From a virus (Duplodnaviria; Caudoviricetes), in IMG/VR virus record IMGVR_UViG_3300020049_006862, positions 46,205 to 110,204 of that record: a stretch of DNA of 64,000 nt; one strand, written 5' to 3'. The position numbers and the translations under genes were made by a program. The notes beneath the pieces were generated by a model. That model did not search any database. It worked only from the letters and a program-made list of their open reading frames with translations, and had not been told where the DNA came from. How positions within the stretch are numbered: the first letter of the stretch is position 1; every line of letters starts with the position of its first letter. Below are positions 1 to 64,000 of this stretch, in pieces.

Positions 1-3000
1 TCAAACCCAGCGTAAGGGGAATTAAACTTCTTGGTATTCTGAGGTCTTTCTACAAACTGAACTCTGTTTCTAGCTCTTATTGAAGTATCCGCTACCTGAA
101 CTTTCTTTATGTTAGTTATCATTAAGTTAAGTTCGAAGTTGTCAGCTATTTGGTCAATACGCTCGGTTCCTTTTACTACTAATAAGTTATATTGAGAATC
201 TTGGTCAGTAATCTTATCGTAAGGGATCTTAGAAGAAAGAGAAGAACTCTTAAATTTCAAACCCTCAAAGATCATTGCAAAATCTACAATAGCATCTTGA
301 ATAGTAGTATCGTTTCCTTCAGGATCAAAAGTAAATTTCTTCGTCTCCTTATTCCAAACAAACTTCGATAGTTCATAGAAGTTTTCACGGAGCTCTTGGA
401 GATCATCAAACAGCACTTTGCCTAAGCCTGTAAGCCTAGCTTGAGTTAAGTCTCCAAAAGAAGCTATCTCAGTAGATTCTACAAGTCTATTCAACTCTTT
501 CAAACCAAGTCTAGAAGCTCTTACGTCTTCAGTCCTTGCAGCCGTAATATACTCTTTTAAGAGTTTAGCATAATACATAGGCCCATATTCGTAGCTCCGT
601 GCAGCAGGATCATAGATCTTAGGGTCGTGGAGTTTCTCATACATAACAGCAGAAGCAAAGTACTTACTCAACTCTTCGAGTAAGGTCGCCTTGTCCATTT
701 TGTTTTCCCCCCAACTATCAAAGTGCGGCAGTAATCTGGTAACCATAGACATATACTTAGGCCCGTAGATCTGTACATTAGTAGAAATAGTATACATCAA
801 ATTATTGTGTATATCTATAGAAGCCCCGATGTGAGGATTCTCTTGTACGAAAAGAGGAGCATCAAAAGCAAATGAATCACGGAGAACTGCTTTACTAGTG
901 TTACCTTCAAAAGGAGATCTAGTATCAGAAGTAGGTAATTTCTGCTGCTGGATACCTGTAAATATTCCTCCAAGTTTGGTATCTAATTTTACGATGTCCG
1001 TAACAGTAGAAGGAAAGCTTCTAAGAATTTTTAAGGATGTAGCAAGTTCACCTATATCTTCACCAATCAAGTGCGCTTTCTGGTAAATCTCAAGAGCAGC
1101 TATTCGTTCAGCTATACTACCTTCGCCTTTAACTACTGCGGCAAGTCCAGTATCACTTAGTAAAGGAATCTCTTCCCCTTCTTTAAGTTGTTTTCTCAAA
1201 GCAGCAATCTGATCTTTAATTTCTTTCTGCTGATTATAAACATTAAACTTGTTAATGTCCTTAATCTCAGGAAGTTGTAAGATCTTAACTGCTTCGTATA
1301 ACGGCATACCTAAAGCAAGCATAGCTACAAGAACATTACCTGTCTTAATATTGATACCCAGAGGATATAAACCTTTCTCTTTCAAGTTGTCAATAGCAAG
1401 GTTTACAAGTCCGTCTAAGTATTGCCAAGAAGAGTGGCCAGATTGTAGGTCTTCATTCTGAAGCTGGTTAAAGTCGAGTACTTTACCTCCTACTTCCATT
1501 TGCCAGGCAAGTTCTGGTTTAACGAAAGGTCTTCCTTTATCAGGAGAACCTGTTGCCAAATAACCTAGAGCTTTCATAGCATTAGCAAAAATACCTGTAA
1601 GTCTAGCACCATCTTGCATAGAAGCGAAGGCTGTGTACCTGTTATTAACAAGAGACAAGTCAGTATCAATTCCTAAACTAGAATCAATTCCATCTTGACG
1701 AAGTTTATATAAAGCAGATTCTGGATTCTCGGGATTATTAAAGACTGACATAGTAATAGGAACGAGAACTCGATCCCTATTCTTAGGATCAGTAATAATT
1801 GAAAGAACATTCTCGATGATGATTGCCTTAGCAAACTTCTGTTGAATTTCTTTCCAAGCCTTTTCTACCAGTGCCCTTTCTTTCGTATTCCGTTCGTCAA
1901 TACCAGCAAGTTTCAGATCGAAGTACATCTGATACTCACTGTATAGTTCTTTCTTAAAGACATATTTACCACCTTTCTTTTCGTAGCCTACATAGTCAGT
2001 AGCAATGTCCCCAAGTAATAATTTCTCACCTTTGGTGAATTTCTCACGAACTACTACAGTAAGAGTATCAACGTCAAAATCAGATCCGTGTAAGTATACT
2101 ACCTGAAACGGAACAATAATTACATTAGTGTCTTGAGAATCATAAATACCTACTACCTTAAGTGGAATAGCTGAGTGAAGTTCAGTCGAAGGGAGGCGGA
2201 AACCAAACATGTCAGCAGTAAGGAATATTTCTTCGCCGCGTCTAACAGCAGCTTCAAGTTCTGGATCAAGCATTCCTTTAGGAACAAAAGATTCAGCATA
2301 ATAGCTGTTAGCTGTTTTGACGTATCTAAGTGGTTTATCTCTCTTAGGAAAATTAGGATTATTATACTTTCCAGTATACTCCTCTGCCTGAAGCACAAGT
2401 TTAGCGCCTTTGAATTTCACAGCGACGGTAAACTTCTCCATGATAGCGGAGAGCTGTGAAATTACCTTAGGAGCTACAAGAGGATTCATAAATGAAATAC
2501 CAGCCTTAAGCAAGTCTTGTACTACTTCAGAACCTGGAGAAGTAAGGGAACTAGTCAACTTACGACGCAAGTCAGTTTCGTTAAACTCATCCAATCCTTC
2601 TCTGAATAAGAAGTTCAAAGCTCTGTATACTTCAGTAGCAGCTTCAGTGTTAGTTTCTAAGATGTTTAGGAAGTAGGTTAACTGGGTAAAGAGTGACACC
2701 TTCTTATCCACCTTAGCTTTAGCATTGAACTGTAATTTGTAGTCAGCATTGTTCAAACTAAGAACAGAAAGAGGATTAGCCTCTACATTACCTAAACCAT
2801 CTACTGTATTCATAGCTCCTGCAGGAGGATTACCTACCTTCAAAGCACTATTAAATACCAGCTCATCCAGCTCATTCTTAGTCATGTACTCATTTACCTT
2901 CTGGAATTCAGGGAAATTATCTATAAGTTCTTTTGAAAGGACTACAGAAGAATACTTAACATAAGCTGGTCGAGGTTCCATTACATTCTCTGAATCTTCA

Positions 3001-6000
3001 CCGGCAGTTGTTTCTTGAATAGAGTTACCGAAATAAACTGGTTTGTTTACCTTACCAAGTCCGTAAGCAGCACCGTAACCATTGTGTAAATCAGCCCATC
3101 TTTGAGCAGACATAAATCCTTGAGCATCGGTAGATTTGAAATCTTCGAAGAATCCTAACATCTCTTCTAATCTCTCAGGAGTAATATCTGGAATCAGATC
3201 TTTTAAGAAAGCTTCAATAACAGCCTTACCCCTCTTACGGTCATTGATTACGCCCATTCTAAACTTCTCTTTCATCCCTCCAACAGACTCGCCCACTAAA
3301 GGAGATTTACCTGGAGCAAGAATACCGGCCATACGCTTGACGATATCATCTTCACTTTTGTAAAGATTATAAGGTCCAGTGAATAACTGATTAAGGTGGT
3401 AAGAATTGACATACTCATTCATTACGAAAAGAGTGACCAATGGTTGATAGTACTTAGCTATTTCCTCTTCGTTATACTTAGGATTAGACTTCCTAACAGC
3501 TATGGATTTAGGTAAAGTATCTGGAACTTTTAATTCCTGTCTGAGCTGCGCCCCGACAGATTTAATTCCAAATATAGAACCATATAATGCTTCAATATTA
3601 GGAGCAAATTCAGCATTGTTATCGAGAAGCTGATTCATGTATTCAACTGCCTTAAGCTCTAATTGAGACATAATGTTGTCTACCAAAGCGTCTTCGGTAG
3701 CATTTTCTCCTAGCTGTTCAACAGCTTTATCGTACAAAGAGAACATTAAGTTCTTCTTCTTAGTTACACCAAGAATAGAAGAAAGATTTAACGGAGTTTT
3801 AACCTGTCTTACAGCTGCTTTTAAACCTTCTTTTACTTGAGCCTTGGTTAACACGTTAACTTCTACACCTGGAATACGCGGCTTATCTGACGGCTGGTAT
3901 AAGAAGTTTATATACTTACCATTCGAATTACTACGTAACATATCTAAAAAAGCAAAAGAGAACGCGCGCGATTCGAAGTGCGCAGAATTCTCATTAGTAA
4001 ATGTCTTTACAGTGCCGGTAGATTTATTATTAGAAGAATCGTGCTCAGCGTGTCCGTGTATCTTGTTAATACCTTTAACAAAGATGTTGTTCGAGAAGAA
4101 ATCAGTCTCTAAATGTTCAGGCCTATTTTCAGCCATAAACTCTAAACGACCAGTTGAACCTAAAACTTCTGAGTCTTTAGATTTAGTAAAGTATTCTACA
4201 ATCTTATAAAAATAAGACGAAGCAGAAAACTTATACATAGAGTTCTTGTCACCATTAAGAATTGAAGTCGGTCGAAGAGAGAGGCTTTGTTCTTTAGCAA
4301 GCTTAGATAAAGCAGCCATGAGAGAGAAGGAATCATTCAAAAATTCATCTAAATCTTCAGCTGGTTTAAGCTGCATCGCTCTCTTAGTAAAGAAACCAAA
4401 CTCAGTAATAACATTAAGAACTGTAGAGTTCCTATTCATATTAGGTTTGATTGGTTCAAATACATCAGTAAGCTTAAACGCTTTGATATAAAGGTTAGCA
4501 GCTCTAGCTGGATCAACAGCTTTCAGTCTTTCGGCTTCTTTCACATCTTCAGAAAGAGCAACCGAAGCAAACCCTTGTTTAAGATGTATAGCTTCAAGAT
4601 TAGCTCTAACATAAGAAAGATAAGATTTTTCTATACCATATCCAGATGCTTCTACATAGCTGAACTTCATTCCTGTCTCAGGATCTTTCTTACTCGGTAC
4701 AGGTACGAAGCGCTTAACAGCAATCATATATCTCTTCTCAACAAGTGATCCAATACTATTCTTAAGTTCGCGCAAAGTGTTACGAGCATTAGCCGCAGCC
4801 ATTTGTTCGTTAAACTCCTTAATATTAGTTACTATACCATCAGCAAGAAGCTTCTTATACAAAGACCGATAAGATCCGATGTGATTGTAGATGTACTCAG
4901 CATTTTGAAGTTTAGGAGAAGCGTAGCTTTCGTTCACTAAGTTAGCATCTTTTACTACACGAATTCTAGAACCATTAAACTTAGACTCTATAATGTGAAA
5001 TCTTACAGAAGGATTCTTTTGTGCTCCTTGAGCATCATGTACCAATTGATCTAACTTAGCCATAATAACCTTATCAAGACTTGCAAACTGTCCATCATTT
5101 GCTCTCTTTTGCTTCTGCCAATTGTCTAAATTATTAAGATCAAAGTTTTCGAGAATAAGTTGAGTTGCTACTACAAAAGTATGCGATGGGTGAATGTACT
5201 TATCTTTTGAAGCAAGGTTAGAAGGCTTGAATGGATTAGGTAAGAAGCTTAGAAACTCTTTGATCGAATCACTAAGTCTAGCCTCTTCATCCACCAAAGA
5301 TGAATCTTCAGTCTCATTCTTAAGTCCTTCAGAGTCTGAAGCAGTATCATTAAGAACAAAGCTTTCGAGTTCGGAGAAGAACTCAATTTCTTCTTTACCT
5401 ATTACTGATGCATTAGGATAAACAAGTTCTAAGAGAGTAAAGAACAGTTCTTTTCCTTCTTTATCTTGTTTAAGTAGCGCATCCAGTGCGGACAAACTCT
5501 TATGCTCTATTTCAGTTTTACCCTCTTTACGCGCTAAAGTTCTTCTCTGATTCTTCAAACTATCTAAGGCAGAAGTAATCATCTCTTCTTTGGAAAGCAT
5601 AAGCTTTGTTTCAGAGAGGAAGTTACCTTCTACGTGATTATTCAAGAAAGCATGAAGAGCATCGTACATCAAGTTCCGAGCAATGCGGAAGTTAATTACG
5701 CTACCAAAGTTAGCTTGCATAAATGCGGCAGTCTTAACATTCATGTTAGGAGCACTGAACTTATAGTCTTCATTCTTTGGCATTTCGTTCAAGTTATCTA
5801 CAAAGCCTTTCCAATTAGCGTTTACAAAAGTAGTCAAGGCCTCAATACGATTACGAAGTAAGTCAACCATGATAGGAAGATCCTTTTCGTACGTAATAAG
5901 TTCAGCTAACACCTTCTGCATTTCTATTGCACCTGCGTTACGGCCAATCATTCCTTTGTTAGCAAGCTGTACGAACAATTGATTCTTCTCTTCTATGGTA

Positions 6001-9000
6001 AGAACCTTGTTCCACATAGAATTGATTACCTCAAGAAGTACTCCTTCATAGTATAAAGGAAGTCTGTTAATAGCAGCCTTGGCTAATGCTTGAAAAGGTT
6101 TCATAATCGATCTAAACTTAGAAGGGTCTGGTCCTTTGGGAAACTCTTGAGCATACTTGAATACATCTTTAGTAACTGATTCAGATGTAGTGGCTTCAGG
6201 GAATAGAGCCTGAAGTACAGTCTTACCTCCTTCAGGAGTATATTCACGTATCTCTTGAATAATATCTATTGCTGATTTCTCAAGTGCCCAGAATTCATCG
6301 CCAGTTTGATCTTGAATCATTTCTTGTTGAAACTTCGCTAATTCAGCAATCTTTGTTGATTTTTCTGAATCGCTAAGATCGGTAGATGCTATTATCTCTT
6401 TAGCCTGTTCAAGTAAAATAGGATCTGTAAAGGTTGCTACTAAATCAAACGAAAGAGTAACTGGAGCAGTAGTTGTTGAAGGATCTAAGTATAATTTCAG
6501 AGCAGCTAAAGTCATGTCATAAACATTACTCTCACTTAAACCTAAGAATTCAAAAATAGCTTGTAATACTCTAGAAAGTAAATTACTATTCTTAACAGGA
6601 ATAGCTGATGCTACTTCAGCAAACTTAGGATTAGAAAGGTTAGCTACAAACTCTGCAATCGGAAATATAGCTTCATTATCCTTAGCTCCTTTAGGAATCT
6701 CAGTACCTTGCATGATTGTCTCCAAATCAAGATTGTTAGTTTTTACGTACTGTAAAAATATGTCTCTCAATTCAGTTAAACGCTCTTTCAATTCTTGCTC
6801 TTTTTGAGTAGGTTTAGGATTCTGAAGAGCCTTTATAGTTGCTGCATGTGTTAATTCGTGAGCATAGATTTCTCCAAATTTTAAGAAAGACTTTGCCGGG
6901 TTATAAACAATTATAACATTCTTACCGTCCACAAATGTTACAGCCGAGAAATCCTCAGGCATGGAATTGACATCAAGAACAGGTGTCATGAATACATTTG
7001 TAAAATCAGCCACAGCTAATGTTTTAGCTAATTCCTGCCCAGATTCAAGTTGAGAGGCATTACCTTCTGCCTTTACTTCTGCGTCGAATTGTAAGTTAAT
7101 TAAAGTTTTTCCTCACTGAGACAGATTTGATTCTAGAAATCTTGCACCTCCTCCGATAGTCGTAATAATTGGCAACTCTCAGTTCTGAAAGTTAGACCAG
7201 CCTTTGAGTTTTATTTCGATACGAATATCGCCTTTCCCTGTTTGAATATTTCCTAACTCTACATTAGGAATATTTCTCTCAAATCATTCAGTCAGAATAG
7301 TCTTTAAACTTTTACCTTCGATTGGCACATAATCGAAGGTTACTTTTTTAGTATCATTGTCATATCCTATTTCAAAGAAGTCTTGTATTTCTTCTGGTAT
7401 AAGCTCGTTCCCAACTTTGCTAAGTTCTTCCTGTCTTCTCCTTTCTATGTCATCTATTTTAGCATTATCTACTATTGGTTTAGCTATTGAGATAGATCCT
7501 GAATAAAGAGTAGGATCAACCTGAGTTAAATTATTCTTATCGTAATTCTTACGTATAGGAGTAACAACTTTAGGTTTAGCTGGTTCAGAAGGAATAGTAC
7601 TAAGACCTACAGTAGTAGGAGTAACTTTCTGAAGCCTTGAATGCATCAAAGAAGAAAGACGATCAATACCTTTAATGTTAGTTCCTTTTGCTACGTGACT
7701 CATATTAGAACCGGAGAAGTTAACTTCGTCTCTGTGAAGAGGAGTACGTAGCTTAGTACTTGTAGCAAGATTGACTAACGTTTCCGTATTGATCTTAGGA
7801 GTAGCTTCAGATTTAAATAAAGATTCTTCTAACTGCTTAATCTTCTGGTCAATGTCAACGTAATCTTCTTCCGCCACTTGCTTGCCTTTTACTTCACTAC
7901 TTAATCTTTCCATCATGCGTTTGATGATAAGGTTAGTAGGAAGCTTAACAGGTCTGCCAGCAGCTTTAGTTTTAGCAAGATCAAGATAAAGATCTTCAGC
8001 TTCTACTGGAGTTCTAACTCTATTAAGAATAGCTAATACTTCAGGAACAATATCTGAAATCAAAGCTTCACGAAGAGCGCTCCAATAATGGCCATCTGCC
8101 GCATTATCAGCGAAGAGAGATATACCAGTAATGACTTTGTTACGTCTAGTCCTAATAGCTATGTTCGGAACATTATCGTTAGCTCTAGCAACAGCATTAA
8201 TAGCAACTTGAAGAGGTGACTTAGAATAAGAGACTTTGAAGTCCTCGTAGATGTTGCCATCTTTATCAACAATAACATAATGCTTAGCGCCACCTTCTCC
8301 ACGGTGATCCATCTCCTCAGCAAAACCTTTGTTGTGCGCATAAATAGACTGCTTACCACCGCCTTCGAATCTTGGATTATCCTTTATAAATTCATCAGCT
8401 TCTTTAGCAGTGAATCTTACAGGACCAGGTTCTACATGGTAGATAACATTGAGCATCTCTTTAGGAATGATGCTTGCCAGCATAAAGGCTTGTCGTTCAT
8501 CTAAATTAATACCAGCTTTTTTAGCGGCTTCTATTACTAAACCTACAGCAGGTGCTTGAGTAACGTTGCGCTTATCCCCTTCTTTTTCAATACCTAATAC
8601 CTTAGAATACTCTTTCATGAAGTCATTAAAGATAACAGTACCAAGCTTGATCGGAGTTTCTGGCTGAATAACATTCGTAAAGAAGTTTTCCAGCTTCAGA
8701 AAGATATCAGTAGCTTTAGATATGGTCTCGATATAAGGATGATCAGGGGTCATAACATCTGGTTCAAGCTGTACAAATACAGATCCAGAGCCTTTACCAC
8801 TACTAACAACCATATAAGGAATACCTACTCTAGGTTCGAAAGGTCTCTTACCCGAAGTGTTCATTACCCTGTCCACAGTACGCATATAATCTTTCTTACT
8901 CTTATTAGAGTATATGATCACACGAGAATACTTAGCCATATCAGCTTCTATATTATCTGAAAGCGGAAGGTCTAAGGATTTAGCAATACCTAAGAAAGTA

Positions 9001-12000
9001 TCGTGTAAGCTGCGATTAACACCAGGTTCTAAGTAACTCTGATACTTAACACCAATGTTATTAGATTGAGACAACTGTAATTTCTTAACGACTTTACTTT
9101 CAACCAAATGGTTCATTGCGAATCCGTTGTCAGTATCGTTGATAATAATATTTCGCGTATCAGTTACTGCATCTGGATTTGGTGATAGCTTTGAAAGTGT
9201 AGGAGAGTTAGCAATATCTTCTTCTCCAAGAATACCTACTGTTATCCACTTACGATTCTCTCCATCATATACAGGTCTTTGCTCGAATTCAGTATCGCTA
9301 AGCCAAACTGTTTCGTACATAGGAGCAATAACATAGTATTCGTGAGAGAATCCTTTATTATTTCTTGGAGATTTTACAGGTACTATCCAAGCTTCTGAAC
9401 CAGGTTTTACTTGACCATTAAGATTAATTTTAAAAGAAGGATGGCGTAATTGAATACTTTCTTCTCCTTCTGGAGTATCTATCTTAGTAGGTTCCTGTAT
9501 TTCTGGCTCTGTATTAGGCGATGGTGGTTCAACTATTTCTACAACCTCATCCTCCGTTTCATCTTCAGCCGTAGCTGTAGGAGTTGGGGGAGGAACAATG
9601 ACTTCACCTTGTGCATTAGCTGTAGGAACAGGGGTAGGAGCTGCTGCCGCAACAGTAATGCCAGCAAGTTCTTTCAAAGCAAATTTTAAAGACTCGCGCT
9701 CATCATTCCATATCCTTAAGTTATTAGCTGTGTCTTCTGTTAAATTTTCTTTAGCATTTGCTCCAACATCAGTGATAGATGTCTCTACTCTAAAGTCAGG
9801 ATTAAATAAAACTACAGCTTCTTGTGCTCTGCCAATAGCAGTGTACATAGTAGAGTTGTAATCCATCTGTTCAGGAAATACTTTTCCGAAAGCGTTACCT
9901 TTATCTTTTCTAAGAAGAATATAAACCTCTTGTGCTTGAGGAGCTTGTGCCTCATAGTGGGTTAAGATCTTCAAATTAGGATCAGAATACCTTGCTCTAA
10001 GAGCTGCAACTTCTTGCGGAGTATTTACTATTACCATCCTAGTTCTTGAACTAGGTTTAGAAAGAATAGTATCCAAAGCATTCAGGGGAGCAGAGACAAC
10101 GCCGAAAAATCCATCTGTAGTCGGCATTGCTACAAGTTCTTCAGCAGCATGGGAGGCTACAGTATTGATCCCAGGAACAACAGATTGCTTATCCTTAAAT
10201 GATAAGGCAGCATTAGCAACAGAATTAACTGAAGTCCTATAAATAACTGATACAGACGAGGTATCTTTTGTTTCAGGATTGGAAAAGGAACCTAGCAAAA
10301 GAGTAATTTTAGCCTCGGCTGTTTGCTGTGAAGGATCACCAATAGCAAGAATTTTAATAGAAAGCTTTTTGGCTTTATTAATTTTATCGATTTTATTCAT
10401 AGCACCCAGCAATTCTTGGTTAGTGGGGGCCATAGCTTCATCGATAACAATTAAAGAATACCCGGCGACCTTATCATCATCCATAGCAAGGAACTCAGCA
10501 AGAGTCTTACCGTCTTCTTTAGATGTGTGCCTAGCTGCTCCTTCTGATCCTTCTTTATTATAAGCAACAGCAAGGACTTTCATATCTTTATTAAGCTTTG
10601 ACATAGCTTGAACTACTAAAGAAGCCACTAAAGAAGTTTTACCTGATCCAAGTACTCCTTTAATAATAGTAGTTGCCTGAACAATATCTTCTTGAGAGGC
10701 GCTAGTTAAACTAATAAGAGCTTCAGTAATAGCAACTAATTGTTGAGCAGAGGGAATGATTTGAGCTTTTGCAATGTAAGCATCAATTACTTCAGTAAGA
10801 GCTGCAAAGCTTTCAGCTGTAATATTGGAAGCTCCAATCCTAGCAATATCATCAGCTGCTTGCAAAGTAACAAGATGATTAGCTACTTCTTTAAGACGCT
10901 CTAATAGTTCTGGCGGAAAATTATCTGGATTTTGTTCTAAGTTGAAAATGAGTTTAGATAAACTTTTGTCTCTTTCGTACTCGAACAAGATGTTACCATC
11001 GTTTGCAAAGTAATGTTCAGAACCGACAACAGATGCCCTTAGAATATAAGGTCCGTACTTCCTAGGATTGTTAAACACTTTAGCGGGTGGGGGGAAGTTG
11101 ATCGGTTTTGCTTGAATAAGTTTAACAGTAGAATTCCTAGTATTAGCAACTAGAGTTGGAATATCGAATGCCCCCTTCTTAATAAGATGAATAAGTGTAA
11201 ACAAATTCCCCATAAAAGAATACGGAAACTTGAGACGCAGTTCAGCTATAACACGTGATACCTCTTCGTTAGGACTGTTCTTAAGCATCTGGGTTACTAC
11301 ACTCTCAAGCATCTGAGATTCCATAGTATGAGCTGTAATCTGAATAGCTCCTCTTTTGTTGAGGTTATTTTCAATATCAGCAAGGGCATTAGCCATCCGT
11401 TCGCTATAATTCTCTACGAGATCGGAAATAATTTCTTTATCCCGATCATTCATGTCAGTCCTATTAGCTGTTACTCTTCCTACTCTATAAATACGAGCGG
11501 CAAGCATTTGAGCTTCTTCTTGGCGAATAGAAGTGTTAGGATCATGGTTTTCAAGAAACAACTGAACAGGAGCTAGATACTGTGTAGCAAAAAGTAGAGG
11601 AAGTTTGTCCGCATCAATAGCACCCGCAGCATCAGTAACAGTGGCATCATTCTTTACTCCTCGGCTAATAAGATCTTTAATAGTAGATTCTCTTTGAGAC
11701 ATCTCAAGAATCATTGCGTTAGTCTCATCAATAGCTTCTTGAATTCTATCTAAGTCAAAAACGACATTTTCTGGGTCAGCGGCGTCAAAGAAATTATCTA
11801 GACCTAAACCTTCTGCCTCTTCAGCTAATCCGAACTCTGCAATATTTTCAACAGTAACTTGCGGATTAACAGTTAAGTTCGATCTGAATATGTTAAGGTC
11901 ACTAATTTGACTTTTAAGTCGGTCAACTTCTTTTAAAGTATTCTTAGCTTCTTCAGCTAACCTTACTCTAATATTAGAATCAGCTTCAAAAGCTGGATTT

Positions 12001-14324
12001 AAGTTTTGAAGCTCTTCATTAGATAGTTCCCCAAGCATAATATTACCATTAGTAGGATCTAGTGCTTGTTCTAACAAAGCGTTGTCTAATGCTGCTTGAC
12101 CAACTATTCTACCAGTTTCTTTCAGAATGGATTTAGTAGATCTAACAACAGCAGATTCTCTCGCTTCATACGAAGGAAAGGAATTTGAGATAGCACTTAT
12201 ACCTATTCCTAAGTCTGGAGGATAATTAATTTCAGACGTACCTTTAGTGGCGGCCTCTTCGAGTAAGAGATAATCTATATCTTTACGTCTAGACTCTTCC
12301 TCTATGGTTTTATCTGTTTTAGCATCTAACTTCAAACCTTCGTTTAGCAAAGAAAACGTAGGCATCATCTCTTTCTCAAAAGCTTTTTTGAAGGCCTCGT
12401 AATTCTTACCATCATCTATGCTACTTAAAAGTTCAGTAGCTTCTTGGCGAAGAAGATCAGCTTGCTCTCCTTGAACTCCTTCTAATGAAGCAAGTTTAGC
12501 TTTGGTATAGAATCTGTTTCTACGCAAGAAGGGAACAAATTTTTTAGACACTGCGTCATCGCTGATTTGATCTCTAGTCATACGAGAAGAGTCATCGTAG
12601 TAGTCTTCAATAAATTGATTTGCCAAATCCGGATTCTCTTTGATAAACCCTTCAATACCTAACTGCTTAGCAGTTTCGCCGTTAATAACCCCATCATACT
12701 GTATCAAATCTTGAAGATCTTCTTTCGAAAGTCCTCTTGAGGCAAGTCTATGAATATGAGCCGCAAGCATCATTTTTTTGCTGAAGTCCGCGTGAACAAC
12801 GTCGCCTTTAGACATAGCAAGATAAAACTCGTTAACTAACTTATTATTAGTTAGTGTAGCAATAACTGCCTCATTTACTTTAGCTGGATCTCTTTCTAAT
12901 TCGCCATTAGTATTTAAAAATTGAGGAGTTTTAGTACCGTCTGGTAAATCAGTAACACCAAAAGTTTTAAAGTCGTGGCCGAAGTCCTCAGTCATAAGAT
13001 TCTTAGAAACTTCGTTCTGACCTTTAAGAGTATTCCACTGTTTTTCAAATTGATTGACATTAGTCTTGAGTTTCTCGTTATCCCAACGAGTTTTCATCAG
13101 ACCCATACCACCACCAATCATACCGCCAAGCATAATAGCAGAAGCCGCTTCATCTTCAGCGCTTCCAGCAGGTGCAGCATAGCCTCCTAAAGTGGTCATA
13201 GCTTTTACAAAGTTGGCTGCATTTTTTCCAGCCTGGACTAAAGGTCCACTTACTGAGCCGTATTCTTTAGCATTACCTGAAGCAACTCTTTTCTCCCAGC
13301 TTTGAACTGCGCTTTGAATATTTTCTTCCCAAAGACCTTCTGAAGCAATGCCCATCCCAAAATTCTTAAGATAGCTTTCTGCGTTTGCTTTGTAAAGTTC
13401 TGAAGCAGACTTACCTTCTCTACGTGTTTGATCCCTTAGGGTCTTAACTTGATCTTTAGAGGCCCCATGAAAAATCTTCGATTGAAGAAAGTTTGGAGCA
13501 GTAAGAGCAATTAAGTTCCAGTTGTAAACACGAGCTGCGCCTTCTCCAGCTTTCATCTTCAATTGTTCCTGAACCTCAGGCGGAGCAGAAGCAAAAGAAT
13601 TAAATCCTGCTGTTTTAGCGTATTCTTCTTTTAAAGTGTCAAAAGCTTCTTTGCCTTCAGCGCCAGCTTCACTCATTGTGTTATAGACCGTAGTCAAAGC
13701 TGTCTGAGTATTTAGACCTGTAGCTGTATTTACTTTAGTAAGAACATCGGCTAACTTTTTACCTTGTCCCATACCGTTAAGTAACTTGGTAGCAGACCCT
13801 ACTTTAGCAGTCAATGTGGAAGGAACATAAGCAGAAGCTAAGAAAGCTAAGGCATCATACCCATCTCTAGCCCAAAACTCTGCAGTTCCTGCACGCTCTA
13901 AGAAGTTACCTTCAGCATATTGCCTAGAAATATGTACTGGAGCTGAATCTTTAATTCCTTGTTCTAAAGAATTAAAAGCATTCACTATCCCATTATCTCA
14001 AATATCATTTACTTTTCCTGGACCCATTGCCCATAGAGCGCCGCCTACATAACCTAGACCGGCACCTACTTTTGGCAGTATAGAAAGGCCTGCAGAAAAC
14101 AAGCCATTCACATGTTTCTTAAGAGCTGACTGTTGCTGTCCTCGATAGTACATTTGTTCTATCTCAGGACTTAACAATGAACCTTCGTAGACTGCGGAAG
14201 AGATTCCCTTATCATACTTTCCCAATTGTCTAAGCGGAGAGAATCCTGTGCGTTGGGCAGCTACATTAGTTGTGGGTCTAAGGCCAGATAAACCCTGGCC
14301 CGGACCTCCATTATTTTGTGTCAT
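1..14324 (-). CDS. Giant virion protein (>4770 aa, truncated at window edge): SF1 helicase-like domain + zincin motif + crAss-type virion RNA polymerase
   Basis: ORFs 13998..14324 and 7284..13985 join through in-frame TGAs at 13998, 7284, 7179 and 7113; the frame then appears open to position 1. Motifs: GVLGSGKTS / IVIDEA / AIGDPSQQ / YTAIGRA (~9820-10665), HELTH (6846-6860), GSDFDVD (DFDVD at 2067-2081, in frame). Confidence 0.88.
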
Positions 14325-14333
14325 ATTTTTTTA

Positions 14334-16226
14334 TTAGTTTGGTGTATACGGCGTGTAGTCATCGTACTCATCCGCATTTACATCTATTACTTTCTTACCT
14401 GGCTGAGAAGCTCTGATGACTTCCGCAGCTCTTTCTCTCATTAATGTGTTCAATTGAGTATTAGCATTTACTCCTTCATGCGCTTCCAGTAAAACAGATT
14501 CGCCGTAAGGTAGTGGCTCCCTCTTCTCTATTTTCAATCCTGGATTTCTCGGATCTTCATTCATTAAAGATCTAATGATAAAAGGCTTTCCTTGAGCATC
14601 ATACATTAACACTTCAGCAGGTTCTCCTGTTGTTAATGGAGAATGCAGTGTTTGAATGTCTTTCATCTGATCAGTCATTCTATCAGAAGTACCGACACTG
14701 ACGTATTTCTTACCCCCAACTTCAAAGCTGTATCCAAGTTGTGGTCCTTGAGCAACGAGTCTTGATGGTCTGATTTCAGTAGCCGATTCTTGTACTGCTT
14801 TTTTCACTTTTGAAGAGGCAGAACCAACTAGTTGTCCTTTATCATTTACTTCAAAAATCTGAGTACCGCCACCTGCAAGTATTTGTCTCCAGTTACCATT
14901 ATTAGATTCAATAAATTGAGTTGGAAGATTTATATCAGTAGTATTCTGAGTTTCCATTTTCGAGCTCAGCTGTGTCCATTTATCGTACAAAGCTTTCTTA
15001 CGTTCGCTATCTGTCTTATACTTATCAGAATTTTTAACTTCTCGGTTAAGTTGATCGTAATAATTTTTAAGAGCTGGATTCGTTGGCGCGTTGTTAGCAG
15101 AGTATTGGTCAAAATTAGAATCTCGTGCGTTCTTAGCATTAGCTCCAGTACCAATCATAAGTGGGCCCAATAAACCTGTAATAGGTCCACTAGCAGTCGA
15201 AAGCATACCAGCTGCTGTCATTGCATTAGCTCCTTTAGCTTCTGGATCTGGAAGCTTATGTTGTCCAAAGATAGTATTTTTAGAAAGGCCGGGTGAAGTA
15301 TCCGGAATGAAATTAGACAAAGCGTTATCTTCTTCCTTAGCTTTCTTTCTGTAAGATTCTCTAAGATGAAGTAAGTACTCTGAATCATTCTTCATATCAT
15401 ACTTAGTGGATACACTCTTGCGAGCAAAAGCATTGCCTAAAGTATTCCCATATTCATCTGCTATCGATTTTAGATCGTTGTCAGTCAAGTCTATACCAAT
15501 ATGTTTATATTTCTGAAACATCATGTTTTGCCATTTGTCATCTTGCATAAGTTTGTCAGACACTACGCTTTTGACCAATGAATGAGGAATTTCTTCTGTC
15601 TTACTTCCACGAGTAACAAAGTATCTGCCATTAGTAGTTGTGATTTCTCCTTCACCAACAAAGGGTTTCAATTCTTTAGCGATATCTTCACCTGACTTAT
15701 AGGCATCTACATATTGAGCTACATCTTCCGGTACAAAGTTGTTATAAGAACCAGTTAGAGGATCTTTTGTACCAACTCCCTGATAATTTCCTAAGGTATA
15801 CCCAGCTCAGTTTTGAAGCTGTGCTTGCTGTATCTCACCTTTTCTTAATCGCTCACGTTCGCGCCCAAGAGAATCGTCCCAGACCTTCTTATGTAAAGAA
15901 ATTTGATATCCTTCTCCTCCAGGAGATAGATCTCTTTTGATTGTTCTTTTTAGATTGTTTAACTCTGGTAATATTTGAGAGTAGTCGCCATCATACTTTG
16001 CGACTAAATCGTCTACTTTTGTTCTTCATCCTCCTACTTTTTCATCTGCTAATTTTCTATCTGCCTGTAAGGAGTCAATAGAAGTATCGTATATCTCGTC
16101 TGATGTTTCTCTTGAAACATCGAATCTTTTTTGACGAGATTGTAAAGCCATCATCAGCGGTTGTAAAGGAGTCTCTTCAAACTTAAACTCTACTGGTGCT
16201 GATTTATAAAACCTATTCCAACTCAT
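14334..16226 (-). CDS. Putative virion cargo/ejection protein (630 aa, code 4)
   Basis: 16026..16226 and 14334..15671 join in frame via TGAs at 16026 and 15807; lies just upstream of the RNAP gene as in crAss-like genomes. Confidence 0.7.
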
Positions 16227-16812
16227 TTTCTACGTATCTAAATTTATAACCAGCGCAACTACGTGAATTATGACAAAGATGATTCCCCATTGCCCCTACG
16301 CTAACTCCAAACTCTTTGGCTACATGCATAGCAGGTACTTCTCAAATTTTTATCAAATTATTATCCATATCAAATTGAGCTAGAGGTCTGTAAAGTGGAT
16401 GATTCTTTCCTCTATTTCTGTAATTAGGTTTTCTAAGCTTTTGTTTATATTCTTCAGTCTTTCGTATTCCTTTGGTAGCCGACGTTATAGCTTCCCCGCG
16501 CGGAGTTCAAATAACTTTGTCTCTAAGATTATATCCATTTGTAATCATGTCGTGCACATCTAAATAATCTTGCTCGTATTCAAGAGCTTCTCCTGAAGAT
16601 GAACACTCTTTTATAGTAATAAATTCAAAAGCTTCCGGATCTTTATTATAAGCATTTTGTAGATAATTATTACAATGACGATTTCTACTTAAACGATTAA
16701 AATGCTCCAAATATCTTCTAAATAAATTTGAAGTTGAGCCCACATACTCCTTTCCATTAGTATTATTCCTTAATACATATACTCCAGGAACTCTATTAAT
16801 ATTACTGACCAT
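16213..16812 (-). CDS. Free-standing GIY-YIG homing endonuclease with NUMOD-like C-terminus (199 aa, code 4)
   Basis: GVYVLRNNTNGKEYVGST...RYLEH...EQDYL...GYN; reading through TGAs at 16507 and 16342 adds ...AQFDMDNNLIKIW...CAGYKFRY. Confidence 0.85.
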
Positions 16813-18523
16813 TTCTCATGTATTTTGCTATATCTGGAAAGGCAGAAAGAATTAACTCTACGGCTTTCTTATTCTCATTTTGTGCTACTTTACCTCTTCC
16901 AACATTACCAAAACTAGTCAAAATATCCTGTATAGAATTATGATATGAGGCTTCATCCTGTTGACGAATCTGATCTGTTCCAAGCCTAGTAGCAATGTTC
17001 TGTTGAGACCTTTGTCCTAACCTTTGCTCATAATTTACTTGAGCCTGTTGGTTCATATTAGCATACTGCGATAAGATATTAGAATTATTCTGATAGTTAT
17101 TAGCAGCAGCTCCTTGCATATTGCCTAAGTAAGAACCTAAACCGGAAGCAGCTCCTTGAATGTCTGATCGAGCTTTGTTATATCCTAAAGCAGATTGTTG
17201 TAACTGATTAGAAGGATCATATCCTCTAAGAGTTACTGGTGCTGAGTTCTGATAAAGTTCTTGTTTGTCATACCCTCTCGCTAACAAACCAATTTTAGCA
17301 GCTAGCTCTCCATACTGGAGAAGTTCAGCTGCACCTACTTTTTGACCTAGTTGATTAGCACCAGGAGCATTAGGTTTCATTGCGGCATCAAGCGCAGGCA
17401 CTTGTCCTCTAATGTTTTGAGGAGTTGTGCTTGTAACTGGTGGAATACCGGATCTACCTAAAGATCTAGGGTCCATACCTTGTGCTCTACGCTCAGCTCC
17501 ACTAGGAATTGGTAAAGGCTCTGGATTAGCGTTAGTGTTTGTGTTCAACCATTCTCCCGGAACATACTTACCGTCACTAGAAGTTCCCATAAATTGTTCA
17601 GTAGCGTAATCGTTTCCGTATTTCTCCCAAGCCTTATGAGTTTCAGGACCATAGACATTATCCCACTGCTTACCCTTGAATCCAGCAAACTTCTGAAAAT
17701 TTGCAACATTGAATCCATCCCAAGGGGCAGAGTATCCTTTGGCGTATGTACCGGAAGCTGGCGGTCTAGGATTGCTAGGGTTACTAAGATTTAGTAGAGA
17801 GCTATTCATTGCGCTTGCTGAGTTAGGTGCAGTCAATGCGTAATGAGCATTAGGTTCGTAAGGACCAGCTTGAGCTGAGGTAAGTCTATTTAATGGAAGC
17901 ATAAGAGGATCTAAAGGTGGATCACCATAAACACCGCCGTAAGCCATTTTGTTCTTAGCTGCTTTCATTACACCTTTACCGTAGCTTTCAGCAAGCTTCA
18001 TTAATTCGTTTAAGTTCATGAGTTGTTCTCTATTTTTCTGATTCCACTCAAGAGCTTTCGCAGCAGCAGGATCATTATATTTCTTTTGAGCATTAGCATC
18101 AGCTTTAGCAAGCTTCTTATCTTCATCCGCAAAAGTCTTACCTGTAATAGGATGCTTAAGCGTATCAGAAAATACATACTGCTGCCCGCCCACACCAGAT
18201 ATAGTTTCACCGTGATTGACGTAGGCTTGAGGAAGCTCAACTGAATCTGTAGCTCCTGGATTGGTAGCTTGTACCTGTTGAGTATTAGGTCCCAGCTGTT
18301 GAAGCTGGCCGCCCATAGCATAGCCATACTTAGAAGTATTAGGTCCTATAGGCTGGTAAGTAGCTGGGCTATTAATTTGATTACTAAGTAATCCTAATCC
18401 CGCACTAGCTCCCATAGAAGCTAGAGGGCCAGCTCCAGGAATAAGTGAAAGAAGCGGAGTAAGCGCCTGCATAGTACTAAGGATACCACCTTCTTCACAT
18501 TTTTGTTTGTTTCTTTTTTTCAT
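16802..18523 (-). CDS. Putative virion cargo protein (573 aa)
   Basis: Intact Gly/Ala/Gln-rich ORF between muzzle and RNAP genes; YAMGG, YVFSDTLK and GKTFAD segments. Confidence 0.65.
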   Translation of the reverse strand: MKKRNKQKCEEGGILSTMQALTPLLSLIPGAGPLASMGASAGLGLLSNQINSPATYQPIGPNTSKYGYAMGGQLQQLGPNTQQVQATNPGATDSVELPQAYVNHGETISGVGGQQYVFSDTLKHPITGKTFADEDKKLAKADANAQKKYNDPAAAKALEWNQKNREQLMNLNELMKLAESYGKGVMKAAKNKMAYGGVYGDPPLDPLMLPLNRLTSAQAGPYEPNAHYALTAPNSASAMNSSLLNLSNPSNPRPPASGTYAKGYSAPWDGFNVANFQKFAGFKGKQWDNVYGPETHKAWEKYGNDYATEQFMGTSSDGKYVPGEWLNTNTNANPEPLPIPSGAERRAQGMDPRSLGRSGIPPVTSTTPQNIRGQVPALDAAMKPNAPGANQLGQKVGAAELLQYGELAAKIGLLARGYDKQELYQNSAPVTLRGYDPSNQLQQSALGYNKARSDIQGAASGLGSYLGNMQGAAANNYQNNSNILSQYANMNQQAQVNYEQRLGQRSQQNIATRLGTDQIRQQDEASYHNSIQDILTSFGNVGRGKVAQNENKKAVELILSAFPDIAKYMRNGQ

Positions 18524-21500
18524 TATCTATCGGTATATGAGAAGGAGATGCCCATGATCTCCGTATTAAGTTTATAGTTCTCAGGCTGCTCAAAGTAAAG
18601 CCTACAAATTAAGAAGTAATCTTTAAGTCTAGCGATTTCAAACTGACTAGTAGTAAGATCAGTATTAACTGGTATCTTATCTATAAAGTAATCCTGAGAT
18701 ATATCTGCCCAAGCAGAAGAATTAAGTGGGCCTGTATTATTGTGGTAATCTCTAAACATCGAAATGTTCCAATGATTAACCACTTTACGGGCAACAGCTT
18801 CTCCAGGTATTGCTGTAACAAACGAAAAAGGATTTGAATTAGTCTTTGTTGTTACGTCAATAAACCCCGTAGACTGGTACGTATTGTATGCCCACAATTT
18901 ATTTCAAGTTCTATCTACTATCTTACCGTTAAGGTATACTTGAGTGGGTATATCCAAAGCTGCATACTTCTTAAGTGTTCCTGGATCTTTAGCCGAAACG
19001 AATTCAACTACGTGAGGGTACTTAGTTAAGTAGTAAGTTTGATATGGTCCAAAGTTGTGAGTATAGATGCTATCCTTTGCTGAATAAAAGTTTATGTGCG
19101 AATTAAACAGATAGAATGGCAGGTAAGAGTGAAACGACGTTCATTTACCAAGGACAAAACTATATGAAATAGTGAAGCTTTTATTCTCAAAATAATTAGT
19201 ATCAGTGAAGGGTCTATATGTCTTTCCCCCTGAAGCGTTAGTAGTATAGAATCTTTCTCCATCCCATTGTACTCCATTGATTGGTAAATAATCTTTCTTG
19301 TGAAGTACATATTTTCGCAGCTGAGGGTCATAGCAAGCTGTGAATCCTATACCATTAATATCAGATGTACTCTTAATAGGATATTCAGTCTGGTAATTAA
19401 GTAACATATACTTCTCCATCTGAAGAGGAAGATTCTCTTTGAAGAACTGTCTCATCCCTTTGTTGGATATTTCTTCTAACTTGTCAGAAAGATGAAAGAT
19501 CTTTCCAGAGTCAGCAGAAGTATAGACTGTGCCGAATTCTGTTGAGATAAGAGAGAATCTTTCCTTGCCGCCGCCATAATAATAATCAGGTGTAGCAATT
19601 CTTCGTGGAGGAATTGAGAATACCTCGGCTGCCCCAACATATACTGATGCTTCAGAAGAGTTAAGTACTTGTGGATTAGTAGGCACTAAGTACACTGCAC
19701 CAGAAGTCTTAGCATAGAGATTATCCTTGTCAGTGAACAACTCATTAATAGGACCATCAAACGCCGTGAGGTCTACAAAGTTATTTGTCTTTATTCTTTT
19801 GTACGAATCAAGAGAAGAGTCTTGAAAAGCTTTCTCTGATACGTAGATCCTGAAAGGATAAGAGTTGATACATGATCGACAATAGTCGTACGCAAGGGGT
19901 ATCGTAAATCCGGTTTTCTCTATCGCAATCTTAGATAAATCATCATTATAAAGATAAGCTTCTAAGCAAATAGGGTTTTTAACTGTTCAAACATCTGAGC
20001 TAACTTGATCTGCACTTTTGTCTCGAAGGTATTCGATCAAGGTGCCCGTATGTGTATCATTGGTCGGAGAATAGGCAAGATCACAATCATTGCCTGGATA
20101 TCTAAGTTCATAGTTTATTTGTGATTCTACATAAATATTATCGTACATAGATCCGTACAATATTCTATTATTACCTTGTTCATCTATATCTGCAAGATCT
20201 ACTACTCTAAAGTTAGATATGAAAATATCACCACCATAGTATTCTTGTGAATCCGTTAGAGTTCTAAAGTTAGATTCTATCGGAACATAATTAAGAAGAG
20301 TAAACATAGGGTAATCAAAAAGTAGTCTCTTATTTACTGCAAGATAGTGTCGAGCATCAAAATCATAATCATTTAGGGAATGAACAAATGCGTAAGCGTT
20401 TACTTTATTAAAGTAGGATTCATTGGTAAGCTTGTATATGAAGTCTCCAGTAGGAGCCTGCTGACTTCTTGCAGATACAAAGATACTCTCTGTATAGGGC
20501 ATATACAAGTCTTGAGGCAAAGTAAAGTTAATATTAAAGTCCATAACCTTTGCTCTATACCTAAGTTCTCCTCCACCATCCCTGTCATACTCACCTTGTT
20601 TTAAACTTGAAGGTACATTTTCGTATCTAGCAACCATCTCAAAATAAGAACCGTTCAGGTATCTAGATGCTAGTGTTTTAGGAGACAAGAAGTTACCGTA
20701 TTCGATAGGAATATCACCTTCATCTAGAGTTTTGAAAATCAGATTATTCGTATTTCCTCCTGAACCAGCAGTAAAGTATCCAGAGATAACACCCATATCT
20801 AAAGTAGAAGAGTTAGCTTCGGTTCTTCTTGCTACATAAAACCTATGCCCAACGACATCAGTAGAGGGGTAGGTTATGTTCGCAAACTCTAAACCAATGA
20901 GAGTAATCTCTCCGTCTCTGTAAAGTTCTACTAACCTTCTTGAAGGAGTTTTATGATATCTAACTTTACCAGTAGGGAATATCCTGACATTATCACAATC
21001 CAAAGTAGAAGGATAATCTTGGCGAGATTCAAAATAGCCTAACTTACCTGTAGCATATGCGCTGTTATATATCTGCCAGTATTCATACGAAGTAGCAGAA
21101 GGGAGATGCTGCATATCTAGGTTGAGAGGATCATACGTAAGTACTACCCTGTCAATCAAGTCCGCCTCTCTTCCTGGAACATGAAACAGTGGGCTAAATG
21201 TTCCGTTAGCAAATATATACTGTATCGCTACTGCGTACACTTCGTCAGAAGCAAAGCTTTGTTTGTAAAAAGTAGTTAATGGGTTCTTTGAATTCCCTAA
21301 AGTAGTAGTGCTTTCGACTATTACATCAGAAGTAACAAACTCACTAGTGATATTGTTCGCTGATCTTTGAAATTCAGCATAGTCGTAGAAGTCCGATTCA
21401 AGGTTTGCGACGTAAAGTCTACCGCCTGATTGCTCATGCGCAACTACTCTTTCGAGTACTGGAGAATCAATAACTACATCTTGAACATCTATCTGAATAG

Positions 21501-22392
21501 GTTCAAAACTATTGATACCTGTAAACAAGTACGGAACTTCAGTGCCAGTAATAGCTAAAGGAGCAAGAGTATATGATTCAGAAATTTGTCCACTAGTATT
21601 AGCGCTGATTAAAACAGCAAGCTGGACATACGAGAAGGCTTGATCTAAATTCTCTAAGCTAAGATTAATAGACTTAGAAGTAAGAGGTCTTGCGCCAGAT
21701 TCGTCAGCAGAAGCTATAATGTTTATAGCTCCGTCAATTCCGTCATAGAAAGAACCTAAGGCCTCATCATAGATGAGTACTGGCCGAGTTACATGGAAGA
21801 AGTTAGTAGGATTCAAATCTGAATCTAAATACCTAGCTGAGAATTGGTAAGCTCCGATCTTGAGTAAACCGCCCCCATCTGATACATTAGATATTTCGAT
21901 CTTGGGCACGGATGAGGATATAGAATAATCGAATCTACGGCAGTCCCAATCTCCTGTGTCGAGTCGGTAACTCGTAAGGGAATCGATATTAATCCTCCTG
22001 TAGTTATTGTATGCATCAGTAAAGTATATTACACGTTCACATCCCTTAATAATTTTAAACAAACCTTTTACTTGGTGTGCCGTGTTAAAATTAAGACATG
22101 GAGTATTTATAAGTGTAGAGTAGGAGCATGAATGGGGATCGAATATTCCTATCTCTGAATCTGTGTTGTCTGTAGAAAAGATGATGAATTTTCCGTCTTC
22201 AATTAAAATGTGACCTATAATAGTATACGGAATATTTGCACATAACGTATTCCCTAATTCATTAGAAACAGATACTTCCGCTGGAGAGGTATCCTCTACC
22301 ACTGCGTTCAGGGCAAACCTGTACGTACCTTTCTCCTGAAATTTAGGATCAACGTCCTGATTCATCCCAGCATAAATATTAATAGCGTCCAT
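18523..22392 (-). CDS. Tail stabilization / muzzle protein (1289 aa, code 4)
   Basis: Three track ORFs join in frame via TGAs at 19987, 19141 and 18904 (e.g. GK-W-TSFHSY); N-terminus GMNQD...YRFALNA, IYFTD, GAYQFSARY; crAss gene order. Confidence 0.85.
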
Positions 22393-23275
22393 TTGACATT
22401 TGATAAGGATTTATTTTAGGAGTTCCTAAATTTTGAAAGAAAGAACCTTTTTGATACGATCTAGGTACTAAAGCATTTCAAGTATTCTTGATATTCTCCA
22501 TCTCATCTAGAGAAGGCATATTCAAATCTCCGATAGCCTTCATCTTCTGAAGATTATATTCTGACTTATGAAAGCGTACTAGAGCCTCAGACCCAGCTTC
22601 TTTCATAGATAGTCTCTTAAGCCAGTGCCGATATAAGACATAGTGCACGATGGCTTCTTTTAAATCCTCATTATCAGGAATAAGAAAATCGCCATTAGCA
22701 TCTGATACCCTTCTTCTGTATGCAATTATAATAATGCCATCACGCAAAGTAGTAGTTAAACAGTTTCCTCTTTCTAAAGTATATTCGTGAGAGATGCAAT
22801 TTGGTTGTGGATCATTAGTAAAGTAAGCTTCACCATAAACTGATATATCACAACCAATGCTTTTAAGATAATCATTGTTTGACAAACGCATAGGGGTTCA
22901 GCTAGACCTATTTAAATAGGTAGAGAACAAAGCTTTTTTAGCTAAGCTCTCTGGGAATTCCATATGACTGACAGCTGGGTTCCATGATTCATCCTCTAAA
23001 CCTAAAGTTCTAATCATGTCTGTCAAGTCAGTTTCAGTTATTGCTTGTTTATAGGCTACGTGCAATAACATTTCTGTATCTGAAGGAAGCTGAGCTTTAT
23101 GATTCTCTACCTCAACAACTTTGATACATGTTTCGTAGCGGTCGTAAACTCTAAACTTGAGAAAAGCTTTAGCAGCCCACTCATAGAATATAGTCTCGTT
23201 CCAGTGTTTTTCTTCGACCATCGTACTTAGATCGTACAGTACAGATCTAAGTGAGATCAATTTTCCTTGAGCCAT
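22379..23275 (-). CDS. Tail tubular / ring protein (298 aa, code 4)
   Basis: 22898..23281 and 22478..22891 join via TGA (RSS-W-TPMRL) and continue through TGA 22478 to TAA 22379; directly upstream of muzzle gene. Confidence 0.75.
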
Positions 23276-23732
23276 GATCAACTAATTTATTTATATGATG
23301 TTCGTTATGTATCAATTTCCCCAGCTTTCTAGTAGCTCATCTTGCAGGAGTTAATTCGTAACAAACTGGTTCTCCAAATTCAGATATACGCACAGGTATT
23401 CATCTTCACTTGGCGACTCATTCTCTTTTTTTCATGGGATTCATTGGTGCCCATTCACCATCATCCTTTACTTGGTGATCTTTTCATTCTTTGATGTAGA
23501 ATTGTTCACCTATTCAGGGTCGCATTTTTGTTATGATGTTCCTACCTAAAAAAGGAATTTCAACCATTCTACCTTCGAACAGGTTCTCACAAACCTCATT
23601 TCCAAACGCCTCAAGAACTTCTTTGTACAACTCTTTAGACACTTCTTCTTTATTCTCGTACACACTGTACGAATCAATAGCTGTTAAAGTATCTTTCGTT
23701 TGAATGTTATTCAATGTCTTGAACCACTTCAT
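23247..23732 (-). CDS. HU/IHF-like protein (161 aa, six TGA codons)
   Basis: YKEVLEAF...LFEGRMVEIPFLG resembles the HU/IHF N-terminal half; frame is open to TAG 23247 only with TGA=Trp; same position as the IHF gene in crAss-like tail modules. Confidence 0.65.
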
Positions 23733-24408
23733 TTTGCCTAGAGTTATTCTCTTTATCGTTAGGAGCTGATAGATATCTTATAATACTTTCTTCAGCCATT
23801 CTTATCATCATTCTACCAAGCTCAGCATCAATTGGAAAGTTATCATTCATTGGATCGTAGCAAGGAGTGTCAGTCATCTCTTCTCCCATACAAGTGCAGA
23901 AGGTTGCCAGCTTATCAGGGTCTGCCCAGATGCCTTTCATCAATGCTACCTTAAGCTTAGGCTTATTAAGGATAACAAGTTTCTTGTTTTCAATCAACCA
24001 TGCAGCTTTAGGATCTCTATTAGTTAGAGAGTATTCTGCTAAATTATTAGAAGTAATAGTTCCTTTATCAATCATCTTCCCGTCAGGTAGTTTTACCTGA
24101 ACGGAACTTGAGGTACGAGCTACTAGGTCTTGGGGTATCTCACAAGTAGACCTATTAATTTTGCAATCAAAGATATCAGGTATACACGAACAGTCGTGGT
24201 ACGTATGCTCCTCTAAAGGAACACATATAGTAATGTAATTTAGATCCGAGACATATTCTTCTCGCTCTAATTTTTGTTGTATTAATTGCGCTCTGGCTTG
24301 TTTCAAATGGAAAGCAATAAACTTATCAGTCAGCTGACTGTCATTTGAAGCAGCTCCCCTATTGATGGGGATCTTCACCGCGCGTACATATTCTTTTAGT
24401 GTGGCCAC
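23707..24408 (-). CDS. Putative neck/ring structural protein (233 aa)
   Basis: Intact ORF with GTG start; CVPL...CSC and FPIDA motifs; position in tail module. Confidence 0.6.
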   Translation of the reverse strand: MATLKEYVRAVKIPINRGAASNDSQLTDKFIAFHLKQARAQLIQQKLEREEYVSDLNYITICVPLEEHTYHDCSCIPDIFDCKINRSTCEIPQDLVARTSSSVQVKLPDGKMIDKGTITSNNLAEYSLTNRDPKAAWLIENKKLVILNKPKLKVALMKGIWADPDKLATFCTCMGEEMTDTPCYDPMNDNFPIDAELGRMMIRMAEESIIRYLSAPNDKENNSRQNEVVQDIE

Positions 24409-24455
24409 AATAATAAAATTTTATAATATAATATACAACATATAATAAACATATG

Positions 24456-24463
24456 CAAATGTA
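24456..24463 (-). promoter_or_regulatory. Putative Bacteroidota sigma-A -7 box (TACATTTG)
   Basis: Matches TAnnTTTG in an AT-rich gap downstream of a terminator; the -33 TTTG is not clear. Confidence 0.45.
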
Positions 24464-24482
24464 ATTATAATTTACTTTAAAT

Positions 24483-24521
24483 AAAAAAAGGGAATACTCT
24501 CTTTTGAAGAATACTCCCTTT
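24483..24521 (-). terminator. Intrinsic terminator
   Basis: Minus strand AAAGGGAGTATTCTTC-AAAA-GAGAGTATTCCC then a T run, just after the stop of 24530..24838. Confidence 0.7.
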
Positions 24522-24529
24522 TGTTTTGT

Positions 24530-24838
24530 TTAACCTTTTCCTTCAGCAGTGCGAATAGTATCAATTTCGGCTTTTTCTAACTCCTTGTAAGGAATTTCGT
24601 TAATAACTTTCATCTCATTCTTTACTTCAGGGATCTCAATAGTAGCAGCGACTTTCTCTGCAATCTTATCAACGTTAGCGGGATCTTCGTTCACAAGAGC
24701 TAAATCCTCCTCAGTCAATTGGTATTCCTTAGAGGCTCCTATTTCCAGCATGTCATCATGATAGCAAACAGTAAAACCTCCTGCGATAGTCTTTCCTCCC
24801 TCGGATTCAAGCCATCCTCTTTTTAATGTGTATTTCAT
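24530..24838 (-). CDS. Hypothetical protein, possible fibre chaperone (102 aa)
   Basis: Intact ORF immediately after the tail fibre gene. Confidence 0.55.
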   Translation of the reverse strand: MKYTLKRGWLESEGGKTIAGGFTVCYHDDMLEIGASKEYQLTEEDLALVNEDPANVDKIAEKVAATIEIPEVKNEMKVINEIPYKELEKAEIDTIRTAEGKG

Positions 24839-24839
24839 A

Positions 24840-26705
24840 TTATCCTATTACTCAAACTGAGCCGTTATAAAAAACTTTACTTACAACAGCTCCTCCGCCG
24901 ACGGCAGTTGCGCCATAGGTCGGCGTTAAACTGTCGCTGACATAACACGTATCTCCCACAACAGCAGGCGTAGGAAGTGTCCCTACTGTATATCCTTGAA
25001 GTCTTACAACTCTTGTAGAAATAACATCAGAAGCAGTAAATGTGGTATTAGCACTATCGTCCGCAAGACGAGCGCTTAGGCCAGCTGAGACTCTTTTAAT
25101 GGCTGGAAAACTTGAGGTCGTCCCTCCAAATTGGAAAAGATTAAAGTCATTTCCAGCATTATTCATTACTGTAAAATTATTATTAGTTACCGATTGTAAC
25201 TGACTTTTACCTGATATCTCGAATCGAGTAGCAATTACAATACCAGAAAATGTACCTCCCGCAGCAGTTAAGTTTGCGTTAGCACTATCATCAGCTAAAC
25301 GCACTACTATACCTGTTCCACTTCTTTGAATAGAAGGAAAAGAAGATGTAGTTCCGCCGAATTGAAGGCGGTTAAAATCCGAAATTAAATGATCTGTTAT
25401 TAATAGTACCCCACTTGATGGAGCTTCTAAGACAGTGCTGTTTGACCACCTTAGTCGTGAAGTAATGCCTGCGGTAATACCGCCTGTAATTGTCATGCTT
25501 CCGGAACTATTCAAATTAAATCCTTCAGTCAAAGTGCCGTTTCGCATGAGGCTAAGACTATAAGTAGCATCTTCAGTAGCATCAACTGCATCTGACCAAG
25601 TTATTGACTGTGTACCAGCAACTCTGTTAGTACCTGAAGCATTCTCAAGCTCGTACTCTTGACCTACTCCAAATCCTACTGCTGCAGTGCCTGAAGTAAT
25701 ATGGGATAATCTTTGGGCAAAAGTAACTGCGTTAGTTACTGCGTCAGAAGCTTCTACATGGAATAGGCGATCTGGAGAGGTAGTCCCTGCTCCTACATTA
25801 CCATTTGCGGAGACTTTAAATCCAGACCCACCGCCTGAGTTTCCTGCAGCATAAAAAACTGATCCTATTCCTGTAGCTGCTGTTGCAACAATTAAACCTT
25901 GACCGCTTCCACTTGTATTGAATACACGTGTAAGATAGTCTGAAGCAACAGTTCCTGAAACATCAAGCTTGTGTGAAGGTGTAATGGCGCCAATTCCGAC
26001 AAAACCACTATTTAACACTGTCATTACTTGACCCGAATCAATACGACTTCCGCCAGTATTTCATGCCAAGTTAAAACTATTATCATCTGCGTTTAATCCT
26101 AGTGACCAGCCAATAGTTGTTTGATTATCTTGATTAAAAGCCATAAACAAATCTGCGCCAGAACCTCCTAAGGTATCTTTAAATTGTAGCATGGGCGAAT
26201 TACCCCCTCCAACAAGCGAAAGCTGTCTATCTGGTGTAGCAGTACCTATACCTAAACGATTAGTTGAATCGTTCCAGAAAAAGTTTGCGTTGTCTTGAGC
26301 GATAGTTGATCCATCAGAAAACAACACAGAGCCTGCTGTCAGTGCAGGGAGTGTAAATGTTCCTTTTGAATTTAGCTGTGTTTGAATATCAGACGTTACT
26401 CCATCTACATAGTTTAACTCAGTAGTAGAAAGTGTTGCCCCATCCAAAATGTTTAGTTCAGCAGCGCTGGCAGTAAGTCCCGTTATTGTATCCTGCTTAG
26501 CGTTCAGAGCTGTTTGTAAATCTGTTTGAGCTGAAAGGGTTCCTGTGATAGAACCCCATGTACCTCCGCCAGAAGAAGGAAGGGTGACGGTATTACCGTC
26601 AGTAATGGAGAGTTGATCCCCACTTATTTTTAGGTTCTGGATACAAGCATCATCAACTGTTTCGTAAACACCTGTTATTCCTTTACCATTTGAATTATAA
26701 ATCAT
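24840..26705 (-). CDS. Tail fibre protein (621 aa, code 4)
   Basis: Joined via TGA 26061; ends FYNGSV-W-VIG; typical fibre segments TWGSITGTLSAQTDL, ELNYVDGVTS, RLGIGTATP, GNVGAGTTSP. Confidence 0.8.
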
Positions 26706-27208
26706 TATATTAATATTTTACCATCTTTGTAGACGAGTATATCTTTATTCTCACCTATAAGATGAGTATCAGTACTTATTGTTTCGTAGTATAACCCATC
26801 AACTCATCCTTCAAGTTTCTTTTGAGAATCAATTTTAAAATCTACATCGGAAATTTTGTTTTTTCTTACCGCCCTTCTTTTCAGCGTTCTTACTTTCTCT
26901 GACGTGCTTGGATGAATTCATTCACCTTTAGAATAAGAACCTACTAATCAGATAGAACTTACTTGGGAATTATCCGCTATTATTTGTATAGCTTTTCTAA
27001 TTGTAACTTTAATTGATTCTGGCATCTTGCGTATCCTACAAAATCTGCTTCATAAAGCCATAGCCTCTGTGTCAGGAAGTACAATAACTCTTTTGTTATT
27101 ATATACTTCCTGATACTTAGCTATCATCCTTTTAAATCAAGGATAAAGATCCTCAATTATTGGCCCATTATATTTAGGGTATAATGTAAGAAATTTAGAG
27201 ACATCCAT
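26705..27208 (-). CDS. Pol-beta-superfamily (MNT-like) nucleotidyltransferase, absent from ORF track (167 aa)
   Basis: ATG 27208 to TAA 26705 fills the gap exactly (TAATG overlap with next gene); contains SIWLVGSYSKGEW...KISDVDFKI; all five Trp are TGA. Confidence 0.75.
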
Positions 27209-29432
27209 CGAGAGGTATATAGTTATTGCCACCACCCGAACCTACAAGATTGCAAGGTCCTGGATTAGGCACAGTGTTGGTTCCCATGAAGAGCCCATTT
27301 CAAGTAACAGTAATAACTCCTCCTACACAACTATAGTTAGTATAAAAAGTAGGCAGTGAAACCCCCCGAATTCTGAAAGACCAGTCAATGTCTATTGGGG
27401 CTTCAAGTTTCATGTATTTAGCAAGACATGAACAATAACCTGCTGGAAATCCAGCACTATTACTTGATAATTCAGCAGCTGATGGGTGACTAAATATAAA
27501 ATTAGGTATTGCAAGACTTTGTAAAACTTCTACAACATTGGGATTATATTCTAAGGTTCTGAGTGAACTACATGGTGAAGACGCATTCCCTAAACTATAC
27601 CATGGAGAACCAGCACCACCTTCATTTGAAGGATAAGAAATAAGTTCTGGGCCACTTAGCTGCTCAACGCCATTTACTATGAACGAGGAAACTTCTGTAT
27701 CGTCGTTTACAAACGGCCCGACATCATGTCTTAAAAGCATTGTACAGGCATCGCTGACTACTTCAACAAATACAGTAGTTTCTTGGGTACACGGAACAAT
27801 TCCTCCGACGTAAGTAAAACTATAAATGCCTGCAGGAACATTAGTAAAGTCGGATACTGCGTGCGAGCGTAGCGGGATATCGTTAGTATTACTTGTTATG
27901 GTTGATCCTGCCGTATAGTTTGTAGGTGCCCCTGAATTGACTATAAGCTGATTTACCGTAGGCGAGGAAAAAGCTATTCTTCAATAACCACCTTCATCAG
28001 CACCTGTGAGAAGTGTAAACAAGTCAACTGTACATCCAGAAGTACATTGATACGCAGTGCCAGAAGTTCCGTACGAAGTTGTTCCAGGAGCATATGAGAT
28101 CCGCATTGGAATCGAATAGCATGTTGTTTCTGGCGCACACTCCGCACATAAGTATGTTCCAGGTAAAGCTGCCGTATAACAAAATGTAAACGTGAGAGCT
28201 CTACCAACACCGAGAGCTGTGCCACCAACCCAGCCTGTATCCATGAAATTACCAAAATCGAATGTATCATCTATTCCAGAAGATAATCCGGTTGTTACAT
28301 TCTGATCCCAAGACGTTCCTATTGCTGCTGTGTACGAAGGTATTACTACTGAAGTAGCGACCGTCCATGATCCTGCAGTGCTAGGGCTTCCGCCTAATTG
28401 ATCTCACATATTCATAACCGGGTTACCACCGAGATAACCGTCTCGGAAATCGTGCCAACATTGAATACCAAACGTAGGTGGGGTCCCTGCTTCTGGTCCT
28501 GGACCTACAAGAACCTTAACATTAAGATTTCTTTCACACATTAAACCTGGAGAAGTAGTGTACTGAAATTCGTATTCCACGCCTTCTGTAGCATTGGAAA
28601 AATTAACTAATACTGAAACACTCGATGCAGATACTACATAACCCGGAGAACGAGAAACATAAGCTCCTCCATTAATGGATAAAATAACTGGGGAAGGTCC
28701 GATATAAGTTCACCTCCCATTTAGATGTCCTGGATCTGATCCAAGACCATCTATTAAATTTTGTAAGTTGACAGAACACACGGGATCTGTACAAACAGAA
28801 TAATAAGGAGCATATTTGATAACGCCTGGATCGTAGGCAGTAGAAACATTTATTGTTGCTGTTGCTTGAGAAGTACACCCAACACATTCTAGAGTAAATC
28901 CTCCAGCGGTAGGGGCTGTATTAGTATTAACAATTATATGTTCTCCAGCATCATTATCCGGTTGAAAATAGATACCGCCAAGAGTGGGTACAATATCTGA
29001 ACCGTTAGGCCCAGAAGGAGAAGAGGGATTTGTTATAGTTCCAATTACAGATGTGCCGCAGGAAGAGGCGCTAGTTCAGTTAGTTCTCAGGTCGAAAGCA
29101 GGAATATCTGAACATACGTCTATCTCAAAATCCCCGCCTGAACAAGGAACAGTCGATACTTGAACAGTAATTATTGCAGTATCTTCACAAGGGACAGTAC
29201 CTGAATCATATTGGAAAGCGTAAAATCCTGCAGAGGTAGACCCTGAAACAGAAATAGAAGGGTTGTCACCAGTCATTACGACTGACGGCGCTGGAACACC
29301 AGAAGGTGGGGAAGCAGGATTTGCTCCCCACGGTCCAGTTGATACAGAGGCATTGTAACCTAAGTACGTCCAGATACCACCACTGTTTGCAGTAGGGTTA
29401 AGATCAGTTCGTAAAAACTTAGTACAAGCCAT
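27195..29432 (-). CDS. Cys-rich Ig/adhesin-like repeat virion protein (745 aa, code 4)
   Basis: Three track ORFs join via TGAs at 29076, 28710, 28404, 27981 and 27300; repeated L.G....GG.W ... G.Y.F.Y units. Confidence 0.75.
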
Positions 29433-29436
29433 ATTC

Positions 29437-30060
29437 TTAAGGTGTGTTACAAAGTGTTACTGCTCCGTTAGTTCCTGCATCACCAGTATCTACTACGTTA
29501 ATAGTAATGGTTACTGAATCTTCGCAGTTGGTACAACCTCCAGGAGTAGTTACGTCGCCATTATCTACGGTATAGGTAAATAAGTAAGTCCCTACTCCTT
29601 CAGAAGCCGAAGGTTGGAAAGTATCATCACTACCGGAAGCTGTGTTAGCTTCATGCCCAGAAGACATAGTTCCTGTGTTTGTCCAAGTTCCATCTGTATC
29701 TGGTAGAGGCGACACCCCAAGTAAACTATAAATATTATAAATGGTAGTGTCTGAGTCGCAATACGTATAGGTATTTGCAGTTCCAGCAACTGCACCATCA
29801 ACTACTGTCACGGTGACAGTGGCAGTATCACTACAAGGTACAGAACCTACAGTATAAGTAAATACGTATGTTCCAGAGGGAGTATCACTTACACCGATTG
29901 TTACGGTGTGCGTAACCCCGATAGCGTTACCGTTAGAATAAGTAGCGGTCGCTGCTCCGTTTACAGAGAGATCAGTAGGTCCGCCAGAAGTAAGTACCCA
30001 AGTTCCACCAGTGTCTGGTGTACCGCCTAAGTAATCAAAAAGAGTTATAGTACAAGCCAT
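29437..30060 (-). CDS. Ig/adhesin-like repeat protein (207 aa), paralog of downstream gene
   Basis: LGGTPDTGGTW...GTYVFTYTV units; both genes begin MACT. Confidence 0.7.
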   Translation of the reverse strand: MACTITLFDYLGGTPDTGGTWVLTSGGPTDLSVNGAATATYSNGNAIGVTHTVTIGVSDTPSGTYVFTYTVGSVPCSDTATVTVTVVDGAVAGTANTYTYCDSDTTIYNIYSLLGVSPLPDTDGTWTNTGTMSSGHEANTASGSDDTFQPSASEGVGTYLFTYTVDNGDVTTPGGCTNCEDSVTITINVVDTGDAGTNGAVTLCNTP

Positions 30061-30076
30061 TGCTTATATTAGTTTT

Positions 30077-30769
30077 TTAAGAGCCTATTGCTCCTATGAT
30101 ATTGACATCGAATTGTCCTATGTTAGCGGGCTCTGCTCCTATCCTAATATACAAAGTAGTAAGGGAGGAAGGCCCAGCAATAGACACATGCGTTGATGCA
30201 GTAGTGGATGAAAGCCATCCAGAAGAATTTAAAAGATCGCCAGAGGTACATCCATCGTACACCGCAATAGCTGGTTGAAAAATACCGTCTACGCCATAAG
30301 CCGTACTGTCAACAGTAAAGTCAATTTCCCATCCAGTGGATGAAGAAGGAACTGCGATAGCGTACCAAAGATCTACAGCGGTAGAGGATACCCACGAGGT
30401 TGGTTGATCCATTCCTGAATCAGTGGCATCTACGTAAGGGCATGTACCTCTCATATCCCCGCCTTCAAACTGAGCTTCAAACTCGTCCTTAACTATACCA
30501 AGAGGAATAGTAACTGACGTTGCGCAGGCATTGTTAATGGGGACAAGTGATTGTAAAAACTCTATTGCTAAATCAGCTGTTACAGAACATGCGCCAGAAG
30601 TTACAGTGTATCTGTACGTGTAGGTTCCCTCATTCACCACTGAAGTAAAGTCGAGGGTACCGTTCCAAGCTCCCGGAGCTGCTGGATTACCAGCAGGCCC
30701 AGAAACAAATGTTCAGGTTCCTCCACTCATCTTAGTTCCTGTTAATTCATTATAAGGTGTGATTATCAT
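30077..30769 (-). CDS. Adhesin-like protein (230 aa, code 4)
   Basis: ATG 30769, SGGT-W(TGA)-TF joins ORF 30077..30640; PINNAC...DLWY...IAVYDGC...LYIRIG segment. Confidence 0.7.
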
Positions 30770-30770
30770 A

Positions 30771-32246
30771 TTATGAACAGGTTAAGATTGTTGTATTATC
30801 CCCAGCACAAGCAATGTTAACAGTAACTGTTGCTGCATTAGATGTCTCACCAGTAGAGTTCATTACTGTGTAGGTAAAAGTATCAGCGCCAGTCTCTCCA
30901 AGAAAAGGAGTATAGATTACTGTACCGTCTCCTGGTACAACTACTGTTCCTTTTGTAGGGGTACTAACTATAACGATAGAATTGATGAGCAGAGGGGAGC
31001 CGTTCCCTAAATCGTTCGTAAGAACATCAATAGTTACTGGTTCTTCACAGGCCACACAATCCGTGTCATTATTAGCTGTAGGAGCTGTCGCACAGTCAAG
31101 AAGGATAGTAAACACGCTTGCTACTGCACAGTTTCCATTCGTATCGCATACTGTCCAAGAAAAAGAATCAGAGCCTGTTACAGCTGGAATCTCGTACTCA
31201 ATAATGTGATCTCCTGCCATGTTAGTAGTAAGAGTGATAGAAGAAGAAAGAGGTGTAGGAGGTGTTACAACTTCCCAAGTATCCCAGTCTATTTCCACCG
31301 TTGGCTGAGTAACAAAAATAGCTTCTTCAATGTTTATTTCAAAAATATCTGTAACTACAGCGTCGCAATCAATTTGAAAAACCGCATCAGGTATTACCAA
31401 TGTGTCCATTTCTTCGCAAGCTATAACCGTAAAGACTATAGTTCCGAGAGTAGTTCTTAATCCTTCTACTGTAGCTACACTGTAAGAACCAATGTAAGTT
31501 GTAGGAAGGGTAGTAATAGGTGCTGTAAAAGTAGCTATATTACCTGTTGTTGTAACTGCGAAACCTGTTGGCAAATTAAATTGCAGAGTGCTCCAATCAA
31601 TTGTATAACTACAACCAACTGGGTAAGGTATAAATATTTCTGCGGAAACATACTCTGAAAGATCTCCAGGGCAGTACATGTTGACTGCTAAACTTCAAGC
31701 CTGTGGGACACATATAGGAATCGAAAAATTCTCAATTTCTACGCATCCTCTACAGTCGGTAATGATAAGAGTTAATAGGCTTGTTGCCGGATAAGATGAC
31801 AAAGAGCCGTTAAGAGTGAGAGCTATAGTACTTGAGTTATTACTCGTTGTAGTTGTAGCCGAACTGAAAACTGCTGTGTCGTATGACCAATCAAAAGTCA
31901 GAGAAGAGCAGCCAGTGGATGATCCACTACCAATAAAAGTATACTGAGCATTCTGAGTAATACTTCCGGTGAGAGAAGAGCAGACATTATTAAGTGGTAC
32001 AGAGATAGTACGAACGCAGCCATTAGCGTCTGTCACTACTAATTGAGCTGTCGATGTTGTTAAACAAGTCTCATTAGTAAGTACAATGTTAGTACTAATA
32101 GTCGACATTGCGTCAGGAGCAGCGGCGGTGCCAACTGTGCCTGTAGGATTAGAAAAAGATACACACGTAGAGGAAGCAGTGAACACGTAAGAATACGGCG
32201 CTTGACCACCTGAAATAGTGTATTGATAATTAGTTAAGGTAATCAT
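30771..32246 (-). CDS. Multi-Ig-domain virion protein with C-terminal cadherin-like/bacterial Ig domain (491 aa, code 4)
   Basis: Joined via TGA 31695; SGGQAPYSY / VTDANGC (SprB-like) and APTANND...IDVLTND...YTP...GADTFTYTV motifs. Confidence 0.75.
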
Positions 32247-32247
32247 A

Positions 32248-32565
32248 TTACGATATTCTTATTACGGTTATAGTACCTCCGCATGTAGGTTCTGGATCGA
32301 CGACTGTGACAGTAATGTCACAATTGAGATTATCCAAAATACAACCTTCTACTGTAGGTAATTTTTTGATAGAATTTTCTATAGTACATACTAAAGCATC
32401 TACTACTTCACACTCTACTCTGTGAGTATAAATGAAATCGTAGTTAATAGCTCTCGCAATACTTAGACCTTTCTTAGCGCAGGACACTCCATACATTTCT
32501 GCAAAGATATCCTCCACTACTCTGTCAAAAATATAACATTTTAATTTATTTGCATCCACAGCCAT
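32248..32565 (-). CDS. Small Cys-containing tail-module protein (~105 aa)
   Basis: Likely start MAVDANK at 32565, overlapping the upstream stop. Confidence 0.55.
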   Translation of the reverse strand: MAVDANKLKCYIFDRVVEDIFAEMYGVSCAKKGLSIARAINYDFIYTHRVECEVVDALVCTIENSIKKLPTVEGCILDNLNCDITVTVVDPEPTCGGTITVIRIS

Positions 32566-33067
32566 TGGTAACAGAAGTTGATGTCTCAAGCCCCAATAGT
32601 TCTTGTAATTCAGCAAATATGAGACAGGCATCAGCGCAGGCGCAGTCCGAGCACGTGTTAACAAATGTAAGGGGGAGATACAAAGAGATTGCTTTACAAT
32701 CATCCAAGTTATCTGCCATGTACTCAATCAAACAGCATTTAGTTTCCTGATCAACAAAGACACAGACAGAATCTGATTCGTAAGAACCATCATCCTGCGT
32801 GACCTTTATTTTAATCGAGAAGATACCATCTGACAAAACATCTGTCATATCGAAATACTCTGCACTAAGACGTAGGTAAGGTTCTGCCACAAATGCTTCT
32901 AATCCGTCCATATCATATTCCATCTCAGTAACGTCTTCTCCACTACAATTGTAATTAAGAATCAATTCTATGGTGTAATCTGGGTTGGGAGAATCATCGA
33001 GCCAGGTATTAATTAGTTCTGACGAAATATCTATGTAAGAGAAATCATCAGCAATTGTGTACGTCAT
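32546..33067 (-). CDS. Putative tail hub-like protein (173 aa)
   Basis: Intact acidic ORF, LSDGIFSI, Cys-rich C-terminus ending GCGCK. Confidence 0.55.
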   Translation of the reverse strand: MTYTIADDFSYIDISSELINTWLDDSPNPDYTIELILNYNCSGEDVTEMEYDMDGLEAFVAEPYLRLSAEYFDMTDVLSDGIFSIKIKVTQDDGSYESDSVCVFVDQETKCCLIEYMADNLDDCKAISLYLPLTFVNTCSDCACADACLIFAELQELLGLETSTSVTNGCGCK

Positions 33068-33071
33068 GTTA

Positions 33072-33611
33072 TTATTTATTTTCTATGTTGACAGCTACAC
33101 ATTTTGGAGCTGTCCTATTACCGCCAAAGTAAAAGTTAATGAGGTAATAATTCTTTTTGTACGGTATAAAGTAAGTCTTGCTAATGGTAAGTTTAGGATC
33201 TGAACCAGCCTCTATATTTTGAAAAGTAAAGTAGCAAGTTTTAGACGATTCATCTAAGTTAAGCTTAATACGAATTTTCGACCAAAGTGGAAACTTATAA
33301 ACCTCTTCCCCGTATATTCTCTTACCATCTCTATTGAAGTAGGGTGTGAGGTGTATCAATTTGGTCTCAGGATCGTAGCACCAACCAATCATAGCTGCTG
33401 CTTTATCCGGGTTCAGCCAGTTCCAAGACACTCCTAACAATTTAGACCAGTCCCATTGATCTGATCCATCCCCAGCAGTTTGCCAATCAGGAAATTCGTA
33501 AGCCATGTCGCCCAACAACTGTACATCCCAAGTAAGAGTCTTCTTACTTTTAGGAATAGGTAAATTGCGAGGAACACTATGGTGTAGTCCTTTTAAAATG
33601 TATCTTTTCAT
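33072..33611 (-). CDS. Hypothetical protein (179 aa)
   Basis: Intact aromatic-rich ORF coupled to the upstream gene. Confidence 0.6.
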   Translation of the reverse strand: MKRYILKGLHHSVPRNLPIPKSKKTLTWDVQLLGDMAYEFPDWQTAGDGSDQWDWSKLLGVSWNWLNPDKAAAMIGWCYDPETKLIHLTPYFNRDGKRIYGEEVYKFPLWSKIRIKLNLDESSKTCYFTFQNIEAGSDPKLTISKTYFIPYKKNYYLINFYFGGNRTAPKCVAVNIENK

Positions 33612-34696
33612 TATGGGTATACTCTAATTTCAATTGTAAACGTGCCAGTTACATCTGTAAACAGAGTCCCGCCATCTACGGTTCTAATCTGTACAGTATT
33701 ATTATCTGCTCTATACACACCAATTAGAAAGGGAGGCTGTCCGTAAGTATCTGGATTGTCGGAATAAGATATAAAACAAGTAGTTTTATTAGCAGTAAAC
33801 GCTGCGCTTAAGGTTCCTGTGTATCTTCCAGTTACATCTCTCGCTCAAACAATTGGACCGCTGAGATCATTAGAAATAATCGTAGCGGTTGGATTACTAC
33901 TTCCGCTAAAAGCCAGCAAAGCTGTGTAGGAGAGATATGCAGCTCCGGCAGCATCTTCCCAAGTAGTTACCCCAGAACCATCAGTAGTTAAAACTTGATT
34001 AGCCGACCCATCGTTGGGGGGCAAAGTAAGTGTGTAATTAGAGGAAACAGATACTGGAGTCTTTATGGTTATTGTTTGTTGAGCTGCTGCTGTTAAAATT
34101 CTAATTTCGCCAGGATCTGAGCCGCCAAGAGGAGATATTGTAAATGTTCCAAAATTAACTGTACCAGTACCACCTACAGTAAATCTACCGCCATTTGCTG
34201 TGTACATTTGTACTTGATTAGAAGTAACTTCTACACGATCGGAGCCTATACCAAACGTTGAAATTTTTACTGCCGGTGAAGCTTTGTCTTGAAAAGACAA
34301 GGCATCATCTCCATTCGCATATTGAATTGTGAAAGAAGGATTTGGGAAAGGTGACGAAGCTCTTTGCACCATTGTTGCAACTGCCCCAAGGGTAATCGTT
34401 CCACTCCCCCCATATATTCCATTTCCATCGCCTCCAGAAATATCTTCCCAAGTAACTACTCCATCACCATCTGTTTGGAGAACTTGTCCTGCGTCACCAT
34501 CTGTTAAAGGAAGAGTGTACGCAGAAGGAACTTCATCTGGAAGGCCAACAACAATAGCATTAGTAAAATCTACTCGTCCGCGAAATTCTACATCATCAGT
34601 ATTCAAATTAACCACACCTTCGTTAGGTGGAGTATAAACTCTGAAACGAGAAGCGGGGGTAGGTTTGTTTTTCGAGTTAGTTACTACTCGTCTCAT
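33611..34696 (-). CDS. Fibre-like protein (361 aa, code 4)
   Basis: Two YTLP..DG..GQVL.TDG.G...W repeats; PIV-W(TGA)-ARD continues to IEIRVYP-TAA. Confidence 0.7.
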
Positions 34697-35262
34697 TAGA
34701 GTACGATTTTAACTGCGCCTGCAGTGTGGTATAAGTCTCCAACTTGCAAACCGCCAATGTCAGCTGCAGAATTGTCCGCGAACTCCGGAACCCCTACTAG
34801 ATTAATAGCAGTCCTTCCTGCGTCAGAAGACACTTTAACAGCTGCTGGAGTGCCTGTATGGGAATTAGCAATCATCTGTACTGAGCCTTCATCTGCTGCG
34901 CTCATGATATTAATCTCAGCCTCGCCTAACTCATTAGTGTCATTTTCAGCGTCAACTTTGGTCTGCAGAGCAATCTCAGCTAATTGGGTACCGACTTCGG
35001 ATACTATCTGGCTTTCACCAGTTACTGGGTTACCAATAAGGTTTTCGAATTCCCCGTCAGTCATAGTAGTCTGTGGAGTAGAAAGTTCGATAGCGCCGGA
35101 AGCAATTTTAGATGTAATCCAGTCTTCCATTCTGATGTCAGAAGCTGCTGCTGTGGCTTTGAACCCTGTTCTACGGCCTGCATTGAAAGGAATAGAAACG
35201 TTGCTTGTTGATCTTTTCAATCGGTCAAACTTAGTCCGATTATCTGTTGTATTAAAAATCAT
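34696..35262 (-). CDS. Putative head/fibre accessory protein (188 aa)
   Basis: Shares N- and C-terminal segments with the upstream gene. Confidence 0.55.
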   Translation of the reverse strand: MIFNTTDNRTKFDRLKRSTSNVSIPFNAGRRTGFKATAAASDIRMEDWITSKIASGAIELSTPQTTMTDGEFENLIGNPVTGESQIVSEVGTQLAEIALQTKVDAENDTNELGEAEINIMSAADEGSVQMIANSHTGTPAAVKVSSDAGRTAINLVGVPEFADNSAADIGGLQVGDLYHTAGAVKIVL

Positions 35263-35267
35263 TTGTT

Positions 35268-37226
35268 TTATAATTTAATCCGGAGTTCTCCGGTTGCTGT
35301 TTGATATATTCGACCCGACGCGAGCCCAAGCACACCTGCTGCAGCTTCGTCTGCCGCAACTGGTAAATTAGTCGCATGTACCTCGTCATCCATCATTACT
35401 ATACCAGTAAAAGTTTTTCATCCGCCAACATTCTGAGTTGACGTAATGTCTACAAAGTCAGCGACATCTATACTAACATAAGTAGGTTCTTTTACTCTCT
35501 TAATAAGGAGAGATAAATCATTAGGATCGCCAGTAAAATTACTTACATCGTCAATTACTTCCCAGATAAAGTCTGGTGAAGAAACATCTCCCGTATTTTT
35601 ATAATAAAGAAGCGCTCCATTAGGAAGTCTGAGATCGTTTGAGGTGTAATTAGTTTCAAGCCATGTTACTATTTCTGCGTCAGTAGGAGCATTAGCGTCT
35701 GCAAAAGACGCAGGGGTAAGAGTAATAGACGAAGCGCCATAAGCAGTTTCTTCTACATCAATGCTTACTACAAGTTCTTTGATTCTGGTGGTTTTATCAC
35801 CGTCCCAAAACCAGCAGTTAGAAGGATTATAAGGATCAGAGCCGGAAGCTTGATAAGTTGGATTGTCAGATGTGCCAGTAAAGATAGTAGTAAATATAGT
35901 TCCCGGCTGAGCGAGTCCTATAGATTCGTACGTATCCTCTACGATACCCTGCATAACATCTTCTCTAATGATTTTAGCGTCGCCATCTACTGCAGAGTTT
36001 ATAGTAGAGGAAGGTACAGCTCTACGCGCAATCTCAAATTGTGGAAGCAAGTGCCATCCCTTATTACTGATACCATCTACACCATAGTAGTGCCAATTTC
36101 CTGGGGAAGCCTCATCGTTCACAAGTATGAACGGATCAATGGAAGATCCATTACCTTCTATAGAATGATCTGAGAAACCTGTATTTCCAATAATTCCATC
36201 CACATATTCTTTGTCAACTAAAGATCTGTTTACAAAATCGGCAGAATAATCAGCAGCATACAATATGCCGGGGAAACTTCCACCTGTACCAGTTACTGTT
36301 ATAGAGTCAAAACTTATGTCCCAATCTGTAGCTGTAAGATTAACATTTCCCGCACTGTCTATATTGAAAGTATTTCCAGAAATGTTTATGTTTAATTCAT
36401 TGTCAGAAATAATACCGACTGATGTTTCAGAATCAATAGTAATTCCGTACTGAGCTACTAATTCAAGTGTATCCGGAGTTATAGACAGAACTGTATTATC
36501 AGTGTCATATTGGAAGACTACAGCCGATAAATTTTTATCTTCGATAGCTATTACCGTATCACTGATACTGAGTTCTAAACTGTCGGTGTTAAACGCAAGT
36601 TCGTCATCTCCGAGATGTACAGTATTATCTCCAAGCAATTCTATGTCTACTGTGTCTCCTACAACTGAAAAAAGTCCTTCCTCAATAGTAAATACTGAGG
36701 TTCCAACAGTAAAAGAAAAGCCGGAAGCTGTAATCAACTGATTTATAGGACCTATCTCGAGAGAAATTTGAGAAGGCTGAATCTGGAAGGTGGAATCCAC
36801 CCCAGAGAAAGTAATTCTGTAATTATCTAAATCGACTGTTCTATTACCTGTTAGACTGCCGTTGTCTGTGTAAATAGACGTGTCTATAACAGTAGAAGCA
36901 GTAAAAAATTCTAAACCATCTTCGGTAGCATTTACTCGAAGTAATTGTCCTGTAGTACCGTAGGTTGGCGGTACATCAATAAGATCTATAAACGACACAA
37001 CTGGATCTGGAGCTACAGGTAATACTATAGTCCCGTCTTCAATTGCGGAATTGATCCATTCCTTCAATTTTATAGAGTAAGAAGGATTACTCTTTCCTGA
37101 AGCAAAAGCTCGTTCAGTTCTAGGGATAAACCTCCCCATGTTTATGGGGAGGTAAATCTCAGAAGGTGAATTTTCCTTAAATGCCTCAATCTTTGCTCTG
37201 TTGTCAGGTAAGATGTAAGTAGGCAT
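35268..37226 (-). CDS. Putative fibre protein (652 aa, code 4)
   Basis: Extends through TGA 35418 to TAA 35268; fibre motifs GQLLRVNATEDGLEF, IYTDNGSLTGNRTV, SLVDKEYVD. Confidence 0.65.
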
Positions 37227-37240
37227 AAAATGAGTTTTTG

Positions 37241-38605
37241 TTAGATACCGTTAACTTTGATTGCAGGTGAACCTACAGAAGCCAACCAAGCATTCATGAA
37301 TGCGTCAAAAGTTGTGATCGTGCCACTACCTGTTGGGATAGCAACAATAGTGCGAGCTGGGATACCAACTTGGTTCGTAATATCCAGTGCTTGAGCATTT
37401 TCGCTCAACATGTTATACACTACATAATTAGTCGTAGTAGTATAAGGAGAAGGAAATTCGATAATTGGATCTTCAGTCGAGCGAAGAGTATACTTACGTT
37501 GTCCGTGAGTAGCTTTCCACATCAGATCCAGAACACGTCCTGAACCTTCACCTTCAAACATTTGAACTTCTTCGTTCATATATTCAGTACCTACGAAACC
37601 TGATTTCAAGCCAAGGTTCAAACGTACTTTAACTTGAGGAATGTAATCAACATAAGCCAAAGGCATATCCAAAGCCATAACCATAAACAAATCTGCCACA
37701 CCACCAGTAACAGTACCAGCAGTAGTAGTATCAATTGTCAAGATAGACCAGGTTACGTTAGCGATAACATCGCCGAAAGCGGCAACTGCTGCGGCGCGAA
37801 GAGTGGCCAATTGGTCAGCTGTGATTACCCAGTTACGAACGCCATTAGAGCTATTCATTACAGGGATAGTATCACCAGCAGTGATAGTATTAATTACTAC
37901 GCCATCGGAGCCAGTAGAGTCGATCAGAAGAGCGATTACTGGTTCTTGACCTTGCTTACGATTAATTGGAAGCGTCAGGCCCGCAGAATTGCGGTTAATG
38001 TTGAATGTTAAGTTCTGAAGCAGGTGATCAACAGGTTCAGCTGTACCTAAAGTGGTATAGTCAGGCGTCACATACGCAGGATCAAAGTGATGAAGTGCGT
38101 CTGGATTGTAGAACATGTGGTGACGTACACCTTGGTAAGCGATACCGAGAGTATACTCAGTATTGTCCAAAGCAGTAATTGCGCCAGGATCGCCAGCTGC
38201 AGCACCTACTACCCAAGTAGAGAAAGCCGGAGCTGCGTATACTTGCTTAGTTACATAGACGCCATTACGACCAAAGATGTCAGCTGAGCGTACATATGGT
38301 TCGTTCCACAGCGGATAACGAGCACCAGGCATTTGTGCTGGGTTAGAAGAGTAAGAAGTGCCTTGGGCCAAGAAAATTGCGTTGGCTTCGGCAGAGGTTG
38401 GAGTAGTATCTAAAGCTACGTTCATAGCTACAGTGCCGCGGCCATCTGCGGCGAAAACGCCAATTTGATGATCTGCGAGGCGAACTGCTCCGGTAGCGGT
38501 ATTATTGATGTGGTTCCCACCGCCAGCGGTGTTATACAGAGCTACATCAGCTGATACCAAGTGAGTTTCGTTTGCGCGGAGATTTCCGCTACGATTTGCG
38601 AACAT
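37241..38605 (-). CDS. Putative auxiliary capsid / major structural protein (454 aa)
   Basis: Intact ORF with codon style like the MCP; EGEGSG motif near C-terminus; crAss gene order. Confidence 0.6.
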   Translation of the reverse strand: MFANRSGNLRANETHLVSADVALYNTAGGGNHINNTATGAVRLADHQIGVFAADGRGTVAMNVALDTTPTSAEANAIFLAQGTSYSSNPAQMPGARYPLWNEPYVRSADIFGRNGVYVTKQVYAAPAFSTWVVGAAAGDPGAITALDNTEYTLGIAYQGVRHHMFYNPDALHHFDPAYVTPDYTTLGTAEPVDHLLQNLTFNINRNSAGLTLPINRKQGQEPVIALLIDSTGSDGVVINTITAGDTIPVMNSSNGVRNWVITADQLATLRAAAVAAFGDVIANVTWSILTIDTTTAGTVTGGVADLFMVMALDMPLAYVDYIPQVKVRLNLGLKSGFVGTEYMNEEVQMFEGEGSGRVLDLMWKATHGQRKYTLRSTEDPIIEFPSPYTTTTNYVVYNMLSENAQALDITNQVGIPARTIVAIPTGSGTITTFDAFMNAWLASVGSPAIKVNGI

Positions 38606-38626
38606 ACTATTAATAGTAATTGTTAA

Positions 38627-39322
38627 TTATTCGTTATCTCTATCTCTCATCATATGAAGCTGCGCAAGCGTAGATTCGTCGGAGGAAAGAGAAACGGCTT
38701 TATCCACTATTTCATCGTGAATAATAGCATCTAAATCCGAACTTTGTTCGGGATAAGTTATTCCATCAAGATAAGTATATGTCCCTAAAGACAGTCTTGC
38801 TGGTGTTTTTAAATATTCTACACGTAAAGTACCTATGGATTGCCCAGGCAGTGGATACATGTAGAGCGAAGAGCCCACGGAAGACGAGCTTCGTCCGAAA
38901 TTATAAGCCACTTTTTCAGAAAAAGGACTTGAAAGATGATCGTCTAAATCATCATGTTGGACGAACGTCAAAGCAATATATTTATCACAGTCTGATAGTC
39001 CTGCAGCCCCTCTTACGAAATATAAATATTCGTATTTAAGAGAGGTTAGAGGTACTTCTAATAGGCCATCATGAACAGTCGGAATTAATTCTGGTTGCTC
39101 TGGATACTTTATTAATAGTGATTTTAAATCGTCAGTTCTCTTTTGAGAAGCTTCTAGACCATCGCCAGACGCATTTCTATTTCCTAAGCGCGACTTAACC
39201 ACCTTAGTAGTGGCCATATTAAGCAGCCAGTCTACTTCTGAATCTAAAAAATTCAGTTTAGTAGCTGATGCTACAGAATCCCGTTTAATGTGGAAATCGT
39301 AATGCATTTCTCTAATAGTCAT
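38627..39322 (-). CDS. Neck ring protein (231 aa)
   Basis: MTIREMHYDF...EVDWLLN...QKRTDDL...HDEIVDKAV; position downstream of MCP. Confidence 0.65.
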   Translation of the reverse strand: MTIREMHYDFHIKRDSVASATKLNFLDSEVDWLLNMATTKVVKSRLGNRNASGDGLEASQKRTDDLKSLLIKYPEQPELIPTVHDGLLEVPLTSLKYEYLYFVRGAAGLSDCDKYIALTFVQHDDLDDHLSSPFSEKVAYNFGRSSSSVGSSLYMYPLPGQSIGTLRVEYLKTPARLSLGTYTYLDGITYPEQSSDLDAIIHDEIVDKAVSLSSDESTLAQLHMMRDRDNE

Positions 39323-40305
39323 TATTCGATAATTTTAGAGTTTATCTCCTTAACTAGATCTTCAATAATGGTAGCTTTCTTTGGATTGAGAATAAAGTTG
39401 ATAGCCTCCGCATAAGTTTCTCCAACAACTATTGGGCCTGTTGCCTTGTTGTAGGTATAACTGCCTTGCTTCTCATAAATGATGCGGCAATCTACCGCCC
39501 TTTTAAGCAGGTAGCGAGCTTCAATTTCATCGCGTCCAGTGGCTGTTTGCATTAGTACATATAACTCTTCGAACTTGTCCAAGTTCGAACCTTGATTAAA
39601 TGTTGTTTTGTCGATAAATGAGAAAAGAATGTTGTGTATTTGTTCTTTGGTAAGATTAGTTCTAGAACTAGCTTGATCCAAAACAATAACAAATCTCTTT
39701 TTCATTTCATCGGTCATCTCAAGTGAGTGCAATGCTGCAAAAGCTTTAGACTTGCGTTCATTCTTTTGGTACTTCAATGAATCTTCTTCACTTTCCAGAG
39801 CAATATACCATCTTGCATCCGGCCATTTATGCGCACGATATTCGGTTTCGGAGTTTGCAATAAACTTAGAATCCAGGTAGACATAATAAGCCATAGCATC
39901 ATCGAATTTAGATAGATCTAAAACTGTGCAGCCGTCTTTTAATTTCCAGGATGTTCTTTGGAAGTAAGTCCATTTGTCTTCTGGTAATTTCCACTCCGCT
40001 CTTTGAAGAGGCCGGTTGGTCAAATAGCCCTTGGGCAAGCCCCAACGTTGCTCCTCACGATCTTGGAGAGTCAGACGATTGTTTTCAGTATCAGTTTTTT
40101 GAATTCCATTTTCTATTCAAGGCTTGTAAGATAGTCCATTTTTCAGACCACCGTGTTGAGGGGAATAAAAAGCCTGTACACCATCTTTGCAGTGACCCAT
40201 TTTAGTCTTTTTAAGTTTCTTCCCCGTAGAAGAGCTAATCCACTCTGATAAACCTGTTGCAGTTTCTCGAGGGACGCTGTAAATAAATACTTTACTGTTA
40301 TTCAT
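39322..40305 (-). CDS. Conserved head-module protein (327 aa, code 4)
   Basis: 40117..40305 and 39322..40038 join via TGA (YKP-W-IENG). Confidence 0.7.
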
Positions 40306-40316
40306 ATTAGATTTTT

Positions 40317-40673
40317 TTACTCCTTCTCTTTTTTGGAGTCCTCATCCGTAATTTCGGAGAGTATTTTTTGTGCTTTCTTTGCACTTATCACTGTAAGCTT
40401 CTTGACTATGGCTAATGCCCAATCAATTAAGTGCATACCTGTAAGTCCAACTAAGAAAGCTACACCATCGTTTAGTTGGTTATATTCTGCTTCTAGAACT
40501 CTAGAAGCTAAGTGACTTAGCGGATCAGTAAGGTATGCTGCCATAAGAGTACCGGAAAAAATATAACTAAAGGCTAACCAAAAGTTCATTTTTTGTTTAC
40601 TCCGCAGCAGCATTACCGTACCACCTGCTGCGCCCGCTAGAGCAGCATTTAATTTCATGTTTAAGAAAAACAT
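40317..40673 (-). CDS. Holin-like membrane protein (118 aa)
   Basis: Three hydrophobic segments (LAGAAGG, FSGTLMAAYL, VAFLVGLTG) and a highly charged C-terminus. Confidence 0.6.
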   Translation of the reverse strand: MFFLNMKLNAALAGAAGGTVMLLRSKQKMNFWLAFSYIFSGTLMAAYLTDPLSHLASRVLEAEYNQLNDGVAFLVGLTGMHLIDWALAIVKKLTVISAKKAQKILSEITDEDSKKEKE

Positions 40674-40705
40674 AGCGGGGGAAGTTTTTTTAAACTAGCC
40701 TAGGG

Positions 40706-43700
40706 CTAGTCAAAATCATAAATCAATTCCGGGATTTGTTATCGTAAAGGCTTTTTATCCTCTACTTCTTACACTTCTTGTTCGTGTAAGTCCAGCATAT
40801 ATTTTCCCTCTATAAAGAGGGTCGAGCACTCGTGGGAGAATTATATTTATTCATCTCCTATGCGTTACACTGTTTCTGAACCTTTCGTAATTTCAGAACT
40901 TAGCACGGTATTGGGAATCTCACCGTTCACCGTTTTTGCTCGATTTTTGACTGAGGCAAATTTCATAAGCCTGATTATATAGTTGTTAAATTCTTCGAGA
41001 CTTGAATTCGATTTAGCCCTATTGCAGAATTTGCAAGATGGGGCAACATTGCCTTGAACATACCCTTTAGAAGAGTCTATTCTGTCAACGCCGTTATGAG
41101 GTATTGAAGCTTGGCAATTTGTTTTCCTGTGTATCTGTGAAGGTTTGATACCACAGTAAGAGCATGGACTAACTATCAGAGAACGAAACTCATCTTGAGT
41201 TATTGTAAATTCTCTATTATCTTTTTTTGCACGGGCACGATAACGAACATATAAACCTCTAACATCACAATCATAAGGATCTGTGTAGTAAAATTTATGT
41301 ATATGTCCACAAGATTTGGACTTAAGATTTTTTACCGCGTCCCATTGCACTTTAAATATAGTGCCGCAAGAACATTTAACTTCCACTACAGGAATTTTAT
41401 AATCTTTAAGTTTATCTTTTTTTAATGTGTATCCAGGAAAACTAAGAACTGTTAGTTCATTATATTTAAGTCCTATGAATTCTTTATAATCAGTCGTATT
41501 GTACATTTCGCTTTCAACGAAATTTTTAGGTTGTTTTTTTAATTTCAACATTTATTACAATAATTTGAGTTTTGTACATACCACAGCGTGTTACGTCTTT
41601 GATCCAGATACCAAAAGAGTCCTGTACAAAGATTTCGTAAGCACCGATTAAGCCAGCAACAGAAGCACCTTTAGCAGGGCCTGTTGGAGTCCAGGTACCG
41701 TCGATGTGTCCCCAGCGGAAAGTGTTCTCAGTTTTCAGAACAGAGATGTTGTTGTCAACACCGTCAGAACCGAAGTCCAAGAAAGTCATACGCATAGAGT
41801 CAATTGGATACTCAGGGTATTGTGGGTGCATACGCTTGCAAGCTTTACGAGAATCGTAAAGTGGGTTACGCATAAGTGATACCTCAATACCTTCTGGGCC
41901 GTACATGGACCATTCGCATGAGCTCGTTAAACTCATACCGTACAGTTGTATCAATTCTGTACTGCTTTATGTTGCCATAAAGATTAGACTATATCATCCT
42001 CAAAAATGAGGGTTCCCGTTTCGAGCCACTTGGCTCTACCATTATGTAAAGATTTTAAAGTAAGAGGTTTAATTCTAAGTTTGTGCTGCATAGAATCCAC
42101 TCTTCGGACATAAGGTTCTACTATTTTTATAAATTTTCTTGCTTCTCTAGTGCCACAACAAAGTTCGTAGTAAGCATTCTTTTTAACTTGATAAAAACTA
42201 ACTTTTCATACTTCATTAAAGTAATCTATAATTAATTGATTTTCTTCCTTAGATATGTTGGTATGAAGTCGGAGCATTGTTGCTCTTGTTGAACCATCAG
42301 GATATTTTAACATCCCTAATGAGCCATCATCCATGTATCATATTGCAAGTCCTAAAGCATTGAGCTTATTTAACTGTTTGCGATTAGCAATTTTTTTAAC
42401 TGGTCTATATAATATTTTTCTATATAGCTTAGTAAATTTATAAACGTTAGTTGTAAACCGATAAGCAGGAAAACCGTTAGATGTTAGAAATTTAATTTCT
42501 GACGTTTTTATACCAGATTTTCTTAACAATTTAGCTTTCCATTCCAAGTAATCTTTCTGCTTTTCACAGTGCTGTACTCGGAGCTGTCCGTATTTATCTA
42601 GGTTCCCATCTCCTAATATCATACTTAAGAATAAGTGTCGGGATTTTTCTTTAATCTTTGTCATACAAGTTCGAATACATATAGTATCGATTTTTTATTT
42701 TTTAGTCGTTGAACCTTCCTCCTATAGGAGGCTTGGCTGCTGATTGTCCCGGAGGGAGATCCCAGCAATTAAAGAACTTTAATCACTACCACGGAGTAGA
42801 AATAGTGAGTGTACTGCGCACCAAAAGAAAGGTGGCGTGGGTCGCCATCGCCAGCAGAACGAGTGAAGTGGCTATCTACAGTCAAGAAAGAAGAAGCTTC
42901 GGAAGCGAGCATGTCGTGGAACATTATTGCAAAAATCTTCGAGTAGAATCGTTAATTCTACCCCGGCTTTTTTAAGCCTGCTATATATTACTATATAGAT
43001 GAGATCATATCATCCTCTTCAATTGAAGAGGTTTCCTGTTTCGGAGCACTTGCTCCTACTCCCTTTCGGGATGATCGTTGAGCGTCATACTTAGAAATCC
43101 TTTTGCATTGAATTAAAAACTCTTTGACAGTTTGATCTCTTTTCATATAATTACAAACATTGCAACAAGCTACCGAATTATCATCAGTATAACCGCAAGT
43201 GTTATCCATTCTGTCTACTCCATTATAATATAATGGGTCTCCAGTTAGTTTATCTTTACGACTGTTTGATTTTGTTTTGCCGCAATAAAGGCAAGGAGAA
43301 AGTATTAGTTTGGTAAAAACTTCTCTTGAGAGTTCAAAAGAGTAGTTACGATCTAAAGATGCTTTCTTATAAGCATTATAGATGTATCTATATCTTTCGA
43401 CATCTGTTCTGTTATCCCTATACGTTTTTACAGAACAAGAATTACAACCTACAAAACCCCTTTTATCAAAGTATCTTTGCTTATAAGCAAGATCTTTAGA
43501 AGTCATAGAAAGTTTTTTACCGCATGAACATTGTACTTCTCAAGTACCATGCCCATTATCTAACCACTTGGTTATTGTTAATTTTCCTAGTTTTTGTCCT
43601 AATTTCATTTGTATCATAATAAGTATTTTCGTTGCTGATTGTCCTCCTATTTCTAGGGTGGGAGATCCCAGCAGTTAAGGAAATTTTTCGACTTACCTCA

Positions 43701-45818
43701 CGATAAGAAGGGCCCAATGTGTTAAGCCTAATGTACCAGTGATCGCAGTTACTTTACGATTGTTAACGTTTTCACGAGAGAAGAAGATATCCATCAGATA
43801 ATCTTTCAAGCGAGAAACAGTCAAAGCAGAATTGTAATATTCGCAATTATTATTATTCAGTTAGAGTCGTTAATTCTAACTCGGGAATGGTTACCCAGCT
43901 CATAGTTTCCTATGAGATTAGACTATATCATTTTCCTGTAGATGTTTATCTAAGGAAATTTCTCATTTCGAGTCACTTGACTCTACTCCCTTTCGGGATA
44001 GTCGTTGAAGGTTCCAATCATAAATTTTTTCTATATGCTTAAGAAAATCTTTAGGAGATTTAGTATACTTAGCTAGATTACAGTTTTGACAACAAGGTAC
44101 TACATTATCTTGTATGTATCCTAAATTGTTGTCAAGTCTATCTATTCCAGTATAATTATAGGTCATTAGTGATGTTCTAATACAGGTATTAGTTGGTTTA
44201 TCTCCACAGTATACACAAGAAGACGAAAACAATTTCGCTGCCTCCTCTAATGATAACGTAAATTCTAAACCTCTGTTTTTAGCACTTTTCCTATATCTAC
44301 AATATATAGTAGAATATTTTTCAGCACTGTTCATCTTTTGATCTCTTAAGAAGTCGTATCTACATTTTTGACATCCTGCAAAGCCTAGCTTTGCTAATGA
44401 CATACACGCTCTTGAAACAAAAGTAGTCGGGCCTTTAGCTGTATTTCCACAAGAACATTTTAGTATATATTGTCCTTTGTGACCTATTACAGTAAATTCA
44501 CCTATTTTAGTGCCTATTGGATATTTCATAATTTATTTTTTAGCTTCCCTGCTGATTGCCCCTATTTTTAGAATTGTTACAGTTTATTGTATCTAAAACT
44601 TAGCGGGGGGTCCCAGCAATTAGAGAAATTATTCGATTACTATTACTAGTAAAAGGGACCAAATATTAATCCAAGAATCTTTAAGTTGTTCGCGTACACC
44701 TGGCAGTGTGTTGTTCCCTTTCGTTCGTTAAACGAAAGGCGTACTATCCAACTTTAAATAGTACTGCCTTATATTACTATAAGGATCAGGTCATATCACC
44801 TTCCTATTAGGAAGTTTCCCGTTTCGGATTCACTTGAATCCTACGCCATAAAGGCTGACCGTCGAACGTTCCCTTTTCAGGGCTTCGCTGCTGATTGTCC
44901 TCTTCATAAGAAGTAGGAGATCCCAGACAATTAGAGAAATTTGCAATATTGTATTACTACAATATGGGGCCCAATTTGACCCGTTTTGATCCAGTAGCCT
45001 GACTGCGAAGGACGAGTTTGCTTGATACCTAACCAACCTTGATATTCCTGAGACATGTACATTTCAGAGTACATGCGAGATTCAGCCATAGGAAGGAAAG
45101 AGTTAACTTTCTTCATCTTCTGAGTGTGAGGATCAGTGTACAGGAATTCTACGCCCAATCGGCCGCCTTCTCTCCAAGCTTTGTCAGTGATCGTCAGTTT
45201 CTGAGCGAATTCACCAATTTGGCTTTCCAGTTTGAACAGGTTAGGAGATTGTTGTGTACCGAAGTATGGGTTAGCTTCTTGCTGAACAGAGGTCCATCCT
45301 TTAGAAAATTCACGACCTACTTCCAAAAGTGAAGGAGGGCAGAAAACTGTAGGATTGTCACCTTGCAGTTCGAGGGTGTAGATGTAACCTGTGCCATCTG
45401 GAACAGAATCACCGATGATAGCCATCGGGTAAGAGTTATCTTCACCAAGCAGAACATCTGGTTGTGCGTAATAGTCGATGTCCAATTTTACACGGAAACG
45501 TGTATTGTTTAAGCCCGGAGCGTCGTTGCCTGCTTCGAGATTCTCGAGAACAATAGCAATACGTTCTTCAGCTCCCTGCATAGTCCAGCGGAACACATCG
45601 CTGTTGATCATTTGAACATTGCCTGGGTTGATACCTTGAGCAGTCAGCAATTTACCTGTGAACAGGTCTGACTGAGAAGAATAAATTTTTGTGAGGGTGC
45701 CCATGAATTCATGCGGCTTGCCCGTGTCATAAGCAGCGCCAAGATAATTGGAGTCGATAAAATTACCCCCAAATCCTTGGTAGTGCTTGATAATCATGTT
45801 ACTTCTAGCGCTAGCCAT
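40706..45818 (-). CDS. Major capsid protein, six exons (489 aa spliced)
   Basis: Exons 45818-44979, 44703-44669, 43843-43725, 42929-42802, 41903-41580, 40729-40706 sum to 1470 nt, in frame: KTG|PGVREQLKDSWI|EYYN...GTLGS|IMFH...THY|YGPEG...TRCG|ELIYDFD*. Confidence 0.88.
40730..41579 (-). mobile_element. Group I intron 5 of MCP (850 nt)
   Basis: 5' exon ends in U, intron ends in G; P7 GCATA/TATGC; candidate internal guide AATTT-GCCTCAG lies near the 3' end of the ORF. Confidence 0.8.
40865..41551 (-). CDS. Intron-encoded HNH homing endonuclease
   Basis: CSCG, CSYCG, NGVDRIDSSKGY...NVAPSCKFCNRAK. Confidence 0.85.
   Translation of the reverse strand: MLKLKKQPKNFVESEMYNTTDYKEFIGLKYNELTVLSFPGYTLKKDKLKDYKIPVVEVKCSCGTIFKVQWDAVKNLKSKSCGHIHKFYYTDPYDCDVRGLYVRYRARAKKDNREFTITQDEFRSLIVSPCSYCGIKPSQIHRKTNCQASIPHNGVDRIDSSKGYVQGNVAPSCKFCNRAKSNSSLEEFNNYIIRLMKFASVKNRAKTVNGEIPNTVLSSEITKGSETV
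41904..42801 (-). mobile_element. Group I intron 4 of MCP (898 nt)
   Basis: P1 CACTAT/GTAGTG with U.G; TTGCTGGGA...CAATCAGCAG core; P7 GACTA/TAGTC; terminal G. Confidence 0.85.
41984..42664 (-). CDS. Intron-encoded LAGLIDADG homing endonuclease (226 aa, code 4)
   Basis: SMILGDG and LAI-W(TGA)-YMDDG motifs; second TGA near 42206; stop TAA inside the intron core. Confidence 0.85.
42930..43724 (-). mobile_element. Group I intron 3 of MCP (795 nt)
   Basis: P1 GGCT/GGCC; CTGCTGGGA...CAATCAGCAA core; P7 GATCA/TGATC; terminal G. Confidence 0.85.
42991..43617 (-). CDS. Intron-encoded HNH homing endonuclease (208 aa, code 4)
   Basis: N-terminal extension LGKLTI...GT-W(TGA)-EVQCSCG; CLYCG, NGVDRMDN, CCNVCNYMK. 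Confidence 0.85.
43844..44668 (-). mobile_element. Group I intron 2 of MCP (825 nt)
   Basis: P1 GGAT/GTCC; TTGCTGGGA...CAATCAGCAG core; P7 GACTA/TAGTC; terminal G. Confidence 0.85.
43918..44529 (-). CDS. Intron-encoded HNH homing endonuclease
   Basis: CSCG, CVYCG, GIDRLDNNLGY...NVVPCCQNCNLAK; ends at 43963 (TGA) or 43918 under code 4. Confidence 0.85.
44704..44978 (-). mobile_element. Group I intron 1 of MCP, ORF-less (275 nt)
   Basis: P1 GGGT/GCCC; TTGTCTGGGA...CAATCAGCAG core; P7 GGTCA/TGACC; terminal G. Confidence 0.85.
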
Positions 45819-46842
45819 TAGTTACTTGTTGTTTTAAAATAGTCGCTCAATCGATAGATTTTTGTGCTTGTGTAGGATTAGAGCTGCCCCCTACTTTAGC
45901 TTTTACTGAAGAGACCTCGCCTAACTTACTTTTTAAGTCTTCGAGGGCTACTGATTTTCCTTTAGATGTGAATCGACCGAAATCAAATCCAGTCTTTGGA
46001 TCATATTCTGATATGATGTCTGCTAATTGAGCCAGGTGATCGTAATTACTAGAAATAGTATTCAAAGCTCTAGTGAAATCTGTTGTAGTGATACCATCAC
46101 GCGTTACAGGATTAATCATAAATGCTTTTAACTTGTTTTTACGATCATCAGGAATACTAGGAAGTTTTTCTACTGCCTGTGTAATACTTTCCCGATATTG
46201 TTTAGCTGCAGCTTCCTCATCTTTAAGAAGATTGTCTTGAGCTGCTTTGTAAATACCTTTTAGTTCTTCGTAAGCTTCTTCAGCCTCATCAGCCAAAGAT
46301 TCAGAAAGCTCTAAAGAAGATATTAACTTATCAATCTTAACGTCAGAATAATTTCCAGTCTTTTTATAATAATCTCTAAGTATCTCTTTTTGAGTAGAGA
46401 CGTTATCCAAATCAACTTCTTCTAAGGCAGAAACTTTGGTTTGGCGAGCATAGAACTCATCAATATGTTTCCCGCCCGCCATAGCGTATTCTGCAATAGC
46501 GTGAAAACTTGGAGGCAACGAAGAAATAAGACTTTGAGCTGCTTCTGCTCTAAGACTAGTTTTAGTCTTATTCAAAGATTCAGCAATAGTTTTTAAATCT
46601 ACCTTTTCAGGTTCTTCATCGTCTACAAGAATGTTTTGTGATTTTAGGAGATTATATATGTCTTTGTAATCTGTTTCGTCCTCATCACTGTCGTCATCTG
46701 AAGGATCTTCCGGTTCAGGAGTAGGTACGGGATTATCGATGTCGTCTATAATAGGATCATCATTTCCTAGTCCAGAAAAGTCAGGATCGAGAATCATCCC
46801 GAAGTCAAAGACATCATCTGGTACTATATTTTCGTTATTCAT
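45811..46842 (-). CDS. Acidic scaffold-like head protein (343 aa, code 4)
   Basis: Between portal and MCP; acidic N-terminus, coiled coil; TGA 45847 readthrough reaches a TAG overlapping the MCP start. Confidence 0.65.
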
Positions 46843-49214
46843 TATTTTGTTGTTGTTTTAGGTTTAGATGCAGAGATCTTCTCTCGAGATTTCCTATCTA
46901 ATTCTTTTTGTTTAGAAGCTTGTTCAATCTTCCATTTTTCCATAGCCATGCTGTCTTCATGGATCATTGCCTGAAGCTGGAGCTTTCCTTGATCGGAATC
47001 GTTCGCTGCTGCGATAACTCTTTGGTTCATCATCTTCTCACGTTCGAGCTGCATCATAGCTTCAATCTGAGCTTGTTGTGCTTCTTGCTGAGCCCTAATT
47101 TGCTCCATCTGCTGCTCTTGGAATTTCTTCTCAGAAGCTTCAATATGCTTTTCGAGTTGAGTCGAAGACGTAGCTTTGTATAATTTAATAAGGTCTGAGA
47201 AGTTTGCTTTGTCATTTTGAATAAGCGGCTGAGCCAGATTCTTCAAATCACGGAACAGTGCTTCATCATCAACTAAAGAAGAGACAAAAACAGCGATATC
47301 CGCATTTGTTAAATCATCAGGACTTAACTTCAAGGTTTGAATAGACAAATCATCCAGCACATATTGCTTAATAATCGACTTATTTCTCCAACAAGAGATA
47401 GCACACTGTACTAAACCATTCAAAACTTCTTCCCAAATTCTTTCGTGAGGATAAAAATAAACAGATTCAGTAATAGTAGCGCTCTGTAAGATATTAGCTT
47501 GAGCATTAGAAACAAGTTCAGCGGAGCTGATCTGCCCTTCACGCTGTCTAGTAATACCAGCAACATCAGAAATTTGAGCATCAATAGCATCTAAGATGTT
47601 GATGTAATTTGCAATTTGCTGCGTATTAGACATATCTATAGACTGGGATACCATGCCTCTATTGTATGTACCTGCCTCTTCAGCATTACTAAGAGGATTG
47701 AAGAATTCTATATTCATCTGTTTGAGATAATAAATAGTCTTCTCTAAACCAATTTTATCTGAGATTTGAGACATGTCAAACTTGTATACCTTACCCTGAT
47801 CTGTAGCAATAAGCTTCTTAAACTTATCCATAACAATCAAGTACAGATACTGGAAAGGACGCATACGATCCATTAACGAAACATTAGGTCCGTTAAGATT
47901 ATTGTAAACGCAGCCATAATAGCCGAGGCTTACTTCGTACGGATTGTCTAATGATCTGTACTGGTATTCTTTAGGGCCAATATGACAGTAAATATCGGAA
48001 CCAATTTTCACCGCTTGCCAAATTTGTGGAATCCATTCCCATTCTAAAGAATAGTTTTCCCAAACATATTTAGTAATTTTGTTACCCCAATGATTCTTTT
48101 CTATTGTTTTTTCGGCGGTAGCCGGAACAACAAAATCCTCAGAAACAATGTCCATTTGCTTGTCACCATATTCGTTAGTGTAAGTAATGAATCCTACTTT
48201 CTGTAAAGATCTCCATTCTACATGCACTACAGGAATATCTCCAAGCAGAGGATTGGAATAAGCGCCTTGAATGTCGTGGTCTCCAGAACCATTTAAGTAG
48301 TTATCGTAAACATCTCTGGTCCGAACTGGAGGTTCTTTTTTGTAGAAATCTGGAAATTCGTCCATTACTCCACTTAGAGAACCTTCTAATTTTTCAATTT
48401 CCTCTTCCGTTAGGTCATCATGAAATTGATCTATGATGTCTGAAGCTACCATTTTAGCTTTATAACCAGCGAATAAACCTTTTTGAACATACTTTTCATC
48501 CATACCTTTATAATAAAAAGTATTTAGAGTATTGAGTATTTTTACAGTAGGTTCTCCATTAATTACGCCAACCCAGATCATCTCGTCGCCGCCAATTAAA
48601 CCGTGTTTAAATCCTTCATTCTTTTTCTCCTTCAGATTATCTTTTCTAATAAGATATCCTAAGATGTCTGAAGCTAATTTTTCTCGAGCTTCTTGATAAG
48701 TAAAGGACATATAGTGTTCTAATTCAGCTGGATCTACGAGACCTTCTGTATTTACTTCTTCGTCAGATTGTTGAATCTTTTGTACTTCCGCGCTAATTTG
48801 CGCATTTAAGTATTTTTTTAACAGCTCCTTTTTGTGCAATTCCTTAGATCTGATGCCGTCGGAGTTAACCAAAACTGTTCTGTAGCGAAAAGGTGTTTTT
48901 AATTCCTCTCCAGTCAAAATTCCGATTTTATTCGGAGTCTTGTTGTAAGGCATAATCTGATCTTCAAACTGTCCAACTTCTACGCCAAAAGGATTTAACT
49001 CACGTTCAAAATCTTTTTGATTAATTACGTTGTTGTACAGTTGGTAGTTAGCATACTTTCGATCATAATCTGTGTTACCACCAGGAGAAGGAGAGAAAGT
49101 ATTAGAATATTGAACAATGTGATCAACCATCAGTTTTGCCCACGCAAAATCATCTTTACTTTTTTCCGCGTAGCTAAGCCGCTGCTTTGGAAAAAGCGTA
49201 TTCATGTTCGTCAT
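46842..49214 (-). CDS. Portal protein (790 aa)
   Basis: FPKQRL, KIGILTGEE, VVHVEWRS, SLMDRMRPFQYLY, AGITRQREG; Gln-rich tail; between terL and MCP. Confidence 0.85.
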   Translation of the reverse strand: MTNMNTLFPKQRLSYAEKSKDDFAWAKLMVDHIVQYSNTFSPSPGGNTDYDRKYANYQLYNNVINQKDFERELNPFGVEVGQFEDQIMPYNKTPNKIGILTGEELKTPFRYRTVLVNSDGIRSKELHKKELLKKYLNAQISAEVQKIQQSDEEVNTEGLVDPAELEHYMSFTYQEAREKLASDILGYLIRKDNLKEKKNEGFKHGLIGGDEMIWVGVINGEPTVKILNTLNTFYYKGMDEKYVQKGLFAGYKAKMVASDIIDQFHDDLTEEEIEKLEGSLSGVMDEFPDFYKKEPPVRTRDVYDNYLNGSGDHDIQGAYSNPLLGDIPVVHVEWRSLQKVGFITYTNEYGDKQMDIVSEDFVVPATAEKTIEKNHWGNKITKYVWENYSLEWEWIPQIWQAVKIGSDIYCHIGPKEYQYRSLDNPYEVSLGYYGCVYNNLNGPNVSLMDRMRPFQYLYLIVMDKFKKLIATDQGKVYKFDMSQISDKIGLEKTIYYLKQMNIEFFNPLSNAEEAGTYNRGMVSQSIDMSNTQQIANYINILDAIDAQISDVAGITRQREGQISSAELVSNAQANILQSATITESVYFYPHERIWEEVLNGLVQCAISCWRNKSIIKQYVLDDLSIQTLKLSPDDLTNADIAVFVSSLVDDEALFRDLKNLAQPLIQNDKANFSDLIKLYKATSSTQLEKHIEASEKKFQEQQMEQIRAQQEAQQAQIEAMMQLEREKMMNQRVIAAANDSDQGKLQLQAMIHEDSMAMEKWKIEQASKQKELDRKSREKISASKPKTTTK

Positions 49215-49222
49215 TGCTTATA

Positions 49223-52200
49223 CTATAAAAAATTGTCACTCGTTATACGAGCGTTCGGGAATACGAATTTATTAGCCGATATAAACTTGGTGATATCATC
49301 CACAATTTTACTATCTTCTATAATTGTTTTCTTGTATTGATTATGGGTTTCTATTAACCCTACAATACACCCCATGAATCCCATTATGGAGTCAAAGTTG
49401 CCTTCTAAATTAAAGGCAGCCATTTCTTGTAACAAGGCCCTGTCTCAGATAAAATCTATATTTCTATATGTTCTATCGTCCCTCTCAAACTTAACTTCAA
49501 GTAGCCAGTCGCGTATGTACTGAATGCCTTCCATCTTCATAACTCTAGAAGACATCGGATAACCATAAGTTACCGAAGGCCCGGTCATAAAAGATGCTTT
49601 CTTATTAAAGATAGTAGTAGGTTGTTTACAAAGCAAGTCTAACCTCTTTATCTTTTCGAAATACTCCTTCACGTTACCACGAACATTTTCGAAGTAGATC
49701 TTTGCGTTACCATAAAACAAAGAAAGCTTGTGAAGTATATCGTTCACTATATGCCTTCCCGCGTAGGGCCTACCTCTATATACTGCAACCAATTCAGCCG
49801 AGCCAATCGTAGAGGCGTACTTCTCCGTCTTAAGAACAAAGATAGTACCTAACGAAGAGCCTGAAGCATCATCACTTGCGTAAGGGTCATGCCCAATGAT
49901 ATAAGCTCCTGGAGGAACTTTACCGTCGATAACTTGAGGAAATTCGTAAACAACAACGCAACCTTCGCGGTTGTCAGTATTCTTGATAGGAAATGAGTTA
50001 ATCGGCTTAAGCTCGTTAGTAACATCTATCTTATAATCAACACCATTAGTGTCTTTTGCTTCTGGGTTAAAGAAGAGAGTAACTCTCTTCTCCATCAAGT
50101 TTAGAGAATCGGCGATATCAATCTGGTCAAGCCTTGCTCGTACTTCTGCTGTTGGAAATATATTACCTGAAGCAGAGAGAAACATTTCTGATGGAGTGAG
50201 AGGTCTGTTAATAATCTCAGCATCGAGTGCTACTGAAGCATTCTTTGCCTTCTTAAGTTTTGTTCTGTGAGCTTCCAAAAATCCCCTAGCAACTTCTACA
50301 TCAGTAAAGCCATTCTCATCTTTGAATTCATTCAAGCCAAGATAAGCAGGTACAAAGTACCCAATGGGGGAAGATCTCCATTCGTATAAATCGGGAAATT
50401 CTAAGCAATCGTAAGTCTCTGGATTGAAGAATATTTTTTGAGCGGCTAGGGTACCGCCCCCTGCCATATCCCCACCAGTTCCGATGAACATCATCGAACC
50501 AAACTTACGAGCACCATCTCTTTGAGTCTCTACGCAAGCTGCGTAAGTCTCTTCTAAGTTGTCAAAAAACCCTACCTCCTCAAACAGCAAAACCCCTGGT
50601 CGCGTACCATTGGCAGCGAAGGGGTTATCTTTGAAAGTTCTATTCTTAATAGTGGATTGAGAACCTACTCTTTTCCAAACTCCACCTACCTTTTTTGGAT
50701 AGTGAGCTTTTATTTCTTTACCTGGATCAAAAGATCCGGCCCATTTCTTTGCGAATGGTGCGGGGTAAGTTTTCTTTCCTATTTGACTAGTTCCCGGAAG
50801 GTTATCGAGAGCAATCTTAGTTTTTTGTAAAGTTTCTGAAGAGTATTTGGATTCGGCTGCACCGACTACTATTTCAGAAGTAAGAATAAATTCTGGATTT
50901 ATTTCGTATTTGACAGCTCCGTCAAATAGAAATTCGTGAGCGACTATACCAACACCAAGAGAATAAGATTTACCTAGCCGAAGCCCCTACTGTTCCCGGT
51001 CATCGTATAGTCTCTTAAACAATACGAATGATCTTGATCGGTTTCCACTCCATAATATGGAGCGTCAGTTGAGGCTTCGATTCTTAAACTTGATATTTTA
51101 TAATTCTTAACAGGATTAAAATCAGTTTTTTTCCTGTGAATTTGAACTGGTATCTTATTAATATCTCCAGATATTGTAATTGAATATTCTTTAGTGTTAT
51201 GTCTTTTACGATATTTAAAATTCGTATGAAACCCTAAAGAATTAGCTAATTCTTGAACTTGCTTAGCAAATCTTCCGTCTGCTTGATAAAATCTATATGC
51301 AGATATATCTAAAGTACCGTCAGTATCTAATAACCCTGCCAAAAGTTTCATTCTAACTTCTATCGAGTTGTTTAGGTATTCTTCAGGTATATGTTTATTG
51401 CCTAAAACTCTTAAACTTTTCAAAGAGTCAATAATATAATTCTTATCTTTTATAATATTTACTTTATAATTAGAAGAATTGGCATTTGACGAATAATTAT
51501 TCGAATACATAGATAATTTCCCCCCTATCTCATCTGCATATCTAGATAAGAAATACACAATTTCAATATCGGAAGTCGTAATAATCCTACTGTCTCTGTG
51601 CCCGTCTCCAAGCCATATACCTAAAAAATAAGGATCAAGAGGCACTTCTTGGTAAGGTAAGTCTACAGCATCTCTTTTAAATCCTTTATACCTGTTATTA
51701 AAGTGTTCAGTACATATACTGTTCTGTATCTCAAAGAGCTTCTCAGCTTTTATCTTTGTTCTTTTTCCTTTATCGAGAATTTCTAGCTCATGATCATGCG
51801 TAACGCTATAATCATCACCATTTGATTGACATACTCTATACATCCTAGCTTGTGGTCCACGAATTGTTCTTTTTACAATTCTAGGAACATCGTCTATACC
51901 CATTAATTCGTCCCCAATATTTATATCCTCAATGTTTTTGATACTGTTGTCGAACATGCGGACTTGAGTACCAATAGGATGACAGCCAAGCATCATCATG
52001 TTCTTGGCATCATTATTAAACAGAGGGTAACCAAGTGGCTGTTCTCTAAGCATCCGAAGATTTTCTCGAGCAGGAATATACCTTTTAAGTAATCCATTTT
52101 CAGGATTAATAGCATCAGGATATTCTTTAAGAACTGCTGCCGGGGGCTCAGTAATACCTAAGGCTTCCATCTCTTCTACGAAGCGCAAAGAGGTGAATTG

Positions 52201-52497
52201 GGTGTCTTCGGAAAACGACGAAAAGCCGCGAGCCTCGGCCCAATTGTAGAATAACTCCCACTCAAGGTCACGAAGATCCGGCTTTCCGAAGTACGGGCTA
52301 CGCCCGCGCTCTTTTCGTTTAATAGTTCCAAAATTAATATAGAAGTAAAGTTTACCCGGCATATATCTGCCGTGTGCCCAATGACCTTCTATACATCTCT
52401 TTTTTTGTTCCCGCCAAAAGGAAACAAAAGCAGGAGATAATGGATGATAGTTTGGTATGTCAACAATAAACTCACGAGGATTAATACTCGTAATCAT
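49223..52497 (-). CDS. terL: Terminase large subunit with intein, a frame break at Walker A, and one TGA
   Basis: N-terminal FWREQKKRCIEG / LYFYINFG; G|intein|SRGFG then TAG 50974; GKSY resumes in another frame; LFEEVG, IGTGG, IIGHDPY, YFEN, GNFD; TGA at 49445. Confidence 0.85.
50992..51984 (-). mobile_element. Intein with LAGLIDADG endonuclease (331 aa)
   Basis: Starts CHPIGT, has VTHDH block B, FLGIWLGDG and LLAGLLDTDG, ends TGN followed by Ser. Confidence 0.9.
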
Positions 52498-54100
52498 TAT
52501 TTTCTTCAACATATGGCGCTTCTCCAGAGGATATAATTCCATCTGTGAGCGCGATCATTGACGCTACTGAAGCAGCATTTTCCAAAGCTAATCGCAATAC
52601 CTTAGTAGGATCAATGACTCTACAGTCTTTAACATCTACATATTCCATTTTATTCACATCGAATAATTCGTTGTGAGTTTGGATGTGGTTACGAACTACT
52701 TCAGAGTTAACACCAGCATTAGCAAGTACGGTATTGAAAACACTTACAAGAGCTTTTTTAACACAATCAGCTCCAGCTTGTAAGACAGGTTCAACATCGA
52801 TAGCTGAAATAGCGTCGAGGTAAGAATACCCGCCGCCAATCGAAACACCTTCTGTAATTGCAGCTTTTGTTGCTTGCAGCGCATCGTCTACCCTATCTTT
52901 CTTTTCTTTTAGCTCTACTTCTGTATGAGCACCAAGGTTGATAACAGCAACTCCACCTGAAAGTTTTGCGATACGCTCAAGAAGTTTTTCTTGAACCCAT
53001 GCAAATTCGTTATGAGAAGCAGTTTCTAACTCAGCTTTCAAATTATCTAATCTCTTAGAAATAACTTCTTCAGCGCCTTTTCCACCGACAATACTCGTCT
53101 CGGAACGGCTTACTGAAACATTTGTTGCGCGGCCAAGATGTTTAAGTTCTACATCTTTAACTAACATTCCGGAATCCTCTGAAATCAAAGTTGCACCAGT
53201 CACGGCAGCGATGTCTTCTAACATTGACAATCGGCGATCACCTTGCGCTGGAGTTTTTACCGCACATATATTTAGACCCATTCGTACTTTATTGACTACC
53301 AGTAGGGAAAGTGCTTGCGCCTCTACTTCATCTGCTATAATTAGCATCTGACCTCCTGCCTGTACTACCTTTTCAACGATAGGCACAATTTCAGCTCCTA
53401 CGCGAAGTTTACGATCTGTTACGAAAATGTAAGGATTTTCTAGTTCGCATGTGAGCTTATCAAAATTATTTACGAAATGTGGAGATATCAATCCTCTGTC
53501 GAATGAATATCCTTTGGTTGTAGAAATATAATCTACAGTTCCTTTAGAATCTGCTACTGCTACCATGCCGGTAGTTCCTACTTCCTCCATTGCCTTACGA
53601 ATAAGCGCAGCAATAGCAGGATCGTTATTAGCAGATATATTTGCAATTTGTTCTACCTTGTCCATATCATTTCCGATAGAGGTAGAATTTGCTTTTAGAA
53701 ACTCGACCACTTGAGTTGTGGCGATGTCGATGCCTCTTTTTAAGTTAATGGGTGAGACTCCCATTTCAATTTGCTTTAGTGCGTTATCCAAAATCGCTTG
53801 AGCAAGAACTAAGGAAGTGGTTGTTCCATCTCCTACAGTTAATACAGTTCTAGCAGCAGCTTGAAGAGCCATTTGAGCTCCTAAGTTTTGTGCTGGATCT
53901 TTTAGCGAAATATGTTTAGCTACTGTTACGCCGTCTTTGGTCACATAAGGTGTGCCGAAAGAAGTGCGAAGTACTACGTTTCTTCCCTTTGGGCCTAAGG
54001 TAATCTTTACCATATTAGCCATCTGATCGACACCTTCTTTCAAAAGTTTGCGAGCAGCAGAAGAAGAATACAAGTTTGTTGCTTCTCTGATTGGTACCAT
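52481..54100 (-). CDS. groL: Phage chaperonin GroEL
   Basis: TLGPKGRNV, VTKDGVTVA, GDGTTT, ISANND, ERIAKLSGGVAVI, KKDRVDDAL, VIDP. Confidence 0.97.
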   Translation of the reverse strand: MVPIREATNLYSSSAARKLLKEGVDQMANMVKITLGPKGRNVVLRTSFGTPYVTKDGVTVAKHISLKDPAQNLGAQMALQAAARTVLTVGDGTTTSLVLAQAILDNALKQIEMGVSPINLKRGIDIATTQVVEFLKANSTSIGNDMDKVEQIANISANNDPAIAALIRKAMEEVGTTGMVAVADSKGTVDYISTTKGYSFDRGLISPHFVNNFDKLTCELENPYIFVTDRKLRVGAEIVPIVEKVVQAGGQMLIIADEVEAQALSLLVVNKVRMGLNICAVKTPAQGDRRLSMLEDIAAVTGATLISEDSGMLVKDVELKHLGRATNVSVSRSETSIVGGKGAEEVISKRLDNLKAELETASHNEFAWVQEKLLERIAKLSGGVAVINLGAHTEVELKEKKDRVDDALQATKAAITEGVSIGGGYSYLDAISAIDVEPVLQAGADCVKKALVSVFNTVLANAGVNSEVVRNHIQTHNELFDVNKMEYVDVKDCRVIDPTKVLRLALENAASVASMIALTDGIISSGEAPYVEENNDYEY

Positions 54101-54252
54101 TATTCTGTTTTAAAAATTTCACTCTTTGTAATATCTCCGCTTAGCCCCATTTTTAGATATGTATATGCTTGCATTATCTTTCGTAAGCTATCGAAATCAT
54201 CTGTTAAAGTAATGGCATCTTTGCCATAAGTTACTACAATTGTAGCATCCAT
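54100..54252 (-). CDS. Small hypothetical protein (50 aa)
   Basis: MDATIVVTYGK...FKTE with a TAATG overlap onto groEL. Confidence 0.5.
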   Translation of the reverse strand: MDATIVVTYGKDAITLTDDFDSLRKIMQAYTYLKMGLSGDITKSEIFKTE

Positions 54253-54268
54253 TTAAAAATTAATTTAG

Positions 54269-54724
54269 TGGACATGAAGGGAGTTGAACCCTTGTATCTC
54301 ATATAATCTAATAATATATGTTTATAGGTTTAGGTCGAGAAGTATAGAGCAGGATTCGAACCTGCAGTCAGCATTTATCAAGGTGTTCCTACTATCCTTG
54401 TTTATGCACTGACGCCCTCGGTTATTAGGGCGTGTACACCATGTTCCACCTCCTATACTTCTACCACAATTTAAAAAAGGAGTGTACCGAAGCACACATC
54501 TCCACCACCCTATTTTGCTTAGAATAGGGAAACTAGCGTATGTATAATCAATCTATTTCTGTTTCGAGGTTAGACAACCCAAACTGTTCTCGAATAAGAG
54601 AACGAGTAAGACGAATACGAATATTTGCCGTTTGTTGTTCAATAGACATTGATAAGTCACTATACTATTATCGTGACACCTAAAATATATCCTCAACCAT
54701 ATAAGTCGATTCCATTACATGCCC
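54269..54724 (-). ncRNA. ssrA: tmRNA
   Basis: 5' GGGCATGTAATGGAATCGAC; 3' AAGGGTTCAACTCCCTT-CATGTCC-A; acceptor stem with G3.U; helix 2 CTTATAT/ATATGAG; pseudoknot GTCAC/GTGAC + GATAA/TTATC; candidate tag frame 54629-54570; CCA not encoded. Confidence 0.85.
54338..54462 (-). ncRNA. tRNA-like cloverleaf nested inside the tmRNA gene
   Basis: AGAA-GTATAGG/TCTATAC-TTCT stem, D arm GTG-GAACATGGTGTA-CAC, GCCCT/AGGGC arm with 8-nt loop, long variable arm, T arm GCAGG-TTCGAAT-CCTGC. Confidence 0.75.
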
Positions 54725-54848
54725 ATATTATAGAGAACGCTAGTGGCAAAGCTAACAGGACACCGGTCTTCTGCGCCCACTGTGGGGGATTCCTATCTTT
54801 CGATGTTCTCTATTTTTCTTTAAAAGAGTAGGGACTCGATCTCAGCAG

Positions 54849-54936
54849 ATATAGTCGAGTGAGCCCCTCCCTTTATCCCAATCCGGAAACCATATATTGC
54901 TATAAGGCTTCCGGCATGTTTAAACATAATTCTTTT
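54849..54936. repeat. Inverted repeat copy 1 (88 bp, exact)
   Basis: Exact reverse complement of 63913..64000. Confidence 0.95.
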
Positions 54937-55121
54937 TCTAACTCTTCAAGCAAAATAGCCAAAGTAGCTGGATGTAAAATAATCATTATTTTTTAATTTT
55001 TTTGAAGTGCAGACTCCCTTAAATACCATAAGCAAAAAAAGAGGAGCCTGCCCTCGATTAGATAAAAACAGATGAAGCCCCCTAAGACAATGGTTACTTA
55101 TCCAGAGGGACTTCACTGCTT

Positions 55122-55223
55122 TGGCACGTCACATAGGAATCGAACCCATATAGTCTAGCGGTTGGAATGCTAGCGCGTACTGTTTTGAAGACAGTTCCCG
55201 TTCCGTAACGGTTAAAGTGACGT
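55122..55223 (-). tRNA. tRNA with UCA anticodon (opal decoder), long variable arm
   Basis: ACGTCAC/GTGACGT-G-CCA; ACTGT-CT-TCA-AA-ACAGT; T arm ATGGG-TTCGATT-CCTAT; D arm CCGTT-ACGG-AACGG. Confidence 0.9.
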
Positions 55224-55235
55224 ATTTTAATTGTC

Positions 55236-55295
55236 GGATTGAGGGAGTCGAACCCTTTATACTGCGCCTCCCGTTTATAGGGTAGCAATCAATCC
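55236..55295 (-). ncRNA. Truncated tRNA-like element
   Basis: GGATTG/CAATCC stem plus AGGG-TTCGACT-CCCT T arm and one central hairpin; no D arm, no CCA. Confidence 0.5.
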
Positions 55296-55306
55296 TTCCT
55301 AAATTC

Positions 55307-55501
55307 TTAACTCCACATATTAAACCTACTGACAGCTGCCGATGGCCCCATCTCTTTAATAGTTTTTTCCATTAAAGTCATAAACTTAACCAGGTCCCAA
55401 TCTTTAGATTCCATTCGAAATGAGATTTCACAGCTCATTGTTGGAATGCGTCCTTGCATTGGTTCGCTGTCTAGTAAGACAGTTGATTTTAAATCGTTCA
55501 T
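55307..55501 (-). CDS. Hypothetical protein (64 aa)
   Basis: ORF with A-rich leader. Confidence 0.55.
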   Translation of the reverse strand: MNDLKSTVLLDSEPMQGRIPTMSCEISFRMESKDWDLVKFMTLMEKTIKEMGPSAAVSRFNMWS

Positions 55502-55594
55502 TGTTTATTTTTTCTTTCATAGGCAGAAGCAGACTTTATGGGGAGCCTCTTGTTTAAGTATCTACGCCCGACAGATTACCCTAAGAAATATTGT

Positions 55595-56074
55595 TTAAAT
55601 TAATCCCGAATCAGAAAGAGACTCAGGTTCTCCGCCTTCTAAAGACGATTCTTCTCCTTCCACTAAAGCAAGGAGGGAAAGATACATTTTATCTATCTTA
55701 TCAGATCCTAAGAGGATCTTATCACACATCTCGTACGTGTCCTCATTATAAGGAGTCTGATCTAAAAACTCGTTGCGCTGCTCTATCTTCTTCTCGATGG
55801 GAATAAGATACTTTCTTTTCTTAGAAAGTATGAGCGAAGTTAGCTTGGTCATCTCAGCTTTTTGTTCGTCAACTTCCGGATTAAATTCTTGATCCGGCAT
55901 TATATCCCTAATCAAAATTGTCTTTTCCATAATAGTAGAATTATAGTAAATTGATTTAGGATGTAAGAAGAGAACATAAGACCACATCCGTGTAGATTCC
56001 GTTTTCGGGAATTCTAATCTGTAGGCTGGATACAATTCGAAAAAATCCTTAGTTGGATCTATTAGATCTATCAT
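55595..56074 (-). CDS. Hypothetical protein, candidate terminase small subunit
   Basis: 159 aa helical ORF upstream of terL; assignment by size and position only. Confidence 0.4.
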   Translation of the reverse strand: MIDLIDPTKDFFELYPAYRLEFPKTESTRMWSYVLFLHPKSIYYNSTIMEKTILIRDIMPDQEFNPEVDEQKAEMTKLTSLILSKKRKYLIPIEKKIEQRNEFLDQTPYNEDTYEMCDKILLGSDKIDKMYLSLLALVEGEESSLEGGEPESLSDSGLI

Positions 56075-56669
56075 ATTTCAGAGGGTCTAAGGAAAATGTT
56101 ATTGTACCGGAGGGCACGGATTCGGTACAGTGAATACCGAAAGAATAAGCGCGAGTAAGTAAATCGTCGTTAAACAGAAGAAAGTCATTAGCAATACTGA
56201 TGCTATATTTATCTTCGGTCTTGATAAGAACAAACTTTTGGTCGGAAGTATTAGCTTCCGATAGGAGCTTGTGAAGAATGAGATTACATTCTTGGTAGTA
56301 GGTATCGATATTGTCTGTGACCTGAGAAAGGTCGAAACCGCGTTGAATGTCATCTTTCGAAGGTAATTGAGTTACACCAGGAAGAACCTGATCAGCGAAA
56401 GCCATAGCATTTTTGTATTCGTCGGTTTTTTTATACTCTTCCCATTCTGGAGAAGAGAGCATTTTATCGAACCTGTGGCGGGAATCTATTTTGCCAGGAG
56501 CATAGAATAAATTGGGAGTATGACATCCGCAAGATAAACACTTGTTATTAAGAAGGCAATCGTAGCACAGAATTGATCTGAATACGGCTTGTTCTTTTAT
56601 GTAAGGTTCTGCTCCTAACTTATAGTTTAGATTACCTTGAACAAAATTTACTACGTCTTTAGCTGTCAT
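56049..56669 (-). CDS. Putative Zn-binding protein (206 aa)
   Basis: CYDC...CLSCGC motif. Confidence 0.55.
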   Translation of the reverse strand: MTAKDVVNFVQGNLNYKLGAEPYIKEQAVFRSILCYDCLLNNKCLSCGCHTPNLFYAPGKIDSRHRFDKMLSSPEWEEYKKTDEYKNAMAFADQVLPGVTQLPSKDDIQRGFDLSQVTDNIDTYYQECNLILHKLLSEANTSDQKFVLIKTEDKYSISIANDFLLFNDDLLTRAYSFGIHCTESVPSGTITFSLDPLKYDRSNRSN

Positions 56670-56672
56670 TTC

Positions 56673-56987
56673 TTAGCCTTTGTTCTTCAGGATGTCGATA
56701 ATGCCTTTTACGAAATTGAACAATTTCGAAGCATTAGTAAGAGCCCACCAAAAAGTAATTTTAGTAGGGAATTCTAGCGTAGCCATCAATTCTGTGATCT
56801 CACGTACAATGGCTTGAATTTTTTCTTTAAGAGTCTCGTTCTCCGCTTTCAGAGAAGAGACTGTTTTAGTAAGATAAGTATTCTGTTCAGTTAGGAACAG
56901 AACTTTCTTCTGAGCCTGCGCAGCTTCCTGCTCAGCTCCTAATACCAAAGCATCAGGTGCTTTAGCTTTATTTTTGTTCTGACTCAT
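56673..56987 (-). CDS. Coiled-coil protein with amphipathic C-terminus (104 aa)
   Basis: Intact ORF coupled to neighbours. Confidence 0.55.
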   Translation of the reverse strand: MSQNKNKAKAPDALVLGAEQEAAQAQKKVLFLTEQNTYLTKTVSSLKAENETLKEKIQAIVREITELMATLEFPTKITFWWALTNASKLFNFVKGIIDILKNKG

Positions 56988-57363
56988 AGGTAACTAATTT
57001 TGCTTGAATTTGTGTTGGTGTTACAAGTACGTACCCTTCATGATCAGAATACGAGTTTTGTTTGTTGAGAAAAAATGCCTGTTCACGACCTTGATCTGTG
57101 ACAAGTACGAAATCTCCAATTTCTAGAGGCATAAATTCCTCTACTAAAGTTTTCGCAGATCGTTCAGATATCGCTACTATTTTGCCGATATTAGAGTATT
57201 CTCTATTTGAGAGAGGGGAGACAGGTCTACCTCCATCAGATACTCCGTTCTGATATTCAGGAATAATTAGTCCTCCGGCAGTTTTGGCAAGTGATAGCGG
57301 CTCCAATTTAAGAAGGATGCCACGCATCCCTAGAGGGATGTAATTATCTACTGTTAGTTGCAT
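56968..57363 (-). CDS. groS: GroES-like co-chaperonin (131 aa)
   Basis: PLG..ILLK, mobile-loop-like KTAGGLIIP, GKIVAI, LEIGDFVL; likely start MQLTV at 57363. Confidence 0.7.
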   Translation of the reverse strand: MQLTVDNYIPLGMRGILLKLEPLSLAKTAGGLIIPEYQNGVSDGGRPVSPLSNREYSNIGKIVAISERSAKTLVEEFMPLEIGDFVLVTDQGREQAFFLNKQNSYSDHEGYVLVTPTQIQAKLVTYESEQK

Positions 57364-57805
57364 ATTTAATACTTTTATACTTAGATAAGTGTTGAAAAAT
57401 ATGTTTCGGGATTTTTTTACTAGAAAGATCTTTTTGCGATCTTCTGTAAAAGTGAATCCACGCTTTGTGTCTGTTCTTAAATATGAACGAGACAAACCTC
57501 TTATGATCCTCAGAACCTAATCTGGCTTTTCTCAGAGCTTTTCTTATAAGAAAGAAGAATTTTCACGGAGATCTTATATGTATCCTACCTATTCTAGGTA
57601 AGTCTGCCGATAAGATTGAAAGATCTTCCATGCCCTCTCTAATTAGAGAGTAATGATGTTCAACGATAGAAGAGGCTAATTCCGGAGAAATGTTAAGCTT
57701 CTTTGCTATCTTCTGATATAGTTTCTTCTTCCTTACCTGGGTCGAACGAAAATACAAAAGAGAATGCTTTCTTGCTTTCATATGCTTGAGCGACTGAGTT
57801 TGCAA
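57344..57805 (-). CDS. HU/IHF-like DNA-binding protein (code 4, start uncertain)
   Basis: LYQKIAKKLNIS...LPRIGRIHI; continues through TGA 57563 to TAA 57344. Confidence 0.5.
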
Positions 57806-58136
57806 ATGCCTCTATTCTCGGGGCAGCGATTATTTCCGAATGCTCCTGACGTATAAGCCAAGTCTTCGCAATTAAGGAATAAAGTTTAGTCCTTATATTT
57901 GGAATCGACATTTCTTCTTCATAATCATGCTCGTACATCTGCTGTACTTCTAATCGAGCTAGTCGAGAGAACCTCTGGTGATTAAACTTACGAGGAAGGG
58001 CAAAGAAGTATGAAAGCAGTAAAAGTTCAGAATCCGAAGGACGAAACCTAGACGGCATAGAGGCTGAGAAAATAGATAGAGCTCTCTTAATCGTCATCAC
58101 CTTAGAGGTCATACTAAAAGAGAACTGAGCTTTCAT
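57693..58136 (-). CDS. Hypothetical, possible winged-helix protein (147 aa)
   Basis: Intact ORF; LYSLIAKTWLIR segment. Confidence 0.5.
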   Translation of the reverse strand: MKAQFSFSMTSKVMTIKRALSIFSASMPSRFRPSDSELLLLSYFFALPRKFNHQRFSRLARLEVQQMYEHDYEEEMSIPNIRTKLYSLIAKTWLIRQEHSEIIAAPRIEAFANSVAQAYESKKAFSFVFSFDPGKEEETISEDSKEA

Positions 58137-58297
58137 TATTCAGTAATGAGTTGAGGTGTTGCTTGTTCTTTAGGAGCCTGAGCATCAAATTGAGCTTGAA
58201 GATCTACTAAGAGAGGATAAGCTCCGGAAGAAGTAGGAAGCTGAGCTAGCAGCTTAAGAATGCCTTCCATAGAAGGTTGATTAATTTGAAATGTCAT
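58136..58297 (-). CDS. Small hypothetical protein (53 aa)
   Basis: MTFQINQPSMEGILKLLAQLP... fills the gap, with a TAATG overlap. Confidence 0.55.
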   Translation of the reverse strand: MTFQINQPSMEGILKLLAQLPTSSGAYPLLVDLQAQFDAQAPKEQATPQLITE

Positions 58298-58541
58298 CAT
58301 TTTGTTTGTAAGTTACGTTTACTATAATTTGTATATCTTCGATAATAGAATCGTTTGTAAGATCTGGTAGCAATGTTTCTGCTTTTTGTTCAGCTTGGAG
58401 CATCGCCTCCTCTAAAGAGAGATAAGGACCTAGAAGTTCTGAGTACCCAAATTTAACCGCTCCGTCAGGAGAATTAAGTACCTGCGATACCCATTTATCT
58501 TTAAAACGATAAGAGTTAAGAATAACTGATTTGTTTTGCAT
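58281..58541 (-). CDS. Hypothetical protein (86 aa), likely leaderless
   Basis: ATG 4 nt after the TATCTTTG box. Confidence 0.6.
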   Translation of the reverse strand: MQNKSVILNSYRFKDKWVSQVLNSPDGAVKFGYSELLGPYLSLEEAMLQAEQKAETLLPDLTNDSIIEDIQIIVNVTYKQNDDISN

Positions 58542-58545
58542 AGAA

Positions 58546-58577
58546 CAAAGATAATGTTTTAAAAGTGAAAAAGCAAA
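58546..58577 (-). promoter_or_regulatory. Bacteroidota sigma-A promoter
   Basis: TTTG-N20-TATCTTTG. Confidence 0.8.
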
Positions 58578-58832
58578 CTATTGAGTAATTATTTCTACAG
58601 ATTCGTATCCAAACTCATCAGTAACAATATTACCATAAAGAGTTCGCCACTGCTCATCAGTACAATACAGAGCATCAAAAGGTGTAGCATTTATAATTAC
58701 ACCGTCTCTCTCGTATTTTCTAGTTAGACCTTCCCCTATTTTAGTAGCAAGGAATTTAGGAGAGAGTAATCTAATGGATCTATCCCAATTCAAAGCGTGC
58801 CATGCTGGCCTCAGTCGGTAGTAAGTTGTCAT
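58578..58832 (-). CDS. Hypothetical protein (84 aa)
   Basis: Intact ORF on the coding strand. Confidence 0.5.
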   Translation of the reverse strand: MTTYYRLRPAWHALNWDRSIRLLSPKFLATKIGEGLTRKYERDGVIINATPFDALYCTDEQWRTLYGNIVTDEFGYESVEIITQ

Positions 58833-58932
58833 CTGGAAACTTTAAATCTTTAGGTAATAATTTATCTAAATAAAGTCTGTCTATATACTCTTTCGTATAT
58901 TCTCTGAGTAGAGGTCTAATATGTTCTAAATC

Positions 58933-59133
58933 TCAATCTTTAGCTTCCTTAAAAAGGACATTAGATAGGTTCTTAGAAACTAAACTATTAAAATCTTTAG
59001 GTGGCATATTATCAATCTTATTGTTAATAGCTACCTGTATTGCATTCTGGATATGTTCGTCCAGAGAAGCGTATACTTTTCTTTTGACGTAGCTTCTTAT
59101 CTCGTCATTAAGAATGATATGTGTAGCATCCAA
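58933..59133 (-). CDS. Hypothetical protein, probably extended past TGA 58933
   Basis: Frame continues W-DLEHIRPLLREY... into the otherwise empty gap. Confidence 0.45.
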   Translation of the reverse strand: MDATHIILNDEIRSYVKRKVYASLDEHIQNAIQVAINNKIDNMPPKDFNSLVSKNLSNVLFKEAKD

Positions 59134-59799
59134 AGGAGTGTTTTTTAGCGGTTTATCGACCCGAGTAGACAGAGGAAACCCTCTAGAAATACCCAGTATT
59201 TAGCGAACTAAACGGTGTATTCCAGATCCTGATTACTCAGCTTCAAAACAATGAACCAGCGTCAAAGTAGAAGAGGACCTGTTCCTAAAATCTCTGTACA
59301 AATTCAGCATACCAGCGAAGTTTTATGCGTTGTATCACAACGATTAAGACAGAGGGAAATATCTTGCTGGGCCCAACAATTTGCAATTGTAAAATAGGAT
59401 TTTTCGTAACTATGGCCTGCCATAAAAAAACTTTATTATGCCATATAGAACTCACCGTAGTCCTCCGGGTTTTCCAATATCTTGATGTCGGATCTCTTTA
59501 TAAAAAAGTTTTGTTAGTCATTCTCACTGAGAGCTTTTGAATGCCTGCTTTAGAATCTTTATGGTTCCAATCATAAAGAAGAAACTATCTACCAATATTG
59601 GGGTAGGGGCGGGAAGCTGAACATCTAGAGTAGAACACCTCGTTCCTTCGAGTACATCCTCTTTGTACCTTCTTTCGAAGTCAAAAACTATCTTCTCGCA
59701 TCATACTATGAGGGCTAGCCCCCCTTTTCTATAATAGGCTAGACTTCCATATATTAACTACTCTGTTGCGATGGTTACTTCGTACTATGTACGATCATG

Positions 59800-59830
59800 C
59801 AATATACACTATTAAAATGCTAAAAGCAAA
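59800..59830 (-). promoter_or_regulatory. Putative Bacteroidota-type promoter
   Basis: TTTGCTTT...TATATTG, with the same TTTGCTTT element and similar spacing as the two consensus promoters. Confidence 0.5.
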
Positions 59831-59884
59831 TTATTTTCAATAAAAGATTTACTTTTCTTCAAATAAAAGCGTTTTATTTTAAAT

Positions 59885-60424
59885 TTAGTCGCTATCCGCT
59901 GCAGAAAGGGCATTTTCAGCATAATATTGATTCCAATCTTTAGTATCAGTAGCTTTTAGCTCTTGCTCTTTTCTCAGTTTTTCCTCGTGCCTTTTAAGCC
60001 TTTTCTCTAAATCTTCTTTAAAAAAAGCTTCATCTGAAGCCGCTTTCTCTGCTTTTGCATCAGCTAAAACCTCTGGTTTAGAGCAGTGTTCCTTCCATTC
60101 TTCGTACTCTTTTTCGTTCCAAGGAACAACTAAACCGAGCGTAGAATCGTCTTCAAAAGGCTTAATCCAAGTATGATCATCTGGAATTGGGACGATAGCT
60201 CCAGGGGTTTTAGAGGCAGTAAGATAGAAGTCACTTACCTTCGTATGCTTCCTATCGTAGTCTCTCCATTCTTTGTTTTCTTGCTGAAGACGTTGGATAA
60301 TTTCCCAAGAATTATCTATGGTATCCCACAATTCGCGTGTCTGTTTGATCGAATTAATATGAGCCCAAAGCAAGAGGCAAAGGGGGCCTATAGCCATAAT
60401 TAATTGTGCTGTTTCGCTAATCAT
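59885..60424 (-). CDS. Hypothetical membrane-anchored protein (179 aa)
   Basis: N-terminal hydrophobic helix, charged coiled coil. Confidence 0.6.
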   Translation of the reverse strand: MISETAQLIMAIGPLCLLLWAHINSIKQTRELWDTIDNSWEIIQRLQQENKEWRDYDRKHTKVSDFYLTASKTPGAIVPIPDDHTWIKPFEDDSTLGLVVPWNEKEYEEWKEHCSKPEVLADAKAEKAASDEAFFKEDLEKRLKRHEEKLRKEQELKATDTKDWNQYYAENALSAADSD

Positions 60425-60846
60425 TAGTCTGGATAATTTATTCGATTAAGTAGATCCAAAGAAGGAAGATCTTCGAAGTCTACTGTGGTCAAATCGTTAT
60501 AGGATTGAGTTGCTTTAGGGTAAACAGAAGACTCCTTAATCTTAAGTTTAAACCACTTAATCCCGTTAAAAGAATACATAGTTTTCTCTTCCCCTTCTAT
60601 AAGTAGAGTAACAGTATAAGGTCCGAATTCGTGATATCTTGATGTAATAAACTCGTATACATTCCTGTCTACTCCATACGTAGGAGATCTTTTGTAAATC
60701 GCATGTGGATCAGAAAGCATAATAGTATCGAACTGAGGGGAGCGTAAGAACTCAGAGAGTACTTCTCTTTCCTCTATACCTTCATTAGGATCTATGTTAA
60801 TTGTGCCAAGATATCTTTCTTGTCTAATTGGATAAATGTTTTTCAT
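60424..60846 (-). CDS. Hypothetical protein (140 aa)
   Basis: Intact ORF coupled to the downstream gene. Confidence 0.6.
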   Translation of the reverse strand: MKNIYPIRQERYLGTINIDPNEGIEEREVLSEFLRSPQFDTIMLSDPHAIYKRSPTYGVDRNVYEFITSRYHEFGPYTVTLLIEGEEKTMYSFNGIKWFKLKIKESSVYPKATQSYNDLTTVDFEDLPSLDLLNRINYPD

Positions 60847-60999
60847 AAATTAATCGTTAATTGTGTGCATAAATTCGTCTAATTCTCGAAGATAAAGAAT
60901 CATTTCCTTTACTTGAGTATACGTAGGGGTAACATCGTTAGCCCCTAAATTGGCTACGAATTCTCTTAATGTTTCTTTATTATCTCTTGTTGTCATTGT

Positions 61000-61203
61000 T
61001 TATTCAATTGTTAAGCGAACTGGATATTTTCTAGAAATTTGTTCTAGTTCAGAAACAGGAATACTTACTTCACCTCTATTAATCATATCAGTAAGAACTC
61101 TCTTTTTTAGTTCTAAGAGTTCAGGACCTTCCAAAGCTTTTAAATAAGCTTCTAACTCTGCTTCTATTGTAGAGGTTTCTTTTTTATGTTTAGTTTTTTT
61201 CAT
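61000..61203 (-). CDS. Hypothetical protein (67 aa)
   Basis: Tightly packed small ORF. Confidence 0.5.
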   Translation of the reverse strand: MKKTKHKKETSTIEAELEAYLKALEGPELLELKKRVLTDMINRGEVSIPVSELEQISRKYPVRLTIE

Positions 61204-61207
61204 ACTA

Positions 61208-61516
61208 TTAATTTAGTTCCCAGCGATACATCTTATCCTTAGCGTCGTTCTTGATCTTCACAGTACCCATTCCAACTTGAGGTAATCCTTGATAGGGCAT
61301 AATGTATTCATCCTTAAGTAGTTGTCGTATGCCTGGGCCCTTTTTAAACTGTGCCCCATACTGCATAGGCTGCGCACTTATATAACAGTCCCAAGAATTC
61401 TTTCTGAATATATCTTCCAAATGCTTCCAGAAATTATCTACAGTTATTTCTGGTTGAGGATTAAGTTTTTTCCACCTCTTCTTAGCTGATCTGCTCTGTT
61501 GTTTGTTCTCTAGCAT
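61208..61516 (-). CDS. Hypothetical protein (102 aa)
   Basis: Tightly packed small ORF. Confidence 0.55.
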   Translation of the reverse strand: MLENKQQSRSAKKRWKKLNPQPEITVDNFWKHLEDIFRKNSWDCYISAQPMQYGAQFKKGPGIRQLLKDEYIMPYQGLPQVGMGTVKIKNDAKDKMYRWELN

Positions 61517-61667
61517 CTTCTTCTAATTGTTTTAAAAGTTCTACTGAAGGAAAAGTTTTAGGCTTCCAAATATCTTCGGAAGTAGGAAGAGTAAATTTTC
61601 CCTTGTACGCCTGCTTAAGCATTTTAAATCCTTTTTCGTCTGAGGTTTCTTCTATATTTCTCTTCAT
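61482..61667 (-). CDS. Hypothetical protein (61 aa)
   Basis: Tightly packed small ORF. Confidence 0.5.
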   Translation of the reverse strand: MKRNIEETSDEKGFKMLKQAYKGKFTLPTSEDIWKPKTFPSVELLKQLEEDAREQTTEQIS

Positions 61668-61811
61668 GTCTAATATTTTTGATTAGCCCCATATTTTGTA
61701 ATTGAGAAATCTATCCAGTCCATATAGACTGAGAATGTTGAGTCGCCTCCAAGATAGATACCTTTTTCATTAGGATCTCTTAATTGATGTCCTATTGGGT
61801 ATTTCGGTAAC

Positions 61812-62111
61812 TTATTCATAGTTGTAAATTAAAGGCCCTACTCTCTTAGTATCGTGTACCCAAAGAGTAGTACCGGGTTCTACGTACTGTATCGGCCATT
61901 CGGATACCGGTTTAAAAGTAGGTTTCTTGATATACTCTTCTTCACCAGTAAGAGTATCGTAAATGTAGACATAGGTATCATCGAGCTTAGCAGCTGCTTC
62001 CTGAGCGTCCTCAAGGTAGAGATATTTGTCTTTACAGTCTCCCATTCCGCCTGAAGATTCTCACATATCGTGGGCGAAGAGGAGGTATCTATTTGGATTA
62101 TTTGTCTCCAT
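61812..62111 (-). CDS. Hypothetical protein (99 aa, code 4)
   Basis: METNNPNRYLLFAHDM-W(TGA)-ESSGGMGD joins track ORF 61812..62045. Confidence 0.55.
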
Positions 62112-62484
62112 CAGTTGAAGATTTTACTTCTACAATACTATCATAATAGTCCTTTTCGATTGTAGCAATGTTCTCAACAAGGTTAAAAACATTCTTCATC
62201 TCCTTAGTAAATTCTTCTCTCTTTTCGTTTACCTTCTTCTCGAATTCTTCTTTCAACCTTCTAGTTTCTTTATCGAATTCGATCTTCTTATCGAGAAGAG
62301 TCTTAGCATTTGCTTTGAATGTAGCTATAGCATCTTGTCTGCGTTCTTTAATTAATTCTTCAACAATTGAAGCTACTGCAACATTTTCCAATTTAGGTTT
62401 TGCGAAGATTTCTTTACCACCGAGCAGAGCTACAAGCTTGCTGAAGTTCTCGTTGAATTGTTGTTCTTGTTTAGATTGTTCCAT
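62098..62484 (-). CDS. Coiled-coil hypothetical protein (128 aa)
   Basis: Intact ORF. Confidence 0.6.
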   Translation of the reverse strand: MEQSKQEQQFNENFSKLVALLGGKEIFAKPKLENVAVASIVEELIKERRQDAIATFKANAKTLLDKKIEFDKETRRLKEEFEKKVNEKREEFTKEMKNVFNLVENIATIEKDYYDSIVEVKSSTDGDK

Positions 62485-62858
62485 TATAATTGAAATTTAA
62501 AATCATCTAAAGAAGAGAAATCTACAGAATATTGTAGATCGTTAACCCTTACTTCAGATAAAAGTCGTTTAAAAATATTGTTAATTGTTGTGACTATTCC
62601 TAAATCGTAGTGATTATAGAATTGTATTGCTTGGATTTTACCGCAGTTAATAACAAATTGTAAATGCTTACCTTTGAATCCTTGCATCTCCCTGTAAGGA
62701 ATATTGTGCCTTTGCCTCAGAAGATCCATATTTGATATAAGCACGCTCGCAAAATTCTTCTGAGTAAAGAAATCGTGGTCTAAGTTCTTTCTTACCCACT
62801 GCTCTGCGGAGTCAATTATGTCCTGACAGGTATTTTGAAAAGTATTTACTTCGTGCAT
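62484..62858 (-). CDS. Hypothetical protein (124 aa)
   Basis: Intact ORF with TAATG coupling. Confidence 0.6.
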   Translation of the reverse strand: MHEVNTFQNTCQDIIDSAEQWVRKNLDHDFFTQKNFASVLISNMDLLRQRHNIPYREMQGFKGKHLQFVINCGKIQAIQFYNHYDLGIVTTINNIFKRLLSEVRVNDLQYSVDFSSLDDFKFQL

Positions 62859-63012
62859 TATCCGAAATAATGTTTAAGTGAGTTAATAACATCATCCATA
62901 ACAGTCTTAGATACAGTAAGGCGTCGCTCATCGTCTTTGAGAATCTCTATAAAATACTCGAGCTGAGTAATAAGAGACTGCTTAGAGTACTGGGTTATTT
63001 CTTGATTTTCCA

Positions 63013-63324
63013 TTATACTATAACTTTAAGATCTTTTAAAGTACTTTGGCTCATCGTAGTTATCCACTCATTACCAAAGTAGTCAGATATTTTGACTAGA
63101 TACTTTTGGCTGCTTAATGTGTGTAGAGTCTTACCAGTTTTATCTACAAGTTGTTTTGTTTTATTTGTAGTGTTTTCACGGGGATAAGAATGGCGCCAAT
63201 GATAATCGTGATGGTGCACATGTATTTCTACTTCTTCTGCTTCTGGGCAAAGAGCAATAAGATCCTCATTAGGAGCAGAGTAGGGTAAGAAATCGAATGA
63301 AAGTGTTTTAGTTGTTGGTGTCAT
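63013..63324 (-). CDS. Hypothetical protein (103 aa)
   Basis: Intact ORF with a His-rich patch HVHHHDYH. Confidence 0.55.
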   Translation of the reverse strand: MTPTTKTLSFDFLPYSAPNEDLIALCPEAEEVEIHVHHHDYHWRHSYPRENTTNKTKQLVDKTGKTLHTLSSQKYLVKISDYFGNEWITTMSQSTLKDLKVIV

Positions 63325-63511
63325 CTTTCTTTTTTATGTCGTAGAAATGAATTATTTCTTGCATCGAGTTTCGTATAGCTCCATATAGATCATACGAAAA
63401 AGTAGCGTGTTTGGACTTAAACAGCGTATCGAATTGTTCATGCGGTATATAAGAATATATAATAGCAGACAATTCAGCCGCCAATTCGTCCTCATAATGT
63501 TTATTTTCCAT
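63308..63511 (-). CDS. Hypothetical protein (67 aa), likely leaderless first gene of the block
   Basis: ATG 4 nt after the TATCTTTG box. Confidence 0.6.
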   Translation of the reverse strand: MENKHYEDELAAELSAIIYSYIPHEQFDTLFKSKHATFSYDLYGAIRNSMQEIIHFYDIKKKDDTNN

Positions 63512-63515
63512 AGTA

Positions 63516-63547
63516 CAAAGATACGAAGAAATGCGAGAGAAAGCAAA
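63516..63547 (-). promoter_or_regulatory. Bacteroidota sigma-A promoter
   Basis: TTTG-N20-TATCTTTG. Confidence 0.8.
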
Positions 63548-63912
63548 CTAAATCGTTTGTTTAATTAAAATAAAGTACTTCCAATACTTGACAACGGGTA
63601 CTTGATAAAAAAGAGGGGGTACCTTTTATATAATATATAGAAAGACCCCCCCTTGTAGTCGTGCACATTCGCCGAACGAAGTGAGGCGAAAAGGGGTTAC
63701 AGTTATAGTTGTTATTACTAACAGGCCGCCTACAGCGGATTAATGGTTTGTAGTCAAGCGAAGGTGTATGCTCTCGCGTTTTTAAAAAAGTACTTTGTGT
63801 ATATATAAGCATGGAGGTACACAAAACAACCCCCCAGTATCTTTGGCAAAGCCAAACTACCCCCGCGAGGGTGGTGGGTGGGCTGCGCTCGAATGGGAAT
63901 ATTTTGTGTTGT

Positions 63913-64000
63913 AAAAGAATTATGTTTAAACATGCCGGAAGCCTTATAGCAATATATGGTTTCCGGATTGGGATAAAGGGAGGGGCTCACTCGACTATAT
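63913..64000. repeat. Inverted repeat copy 2 (truncated by window end)
   Basis: Exact reverse complement of 54849..54936. Confidence 0.95.

What the first reader, a model, noticed from the sequence alone, without database searches (positions are those of the whole stretch)
50960..50995. TerL Walker A broken by GGC-UA-GGU: candidate programmed 5-nt stop-hop
Seen: just after the intein the mRNA reads AGU AGG GGC UUC GGC UAG GUA AAU CUU, and the protein resumes as GGU AAA UCU UAU in another frame with no nearby start. Take-off at GGC facing UAG and landing on GGU 5 nt on (the same tRNA-Gly reads both) gives exactly GSRGFGKSY. A small cUUCGg hairpin overlaps the site. Established: matched-codon hopping over a stop occurs, as in T4 gene 60. 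Both halves of this essential gene look intact. Alternatives are an assembly error or a dead allele.
Basis: partly seen in the sequence, partly recalled or inferred. Interest (0 to 1): 0.8.

Follow-up and report, generated by a model that had tools for sequence, protein, structure and literature searches.

The report
Five-base stop-hop gap in terminase
The only DNA-packaging motor gene of this uncultured large phage is broken in its ATP-binding loop by five extra bases (a stop codon plus two), placed so that a ribosome hopping from one glycine codon to the next would restore the enzyme; this would be a rare natural case of very short translational bypassing, but it rests on one metagenomic genome.

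Summary
Observation confirmed. On the minus strand terL reads AGU AGG GGC UUC GGC UAG GU AAA UCU. Frame A stops at UAG (50976-50974), five codons after a 331-aa LAGLIDADG intein. The rest of TerL continues in the -1 frame with no start codon for 132 codons.

About 150 relatives have an unbroken Walker A, including the closest phage with the same intein (TGN|SRGFGKSYS). So the 5 nt are an insertion private to this lineage. Leaving them out gives the family consensus GSRGFGKSYS.

It is the only frameshift-like break in a 110-kb contig that holds an unbroken 6180-codon ORF. A second assembly carries it identically. Only 0.33% of random 5-nt insertions would give this hop geometry.

Streptomyces phage phiHau3 terL has the same arrangement: GGC take-off, GGU landing, Lys resumed, motif KGWG|KD. 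Its bypass is supported by mass spectrometry.

Best reading (about 0.57): a real insertion decoded by a +5 hop of peptidyl-tRNA-Gly over UAG.

Weaknesses:
- it is a singleton;
- no read or contig from another sample spans the site;
- no stimulatory signal is demonstrable;
- "programmed" is not shown.

This scan has noted similar P-loop micro-gaps on other DNA; I did not check those.

The parts
51985..52542 (-). terL N-extein (186 aa from the ATG at 52542; homologues suggest the true start may be the ATG at 52497)
   Evidence: phrog_6681 terminase large subunit, profile positions 78-192. 49% identity to the N-termini of full-length intein-less TerL proteins P0025, P0029 and P0057.
50992..51984 (-). 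Intein, 331 aa, from Cys1 (CHPIG...) to ...YTMTGN, with a LAGLIDADG homing endonuclease; inserted in Walker A between G and SRGFGKS
   Evidence: Pfam Hom_end_hint, LAGLIDADG_3 and Hom_end. Coordinates. The same intein at the same site occurs in P0003/L085 (56% identity).
50977..50991 (-). First five C-extein codons, AGU AGG GGC UUC GGC = SRGFG; the last GGC (50979-50977) is the proposed take-off codon
   Evidence: Aligns with SRGFG of P0003 and with the family consensus.
50972..50976 (-). The 5 extra nucleotides, UAGGU: in-frame UAG stop (50976-50974) overlapping the proposed landing codon GGU (50974-50972)
   Evidence: Absent from L085, from 80 IMG/VR relatives, from 2 groundwater contigs and from 68 pattern hits.
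49223..50971 (-). Rest of the terL C-extein, resuming at AAA (Lys of GKS): Walker B/catalytic Glu (LLFEEVG), nuclease domain (IIGHDPY), one in-frame TGA at 49447-49445 read as Trp, and final stop TAG at 49225-49223
   Evidence: phrog_6681 E 1.5e-64. Alignment A2 with invariant residues. TGA position and stops. Homologue P0057 has W at the TGA position.
50940..51014 (-). 75-nt imperfect hairpin (8+7+7 bp) with the take-off/stop/landing triplets in its 16-nt apical loop; possible but unproven stimulator
   Evidence: MFE -25.3 kcal/mol, z -2.47, 3 of 200 shuffles as stable. The equivalent region of the uninterrupted L085 has z -0.93.

Best explanation
The 5 nt (UAGGU) are a real, lineage-specific insertion in the P-loop coding sequence of the phage's single terL gene. 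The insertion lies 15 nt downstream of an intein.

Functional TerL is made as follows. The ribosome reaches GGC (the Gly before the P-loop Lys) with UAG in the A site. The peptidyl-tRNA-Gly (GCC anticodon, which reads GGC and GGU) unpairs and re-pairs 5 nt downstream on GGU. Decoding resumes at AAA, giving ...SRGFG-KSYS.... Ribosomes that terminate at UAG release N-extein-intein-SRGFG, which can still yield the free homing endonuclease.

Full-length TerL also needs protein splicing and reading of one TGA as Trp.

Shown here: the sequence; that the 5 nt are extra; that only the hop restores the invariant P-loop; that the rest of the gene and the genome are intact.

Inferred: that the hop occurs and supplies enough TerL, and that the insert persists because it is tolerated. 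It may also be favoured by disrupting a homing-endonuclease target, or by being linked to the intein.
For: (1) Geometry. GGC | UAG | GGU overlap, then AAA. Removing 5 nt reproduces GSRGFGKSYS, which is the consensus of the family and the exact sequence of the closest intein-bearing relative.

(2) Only 0.33% of random 5-nt insertions in this gene give a perfect stop-hop that restores the protein.

(3) Sequence quality. Under TGA=sense, this is the only junction in 110 kb where a long downstream frame lacks a nearby start, and a 6180-codon ORF is unbroken. A second assembly (JGI 3300020047, 109,924 bp) is 100% identical over 7.5 kb, including the 5 nt.

(4) Both halves are intact. All family-invariant residues are present, and the hop-restored C-extein is open to its stop. 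There is only one terL in the record.

(5) Near-identical (99-100%) terL fragments occur in freshwater, sludge, soil and compost runs from 2018 to 2025. Strain differences are mostly synonymous in both frames. The lineage is therefore alive, although none of these pieces spans the site.

(6) Precedent. phiHau3 terL reads AAG GGT TGG GGC | TTACTCCGGT | AAG. It has the same take-off GGC, landing GGT and resumed Lys, after a basic-G-aromatic-G peptide. Bypass at this site with UAA in the A site was confirmed by a junction peptide in E. coli (PMC10732093). Stop-hops with matched codons flanking a stop, including +5 and +6, are known from synthetic constructs (PMC5009743).

(7) UAG is a genuine stop in this phage: 15 of 75 genes end in it, and so does terL itself. 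A pause at the A site is therefore expected.
Against: The gap is a singleton. It is absent from L085/P0003, from 80 IMG/VR relatives and from 2 groundwater contigs. A variable-gap pattern scan found 0 gapped against 68 ungapped sites, so there is no evolutionary persistence to show selection for it.

The two assemblies are 100% identical and may not be independent.

No stimulatory signal is demonstrable:
- the UUCG hairpin is insignificant;
- the upstream AGGGG cannot be invoked as a Shine-Dalgarno stimulator, because this phage's genes lack SD motifs (5 of 75, below background);
- the larger hairpin is only modestly unusual (z -2.5).

From memory, unstimulated stop-hops in E. coli run at around 1% or less, which may or may not suffice for a packaging ATPase.
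Confidence: 0.57

Rival explanations
1. The insertion is real in the DNA but is simply a lethal or defective mutation. This genotype makes no functional TerL: it is a recently inactivated allele, a defective genome complemented by co-infecting wild type, or a decaying element. The hop-like geometry is then coincidence.
For: No relative carries the gap. A very recent mutation would leave the rest of the gene intact, as observed. The record is only about 66% complete, and its lifestyle is unknown.
Against: A random 5-nt insertion has only a 0.33% chance of this geometry. It also falls on the same G|K junction, with the same codon pair, as the phiHau3 bypass. The genotype is the consensus of the largest contig of its assembly. 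Every other gene junction in the record looks intact. A terL-null lytic phage cannot propagate, so it should not dominate a population.
Confidence: 0.25
2. Assembly or sequencing artefact: the phage's true terL lacks the 5 nt.
For: The sequence comes from a metagenome and has never been validated by reads here. The two contigs that agree may derive from the same data. The contig end carries an 88-bp inverted duplicate that looks like an assembly artefact.
Against: The insert is a non-repetitive, non-homopolymer 5-mer, which is not a typical error type. No other frameshift occurs in 110 kb, including an 18.5-kb ORF. An error would not be expected to create a stop plus a matched Gly codon.
Confidence: 0.1
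3. The frame is restored by a -1 ribosomal shift (tRNA-Gly GGC to GGG at A-GGG-GC), or by RNA polymerase adding one G in the GGGG run. Either gives ...SRGLRLGKSYS....
For: A run of four G lies at 50987-50984, inside the 13-nt overlap of the two frames. Frame B is open from 50986.
Against: The product would have two extra residues inside the P-loop and would lose the aromatic residue. All of about 150 homologues keep the spacing G-x-R-x-x-GK[ST] without length variation. There is no X XXY YYZ heptamer.
Confidence: 0.05

Closest known systems
Candidate translational bypassing in the large terminase of Streptomyces phage phiHau3 (also prophage StrepC.1 and an S. catenulae prophage); Smith et al. 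2013; PMC10732093
   Same: A short frame-breaking insert in terL, absent from relatives. Take-off is on GGC and landing on GGU, with a Lys codon resumed. The site follows a basic-G-aromatic-G nascent peptide (KGWG|KD against RGFG|KS). The argument that a +/-1 shift would add residues to an invariant junction is the same. With UAA in the A site, a junction peptide was seen in E. coli.
   Different: The phiHau3 gaps are 10 nt (7 nt in the prophages) and start with the rare sense codon UUA, proposed to sense host tRNA-bldA status. Here the gap is 5 nt, starts with a true stop, and the stop overlaps the landing codon. The TerL family is different (hhalign finds no similarity). The host type is SD-less, with TGA read as Trp. 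The site lies 15 nt from an intein. That phiHau3's GWGKD is its Walker A is my reading of the motif pattern, not something tested.
Synthetic 'stop-hops' in E. coli (Weiss et al. 1987, +5 and +6 hops; reviewed in PMC5009743)
   Same: Matched codons flank a stop codon. The peptidyl-tRNA re-pairs a few nucleotides downstream, and a slow-to-decode A-site codon is the trigger.
   Different: Those were engineered constructs with low efficiency. The review states that no natural stop-hop occurrences are known for the in-frame type. This would be a natural, frame-restoring one in an essential gene.
Phage T4 gene 60 50-nt bypass and its MobA homing-endonuclease cassette
   Same: A Gly take-off codon is followed by UAG, with a matched Gly landing codon. 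The insert sits in a phage ATPase-related gene next to a selfish homing element. In T4 the insert is thought to protect against the endonuclease.
   Different: The T4 gap is 50 nt and needs a take-off stem-loop, a nascent-peptide signal and other elements for 30-50% efficiency. Here the gap is 5 nt, no such signals are demonstrable, and the selfish element is an intein rather than a free-standing endonuclease.
prfB (RF2) programmed +1 frameshift
   Same: An in-frame stop codon in the A site drives re-pairing of the P-site tRNA. A G-rich AGGGG lies just upstream (spacer 4 nt here, 3 nt in prfB).
   Different: prfB shifts +1 onto an overlapping codon and depends on SD:anti-SD pairing. Genes of this phage show no SD usage, and the shift needed here is +5 onto a non-overlapping codon.

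Membership tests
Terminase large subunit (phrog_6681-type TerL) | Significant profile match over the ATPase and nuclease domains | tested here: met
   phrog_6681: N-extein E 3.2e-15 (profile 78-192) and C-extein E 1.5e-64 (profile 224-687). 47-61% identity to 750-aa full-length homologues.
Terminase large subunit (phrog_6681-type TerL) | Walker A G-x-x-x-x-G-K-[ST] encoded in one reading frame | tested here: not met
   The motif is split in two ways: G | intein | SRGFG, then UAGGU, then KS in the -1 frame. It is complete only after splicing plus a +5 hop.
Terminase large subunit (phrog_6681-type TerL) | Walker B/catalytic Glu and RNase H-like nuclease acidic residues | tested here: met
   LLFEEVG (E136, E137) and IIGHDPY...DD (D367, D372) fall in columns of alignment A2 that are invariant or at least 90% conserved.
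Intein with LAGLIDADG homing endonuclease | Hint N- and C-terminal splicing blocks, Cys1, terminal Asn, +1 Ser/Thr/Cys, and an endonuclease domain | tested here: met
   Pfam Hom_end_hint 9.9e-12, LAGLIDADG_3 3.8e-11, Hom_end 3.2e-7. Cys1 CHPIG, TxxH (VTHDH), terminal GN followed by Ser. The penultimate residue is Gly rather than His, as in the homologous intein of P0003. Splicing activity was not tested.
Translational bypassing (hop) site | Take-off and landing codons readable by the same peptidyl-tRNA, in different frames, non-overlapping | tested here: met
   GGC (50979-77) and GGU (50974-72), 5 nt apart. One tRNA-Gly(GCC) reads both; this is established wobble knowledge.
Translational bypassing (hop) site | Stop or slow-to-decode codon immediately 3' of the take-off codon | tested here: met
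   UAG at 50976-74. TAG ends 15 of 75 genes in this phage, so it is a functional stop.
Translational bypassing (hop) site | Bypass, and not a +/-1 shift, restores a conserved protein sequence | tested here: met
   The hop gives GSRGFGKSYS, the family consensus. A -1 shift gives SRGLRLGKS, with two extra residues never seen in about 150 homologues.
Translational bypassing (hop) site | The gap is maintained in related genomes while the gene stays under selection | tested here: not met
   0 of 80 IMG/VR relatives, 0 of 2 groundwater contigs, and not in L085. Pattern scans gave 0 gapped against 68 ungapped. No relative closer than about 68% identity exists in the collections.
Translational bypassing (hop) site | Stimulatory signals (mRNA structure, nascent peptide, SD-like element) | tested here: inconclusive
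   UUCG mini-hairpin not significant. 75-nt hairpin z -2.47. SD usage absent in this phage. The nascent peptide RGFG resembles phiHau3 KGWG, but its effect is untested.
Translational bypassing (hop) site | Full-length trans-frame protein with the predicted junction peptide | not testable with these tools
   Needs a reporter assay and mass spectrometry.

The most novel reading that the evidence does not exclude
P-loop coding DNA of phage ATPases is a battleground for homing endonucleases. This TerL family alone has intein sites at G|SRGFGKS, at GK|S/T (3 nt from this gap) and at GG|TLDAQ. On this reading, minimal stop-initiated micro-gaps such as this 5-nt UAGGU are selected immunity scars. They destroy an endonuclease target yet remain decodable, because the Gly codons of the P-loop followed by a stop form an intrinsic hop site. 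That would make very short translational bypassing a recurrent, natural and adaptive decoding mode in phages rather than a curiosity. Such gaps could also spread by hitch-hiking with the adjacent intein.
Probability: 0.2. Interest if true: 0.85.

Novelty: new variant of a known kind. Interest (0 to 1): 0.6.

Why it matters
If the hop is real, this is the shortest natural frame-restoring bypass in an essential gene. It would be a natural stop-hop, so far known mainly from synthetic constructs, and a second TerL family after phiHau3 interrupted at the G|K junction of what looks by motif pattern like the same P-loop. That would point to a general rule: Gly-rich P-loop codons plus a stop make a usable hop site.

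It also bears on three other matters:
- Annotation pipelines would call such terL genes pseudogenes or split genes.
- One protein may need three stacked recoding or processing steps (TGA as Trp, protein splicing, hop).
- It adds to the arms race between phages and the homing elements that target conserved ATPase motifs.

If it is only a dead allele or an artefact, it has no wider importance.

Tried and rejected
1. Read-level confirmation. One run search and one laying of Logan contigs from four runs gave no contig bridging 50960-50995; the nearest piece ends at 50982. No RNA holder was listed. This counts neither for nor against.

2. Strain-level allele search in IMG/VR with a variable-gap pattern: 0 hits. 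Near-identical records appear to be withheld by the tools, and 'relatives' is not available for virus records.

3. TAG read as sense. Frame A then runs into TAA 24 codons later with no homology (read directly from the sequence). ORF statistics do not improve. Rejected.

4. Internal restart. There is no ATG/GTG/TTG in frame B for 132 codons, and a TerL lacking half its P-loop makes no sense. Rejected.

5. SD-like AGGGG as a prfB-type stimulator. The phage shows no SD usage. Not invoked.

6. UUCG hairpin as a signal. Not significant, and present in the uninterrupted relative.

7. Search for analogous gaps after an intein (AACAGY... pattern). The single hit is a tRNA-like sequence, not terL.

8. 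Other hop-like junctions in this genome. None is credible. The AAC-TAA-C candidate at window 29082 lies inside a 754-aa ORF.

9. Alignment of phiHau3-type TerL to this family, to prove the positions are equivalent. hhalign, PDB and Pfam gave nothing. The equivalence rests on motif pattern only.

10. BLASTN of the locus against cultured phages: no match.

Full report
**What is there.** The window is the 3' 64 kb of a 110,204-bp IMG/VR virus record, estimated 66% complete. On the minus strand, after GroEL (52481..54100), lies the phage's only terL.

Frame A (52542..50974) encodes three things in order. First comes a 186-aa N-extein. Next is a 331-aa intein with Hint and LAGLIDADG domains, from Cys1 CHPIG to YTMTGN. 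Last are the five codons AGU AGG GGC UUC GGC (SRGFG) followed by UAG.

The remaining 582 codons of TerL lie in the -1 frame. They start with GGU AAA UCU UAU (GKSY). That frame is closed by a stop just upstream (50989-87) and has no start codon for 132 codons.

**The 5 nt are an insertion.** Full-length homologues of 748-768 aa read MMGSRGFGKSYSV without interruption.

The closest relative with the same intein at the same site is P0003/L085. It is 56% identical and syntenic (GroEL-terL-portal). It reads ACT GGA AAC | AGT CGC GGC TTC GGA AAG TCG, that is TGN|SRGFGKS.

All 80 IMG/VR relatives and two groundwater contigs have a continuous P-loop of invariant length. A pattern scan allowing 1-15 extra bases at the G|K junction found none. 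The same pattern without a gap found 68.

So UAGGU (50976-50972) is private to this lineage. No relative closer than about 68% identity exists in the collections.

**It is unlikely to be an error.** Reading TGA as sense raises long-ORF coverage from 68.7 to 93.1 kb and produces a 6180-codon ORF. TGA aligns with Trp in homologues.

Under that code the terL junction is the only place in 110 kb where a long ORF continues in another frame without a start. A JGI contig from sample 3300020047 (109,924 bp, the largest of its assembly) is 100% identical over 7.5 kb, including the 5 nt. Its independence is uncertain. The insert is not a homopolymer or a repeat.

**Which decoding works.** The two frames overlap for only 13 nt.
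- A -1 shift, or one extra transcribed G in the GGGG run, would give SRGLRLGKS. That puts two extra residues into a loop whose length never varies.
- TAG read as sense runs into TAA without homology.
- A +5 re-pairing of peptidyl-tRNA-Gly from GGC to GGU, with UAG in the A site, gives exactly the consensus P-loop.

In a simulation, only 0.33% of random 5-nt insertions in this gene gave such a perfect stop-hop. TAG is a real stop here: it ends 15 of 75 genes and terL itself.

**Precedent.** I read the phiHau3 terL g6/g7 junction from NC_018836: AAG GGT TGG GGC | TTACTCCGGT | AAG GAC. It has take-off GGC, landing GGT and a resumed Lys, after KGWG. Here the junction follows RGFG.

For that site, with UAA replacing UUA, a junction peptide proved bypassing in E. 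coli. Full-length product was seen in Streptomyces (PMC10732093). Stop-hops with matched codons around a stop are known from synthetic constructs. T4 gene 60 is the classic long bypass linked to a homing endonuclease (PMC5009743).

**Signals.**
- The cUUCGg hairpin is 3 bp and not better than shuffles. It also occurs in L085, because it encodes G-F-G.
- A 75-nt imperfect hairpin places the site in its apical loop (z -2.47). The equivalent region of L085 has z -0.93. This is suggestive only.
- The upstream AGGGG resembles the prfB SD element. This phage's genes lack SD motifs (5 of 75), so I do not invoke it.

**Is the lineage alive?** Logan contigs from freshwater, sludge, soil and compost runs hold 150-300-nt terL fragments at 99-100% identity. 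Strain differences are mostly synonymous in both frames. None spans the gap, so they do not show that the gapped allele is the viable one.

**Context.** The family has further intein sites: GK|S/T in L047 and P0223, 3 nt from this gap, and GG|TLDAQ in P0205. A 5-nt insert would disrupt the target of a site-b endonuclease. It would also be co-converted with the adjacent intein. Both ideas are speculative.

**Earlier notes.** Earlier notes of this scan report similar stop-initiated micro-gaps in P-loops of other phages. I did not verify them and do not count them as evidence.

**Verdict.** The hop is the only decoding consistent with a functional enzyme, and it closely parallels a published case.

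It remains a singleton without read-level or protein evidence. Confidence in a real hop is about 0.57. The rivals are a dead allele (0.25), an artefact (0.10) and a -1 shift (0.05).

Noticed in passing
window 49445-49447 (minus strand) and the whole record: terL has an in-frame TGA where homologue P0057 has Trp, and relative P0205 ends at the same spot. Relative L002 has a stop where all others have Trp (IRDWLLE). Treating TGA as sense raises ORFs of 200 aa or more from 68.7 to 93.1 kb and yields a 6180-aa ORF. In long ORFs there are 108 TGA against 321 TGG. The phage evidently reads TGA as Trp.
   Followed up: partly
window 54266-54724 (minus strand): Rfam tmRNA (RF00023) match, 49.2 bits against a gathering score of 47, between the genes flanking GroEL. 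ARAGORN does not call it. Neither ARAGORN nor Rfam (gathering threshold) finds a tRNA at 55122-55223, where another first-stage note proposes a UCA tRNA.
   Followed up: partly
window 44767-44988 (minus strand): Group I intron (RF00028, 61.8 bits) in the capsid-gene region. This agrees with another first-stage note that the major capsid gene is intron-rich.
   Followed up: no
whole record (75 long ORFs): Shine-Dalgarno-like motifs are almost absent upstream of start codons (5 of 75, below the 11% background), and upstream regions are A-rich. Relative L085 has Crass_capsid Pfam hits. This suggests a Bacteroidota-type host with SD-independent initiation.
   Followed up: partly
window 54849-54936 and 63913-64000: An exact 88-bp inverted duplicate reaches the end of the record. 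It may be a fold-back assembly artefact at the contig end rather than biology. The JGI twin contig (L003) also carries the 54849-54936 copy, at L003 607-694.
   Followed up: no
L047:1-160; P0223 aa 60-125; P0205 aa 180-230: The same TerL family carries inteins at two further sites: between K and S/T of GK[ST] (...THN|S/TY...) and before TLDAQ (...VTHN|TLDAQ). That makes three intein homing sites in one ATPase domain, two of them in the P-loop.
   Followed up: partly
G000:C1:8416-8490 (outside the window): The only tRNA that ARAGORN finds in the 110-kb record is called tRNA-Cys with anticodon ACA, which is unusual. No TGA-suppressor tRNA was detected in the available 66% of the genome.
   Followed up: no

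Follow-up and report, generated by a model that had tools for sequence, protein, structure and literature searches.

Can a complete tRNA-shaped fold reside within a tmRNA gene of standard order, and, if so, where did it come from and what becomes of it in the transcript? The question is raised by the minus strand of a 64-kb stretch of phage DNA (the window; the right-hand 64 kb of a 110,204-nt IMG/VR record that CheckV estimates to be 66% complete), where a tmRNA gene at 54266-54724 contains, at 54338-54462, a 125-nt module with the shape of a tRNA. Judged by its sequence, the phage is crAss-like; its portal protein matches phrog_6547, its major head protein and large terminase subunit match PHROG families, and a Crass_capsid domain is present on the contig of a close relative. 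The distance from the tmRNA gene to the portal gene downstream of it is about 5 kb. The tmRNA gene is followed directly by a phage GroEL gene (52481-54100, minus strand), for which no relative above about 50% identity was found; its best matches are in cellular Bacteroidota, and the ~49% identity to chaperonins of Chitinophagaceae and Saprospiraceae is a hint that the host of the phage belongs to the Bacteroidota. There is also a weak GroES-like ORF at 56968-57495, and the RNA cassette is thus situated between GroEL and GroES-like ORFs.

The sequence-only reading of this locus had made its case depend on the flanks of the module forming a tmRNA. They do, and the finding stands: cmscan detected a full-length tmRNA at 54266-54724 on the minus strand (RF00023; 49.2 bits, E 2e-16, model positions 1-374), above the gathering score of 47 bits. 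From this score, the tRNA-like domain, the tag frame, and a location like that in relatives, the gene is judged to be a standard-form tmRNA, with its parts in the standard (non-permuted) order over 459 nt, including 3 nt past the discriminator. ARAGORN, run with default settings, did not call a tmRNA gene at these positions. The acceptor stem of 7 bp (GGGCAUG/CAUGUCC) carries the G3-U70 alanine identity pair, the T arm is AAGGG-UUCAACU-CCCUU, and the long connector helix is also present in the Rfam alignment; by the same alignment the 3' part of the gene (54266-54337), the would-be acceptor piece, comprises the 3' strand of the connector helix, the T arm, and the 3' strand of the acceptor stem. 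The tmRNA ends in ACUA, i.e., CCA is not encoded, and CCA-less ends must therefore already be matured in this phage system; a search of the window for a CCA-adding enzyme gave only a sub-threshold nucleotidyltransferase hint at 26705-27208.

Directly 5' of the tag frame is a pseudoknot-1-like element (54641-54677), in which GUCAC/GUGAC is predicted to interlock with AAUAG/CUAUU. The tag frame (54570-54629), on our probable choice of frame, opens with the resume codon GGC and continues for about 18-19 codons (GKYSYSSYSFSYSRTVWVV) to a UAA; the resume context AAA-N-GGCAA is common to this tmRNA and to those of two related loci, L096 and L113. Further downstream in the RNA, and 10 nt upstream of the module, a cUUCGg hairpin is followed by a run of six U residues (54473-54497) and was picked up as a terminator-like site by a scan. 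It looks like an intrinsic terminator, as far as its sequence goes, or it could alternatively be the last structural element of the 5' part of the tmRNA. The 3' region of the L096 tmRNA also contains a hairpin and then a run of four U residues, and the element in the window may for that reason be structural rather than a terminator. A protein-coding reading of the region was dropped, the 57-codon ORF across the insert having no family match.

At one place the RF00023 alignment breaks down, leaving a 124-nt block unaligned where the model expects 55 pseudoknot positions, and it is here that the module (tmRNA nt 263-387) is found. Its sequence and predicted fold resolve it into the parts of a tRNA. 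The acceptor-like stem consists of 7 bp, in which GUAUAGG (54452-54458) pairs with UCUAUAC (54342-54348), and it is lengthened by four contiguous pairs between AGAA (54459-54462) and UUCU (54338-54341), with pair probabilities of 0.72-1.0. The closing stem is thus 11 bp without interruption (7+4), there is no free discriminator or CCA, and the 3' strand of the module continues through the paired UUCU into the tmRNA. After a 2-nt spacer, AG, comes a class II (Leu-type) D arm (54432-54449; GUG, a 12-nt loop with A14, A15 and G18G19, then CAC), whose 3-bp stem, length, and pattern equal those of a tRNA-Leu D arm, the nearest being that of a tRNA-Leu(UAA) at L027:4522-4608. The anticodon-like arm (54414-54431) has a 5-bp stem, GCCCU/AGGGC (pair probability 0.98-1.0), and a non-canonical 8-nt loop, AAUAACCG, without U33 and without purine 37. 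In the fold, the extra (variable) arm (54366-54413) is irregular and made up of an outer 5-bp stem (pair probability ~0.57), a weak 3-bp stem (~0.15), and an inner 5-bp stem (0.97-0.98) capped by a 12-nt loop. The T arm (54349-54365) is canonical, GCAGG-UUCGAAU-CCUGC with G53-C61, and is matched by phage tRNAs. A complete tRNA-shaped module nested in the tmRNA had been described from the letters alone, and its features were all recovered in place on the minus strand; the variable arm, put earlier at ~47 nt, measures 48 nt when the junction U is included.

All 37 of the proposed base pairs in the module are standard, with no mismatch. The top half is intact, retaining a 12-bp acceptor/T stack, the perfect T loop UUCGAAU, G53-C61, G18G19, A14, and an A15-U48 pair, and it is clearly tRNA-derived. 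On the 5' side of the module (54437-54454, minus strand), a perfect Shine-Dalgarno-like AGGAGGU is followed after 5 nt by AUG and a five-codon frame, MVYTP; this arrangement is probably due to chance.

The closing stem and the position of the module bear directly on its fate. A helix of 11 unbroken base pairs, with neither an unpaired discriminator nor CCA, would suit a module that stays within a one-piece tmRNA, held on an 11-bp stalk with a four-way junction in place of the last pseudoknots, and so would the placement of 124 nt exactly where the Rfam alignment is short of 55 model pseudoknot positions. Retained in this way, the module might contribute folding stability and spacing, or it might do nothing. 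We regard retention as a real possibility, if a rather doubtful one, and return to it with the evidence for excision.

The cloverleaf is more than a drawing that the sequence permits. The module folds with a z-score of -4.29, none of 200 shuffled sequences folding equally well, and its centroid structure is the cloverleaf; the energy of the latter is -40.2 kcal/mol vs. -42.8 for the minimum free-energy structure, and pair probabilities are 0.55-1.0 for most helices. When the module was scanned by itself, it aligned from end to end with the Rfam tRNA-Sec model at 16.8 bits (E 0.43 over 4227 families), a match that would be ~1e-4 for that one family and yet is far under the gathering score of 47; this was the better of the two tRNA models (RF00005 and RF01852), for both of which the module is far below threshold. 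At default settings ARAGORN called no tRNA here, and a call was obtained only when the extra arm was trimmed and the threshold lowered, giving a four-base "anticodon" UAAC. In hundreds of phage records, annotated tRNAs have T arms that match that of the module. When a covariance model was built from the insert as a single sequence (R1), its best non-self match was the genuine tRNA-Leu(UAA) of a related phage, in agreement with the Leu-type D arm.

The module thus has the 7-bp acceptor, the 5-bp T stem, the canonical T loop, and the G18G19 D loop of a class II tRNA, and it does not have a 7-nt anticodon loop with U33 and purine 37, nor a free 3' end with unpaired discriminator and CCA; only the last of these could change, and then only after excision. 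It is not, by these tests, a decoding tRNA. One might nonetheless see in it a decoder of an unusual kind, such as a four-base reader, because the 8-nt loop can be read as carrying the four-base anticodon UAAC and the phage recodes a stop codon and possesses a tRNA(UCA), or a decoy or mimic for host tRNA-binding factors, the elbow and the acceptor/T helix being tRNA-like. The same loop, without U33 and purine 37, speaks against the first of these, as do the scores far below threshold with the tRNA and tRNA-Sec models and a CCA end that is not free unless the module is excised. A decoy for host anticodon nucleases had been among the functions suggested earlier, and it is disfavored because the loop resembles no known substrate of such enzymes. 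Decoy and decoder together are, in our judgment, very improbable.

The recoding itself is a feature of the wider genome. Many large ORFs are open only when TGA is read as sense, and, on the evidence of the reading frames and the tRNA genes, TGA is a sense codon in this phage lineage, which has retained a UGA-reading tRNA beside its tmRNA gene. In the window, this is a long-armed tRNA with anticodon UCA and an encoded CCA (55122-55223, minus strand; Rfam tRNA-Sec 26 bits), and long-armed UCA tRNAs are also present in relatives (L010:1809-1902, L028:5361-5454, L044:4323-4420, L025:4436-4529, and L032:3368-3467), where ARAGORN names them "SeC(tca)". In the window phage and in several relatives the UCA tRNA is ~0.4-1.3 kb from the tmRNA gene, and the proximity of a UGA-reading tRNA to a ribosome-rescue RNA may be a functional pairing. 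The window also contains, at 55235-55295 (minus strand), a mini tRNA-like element of ~60 nt with an acceptor stem GGAUUGA/UCAAUCC and a T arm AGGG-UUCGACU-CCCU; its interior is short and lacks an anticodon arm, and it gives a weak RF00023 match at the T arm.

Whether the module belongs to tmRNAs of this lineage was examined through the portal protein, relatives of which are numerous at 41-66% identity. Thirty portal relatives were aligned (alignment A1), 80 IMG/VR loci and 43 metagenome loci were retrieved, and the whole IMG/VR records of relatives were scanned with RF00023. The tmRNAs so obtained are 249 nt in five records (identical sequences), 262 nt in two, and 388, 326, 307, and 237 nt in one record each; those whose position could be determined are 6-8.5 kb away from the portal gene downstream of them, vs. 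~5 kb in the window. The closest relative's tmRNA is the 326-nt RNA of L096, whose portal protein is 52% identical; common to it and the window tmRNA are the motif AUCGAC in the 5' domain, the resume context given above, and the 3' end GUCCACUA, and it is without the module. The window tmRNA minus its module would hence be a complete tmRNA by itself, and the arithmetic agrees with the earlier estimate that removal of the insert leaves a near-normal tmRNA of ~330 nt, 459 - 125 being 334 nt as against 326 nt in L096. Two degenerate tmRNA pattern scans found L096 again and added three larger phage tmRNAs of 422-448 nt; these owe their extra length to hairpins and pseudoknots of the ordinary kind and contain neither an internal T loop nor a nested tRNA. 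Overall, the module is absent from all 10 distinct related or similar phage tmRNAs (237-448 nt).

Searches for closer relatives that carry a tmRNA, using the tmRNA DNA against GenBank phages, a 24-mer from the 3' end, GroEL, and the portal protein alone, found none; the 66%-identical portal gene is on an 8-kb contig that ends before the RNA region. Permuted tmRNAs were considered for relatives without a standard tmRNA, and the idea was tested and dropped. Two further properties of the lineage were seen along the way. Some of its tmRNAs are very short (237-262 nt), with hardly any 3' pseudoknots, and the tmRNAs of L091-L096, L089, L112, and L113 encode unusually long tags of ~30-37 residues (e.g., DNSYADALIVPENSTSYVSQEVEILELVYA), several lineage tags ending in YA.

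These comparisons cut both ways for retention of the module. The spread in length from 237 to 448 nt arises mostly in the 3' pseudoknot region, which is where a retained module would add its own length; on the other side, a tRNA fold at this place occurs in no other tmRNA examined.

The module is a single metagenomic instance, carried by two records (110,204 and 109,924 nt) that come from one sample, and this common source is what would lend substance to an assembly artefact, in which the 125 nt are foreign to the tmRNA gene. Such an error would have needed two exact junctions that restore a complete tmRNA on each side, and those junctions would also have had to create, by chance, the 11-bp closing stem around a perfect cloverleaf; we consider it the least probable of all the explanations, and scarcely credible. 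No second copy or donor was found in the phage's own 110-kb record, and none in IMG/VR by an exact 24-mer. R1 likewise detected no second copy in the 1.3 Mb of 92 sources (the window plus 91 loci) or in five whole records. A blastn search of the insert against 50,697 phage records returned only T-arm matches to annotated tRNAs, and the 18-mer of the D arm had five chance matches in 185,579 GTDB genomes, all in coding regions. The insert is specific to this phage among all sequences reached. Its origin by local duplication was rejected, since the insert resembles the rest of the tmRNA, and L096, no more than expected by chance (948 and 664 of 1000 shuffles, respectively, do as well). A mobile tRNA-derived element, another of the earlier suggestions, found no support, for there was no other copy in the genome, the relatives, IMG/VR, the GenBank phages, or the GTDB pattern searches.

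A related idea is that a tRNA or tRNA-like gene, whether as a selfish element or through illegitimate recombination, came to lie in the tmRNA gene and is now a functionless and decaying passenger, tolerated because its site is permissive. Its absence from relatives and the degenerate anticodon loop would accord with such a history, and the genome is rich in selfish inserts, which include a group I intron at 44767-44988 (minus strand; RF00028, 61.8 bits), adjoining the major head protein ORF, and a Hint/LAGLIDADG intein-like insert in the terminase region (50974-52542, minus strand). Long neutral decay, however, is hard to reconcile with 37 standard pairs out of 37 and a perfect T loop; in addition, none of the searches produced a donor or sister copy, and the borders of the module show no target-site duplication. 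A passenger is accordingly thought unlikely, though less so than a decoy or an artefact.

If the module itself is unique, tRNA-topped RNAs in this lineage are not. After R1 had led to long tRNA-like genes in relatives, a motif search showed that related crAss-like phages encode free-standing tRNA-like RNAs of 93-127 nt (family R2), with seven complete members (L017:4761-4876, L028:4118-4229, L126:453-558, L051:4665-4767, L018:3616-3731, L145:4856-4982, and L152:4803-4895); a search with a model of the family added an eighth, truncated one (L016:1-71). The RNAs have a nearly invariant D region, two variable hairpins where a tRNA has its anticodon arm and variable arm, and a canonical T arm, and their closing stem is a constant 8 bp, with one pair beyond the 7-bp stem in all seven complete members. 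In an alignment (A7) of the five of these seven that align cleanly, compensatory changes were present in 12 of 21 pairs and 99% of cells were paired; neither value was reached by any of 500 shuffles. One member scanned alone matched no Rfam family. In L028, the R2 gene is 100 nt downstream of the tmRNA gene, and no member was found in the window's phage or in that of L096.

The likeness of this family to the insert extends to the acceptor stem, the 2-nt spacer, a D-like region with GG, a stem whose loop is not an anticodon loop, a second hairpin, and the canonical T arm. Membership of the insert in R2 was nevertheless rejected: complete members score 41-119 bits with the family model vs. 14.4 bits (E 2.4) for the insert, which is no better than ordinary tRNAs or tmRNA ends, the invariant D-region motif is absent, and the closing stem is 11 bp rather than the constant 8 bp. 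What the family does indicate is that non-decoding, tRNA-topped RNAs recur in this phage lineage.

What, then, happens to the module in the transcript? Excision and retention both fit the anatomy. Our preference, slight and tentative, is for excision over retention, i.e., that host RNase P and RNase Z remove the module and leave a two-piece tmRNA. An RNase P/Z processing signal was the first of three functions proposed from the sequence; it emerges as the best of the three, as a prediction from the anatomy of the module. The module would be a tRNA-derived element that has kept only the top half of a tRNA, namely the coaxial acceptor/T helix and the D-loop/T-loop elbow, the half that host tRNA end-processing enzymes read. 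The tmRNA gene would be transcribed as one RNA; RNase P would then cut 5' of G267 (window 54459|54458, a site predicted from the general RNase P rule), and RNase Z or another 3' enzyme would cut after the acceptor 3' strand (about 54341). The largest of the three predicted products is a coding piece of ~266 nt. It would contain pseudoknot 1 and the tag frame as well as the 5' strand of the acceptor stem and another folded element, and the stable cUUCGg hairpin (54497-54473) would lie close to its new 3' end. A tRNA-like RNA of ~118 nt would be set free, and ~72 nt would remain as the acceptor piece. Base pairing in the acceptor stem and in the long connector helix would keep the coding and acceptor pieces together, and the pair would function as known two-piece tmRNAs do. 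Cleavage at either site is what we infer from this anatomy, as are the persistence of the pieces and a possible role for the released RNA.

Several observations are in keeping with excision. The top half of the module is intact and its bottom half is degenerate (the 8-nt loop and the 48-nt arm), a pattern consistent with selection acting on recognition by processing enzymes rather than on decoding. The module lies in the 3' pseudoknot region beside the connector helix, where natural two-piece tmRNAs are discontinuous, and when the notional 266-nt and 72-nt pieces were co-folded, 38 intermolecular pairs were predicted at a net -17.7 kcal/mol. In described two-piece tmRNAs, the coding piece has PK1 and PK2 around the tag region and is joined by an acceptor piece (PMC3985003); the predicted 5' part, with its pseudoknot 1, tag frame, and further folded element, matches that coding piece. 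RNase P and tRNase Z are the probable maturation enzymes of permuted tmRNA precursors (PMC3985003), and tRNA-processing enzymes cut the permuted transcripts (PMC11915505). Efficient RNase P cleavage of human mascRNA requires an extended acceptor (leader-trailer) stem (PMC8457004). By analogy, the extended leader-trailer stem of the module may be compatible with cutting by RNase P.

For bacterial RNase P, pairing at positions -1 to -4 and 73 to 76 and the lack of CCA should slow cleavage. The module is paired at exactly those positions and has no CCA, and its excision is to that extent less likely to be efficient; as a single instance, moreover, it makes a weaker case for selection. Retention has difficulties of its own. 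RNase P would naturally act on a tRNA top half that is perfect and accessible, and a purely structural role would leave unexplained why the T loop, G18G19, and A14 were kept beside a lost anticodon loop. In favor of retention and against excision, an uncleaved insert would be tolerated as well, since the 3' pseudoknots are dispensable in vitro (PMC3985003) and the region varies in length (tmRNAs of 237-459 nt).

Set against known systems, the locus has no counterpart that we could find. A 2025 survey of 97,179 tmRNA sequences distinguishes three gene forms, i.e., standard, with a T-loop group I intron, and permuted, and reports as unique one tRNA-Ala gene in the intervening sequence of a permuted tmRNA gene (PMC11915505). 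A tRNA nested in a standard-order tmRNA gene is not among the forms described there, and no paper describing this layout was found, which bears out the earlier impression of an undescribed architecture. A published tmRNA pipeline rejects candidates that overlap a tRNA call (PMC11915505), and because ARAGORN also misses the gene, tmRNAs of this form may be routinely overlooked. That the gene represents a fourth form, in which host RNase P and RNase Z split a standard-order gene post-transcriptionally at an internal tRNA-shaped intervening sequence and one transcript yields both a functional two-piece tmRNA and a tRNA-like RNA that is free and does not decode, is a further step that we would take with more hesitation than excision itself.

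With the standard one-piece tmRNA (RF00023, phage examples included), the gene shares the G3-U70 domain, the connector helix, the pseudoknot before the tag, and the tag frame, but where the former has its last pseudoknots the latter has a complete tRNA cloverleaf. If the module is retained, a whole tRNA fold can replace 3' pseudoknots. The permuted two-piece tmRNAs of alpha- and beta-proteobacteria and cyanobacteria (RF04321, RF01849-51) would have the same mature layout if the module were excised, and the removal of their intervening sequence by tRNA-processing enzymes would then hold here too. In those genes, however, the acceptor piece is upstream of the coding piece, whereas here the order is standard, and the match to RF04321 is confined to the T arm, at 14.2 bits; moreover, their intervening sequence is between the CCA end and G1, whereas the module is in the pseudoknot region and its processing is a prediction. 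Gene permutation has been considered the only source of two-piece tmRNAs. Were excision true, there would be a second and simpler route to a split tmRNA, starting from a standard-order gene.

The tmRNA genes with a group I intron likewise contain an extra folded RNA element, but theirs is a self-splicing ribozyme in the T loop and not a tRNA fold in the pseudoknot region, and its removal re-ligates the RNA, whereas tRNA-type cleavage here would leave two pieces. Also tRNA-shaped, poor in the anticodon region, and embedded in a longer RNA are the mascRNA of MALAT1 and menRNA. These are eukaryotic and unrelated in sequence. They are located at the 3' end of the host RNA, and RNase P and RNase Z cut them, whereas cleavage of the present module is proposed and the module is nested between two halves of a tmRNA that have to remain together. 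If excision is true, processing signals of the mascRNA type would have a counterpart in bacteria or phages.

Follow-up and report, generated by a model that had tools for sequence, protein, structure and literature searches.

Stop-codon recoding is established in phages of standard-code hosts, and the locus described here raises the question of how such a phage might equip itself to read a reassigned codon. Within about 1 kb of the window (the whole 64,000-nucleotide stretch of DNA that was analysed), a tRNA with anticodon UCA, a tmRNA, hairpins and smaller tRNA-like elements lie in the same orientation, as the initial annotation had stated, on the minus strand (54269–55295). That annotation read them, together with flanking chaperonin genes, as one coordinated system for switching code. 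We consider it likely that the locus is instead an island of RNA genes that precedes GroEL in a crAss-like phage with TGA recoded to Trp, with a Trp-type opal suppressor tRNA as its core and a complete tmRNA with alanine identity as an accessory, accompanied by a tRNA-like module, a decayed minihelix and hairpins.

TGA recoding and the UCA tRNA

The window comes from a distant Crassvirales (crAss-like) phage of an environmental lineage, with TerL and portal proteins 30–33% identical to those of known crAss phages. Megablast of the window against phage records gave no match, and exact DNA-pattern scans of IMG/VR with the 5′ end of the window tmRNA and with the window tRNA likewise returned no near-identical relative. 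A single TGA splits 24 of 37 pairs of same-frame open reading frames, and translation of the genome under code 4 yields a compact gene map. In-frame TGA codons number about 120 in phage genes and are spread over dozens of genes, both structural ones and those for replication. Among 196 homologue residues opposite TGA codons of the window, 62 are Trp and 4 are Ser; conversely, Trp accounts for 96 of the 254 window residues that lie opposite in-frame stops of relatives, nearly all of these stops being TGA. On this evidence, TGA is used as a sense codon in this phage, best read as Trp. Recoding of this kind is already known and is not new, as TGA-to-Trp recoding and suppressor tRNAs have been described in crAss-like phages (PMC7886860; bioRxiv 10.1101/2021.08.26.457843). 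A location of the RNA cluster within a standard-code block free of TGA was considered and discarded: open reading frames of at least 120 amino acids in the block contain 0 TGA and 19 TGG codons, but with a threshold of at least 60 amino acids TGA makes up 8 of 45 Trp codons, similar to its share of 21–27% outside the block.

The UCA tRNA (55122–55223, minus strand) has a 7-bp acceptor stem with A1–U72, G73 and an encoded CCA, a 5-bp D-stem with a 4-nt D-loop, and a long extra (variable) arm with UUCCAAC in its loop. ARAGORN made no call for it, and its Rfam matches fall below the cut-offs (tRNA-Sec, RF01852, 26.2 bits against a gathering score of 47); ARAGORN with relaxed thresholds gave hundreds of false calls and was excluded as evidence. 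Our own family model, R1, scores the window tRNA at 87 bits and matches, besides the window, at least 12 distinct TGA-recoded relatives. Across this family the 7-nt anticodon loop CUUCAAA is invariant, 89.9% of cells are paired compared with 61% after shuffling (0 of 500 shuffles reached the observed value), and 28 of 31 pairs carry double-sided, compensatory changes. No family member was detected in 13 non-recoded loci or in five non-recoded genomes; the top match in these genomes was an ordinary tRNA-Trp(CCA), the anticodon arm of which is identical to that of a suppressor except for C34U. Two recoded relatives, L004 and L056, are exceptions to this pattern and retain the suppressor tRNA only as relics, and half-decayed tRNA relics occur within the same island of L004, L056 and L050. 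Because the covarying UCA tRNA is present in recoded relatives and absent from the non-recoded loci and genomes, we identify it as an opal suppressor. The unusual opal tRNA of the initial annotation is thus confirmed in its existence, structure and conservation, and UGA suppression is the well-founded part of the system that the annotation proposed.

The major identity elements of tRNA-Trp are G73, the first acceptor pair and the anticodon (PMC9976931), and the window tRNA has the bacterial elements A1–U72 and G73. No match to a phage TrpRS (PF00579), release factor (PF00472) or SmpB (PF01668) was found in the 110-kb contig, which implies host factors; as CheckV puts the contig at 66% complete, genes for any of the three could sit on its missing part. 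Host TrpRS would charge the phage UCA tRNA, and ribosomes supplied with the Trp-charged suppressor would then decode as Trp the 120 or so in-frame TGA codons in phage genes. It is very improbable that the tRNA is instead charged by SerRS, in the manner of an allo-tRNA or a tRNA-Sec-like molecule, or is itself a selenocysteine tRNA, with UGA read as Ser or Sec. A long variable arm and G73 do belong to the SerRS identity set too (PMC5389517), so that sequence by itself leaves some chance of Ser charging, but TGA aligns with Trp (62 of 196, against 4 for Ser), and some 120 TGA codons across dozens of genes are unlike a selenoprotein pattern. Whereas the copies of the window, L007 and L043 have a Sec-like D-stem of 5–6 bp with a 4-nt loop, the D-arm is ordinary in most family members; weak Rfam matches to tRNA-Sec (26–36 bits) stay below the cut-off, and the acceptor/T geometry is 7/5 rather than 8/5.

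The extra arm also counts against Ser or Sec. Its loop resembles the anticodon loop of tRNA-Trp with anticodon CCA (xUCCAAx), and an exact 13-mer, GGUCUCCAAAACC, occurs in eight cases of such a tRNA-Trp-like extra arm. U72 and G73 are found in 37 of the 37 family members with a CCA loop, and true 8/5 Sec-type UCA tRNAs form a separate class that lacks it. In an unbiased scan of IMG/VR, 34 of 56 distinct long-arm UCA tRNAs had the CCA-loop design, all of them with U72 and G73. The CCA-loop extra arm is therefore a widespread phage design and the most novel by-product of this analysis; its likeness to the tRNA-Trp anticodon loop suggests that it may recruit TrpRS. Tentatively, and as a possibility to which we give less weight than to its absence, the tRNA could be ‘two-headed’: its anticodon arm would read UGA, and the extra arm, a retained or copied tRNA-Trp anticodon arm, would present CCA to host TrpRS and so allow efficient Trp charging without a phage synthetase. 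The tmRNA of the clade might, on the same proposal, cope with the resulting read-through, and its tRNA-like module might be excised to leave a two-piece tmRNA. A class of tRNAs with a second, Trp-anticodon-like arm could explain both the recruitment of TrpRS and suppressors that standard tools have missed. Work on genetic-code expansion already mines phage UCA tRNAs (PMC12636597), and the two-armed design might be useful to it.

The tmRNA and the smaller RNA elements

The tmRNA (54269–54724, minus strand; 456 nt) has the one-piece order and matches Rfam RF00023 over its full length (model positions 1–374) at 49.2 bits, a margin of just 2 bits over the gathering score of 47; the tmRNAs of relatives score 45.7–76 bits. 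Its 5′ GGGCAUG pairs with 3′ CAUGUCC, which gives G3:U70, and the discriminator is A73; CCA is not encoded in the gene, the next bases being CUA. The unconstrained minimum-free-energy fold contains the acceptor (1–7/449–455), helix 2 (20–47/396–427) and the T-arm (432–448), and a candidate PK1 can be read off the sequence at about nt 47–92, with a GUCAC/GUGAC hairpin and GAUAA/UUAUC and AAUAG/CUAUU pairings. A structural search recovered homologues in L006, the L023 group, L027, L043 and L050. Together, the score, G3:U70, the intact fold and these homologues bear out the tmRNA that had been claimed and establish its structure and conservation. With host SmpB, AlaRS and EF-Tu, this RNA would release ribosomes that have stalled at the 3′ ends of mRNAs and attach a tag specified by the phage.

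Two candidate tag frames, starting at nt 96 or 97, encode GKYSYSSYSFSYSRTVWVV-UAA or ANIRIRLTRSLIREQFGLSNLETEID-UGA, the window having no close relative for comparison. Candidate tags in its clade are 19–37 amino acids long, and those of relatives include degron-like tags ending in LVYA before the stop. The motif AACAACAAAnGGCAAnUAUU was rejected as a shared resume site: it precedes the PK1-like structure in L006 and follows it in the window tmRNA, so the tag frame was not set from it. We also rejected the 3′ end of the tmRNA as a pointer to host or origin, as its last 25-mer is common to cellular tmRNA and tRNA-Ala genes and the matches were tmRNA genes of Firmicutes and CPR and tRNA-Ala genes, not those of Bacteroidota. 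Other weak Rfam matches in the window (wcaG, miRNAs, plastid UTRs and CRISPR-DR) are at chance level.

The 3′ domain of the tmRNA encloses a 125-nt tRNA-shaped module (54338–54462, minus strand), with a fold z-score of −3.3 and a cloverleaf centroid. The module consists of a 10-bp acceptor-like stem, an arm (GCCCU/AGGGC) bearing the 8-nt loop AAUAACCG, another arm that is long, and a T-arm of consensus type, GCAGGUUCGAAUCCUGC, and forms a self-contained domain in the fold of the whole tmRNA; the tRNA mimic reported inside the tmRNA is thus genuine. The start of its acceptor and its D region are common to free-standing tRNA-like genes at L027:4118–4231 and L050:4665–4769. Just 5′ of the module and inside the tmRNA, a consensus scan found a terminator-like hairpin, GUGUGCUUCGGUACAC followed by UCCUUUUUU (54476–54497, minus strand). 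The nested module and this internal hairpin could compromise the tmRNA.

The 91 nt directly 5′ of the tmRNA (54725–54815, minus strand) form a leader (z = −2.4) closed by a 9-bp stem, AUAGAGAAC/GUUCUCUAU. The ‘junction RNA’ of the initial annotation therefore stands as a structured leader, with no evidence of conservation. The claimed hairpins are present and very stable. Two strong ones, the second followed by CUCUUUU, occupy 54816–54925 (minus strand; −43 kcal/mol, z = −5.1), and two long ones lie directly 3′ of the UCA tRNA (54990–55121, minus strand; −51.4 kcal/mol, z = −6.8), the second containing a terminator-like GAGGGCAGGCUCCUC followed by U7 (55034–55055, minus strand; consensus scan). 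The stable hairpins look like putative terminators or processing signals, and in that role they would divide the island into two or more transcription units. Translation of the stretch that parts the tRNA unit from the tmRNA gives a hypothetical 28-codon open reading frame, MIILHPATLAILLEELEKELCLNMPEAL (54900–54986, minus strand), which has no homology evidence and may not be a gene.

The element that had been described as a mini tRNA mimic (55235–55295, minus strand) is weaker. It comprises a 7-bp helix, GGAUUGA/UCAAUCC, around a small hairpin and a T-arm that shares 15 of 16 bases with that of the tmRNA, and it has neither G3:U70 nor an anticodon arm. Its fold is no better than that of shuffled sequences (z = −1.1), and it failed a strict test of acceptor-plus-T-arm geometry because its acceptor helix overlaps the T-stem. 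A looser detector of the same geometry gave 10 matches in the window, where random sequence averaged 3.3, and missed the element; as this detector does not discriminate, we claim no significance for the element. It is probably a partial copy of the 3′ end of a tmRNA or tRNA, and would represent a decayed T-arm minihelix. As for the repeat element of the initial annotation, four T-arms do form a repeat family, and there is no other repeat.

These smaller elements bear on whether the tmRNA is functional at all. The gene could be disrupted or a relic, such as an ssrA interrupted by a tRNA-like gene or the remnant of an attachment site, in a cluster that serves as a dumping ground for tRNA-derived sequences. 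Such an origin would suit the foreign-looking 125-nt module, which is a separate gene in relatives, but the tmRNA without this module measures 331 nt, a normal tmRNA size. It would suit a marginal Rfam score and a terminator-like hairpin within the gene, but the tRNA-like domain is intact in both its halves, as are G3:U70, helix 2 and the PK1-like fold, and all of these pair in the unconstrained fold. The decayed minihelix close by and the half-decayed tRNAs in the same island of three relatives also speak for it; full-length tmRNAs kept by six lineages speak against it, and no integrase was encountered in the course of annotation. We regard a relic as a poor account of the locus and retain a complete tmRNA as the preferred reading.

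Chaperonin genes and the distribution of the RNA genes

The RNA cluster had been placed between groES and groEL, and on one side this is correct. GroEL (Cpn60; 539 amino acids, 52481–54100, minus strand; Pfam PF00118, 2.1e-62) adjoins it, with a 50-amino-acid open reading frame of no family match between the tmRNA and GroEL (54100–54252, minus strand). The GroEL gene has no in-frame TGA, and its closest homologues, at about 49% identity, are from cellular Bacteroidota; two high-scoring long GroEL matches (P0002 and P0003) were rejected as relatives because they are cellular groES–groEL operons. On the other side, the open reading frame at 56968–57363 (minus strand; 131 amino acids) is probably a divergent GroES-like co-chaperonin, on weak to moderate evidence from Pfam, PHROG and ESM-Atlas. 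It scores 18.5 bits against Pfam Cpn10 (PF00166), below the cut-off of 21.1, matches the PHROG GroES family with an E-value of 9.5e-4 and hits viral Cpn10 clusters in ESM-Atlas at 0.94 (TM 0.60–0.67), with no PDB sequence match. This candidate is not adjacent to the RNA cluster: it lies 1.7 kb away, with four open reading frames between (55307–56987). GroEL is syntenic in recoded and non-recoded relatives alike, and folding support is thus not tied to the code switch, contrary to what had been proposed.

The tmRNA presents a more mixed picture. It occurs near a suppressor in about six lineages, only in lineages with a suppressor or a decayed copy of one and always within about 0.1–1.4 kb of it, and none was found in the non-recoded genomes searched. 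A search that, as a positive control, returned 5 of 5 known tmRNAs yielded no tmRNA in three TGA-recoded relatives that are 99–100% complete, and none lies adjacent to this type of tRNA in about 22 further phages that carry it. L050 keeps a tmRNA with almost no recoding, in L006 four open reading frames separate tRNA and tmRNA, and on the portal tree the six or so lineages reduce to 2–3 independent events. The expected co-occurrence of the cassette parts with recoding was thus not found across relatives, the tmRNA being missing from recoded genomes and GroEL being present in non-recoded ones.

These distributions weigh on the model of the initial annotation, in which tRNA, tmRNA, mimics and chaperonins are regulated together as a single code-switch system and the specific task of the tmRNA, upon expression of the suppressor, is to rescue ribosomes that have run past host UGA stops and to tag their products. 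The restriction of the tmRNA to the neighbourhood of suppressors and its absence from the non-recoded genomes agree with such a system, as does the first stop of the candidate tags, which is UAA or UAG in six lineages save for one of the two frames of the window; earlier work also proposed that suppression causes host stops to be read through as a side effect (PMC7886860). The complete recoded relatives and other tRNA carriers without a tmRNA, the tmRNA of L050, the few independent events, the independence of GroEL from recoding and the open reading frames between tRNA and tmRNA in L006 all count against it. Moreover, with terminator-like hairpins between tRNA and tmRNA and inside the tmRNA, a single co-transcript is not indicated. 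We judge the model as a whole unlikely. What survives of it is a tRNA that tracks recoding and a tmRNA that recurs near suppressors; relatives show that the suppressor, tmRNA and GroEL need not go together as a coordinated system, and the notion of an obligatory chaperonin-linked code-switch cassette is not borne out. In our preferred reading, the tmRNA would be an accessory gene in some lineages of the clade, not required for recoding, and its putative rescue of ribosomes that run through host UGA stops is plausible.

Comparison with known systems

Borges et al. (bioRxiv 10.1101/2021.08.26.457843) call the cellular mechanism of code change unresolved. The locus bears on how the host charges and uses a suppressor and on how the cell copes with genome-wide read-through, and a phage tmRNA repeatedly found beside the suppressor in one crAss-like clade makes the handling of read-through by trans-translation experimentally testable.

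Its closest parallel is the suppressor-tRNA-based code 4 recoding of crAss-like phages and other phages of the gut (Yutin et al. 2021, PMC7886860; Borges et al. 2021/2022, bioRxiv 10.1101/2021.08.26.457843). Common to both are a Crassvirales genome with in-frame TGA that aligns with Trp, a phage UCA tRNA, recoded and standard-code relatives that are intermixed at short distances, and an imperfect match between recoding and detectable suppressors. The window differs in belonging to an environmental lineage, in carrying TGA also in replication genes, and in having a suppressor with a long extra arm and CCA loop that escapes ARAGORN and has a tmRNA beside it; the portions of the texts of Yutin et al. 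(PMC7886860) and Borges et al. (bioRxiv 10.1101/2021.08.26.457843) covered by our search make no mention of tmRNA. In the TGA-recoded Jade phages, TrpRS, RF1 and tRNA-UCA form a ‘code-change operon’ (Borges et al., Fig. S6, bioRxiv 10.1101/2021.08.26.457843) for which a switch of the infected cell to code 4 has been proposed. Translation components are clustered in both cases, but the 110-kb contig (66% complete) has no TrpRS or release factor match, and the partner of its tRNA is a tmRNA that is dispensable in relatives.

tmRNAs are known in huge phages (Al-Shayeb et al. 2020, PMC7162821). With these and with bacterial SsrA (RF00023) the window tmRNA shares the one-piece order and a domain that resembles tRNA-Ala and contains G3:U70; a candidate PK1-like element, a candidate tag frame within the RNA and a predicted need for SmpB would add to the likeness. 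It differs in having a complete tRNA-shaped module at the usual place of PK2–PK4 in its 456 nt, candidate tags that in its clade run to 19–37 amino acids rather than the 10 or so of bacteria, no phage SmpB found and no encoded CCA. With the two-piece tmRNAs of alpha-proteobacteria and cyanobacteria (Rfam tmRNA_permuted) the likeness is only in the idea of two paired pieces after an internal excision; the gene order in the window is not permuted, the permuted model scores 14.2 bits against 47, and excision of the nested module is pure speculation.

Finally, the suppressor shares the UCA anticodon, long variable arm and G73 with allo-tRNAs and selC-like tRNAs (Mukai et al. 2017, PMC5389517) and with bacterial tRNA-Sec, and some family copies have the long D-stem and 4-nt loop of tRNA-Sec and selC-like tRNAs. 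It departs from them in its 7/5 geometry, which is not 8/4, 9/3 or 8/5, in the Trp-type A1–U72 and G73, in a variable-arm loop that mimics the anticodon loop of tRNA-Trp, and in a codon that aligns with Trp.

Genome context and TGA recoding

The phage is represented by a single viral contig of 110,204 bp, of which the window forms the right-hand 64 kb, with every gene between 50 and 58 kb of the window on the minus strand. Its TerL is 33% identical to that of Cellulophaga phage phi14:2, its portal is around 30% identical to those of gut crAss-like phages, and its many metagenomic relatives have portals 40–66% identical, contigs of around 100 kb and a shared gene order of GroEL–TerL–portal–capsid. 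These identities and the gene order bear out the Crassvirales assignment of the initial annotation, and indicate that the phage is a distant environmental Crassvirales lineage. A group I intron lies in the capsid-gene region at 44767–44988 (−) (Rfam, 61.8 bits), and the same region of a relative, L007, carries three group I introns with LAGLIDADG ORFs. An intein with Hint and LAGLIDADG domains was found in the N-terminal part of TerL, 50974–52542 (−); the C-terminal part is a separate ORF, 49223–50590, with one in-frame TGA.

Under the standard code, 24 of the 37 same-frame adjacent ORF pairs are split by one TGA. Reading TGA as sense produces a compact gene map in which all ORFs stop at TAA or TAG, and under code 4 a 6,177-codon ORF with five in-frame TGA codons emerges (window 1–14324 (−), genome 41995–60528, beginning before the window start), presumably the giant virion RNA polymerase/tail protein of crAss-type phages. 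Using tblastn against 87 related loci, we found that, of 196 residues aligned with the window's in-frame TGA codons, 62 were Trp and only 4 were Ser, the second commonest residue deriving from a single site. Conversely, the window had Trp opposite 96 of 254 in-frame stops of its relatives, which were almost exclusively TGA. With residues aligned in both directions and nearly all of these stops being TGA, the assignment of TGA to Trp (code 4) is well supported at the sequence level. Such recoding in crAss-like phages has already been published (PMC7886860; bioRxiv 10.1101/2021.08.26.457843). Just upstream of the GroES-like gene, at 57347–57811 (−), one TGA joins two same-frame open stretches that may constitute another small recoded gene, missed under code 11.

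The UCA suppressor tRNA family

A tRNA at 55122–55223 (−), upstream of the tmRNA, has the anticodon loop CUUCAAA (anticodon UCA), an A1–U72 pair and G73, encodes its CCA and carries a long extra arm. ARAGORN made no call anywhere in the window and Rfam returned only a sub-threshold tRNA-Sec match (26.2 bits) for this tRNA. A covariance model built from six copies of the family scored it at 87 bits and recovered the family in at least 12 distinct related lineages. On 13 distinct sequences, paired cells reached 89.9%, compared with 61% after shuffling and approximately 40–47% with slid partners; 28 of 31 pairs had changes on both sides, and none of the observed covariation measures was reached by any shuffle (0/500).

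Every carrier of this tRNA is a TGA-recoded locus, and the tRNA was absent from all 13 non-recoded loci that extend 3 kb or more beyond GroEL on its upstream side, and from five non-recoded genomes searched whole. The top match in those five genomes was to an ordinary tRNA-Trp(CCA) with the anticodon arm AUGGU-CUCCAAA-ACCAU, which differs from that of the L007 suppressor by C34U alone. Covariation and restriction to TGA-recoded loci thus identify the UCA tRNA as a predicted opal suppressor, and the unusual opal tRNA and UGA suppression proposed in the initial annotation hold, the phenomenon itself being already known.

G73 and the A1(G1)–U72 pair are kept throughout the family; G73, the first acceptor pair and the anticodon are major bacterial Trp identity elements (PMC9976931). 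A long variable arm together with G73 could also invite recognition by SerRS (PMC5389517), but the alignment of TGA with Trp and the 7/5 acceptor/T geometry speak against charging by SerRS and make it unlikely. Neither TrpRS nor a release factor is encoded on the 110,204-bp contig and, with no TrpRS of the phage's own, the suppressor is presumably charged with Trp by the host TrpRS.

Half-tRNA relics occur in three related loci (L004:5235–5325, L056:4633–4723 and L050:3184–3269), keeping the CCA-loop arm, T-arm and G73–C end but lacking the UCA loop and differing in the 5′ half; of these loci, L004 and L056 are clearly TGA-recoded, yet showed only these relics and no working suppressor. In another relative, the UCA tRNA at L026:5195–5332 has no CCA loop and a variable region of around 60 nt, possibly an insertion or intron-like segment. 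Outside the window, at genome 8416–8490 (+) and 21333–21410 (+), ARAGORN's default settings gave a tRNA whose anticodon is ACA ('Cys') and its relaxed settings one with a four-base anticodon (tgaa); T-arm consensus elements lie there at genome 17906 and 21386.

The tmRNA and the RNA-gene region upstream of GroEL

The tmRNA at 54266–54724 (−) matched Rfam over its full length (49.2 bits, gathering score 47). Its 5′ GGGCAUG and 3′ CAUGUCC pair as a 7-bp acceptor stem with G3:U70, discriminator A and an adjoining T-arm. The unconstrained MFE fold of 456 nt pairs nucleotides 1–7 with 449–455, forms helix 2 from 20–47 with 396–427 and forms the T-arm. Nucleotides 263–387 fold as a self-contained cloverleaf-like domain, the nested module at 54338–54462 (−) (fold z −3.3 against shuffles); without it the tmRNA is 331 nt, a normal size. 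These scores and folds confirm both the tmRNA and the tRNA mimic nested within it. The tag has two candidate frames, GKYSYSSYSFSYSRTVWVV-UAA or ANIRIRLTRSLIREQFGLSNLETEID-UGA, the 25-nt 3′ end is also found in cellular tmRNA and tRNA-Ala genes, and SmpB is not encoded on the phage contig.

Across the window and its relatives, ARAGORN and Rfam, combined with a structural search written for the purpose, yielded full-length one-piece tmRNAs in the window, L006 (the same contig as L009 and L101), the L023 group, L027, L043 and L050. Tags of the L023, L043 and L050 groups are long and clearly homologous (DNS[YF]..AL..P.NST...QEVE......VYA*), and the L027 tag is homologous to them with a different end (...YAYV*). 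The near-identity of the tRNA-like domains of the window and L050 points to a single tmRNA family. The cellular tmRNA of a CPR bacterium (L205) has a long, 22-aa tag ending in ...PAPVYA*, sharing its VYA C terminus with the L023, L043 and L050 groups.

No other tmRNA of the clade contains the nested module. Free-standing tRNA-like genes at L027:4118–4231, 100 nt downstream of the L027 tmRNA, and at L050:4665–4769 resemble it in the acceptor start and D region (AGAAG..TATA..GAGGT.GAA) and in the arm GCCCU...AUA(A)CC...AGGG. Both genes have a 7-bp acceptor, a TATACAAGAGGT D region, a non-canonical anticodon-like loop, a long arm and a consensus T-arm. Because a terminator-like hairpin sits just 5′ of the nested module, we speculate that tRNA-processing enzymes might excise it to leave a two-piece tmRNA. 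The tmRNA bearing this embedded tRNA-like domain is one of the two most interesting side results.

The initial annotation cast the suppressor, tmRNA and chaperonins as one coordinated code-switch cassette, with which the location of each tmRNA 0.1–1.4 kb from a suppressor tRNA or decayed copy agrees, as does the recovery of only 15–18-nt T-arm fragments, and no tmRNA, from the non-recoded genomes searched. However, co-occurrence with recoding broke down: three 99–100% complete TGA-recoded suppressor carriers yielded no tmRNA, the positive control of that search recovering 5/5 known copies, none adjoins the tRNA of this design in around 22 further phage contigs, and L050 retains its tmRNA despite almost no in-frame TGA and a decayed tRNA. 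On the portal tree, the tmRNA carriers other than the window and L006 form a single well-supported clade and those two fall in an unresolved group, reducing the association with the suppressor to only 2–3 independent events. The order and spacing of tRNA and tmRNA vary among lineages, with ORFs intervening in L006, and terminator-like hairpins lie between the two in the window, with another inside the tmRNA. GroEL is present in recoded and non-recoded relatives alike, which argues against tying chaperonin support to the code switch. Given its absence from complete recoded relatives, the few independent events, the terminator-like hairpins and the varied order, we regard the tmRNA as accessory, one gene of a hot spot for RNA genes that lies upstream of GroEL, and consider a functional link to read-through possible but unlikely. 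The clustering that inspired the cassette is largely real and UGA suppression correct, but coordination with tmRNA and chaperonins over-reaches.

The reported hairpins were recovered between the UCA tRNA and the tmRNA as two very stable pairs (z −5.1 and −6.8), one hairpin having a U7 tail, alongside a doubtful 28-codon ORF. The mini tRNA mimic at 55235–55295 (−), a 7-bp helix around a T-arm, did not survive as described, its fold energy being ordinary (z −1.1) and its acceptor helix overlapping the T-stem; its T-arm equals that of the tmRNA at 15/16 bases, and we read it as a probable partial copy of the 3′ end of a tRNA or tmRNA. The proposed repeat element reduces to four T-arms, the sole repeat family in the region. 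GroEL (Pfam 2e-62; closest homologues in cellular Bacteroidota, around 49% identity) lies directly downstream of the RNA cluster as described, but the candidate GroES, with three weak-to-moderate lines of evidence, is 1.7 kb upstream behind four ORFs. tRNA-derived elements recur across the clade in the RNA-gene island; downstream of the L007 suppressor are a T-arm minihelix (L007:2953–2990) and a tRNA-like RNA of around 115 nt (L007:2997–3110).

A Trp-anticodon-like loop in the extra arm

The extra-arm loop of the suppressor contains U-CCA-A in 10 of 11 long-arm clade members, usually as the 7-nt GUCCAAA and in the window as UUCCAAC. Scanning IMG/VR with CTTCAAA, GTCCAAA and a T-arm all required returned 30 loci against approximately 0.3 by chance (a rough estimate), many of them on 110–230 kb contigs and in ordinary tRNA arrays. 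An unbiased scan, using only the anticodon arm GGTCTTCAAAACC, a 20–45-nt spacer and the T-arm, gave 56 distinct variable regions of long-arm UCA tRNAs; 34 had TCCAA in a hairpin loop, against a chance expectation of around 2%, and 13 had the loop CUCCAAA, the canonical anticodon loop of tRNA-Trp. Eight UCA tRNAs (counted slightly differently from the 34/56) contained the exact 13-mer GGTCTCCAAAACC, identical to their own anticodon arm except that CCA replaces UCA.

All 37 TCCAA-loop tRNAs have U72, G73 and a 7-bp acceptor stem, and 18 of the 22 without the loop are offset by one base, as genuine 8/5 tRNA-Sec would be. This association of the loop with U72, G73 and the 7-bp acceptor marks the tRNAs with this extra arm, as judged from sequence, as a distinct Trp-type suppressor class. 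The second, Trp-anticodon-like arm is a side product of the analysis and one of its two most interesting results; no description of it was found in the searchable literature, an incomplete body. We infer that the extra arm may present the CCA identity triplet to TrpRS. Such reach is geometrically conceivable, because bacterial TyrRS, a paralogue of TrpRS, contacts the long variable arm of tRNA-Tyr.

Follow-up and report, generated by a model that had tools for sequence, protein, structure and literature searches.

A phage tRNA(UCA) with a second, CCA-bearing hairpin in a crAss-like genome with UGA at tryptophan positions

Introduction

How is a tRNA with the anticodon UCA charged, and with which amino acid, when it joins the long variable arm of a class-II tRNA to an acceptor end of the tRNA-Trp type? 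This question is raised by a 102-nt gene in a viral record from IMG/VR, IMGVR_UViG_3300020049_006862, positions 46,205 to 110,204 of which make up the 64,000-nt stretch of DNA that was analysed here (the window). Phages in which TGA is recoded to Trp ('code 4') and in which a suppressor tRNA(UCA) is found are described in several reports, and include crAss-like phages, Agate, Jade and others (bioRxiv 10.1101/2021.08.26.457843; Yutin et al., 2021, PMC7886860; PMC12386605, on zeta crAss-like phages). In these reports, suppressor tRNAs are undetected in most TGA-recoded genomes, and non-canonical structures are suspected; Borges et al. (bioRxiv 10.1101/2021.08.26.457843) detected suppressor tRNAs in only ~35% of TGA-recoded phage genomes and left open both the cause and charging by the host synthetase.

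A first-pass annotation of the gene had proposed a new class-II opal-Trp tRNA, possibly charged by a phage synthetase, or else ambiguous decoding of UGA. In this study, the fold of the tRNA, its homologues in viral contigs and the use of UGA in its genome were analysed, and the possible function of its extra arm was considered.

Methods

In-frame TGA was translated as X, and the frames were aligned to relatives fetched via homology of the large terminase (TerL) and the portal protein. Relatives at the tRNA locus were reached by portal alignment. A covariance model was built from the window sequence alone and was used to find homologues in viral contigs. As the 5' half and the extra arm came out misaligned when the family was aligned with MAFFT alone, a model-guided alignment was used instead. 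IMG/VR contigs were also scanned with the pattern CTTCAAA, 25-45 nt, GGTTCGATTCC, which fixes both the anticodon and T loops and requires a long spacer, the interior of which is left free.

The tRNA gene and its fold

The gene lies on the minus strand and reads, part by part from its 5' end, ACGUCAC, UUUAA, CCGUU-ACGG-AACGG, GA, ACUGU-CUUCAAA-ACAGU, ACGCG, CUAGC-AUUCCAACC-GCUAG, ACUAU, AUGGG-UUCGAUU-CCUAU, GUGACGU, G and CCA. Its minimum free energy (MFE) fold is a four-arm cloverleaf with an extra arm, and the centroid fold agrees. The parts are the following, in window coordinates.

55122..55223, minus strand: tRNA(UCA) gene, 102 nt, from sequence, MFE cloverleaf, homologues and covariation; the CCA end is encoded at 55122-55124 and G73 at 55125
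55217..55223 with 55126-55132, minus strand: acceptor stem, 7 bp, ACGUCAC with GUGACGU, including A1-U72; from the fold, with 7 of 7 pairs changing on both sides in the family
55212-55216, minus strand: linker UUUAA, 5 nt, unusual, preceding the D arm
55198..55211, minus strand: D arm, 5-bp stem CCGUU/AACGG and 4-nt loop ACGG, from the MFE fold
55179..55195, minus strand: anticodon arm ACUGU-CUUCAAA-ACAGU, with the anticodon UCA at 55186-55188 (TGA on the plus strand)
55155..55173, minus strand: extra (variable) arm, 5-bp stem CUAGC/GCUAG and loop A-UUCCAAC-C, from the fold and family covariation; putative pseudo-anticodon arm
55133..55149, minus strand: T arm AUGGG-UUCGAUU-CCUAU, with a third-position G.U pair that is conserved across the family
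55041..55055, minus strand: terminator-like hairpin GAGGGCAGGCUCCUC followed by a U run, 67 nt past the 3' end of the tRNA; a consensus match only, six such hairpins being found versus 1.5 expected in shuffles

The D arm is joined to the anticodon arm by GA, and the extra arm is flanked by the connectors ACGCG on its 5' side and ACUAU on its 3' side, so that the spacing from the anticodon stem to the T stem is 29 nt, of which the extra-arm hairpin takes up 19 nt. The decoding loop CUUCAAA on its 5-bp stem is canonical, with U33, the anticodon UCA and a purine, A37, at position 37. Both the MFE fold and the family alignment with its covariation give an acceptor/T geometry of 7/5. The length, the anticodon, this geometry, A1-U72, G73, the 4-nt D loop and the 29-nt spacer had all been reported in the first-pass annotation and are confirmed by sequence and fold. 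The selC-like D stem described there is indeed long and carries a 4-nt loop, but it has 5 bp here versus 6 bp in selC. A D arm of this type recurs in five other members of the tRNA family described below (L053, L168, L150, L025 and L167), and the remaining members have an ordinary D arm.

The folding energy of the tRNA is by itself unremarkable (z = -1.56), and the structure is accepted because relatives support it. No tRNA was called in the window by ARAGORN, and a search with the Rfam tRNA model (RF00005) did not reach E<=1 at the locus. The best Rfam family was tRNA-Sec (RF01852), with 26.2 bits (E = 0.025) versus a gathering score of 47, and its alignment breaks three acceptor pairs by forcing an acceptor stem of 8-9 bp. 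A scan for sigma-70 promoters around the tRNA gave matches no better than those in shuffles. Samples that contain the phage come from freshwater or wastewater, and among public runs none of RNA is listed with the locus.

UGA in the source phage

The window is the final 64 kb of a 110,204-bp record that is estimated to be 66% complete. Genes for the muzzle, a crAss-type capsid, the portal, TerL and GroEL identify a crAss-like phage, and the portal is only ~30% identical to published crAss-like phage portals; the source virus is a distant crAss-like phage. A GroEL search for syntenic loci returned no close relative in viral contigs, and GenBank phages gave distant GroELs only.

When TGA is read as sense, the minus-strand genes tile end to end. 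In-frame TGA is present in 41 of 70 long ORFs and accounts for 21% of TGA and TGG codons together, with a TGA:TGG ratio of 47:148 in the virion block versus 1:29 in the block that bears the tRNA. Of 30 TGA columns in alignments to relatives, 13 have W as their commonest residue and four have L, the next in rank; S, G and C are commonest in none. The 17 columns in which W does not lead are at variable positions or precede the real start codon. Where one relative has TGA, W is found in other relatives. In PolA, the Klenow residue at X600 is the Trp of ...AVDAWLQ..., and that at X94 is a Lys, at a variable position. The column of the sole TGA in TerL is likewise variable (P 15, W 6, Y 6, K 6, others), and no homologue of the TGA-rich, 745-aa protein P0002 was detectable in five relatives. 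Because TGA columns align with W in relatives and PolA X600 falls on the Klenow Trp, UGA is taken from these alignments to be Trp in the source phage. The alignment of UGA with Trp claimed in the first-pass annotation is thereby borne out, and its alternative, UGA decoded as Ser or ambiguously, finds no sign in the 30 columns, Ser being commonest in none.

Two observations on individual reading frames may be added. In a GATase-domain gene of the replication block (L127:16976-18550 = G000:C1:34976-36553), a TGA lies six codons before TAA (...DKQ-TGA-WKPTET), and TGA may still be a stop, or a leaky stop, in some early genes. An open frame of ~6179 codons, with TGA as sense and five in-frame TGA, covers 3-14324 of the window (minus strand) and continues upstream to G000:C1:41995; it presumably encodes a giant crAss-type virion RNA polymerase or a tail-associated protein.

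Other tRNAs, synthetases and release factors

ARAGORN and Rfam called a single further tRNA in the 110 kb. As its anticodon is ACA, the tRNA(UCA) is the sole reader of UGA found. The ACA tRNA, at G000:C1:8416-8490 (plus strand) and outside the window, is nominally a tRNA-Cys, with an 8-bp G-1:C73 acceptor like that of tRNA-His; an alternative register of its anticodon loop yields UAC, and it may be mis-decoding or otherwise odd.

No gene of the TrpRS/TyrRS family (PF00579) was found in the 110-kb genome or in five relatives, four of which are >=90% complete. The phage synthetase envisaged in the first-pass annotation therefore has no candidate among these genomes. The search for release factors that it called for was run on the 110-kb genome, where no gene with an RF-1 domain was found. 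Since a third of the source genome is missing, absences from it are provisional; the complete relatives make the absence of TrpRS firmer.

The extra arm and its family

The loop of the extra arm carries the anticodon-loop sequence of tRNA-Trp: a U equivalent to U33, the triplet CCA (55163-55165, TGG on the plus strand) and an A equivalent to A37. In the window the loop has 9 nt, or 7 nt if it is taken to be closed by an A.C mismatch, and the position that matches 38 is C rather than A; it is for these reasons a less exact copy than the loops of most relatives. The arm had been annotated as a selC-like variable arm; rather than a generic arm of the selC or Ser type, it reproduces the anticodon hairpin of tRNA-Trp and carries CCA in its loop.

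The covariance model detected homologues in other viral contigs at 28-67 bits. In an alignment of 15 sequences, which was fitted to the model's own structure and is biased in favour of that structure, 95.9% of cells are paired and two-sided changes occur at 24 of 27 pairs. The observed covariation score was matched by 0 of 500 shuffles, and slid controls pair at 42-48%. Within the extra-arm helix, two-sided changes are seen at all five pairs, paired cells amount to 98.5% and the loop stays fixed. Furthermore, RNAalifold gave the same four standard helices when applied to a plain MAFFT alignment of five members. A freshwater metagenome contig (single, of low depth) matches in the tRNA alone, its flanks being different; there, the extra-arm stem is changed on both strands and the loop change gives UUCCAAA.

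The IMG/VR scan, in which the interior of the spacer was free, returned 12 distinct long-arm UCA tRNAs with 7/5 geometry and G73, all 12 of which have TCCA in their variable region, and 23 distinct 8/5 tRNAs of the Sec type, of which one has it. A hairpin search unconstrained by motif placed UCCA in the loop of a 4-7-bp hairpin, the loops being UUCCAAC, GUCCAAA, CUCCAAA or 9-nt versions such as CUUCCAAAA. The 7-nt core UUCCAAC of the window is also present in L053 and L026. A second, narrower pattern that itself includes TCCAA matched 76 contigs, from which 58 distinct tRNAs were obtained. Among these, 52 different extra-arm stems occur, the loop is 7 nt long in 41 and 9 nt long in 14, and GUCCAAA and CUCCAAA prevail as loop sequences. 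G73 is present in 56 of the 58 and A1-U72 in 45, with G1.U72 in ten more, and an AGGGG.../...CCCCU-G acceptor is kept in many family members.

On sequence evidence, the putative pseudo-anticodon arm thus defines a phage tRNA family with at least 58 distinct members. All of them share the loop motif UCCA, the loop of the family being delimited as N-U-C-C-A-A-N within 7 or 9 nt, and the window tRNA shows the other family features as well: a canonical UCA arm, 7/5 geometry, G73 and a second hairpin of 4-7 bp before the T stem. A tRNA of the same type is found at the same neighbourhood in relatives defined by their portal (L134/G001, L137, L150, L167/G003 and L168). One relative of the same clade, G002/L138, has an ordinary tRNA(UCA) with a short variable loop and no extra arm, which indicates that the arm is dispensable in the clade.

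Variants of the gene were also observed. The G003 family member (L167:3346-3441), which was missed by ARAGORN, has the T loop UGCAAGU instead of UUCGAxU. In L157 and L162 the 3' half alone aligns, the CCA extra arm included, and the 5' halves of these tRNAs may be split off by an insert or intron. A DNA similarity search of the tRNA region against GenBank phages gave no match, and neither did an exact-pattern search with the anticodon stem of the window tRNA. For an amber counterpart, a CUA suppressor with a Gln pseudo-anticodon, a guessed pattern (TTCTAAT..GGTTCGAATCC) returned three tRNA-shaped matches, none of them convincing, and none was seen in the loci fetched for this study.

Elements near the gene

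Several other RNA and protein elements were noted around the gene. A tmRNA (RF00023, 49.2 bits versus a gathering score of 47) lies at 54266-54724 of the window, 400 nt downstream of the tRNA(UCA) and on the same strand. It was not called by a default ARAGORN run; the relative G001 also has a tmRNA beside its tRNA(UCA). A 64-nt tRNA-like minihelix lies at 55232-55296 (minus strand), 8 nt upstream of the tRNA(UCA). It has the acceptor GGAUUGA/UCAAUCC, the T loop UUCGACU on a stem of 3-4 bp, one central hairpin and the 3' end G-ACA, with no recognisable D arm or anticodon loop, and it is absent upstream of the tRNA in seven relatives.

Genes for GroEL and a weakly GroES-like protein (52481-54100 and 56968-57495, minus strand) flank the RNA gene cluster; GroEL is at the same position in relatives, and that of L124 has an intein-like insert of its own. 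The large terminase (49223-52542, minus strand) contains a Hint and LAGLIDADG intein, and the relatives' homologues, of 1000-1500 aa, have the same intein domains. A group I intron (RF00028, 61.8 bits) at 44767-44988 (minus strand) splits the gene for the major capsid protein into an N-terminal part (44931-45818) and a C-terminal part (43918-44529).

Proposed mechanism

Two hairpins of this tRNA could in principle be its anticodon arm. In every family member the UCA arm follows the D stem after 1-2 nt, which is the canonical position of the anticodon arm, whereas between 1 and 5 nt separate the CCA arm from the T stem, depending on the member. The UCA arm is accordingly identified as the decoding arm and the CCA arm as the extra one.

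The results support a class-II-shaped tRNA(UCA) with acceptor identity of the Trp type in a genome with UGA at Trp positions. The new class-II opal-Trp tRNA that had been proposed for this locus thus stands as regards its shape, its acceptor and the codon positions that it serves, and is unsupported as regards a phage synthetase. By a narrow preference, we read it as an opal-Trp suppressor tRNA whose pseudo-anticodon arm recruits the host TrpRS. From the loop and the acceptor end we infer both the charging with Trp by the host TrpRS and the role of the arm as its recognition handle.

According to this mechanism, the tRNA would descend from a tRNA-Trp: it would have kept G73 and A1-U72, as its relatives keep the AGGGG.../...CCCCU-G acceptor, and it would have gained a second hairpin at the site of the variable arm that reproduces the tRNA-Trp anticodon stem-loop (5 bp, with the 7-nt loop UUCCAAC). 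The host TrpRS would normally read C34-C35-A36 plus G73, and the extra arm would present CCA to it as a pseudo-anticodon. Charging with Trp by the host enzyme could then be efficient although the decoding anticodon had become UCA, C34 being given up for UGA, and the Trp would be delivered via EF-Tu, as by an ordinary 7/5 elongator tRNA. The UCA arm would read the in-frame UGA of the phage's own genes, mainly those of the virion. A phage synthetase would be unnecessary, since the host TrpRS would charge the tRNA via the CCA pseudo-anticodon. That the arm restores or strengthens recognition by the host TrpRS would be the simplest account of three features taken together, namely a loop that is strictly conserved, a stem that varies freely and an occurrence on Trp-type bodies only. 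The chances appear evenly balanced that features read by the synthetase and features read by the ribosome have been separated on one tRNA in this way, with the pseudo-anticodon arm as the relocated element.

The handle model has two weak points, geometry and necessity. Within the L shape of a tRNA, a large distance separates the true anticodon from the tip of the variable arm, and the anticodon-binding domain of TrpRS would reach the tip of the extra arm only if it docked differently, if a second subunit or a dimer took part, or if the fold were rearranged. Class Ic synthetases, e.g. bacterial TyrRS, approach their tRNA from the variable-arm side, for which reason contact between TrpRS and the extra arm is conceivable. 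As for necessity, UCA suppressors without the arm exist, and according to Borges et al. (bioRxiv 10.1101/2021.08.26.457843) TGA suppressor tRNAs that lack such an arm are tryptophanylated in E. coli.

Alternative explanations

These two weak points are also what speaks for a rather doubtful alternative, in which the tRNA is a true Trp-inserting opal suppressor and is charged through G73, A1-U72 and U34-C35-A36 alone. The CCA hairpin would then serve something other than TrpRS: its loop could be acted on by a host enzyme that modifies anticodon loops, divert a tRNA-Trp-directed anticodon nuclease or another defence as a decoy, contact a sensor, or form a tertiary contact that stabilises the core. 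A related recoded phage is served by a class-I tRNA(UCA) without the arm, the tryptophanylation of TGA suppressors in E. coli is stated by Borges et al., and by general tRNA geometry the tip of a variable arm is distant from the normal anticodon site. However, the loop copies exactly the nucleotides read by TrpRS, on a hairpin that has the size of an anticodon arm (5 bp and 7 nt), and it occurs together with G73 and A1-U72 while being scarce in Sec-type long-arm UCA tRNAs (1/23); moreover, the analysis yielded no candidate for the nuclease or the sensor. That the CCA arm acts on a T-box or as an attenuation decoy was considered and set aside, as the Bacteroidota, which are the hosts of crAss-like phages, are not known for T-box control. 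The equal size of the two hairpins would also allow a tRNA with two states, in which either hairpin serves as the anticodon arm and either CCA or UCA is held at the tip of the L for TrpRS and perhaps for the ribosome. In the window copy the 5-nt connector ACUAU after the CCA arm does resemble a class-I variable loop, but elsewhere (e.g. L023 and L089) this connector has 1-3 nt, less than a normal variable loop needs; the UCA arm is always at the canonical place after the D stem, and MFE and centroid predictions converge on one structure. Such switching is thus improbable.

Charging by SerRS, with UGA read as Ser or ambiguously as Ser and Trp, is more improbable still. The arms of tRNA-Ser are not known to have a 7-9-nt loop and two 5-nt connectors, whereas the arm described here has both, the connectors lying on its two sides. 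A long variable arm and G73, which are bacterial Ser identity signals (PMC7609411), are both present in the window tRNA, and G73 rules out LeuRS and TyrRS; the acceptor stem is nevertheless Trp-like across the family, and Ser is commonest in 0 of 30 TGA columns versus 13 for W. Least credible is descent from tRNA-Sec (selC) with use of SelB, or an inactive tRNA-like relic. The tRNA does share UCA, G73, the long arm and the long D stem with a 4-nt loop with tRNA-Sec, which is also the best Rfam family (E = 0.025). However, the score of 26.2 bits versus 47 comes with broken acceptor pairs in the RF01852 alignment and the true geometry is 7/5; this geometry and the score below the Rfam threshold indicate that it is not a working tRNA-Sec. 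TGA at many ordinary Trp positions in 41 ORFs would fit poorly with SECIS-dependent insertion, and a relic is hard to reconcile with the strong covariation in all five helices. An opal-Trp suppressor with a pseudo-anticodon arm for the host TrpRS is therefore kept as the preferred reading.

Comparison with known systems

Like the suppressors of other code-4 phages, the window tRNA is a phage-encoded UCA tRNA in a genome whose TGA codons lie at Trp positions and are concentrated in virion genes; as in most such phages, there is no synthetase of the phage's own and the tRNA lies in a TGA-poor block. In the searched text of the code-4 phage papers (Borges et al.; PMC7886860; PMC12386605), a long extra arm or a second CCA hairpin is not described. 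The window tRNA, which was missed by ARAGORN and by the Rfam tRNA model, is an example of the non-canonical structures suspected there.

The window tRNA shares G73, A1-U72 and 7/5 geometry with bacterial tRNA-Trp(CCA) and with the tRNA-Trp(UCA) of code-4 bacteria such as Mycoplasma, and many members of its family also share an AGGGG-type acceptor with them. However, these bacterial tRNAs are class-I tRNAs with a variable loop of 4-5 nt, whereas the window tRNA has a variable region of 29 nt and is missed by general finders. In tRNA-Trp(CCA), moreover, C34-C35-A36 is in the anticodon, whereas here UCA decodes, CCA has moved to the extra arm and the D arm is non-canonical. With bacterial tRNA-Sec (selC, RF01852), the window tRNA shares its anticodon UCA, G73, the long variable arm and a D stem that is extended and capped by 4 nt; tRNA-Sec differs in its 8/5 geometry (a 13-bp acceptor/T helix) and 6-bp D stem from the 7/5 geometry and 5-bp D stem of the window tRNA, which scores below the gathering score. 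In the same IMG/VR scan, 22 of 23 Sec-type tRNAs were without TCCA in the variable region, whereas the window tRNA has the CCA loop and serves Trp positions. Allo-tRNAs and selC* tRNA-Cys (Mukai et al., 2017, PMC5389517; PMC7609411) are also long-arm tRNAs from metagenomes, some of them with UCA, but their geometry is 8/4 or 9/3 and their identity Ser, Ala or Cys, in contrast to the 7/5, Trp-type body described here.

The nearest parallel is synthetic. Mukai (2020; Int J Mol Sci 21:7793, PMC7590224) engineered a pseudo-anticodon into the V-arm and thereby enhanced aminoacylation by HisRS variants with an added anticodon-binding domain. As in the window tRNA, the variable arm of a suppressor ends in a copy of the cognate anticodon arm; that design has an allo-tRNA (9/3) chassis and His identity, whereas the arm in the window is natural, is borne by a Trp-type body of 7/5 geometry and would need to function with the host TrpRS in its unmodified form. 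Full-text searches of the published literature found no description of a natural tRNA with a copy of an anticodon in its variable arm. Phage suppressor tRNA(UCA) and TGA-to-Trp recoding were already known; the natural anticodon-copy arm is new, as far as the literature search shows.

Implications

Since this architecture hides the tRNA from standard finders, recoded phages probably carry more suppressors than have been reported. The extra arm also suggests a concrete way in which Trp identity could be kept after a change of the anticodon. If the proposed mechanism is true, phages would rewrite a stop codon with one RNA gene and the unmodified TrpRS of the host, and a pseudo-anticodon of natural origin would add a new kind of identity element to those of tRNAs, the only precedent found being synthetic (PMC7590224). 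It could then be of use in genetic-code expansion, in the design of orthogonal suppressor tRNAs and in the annotation of recoded phage genomes.
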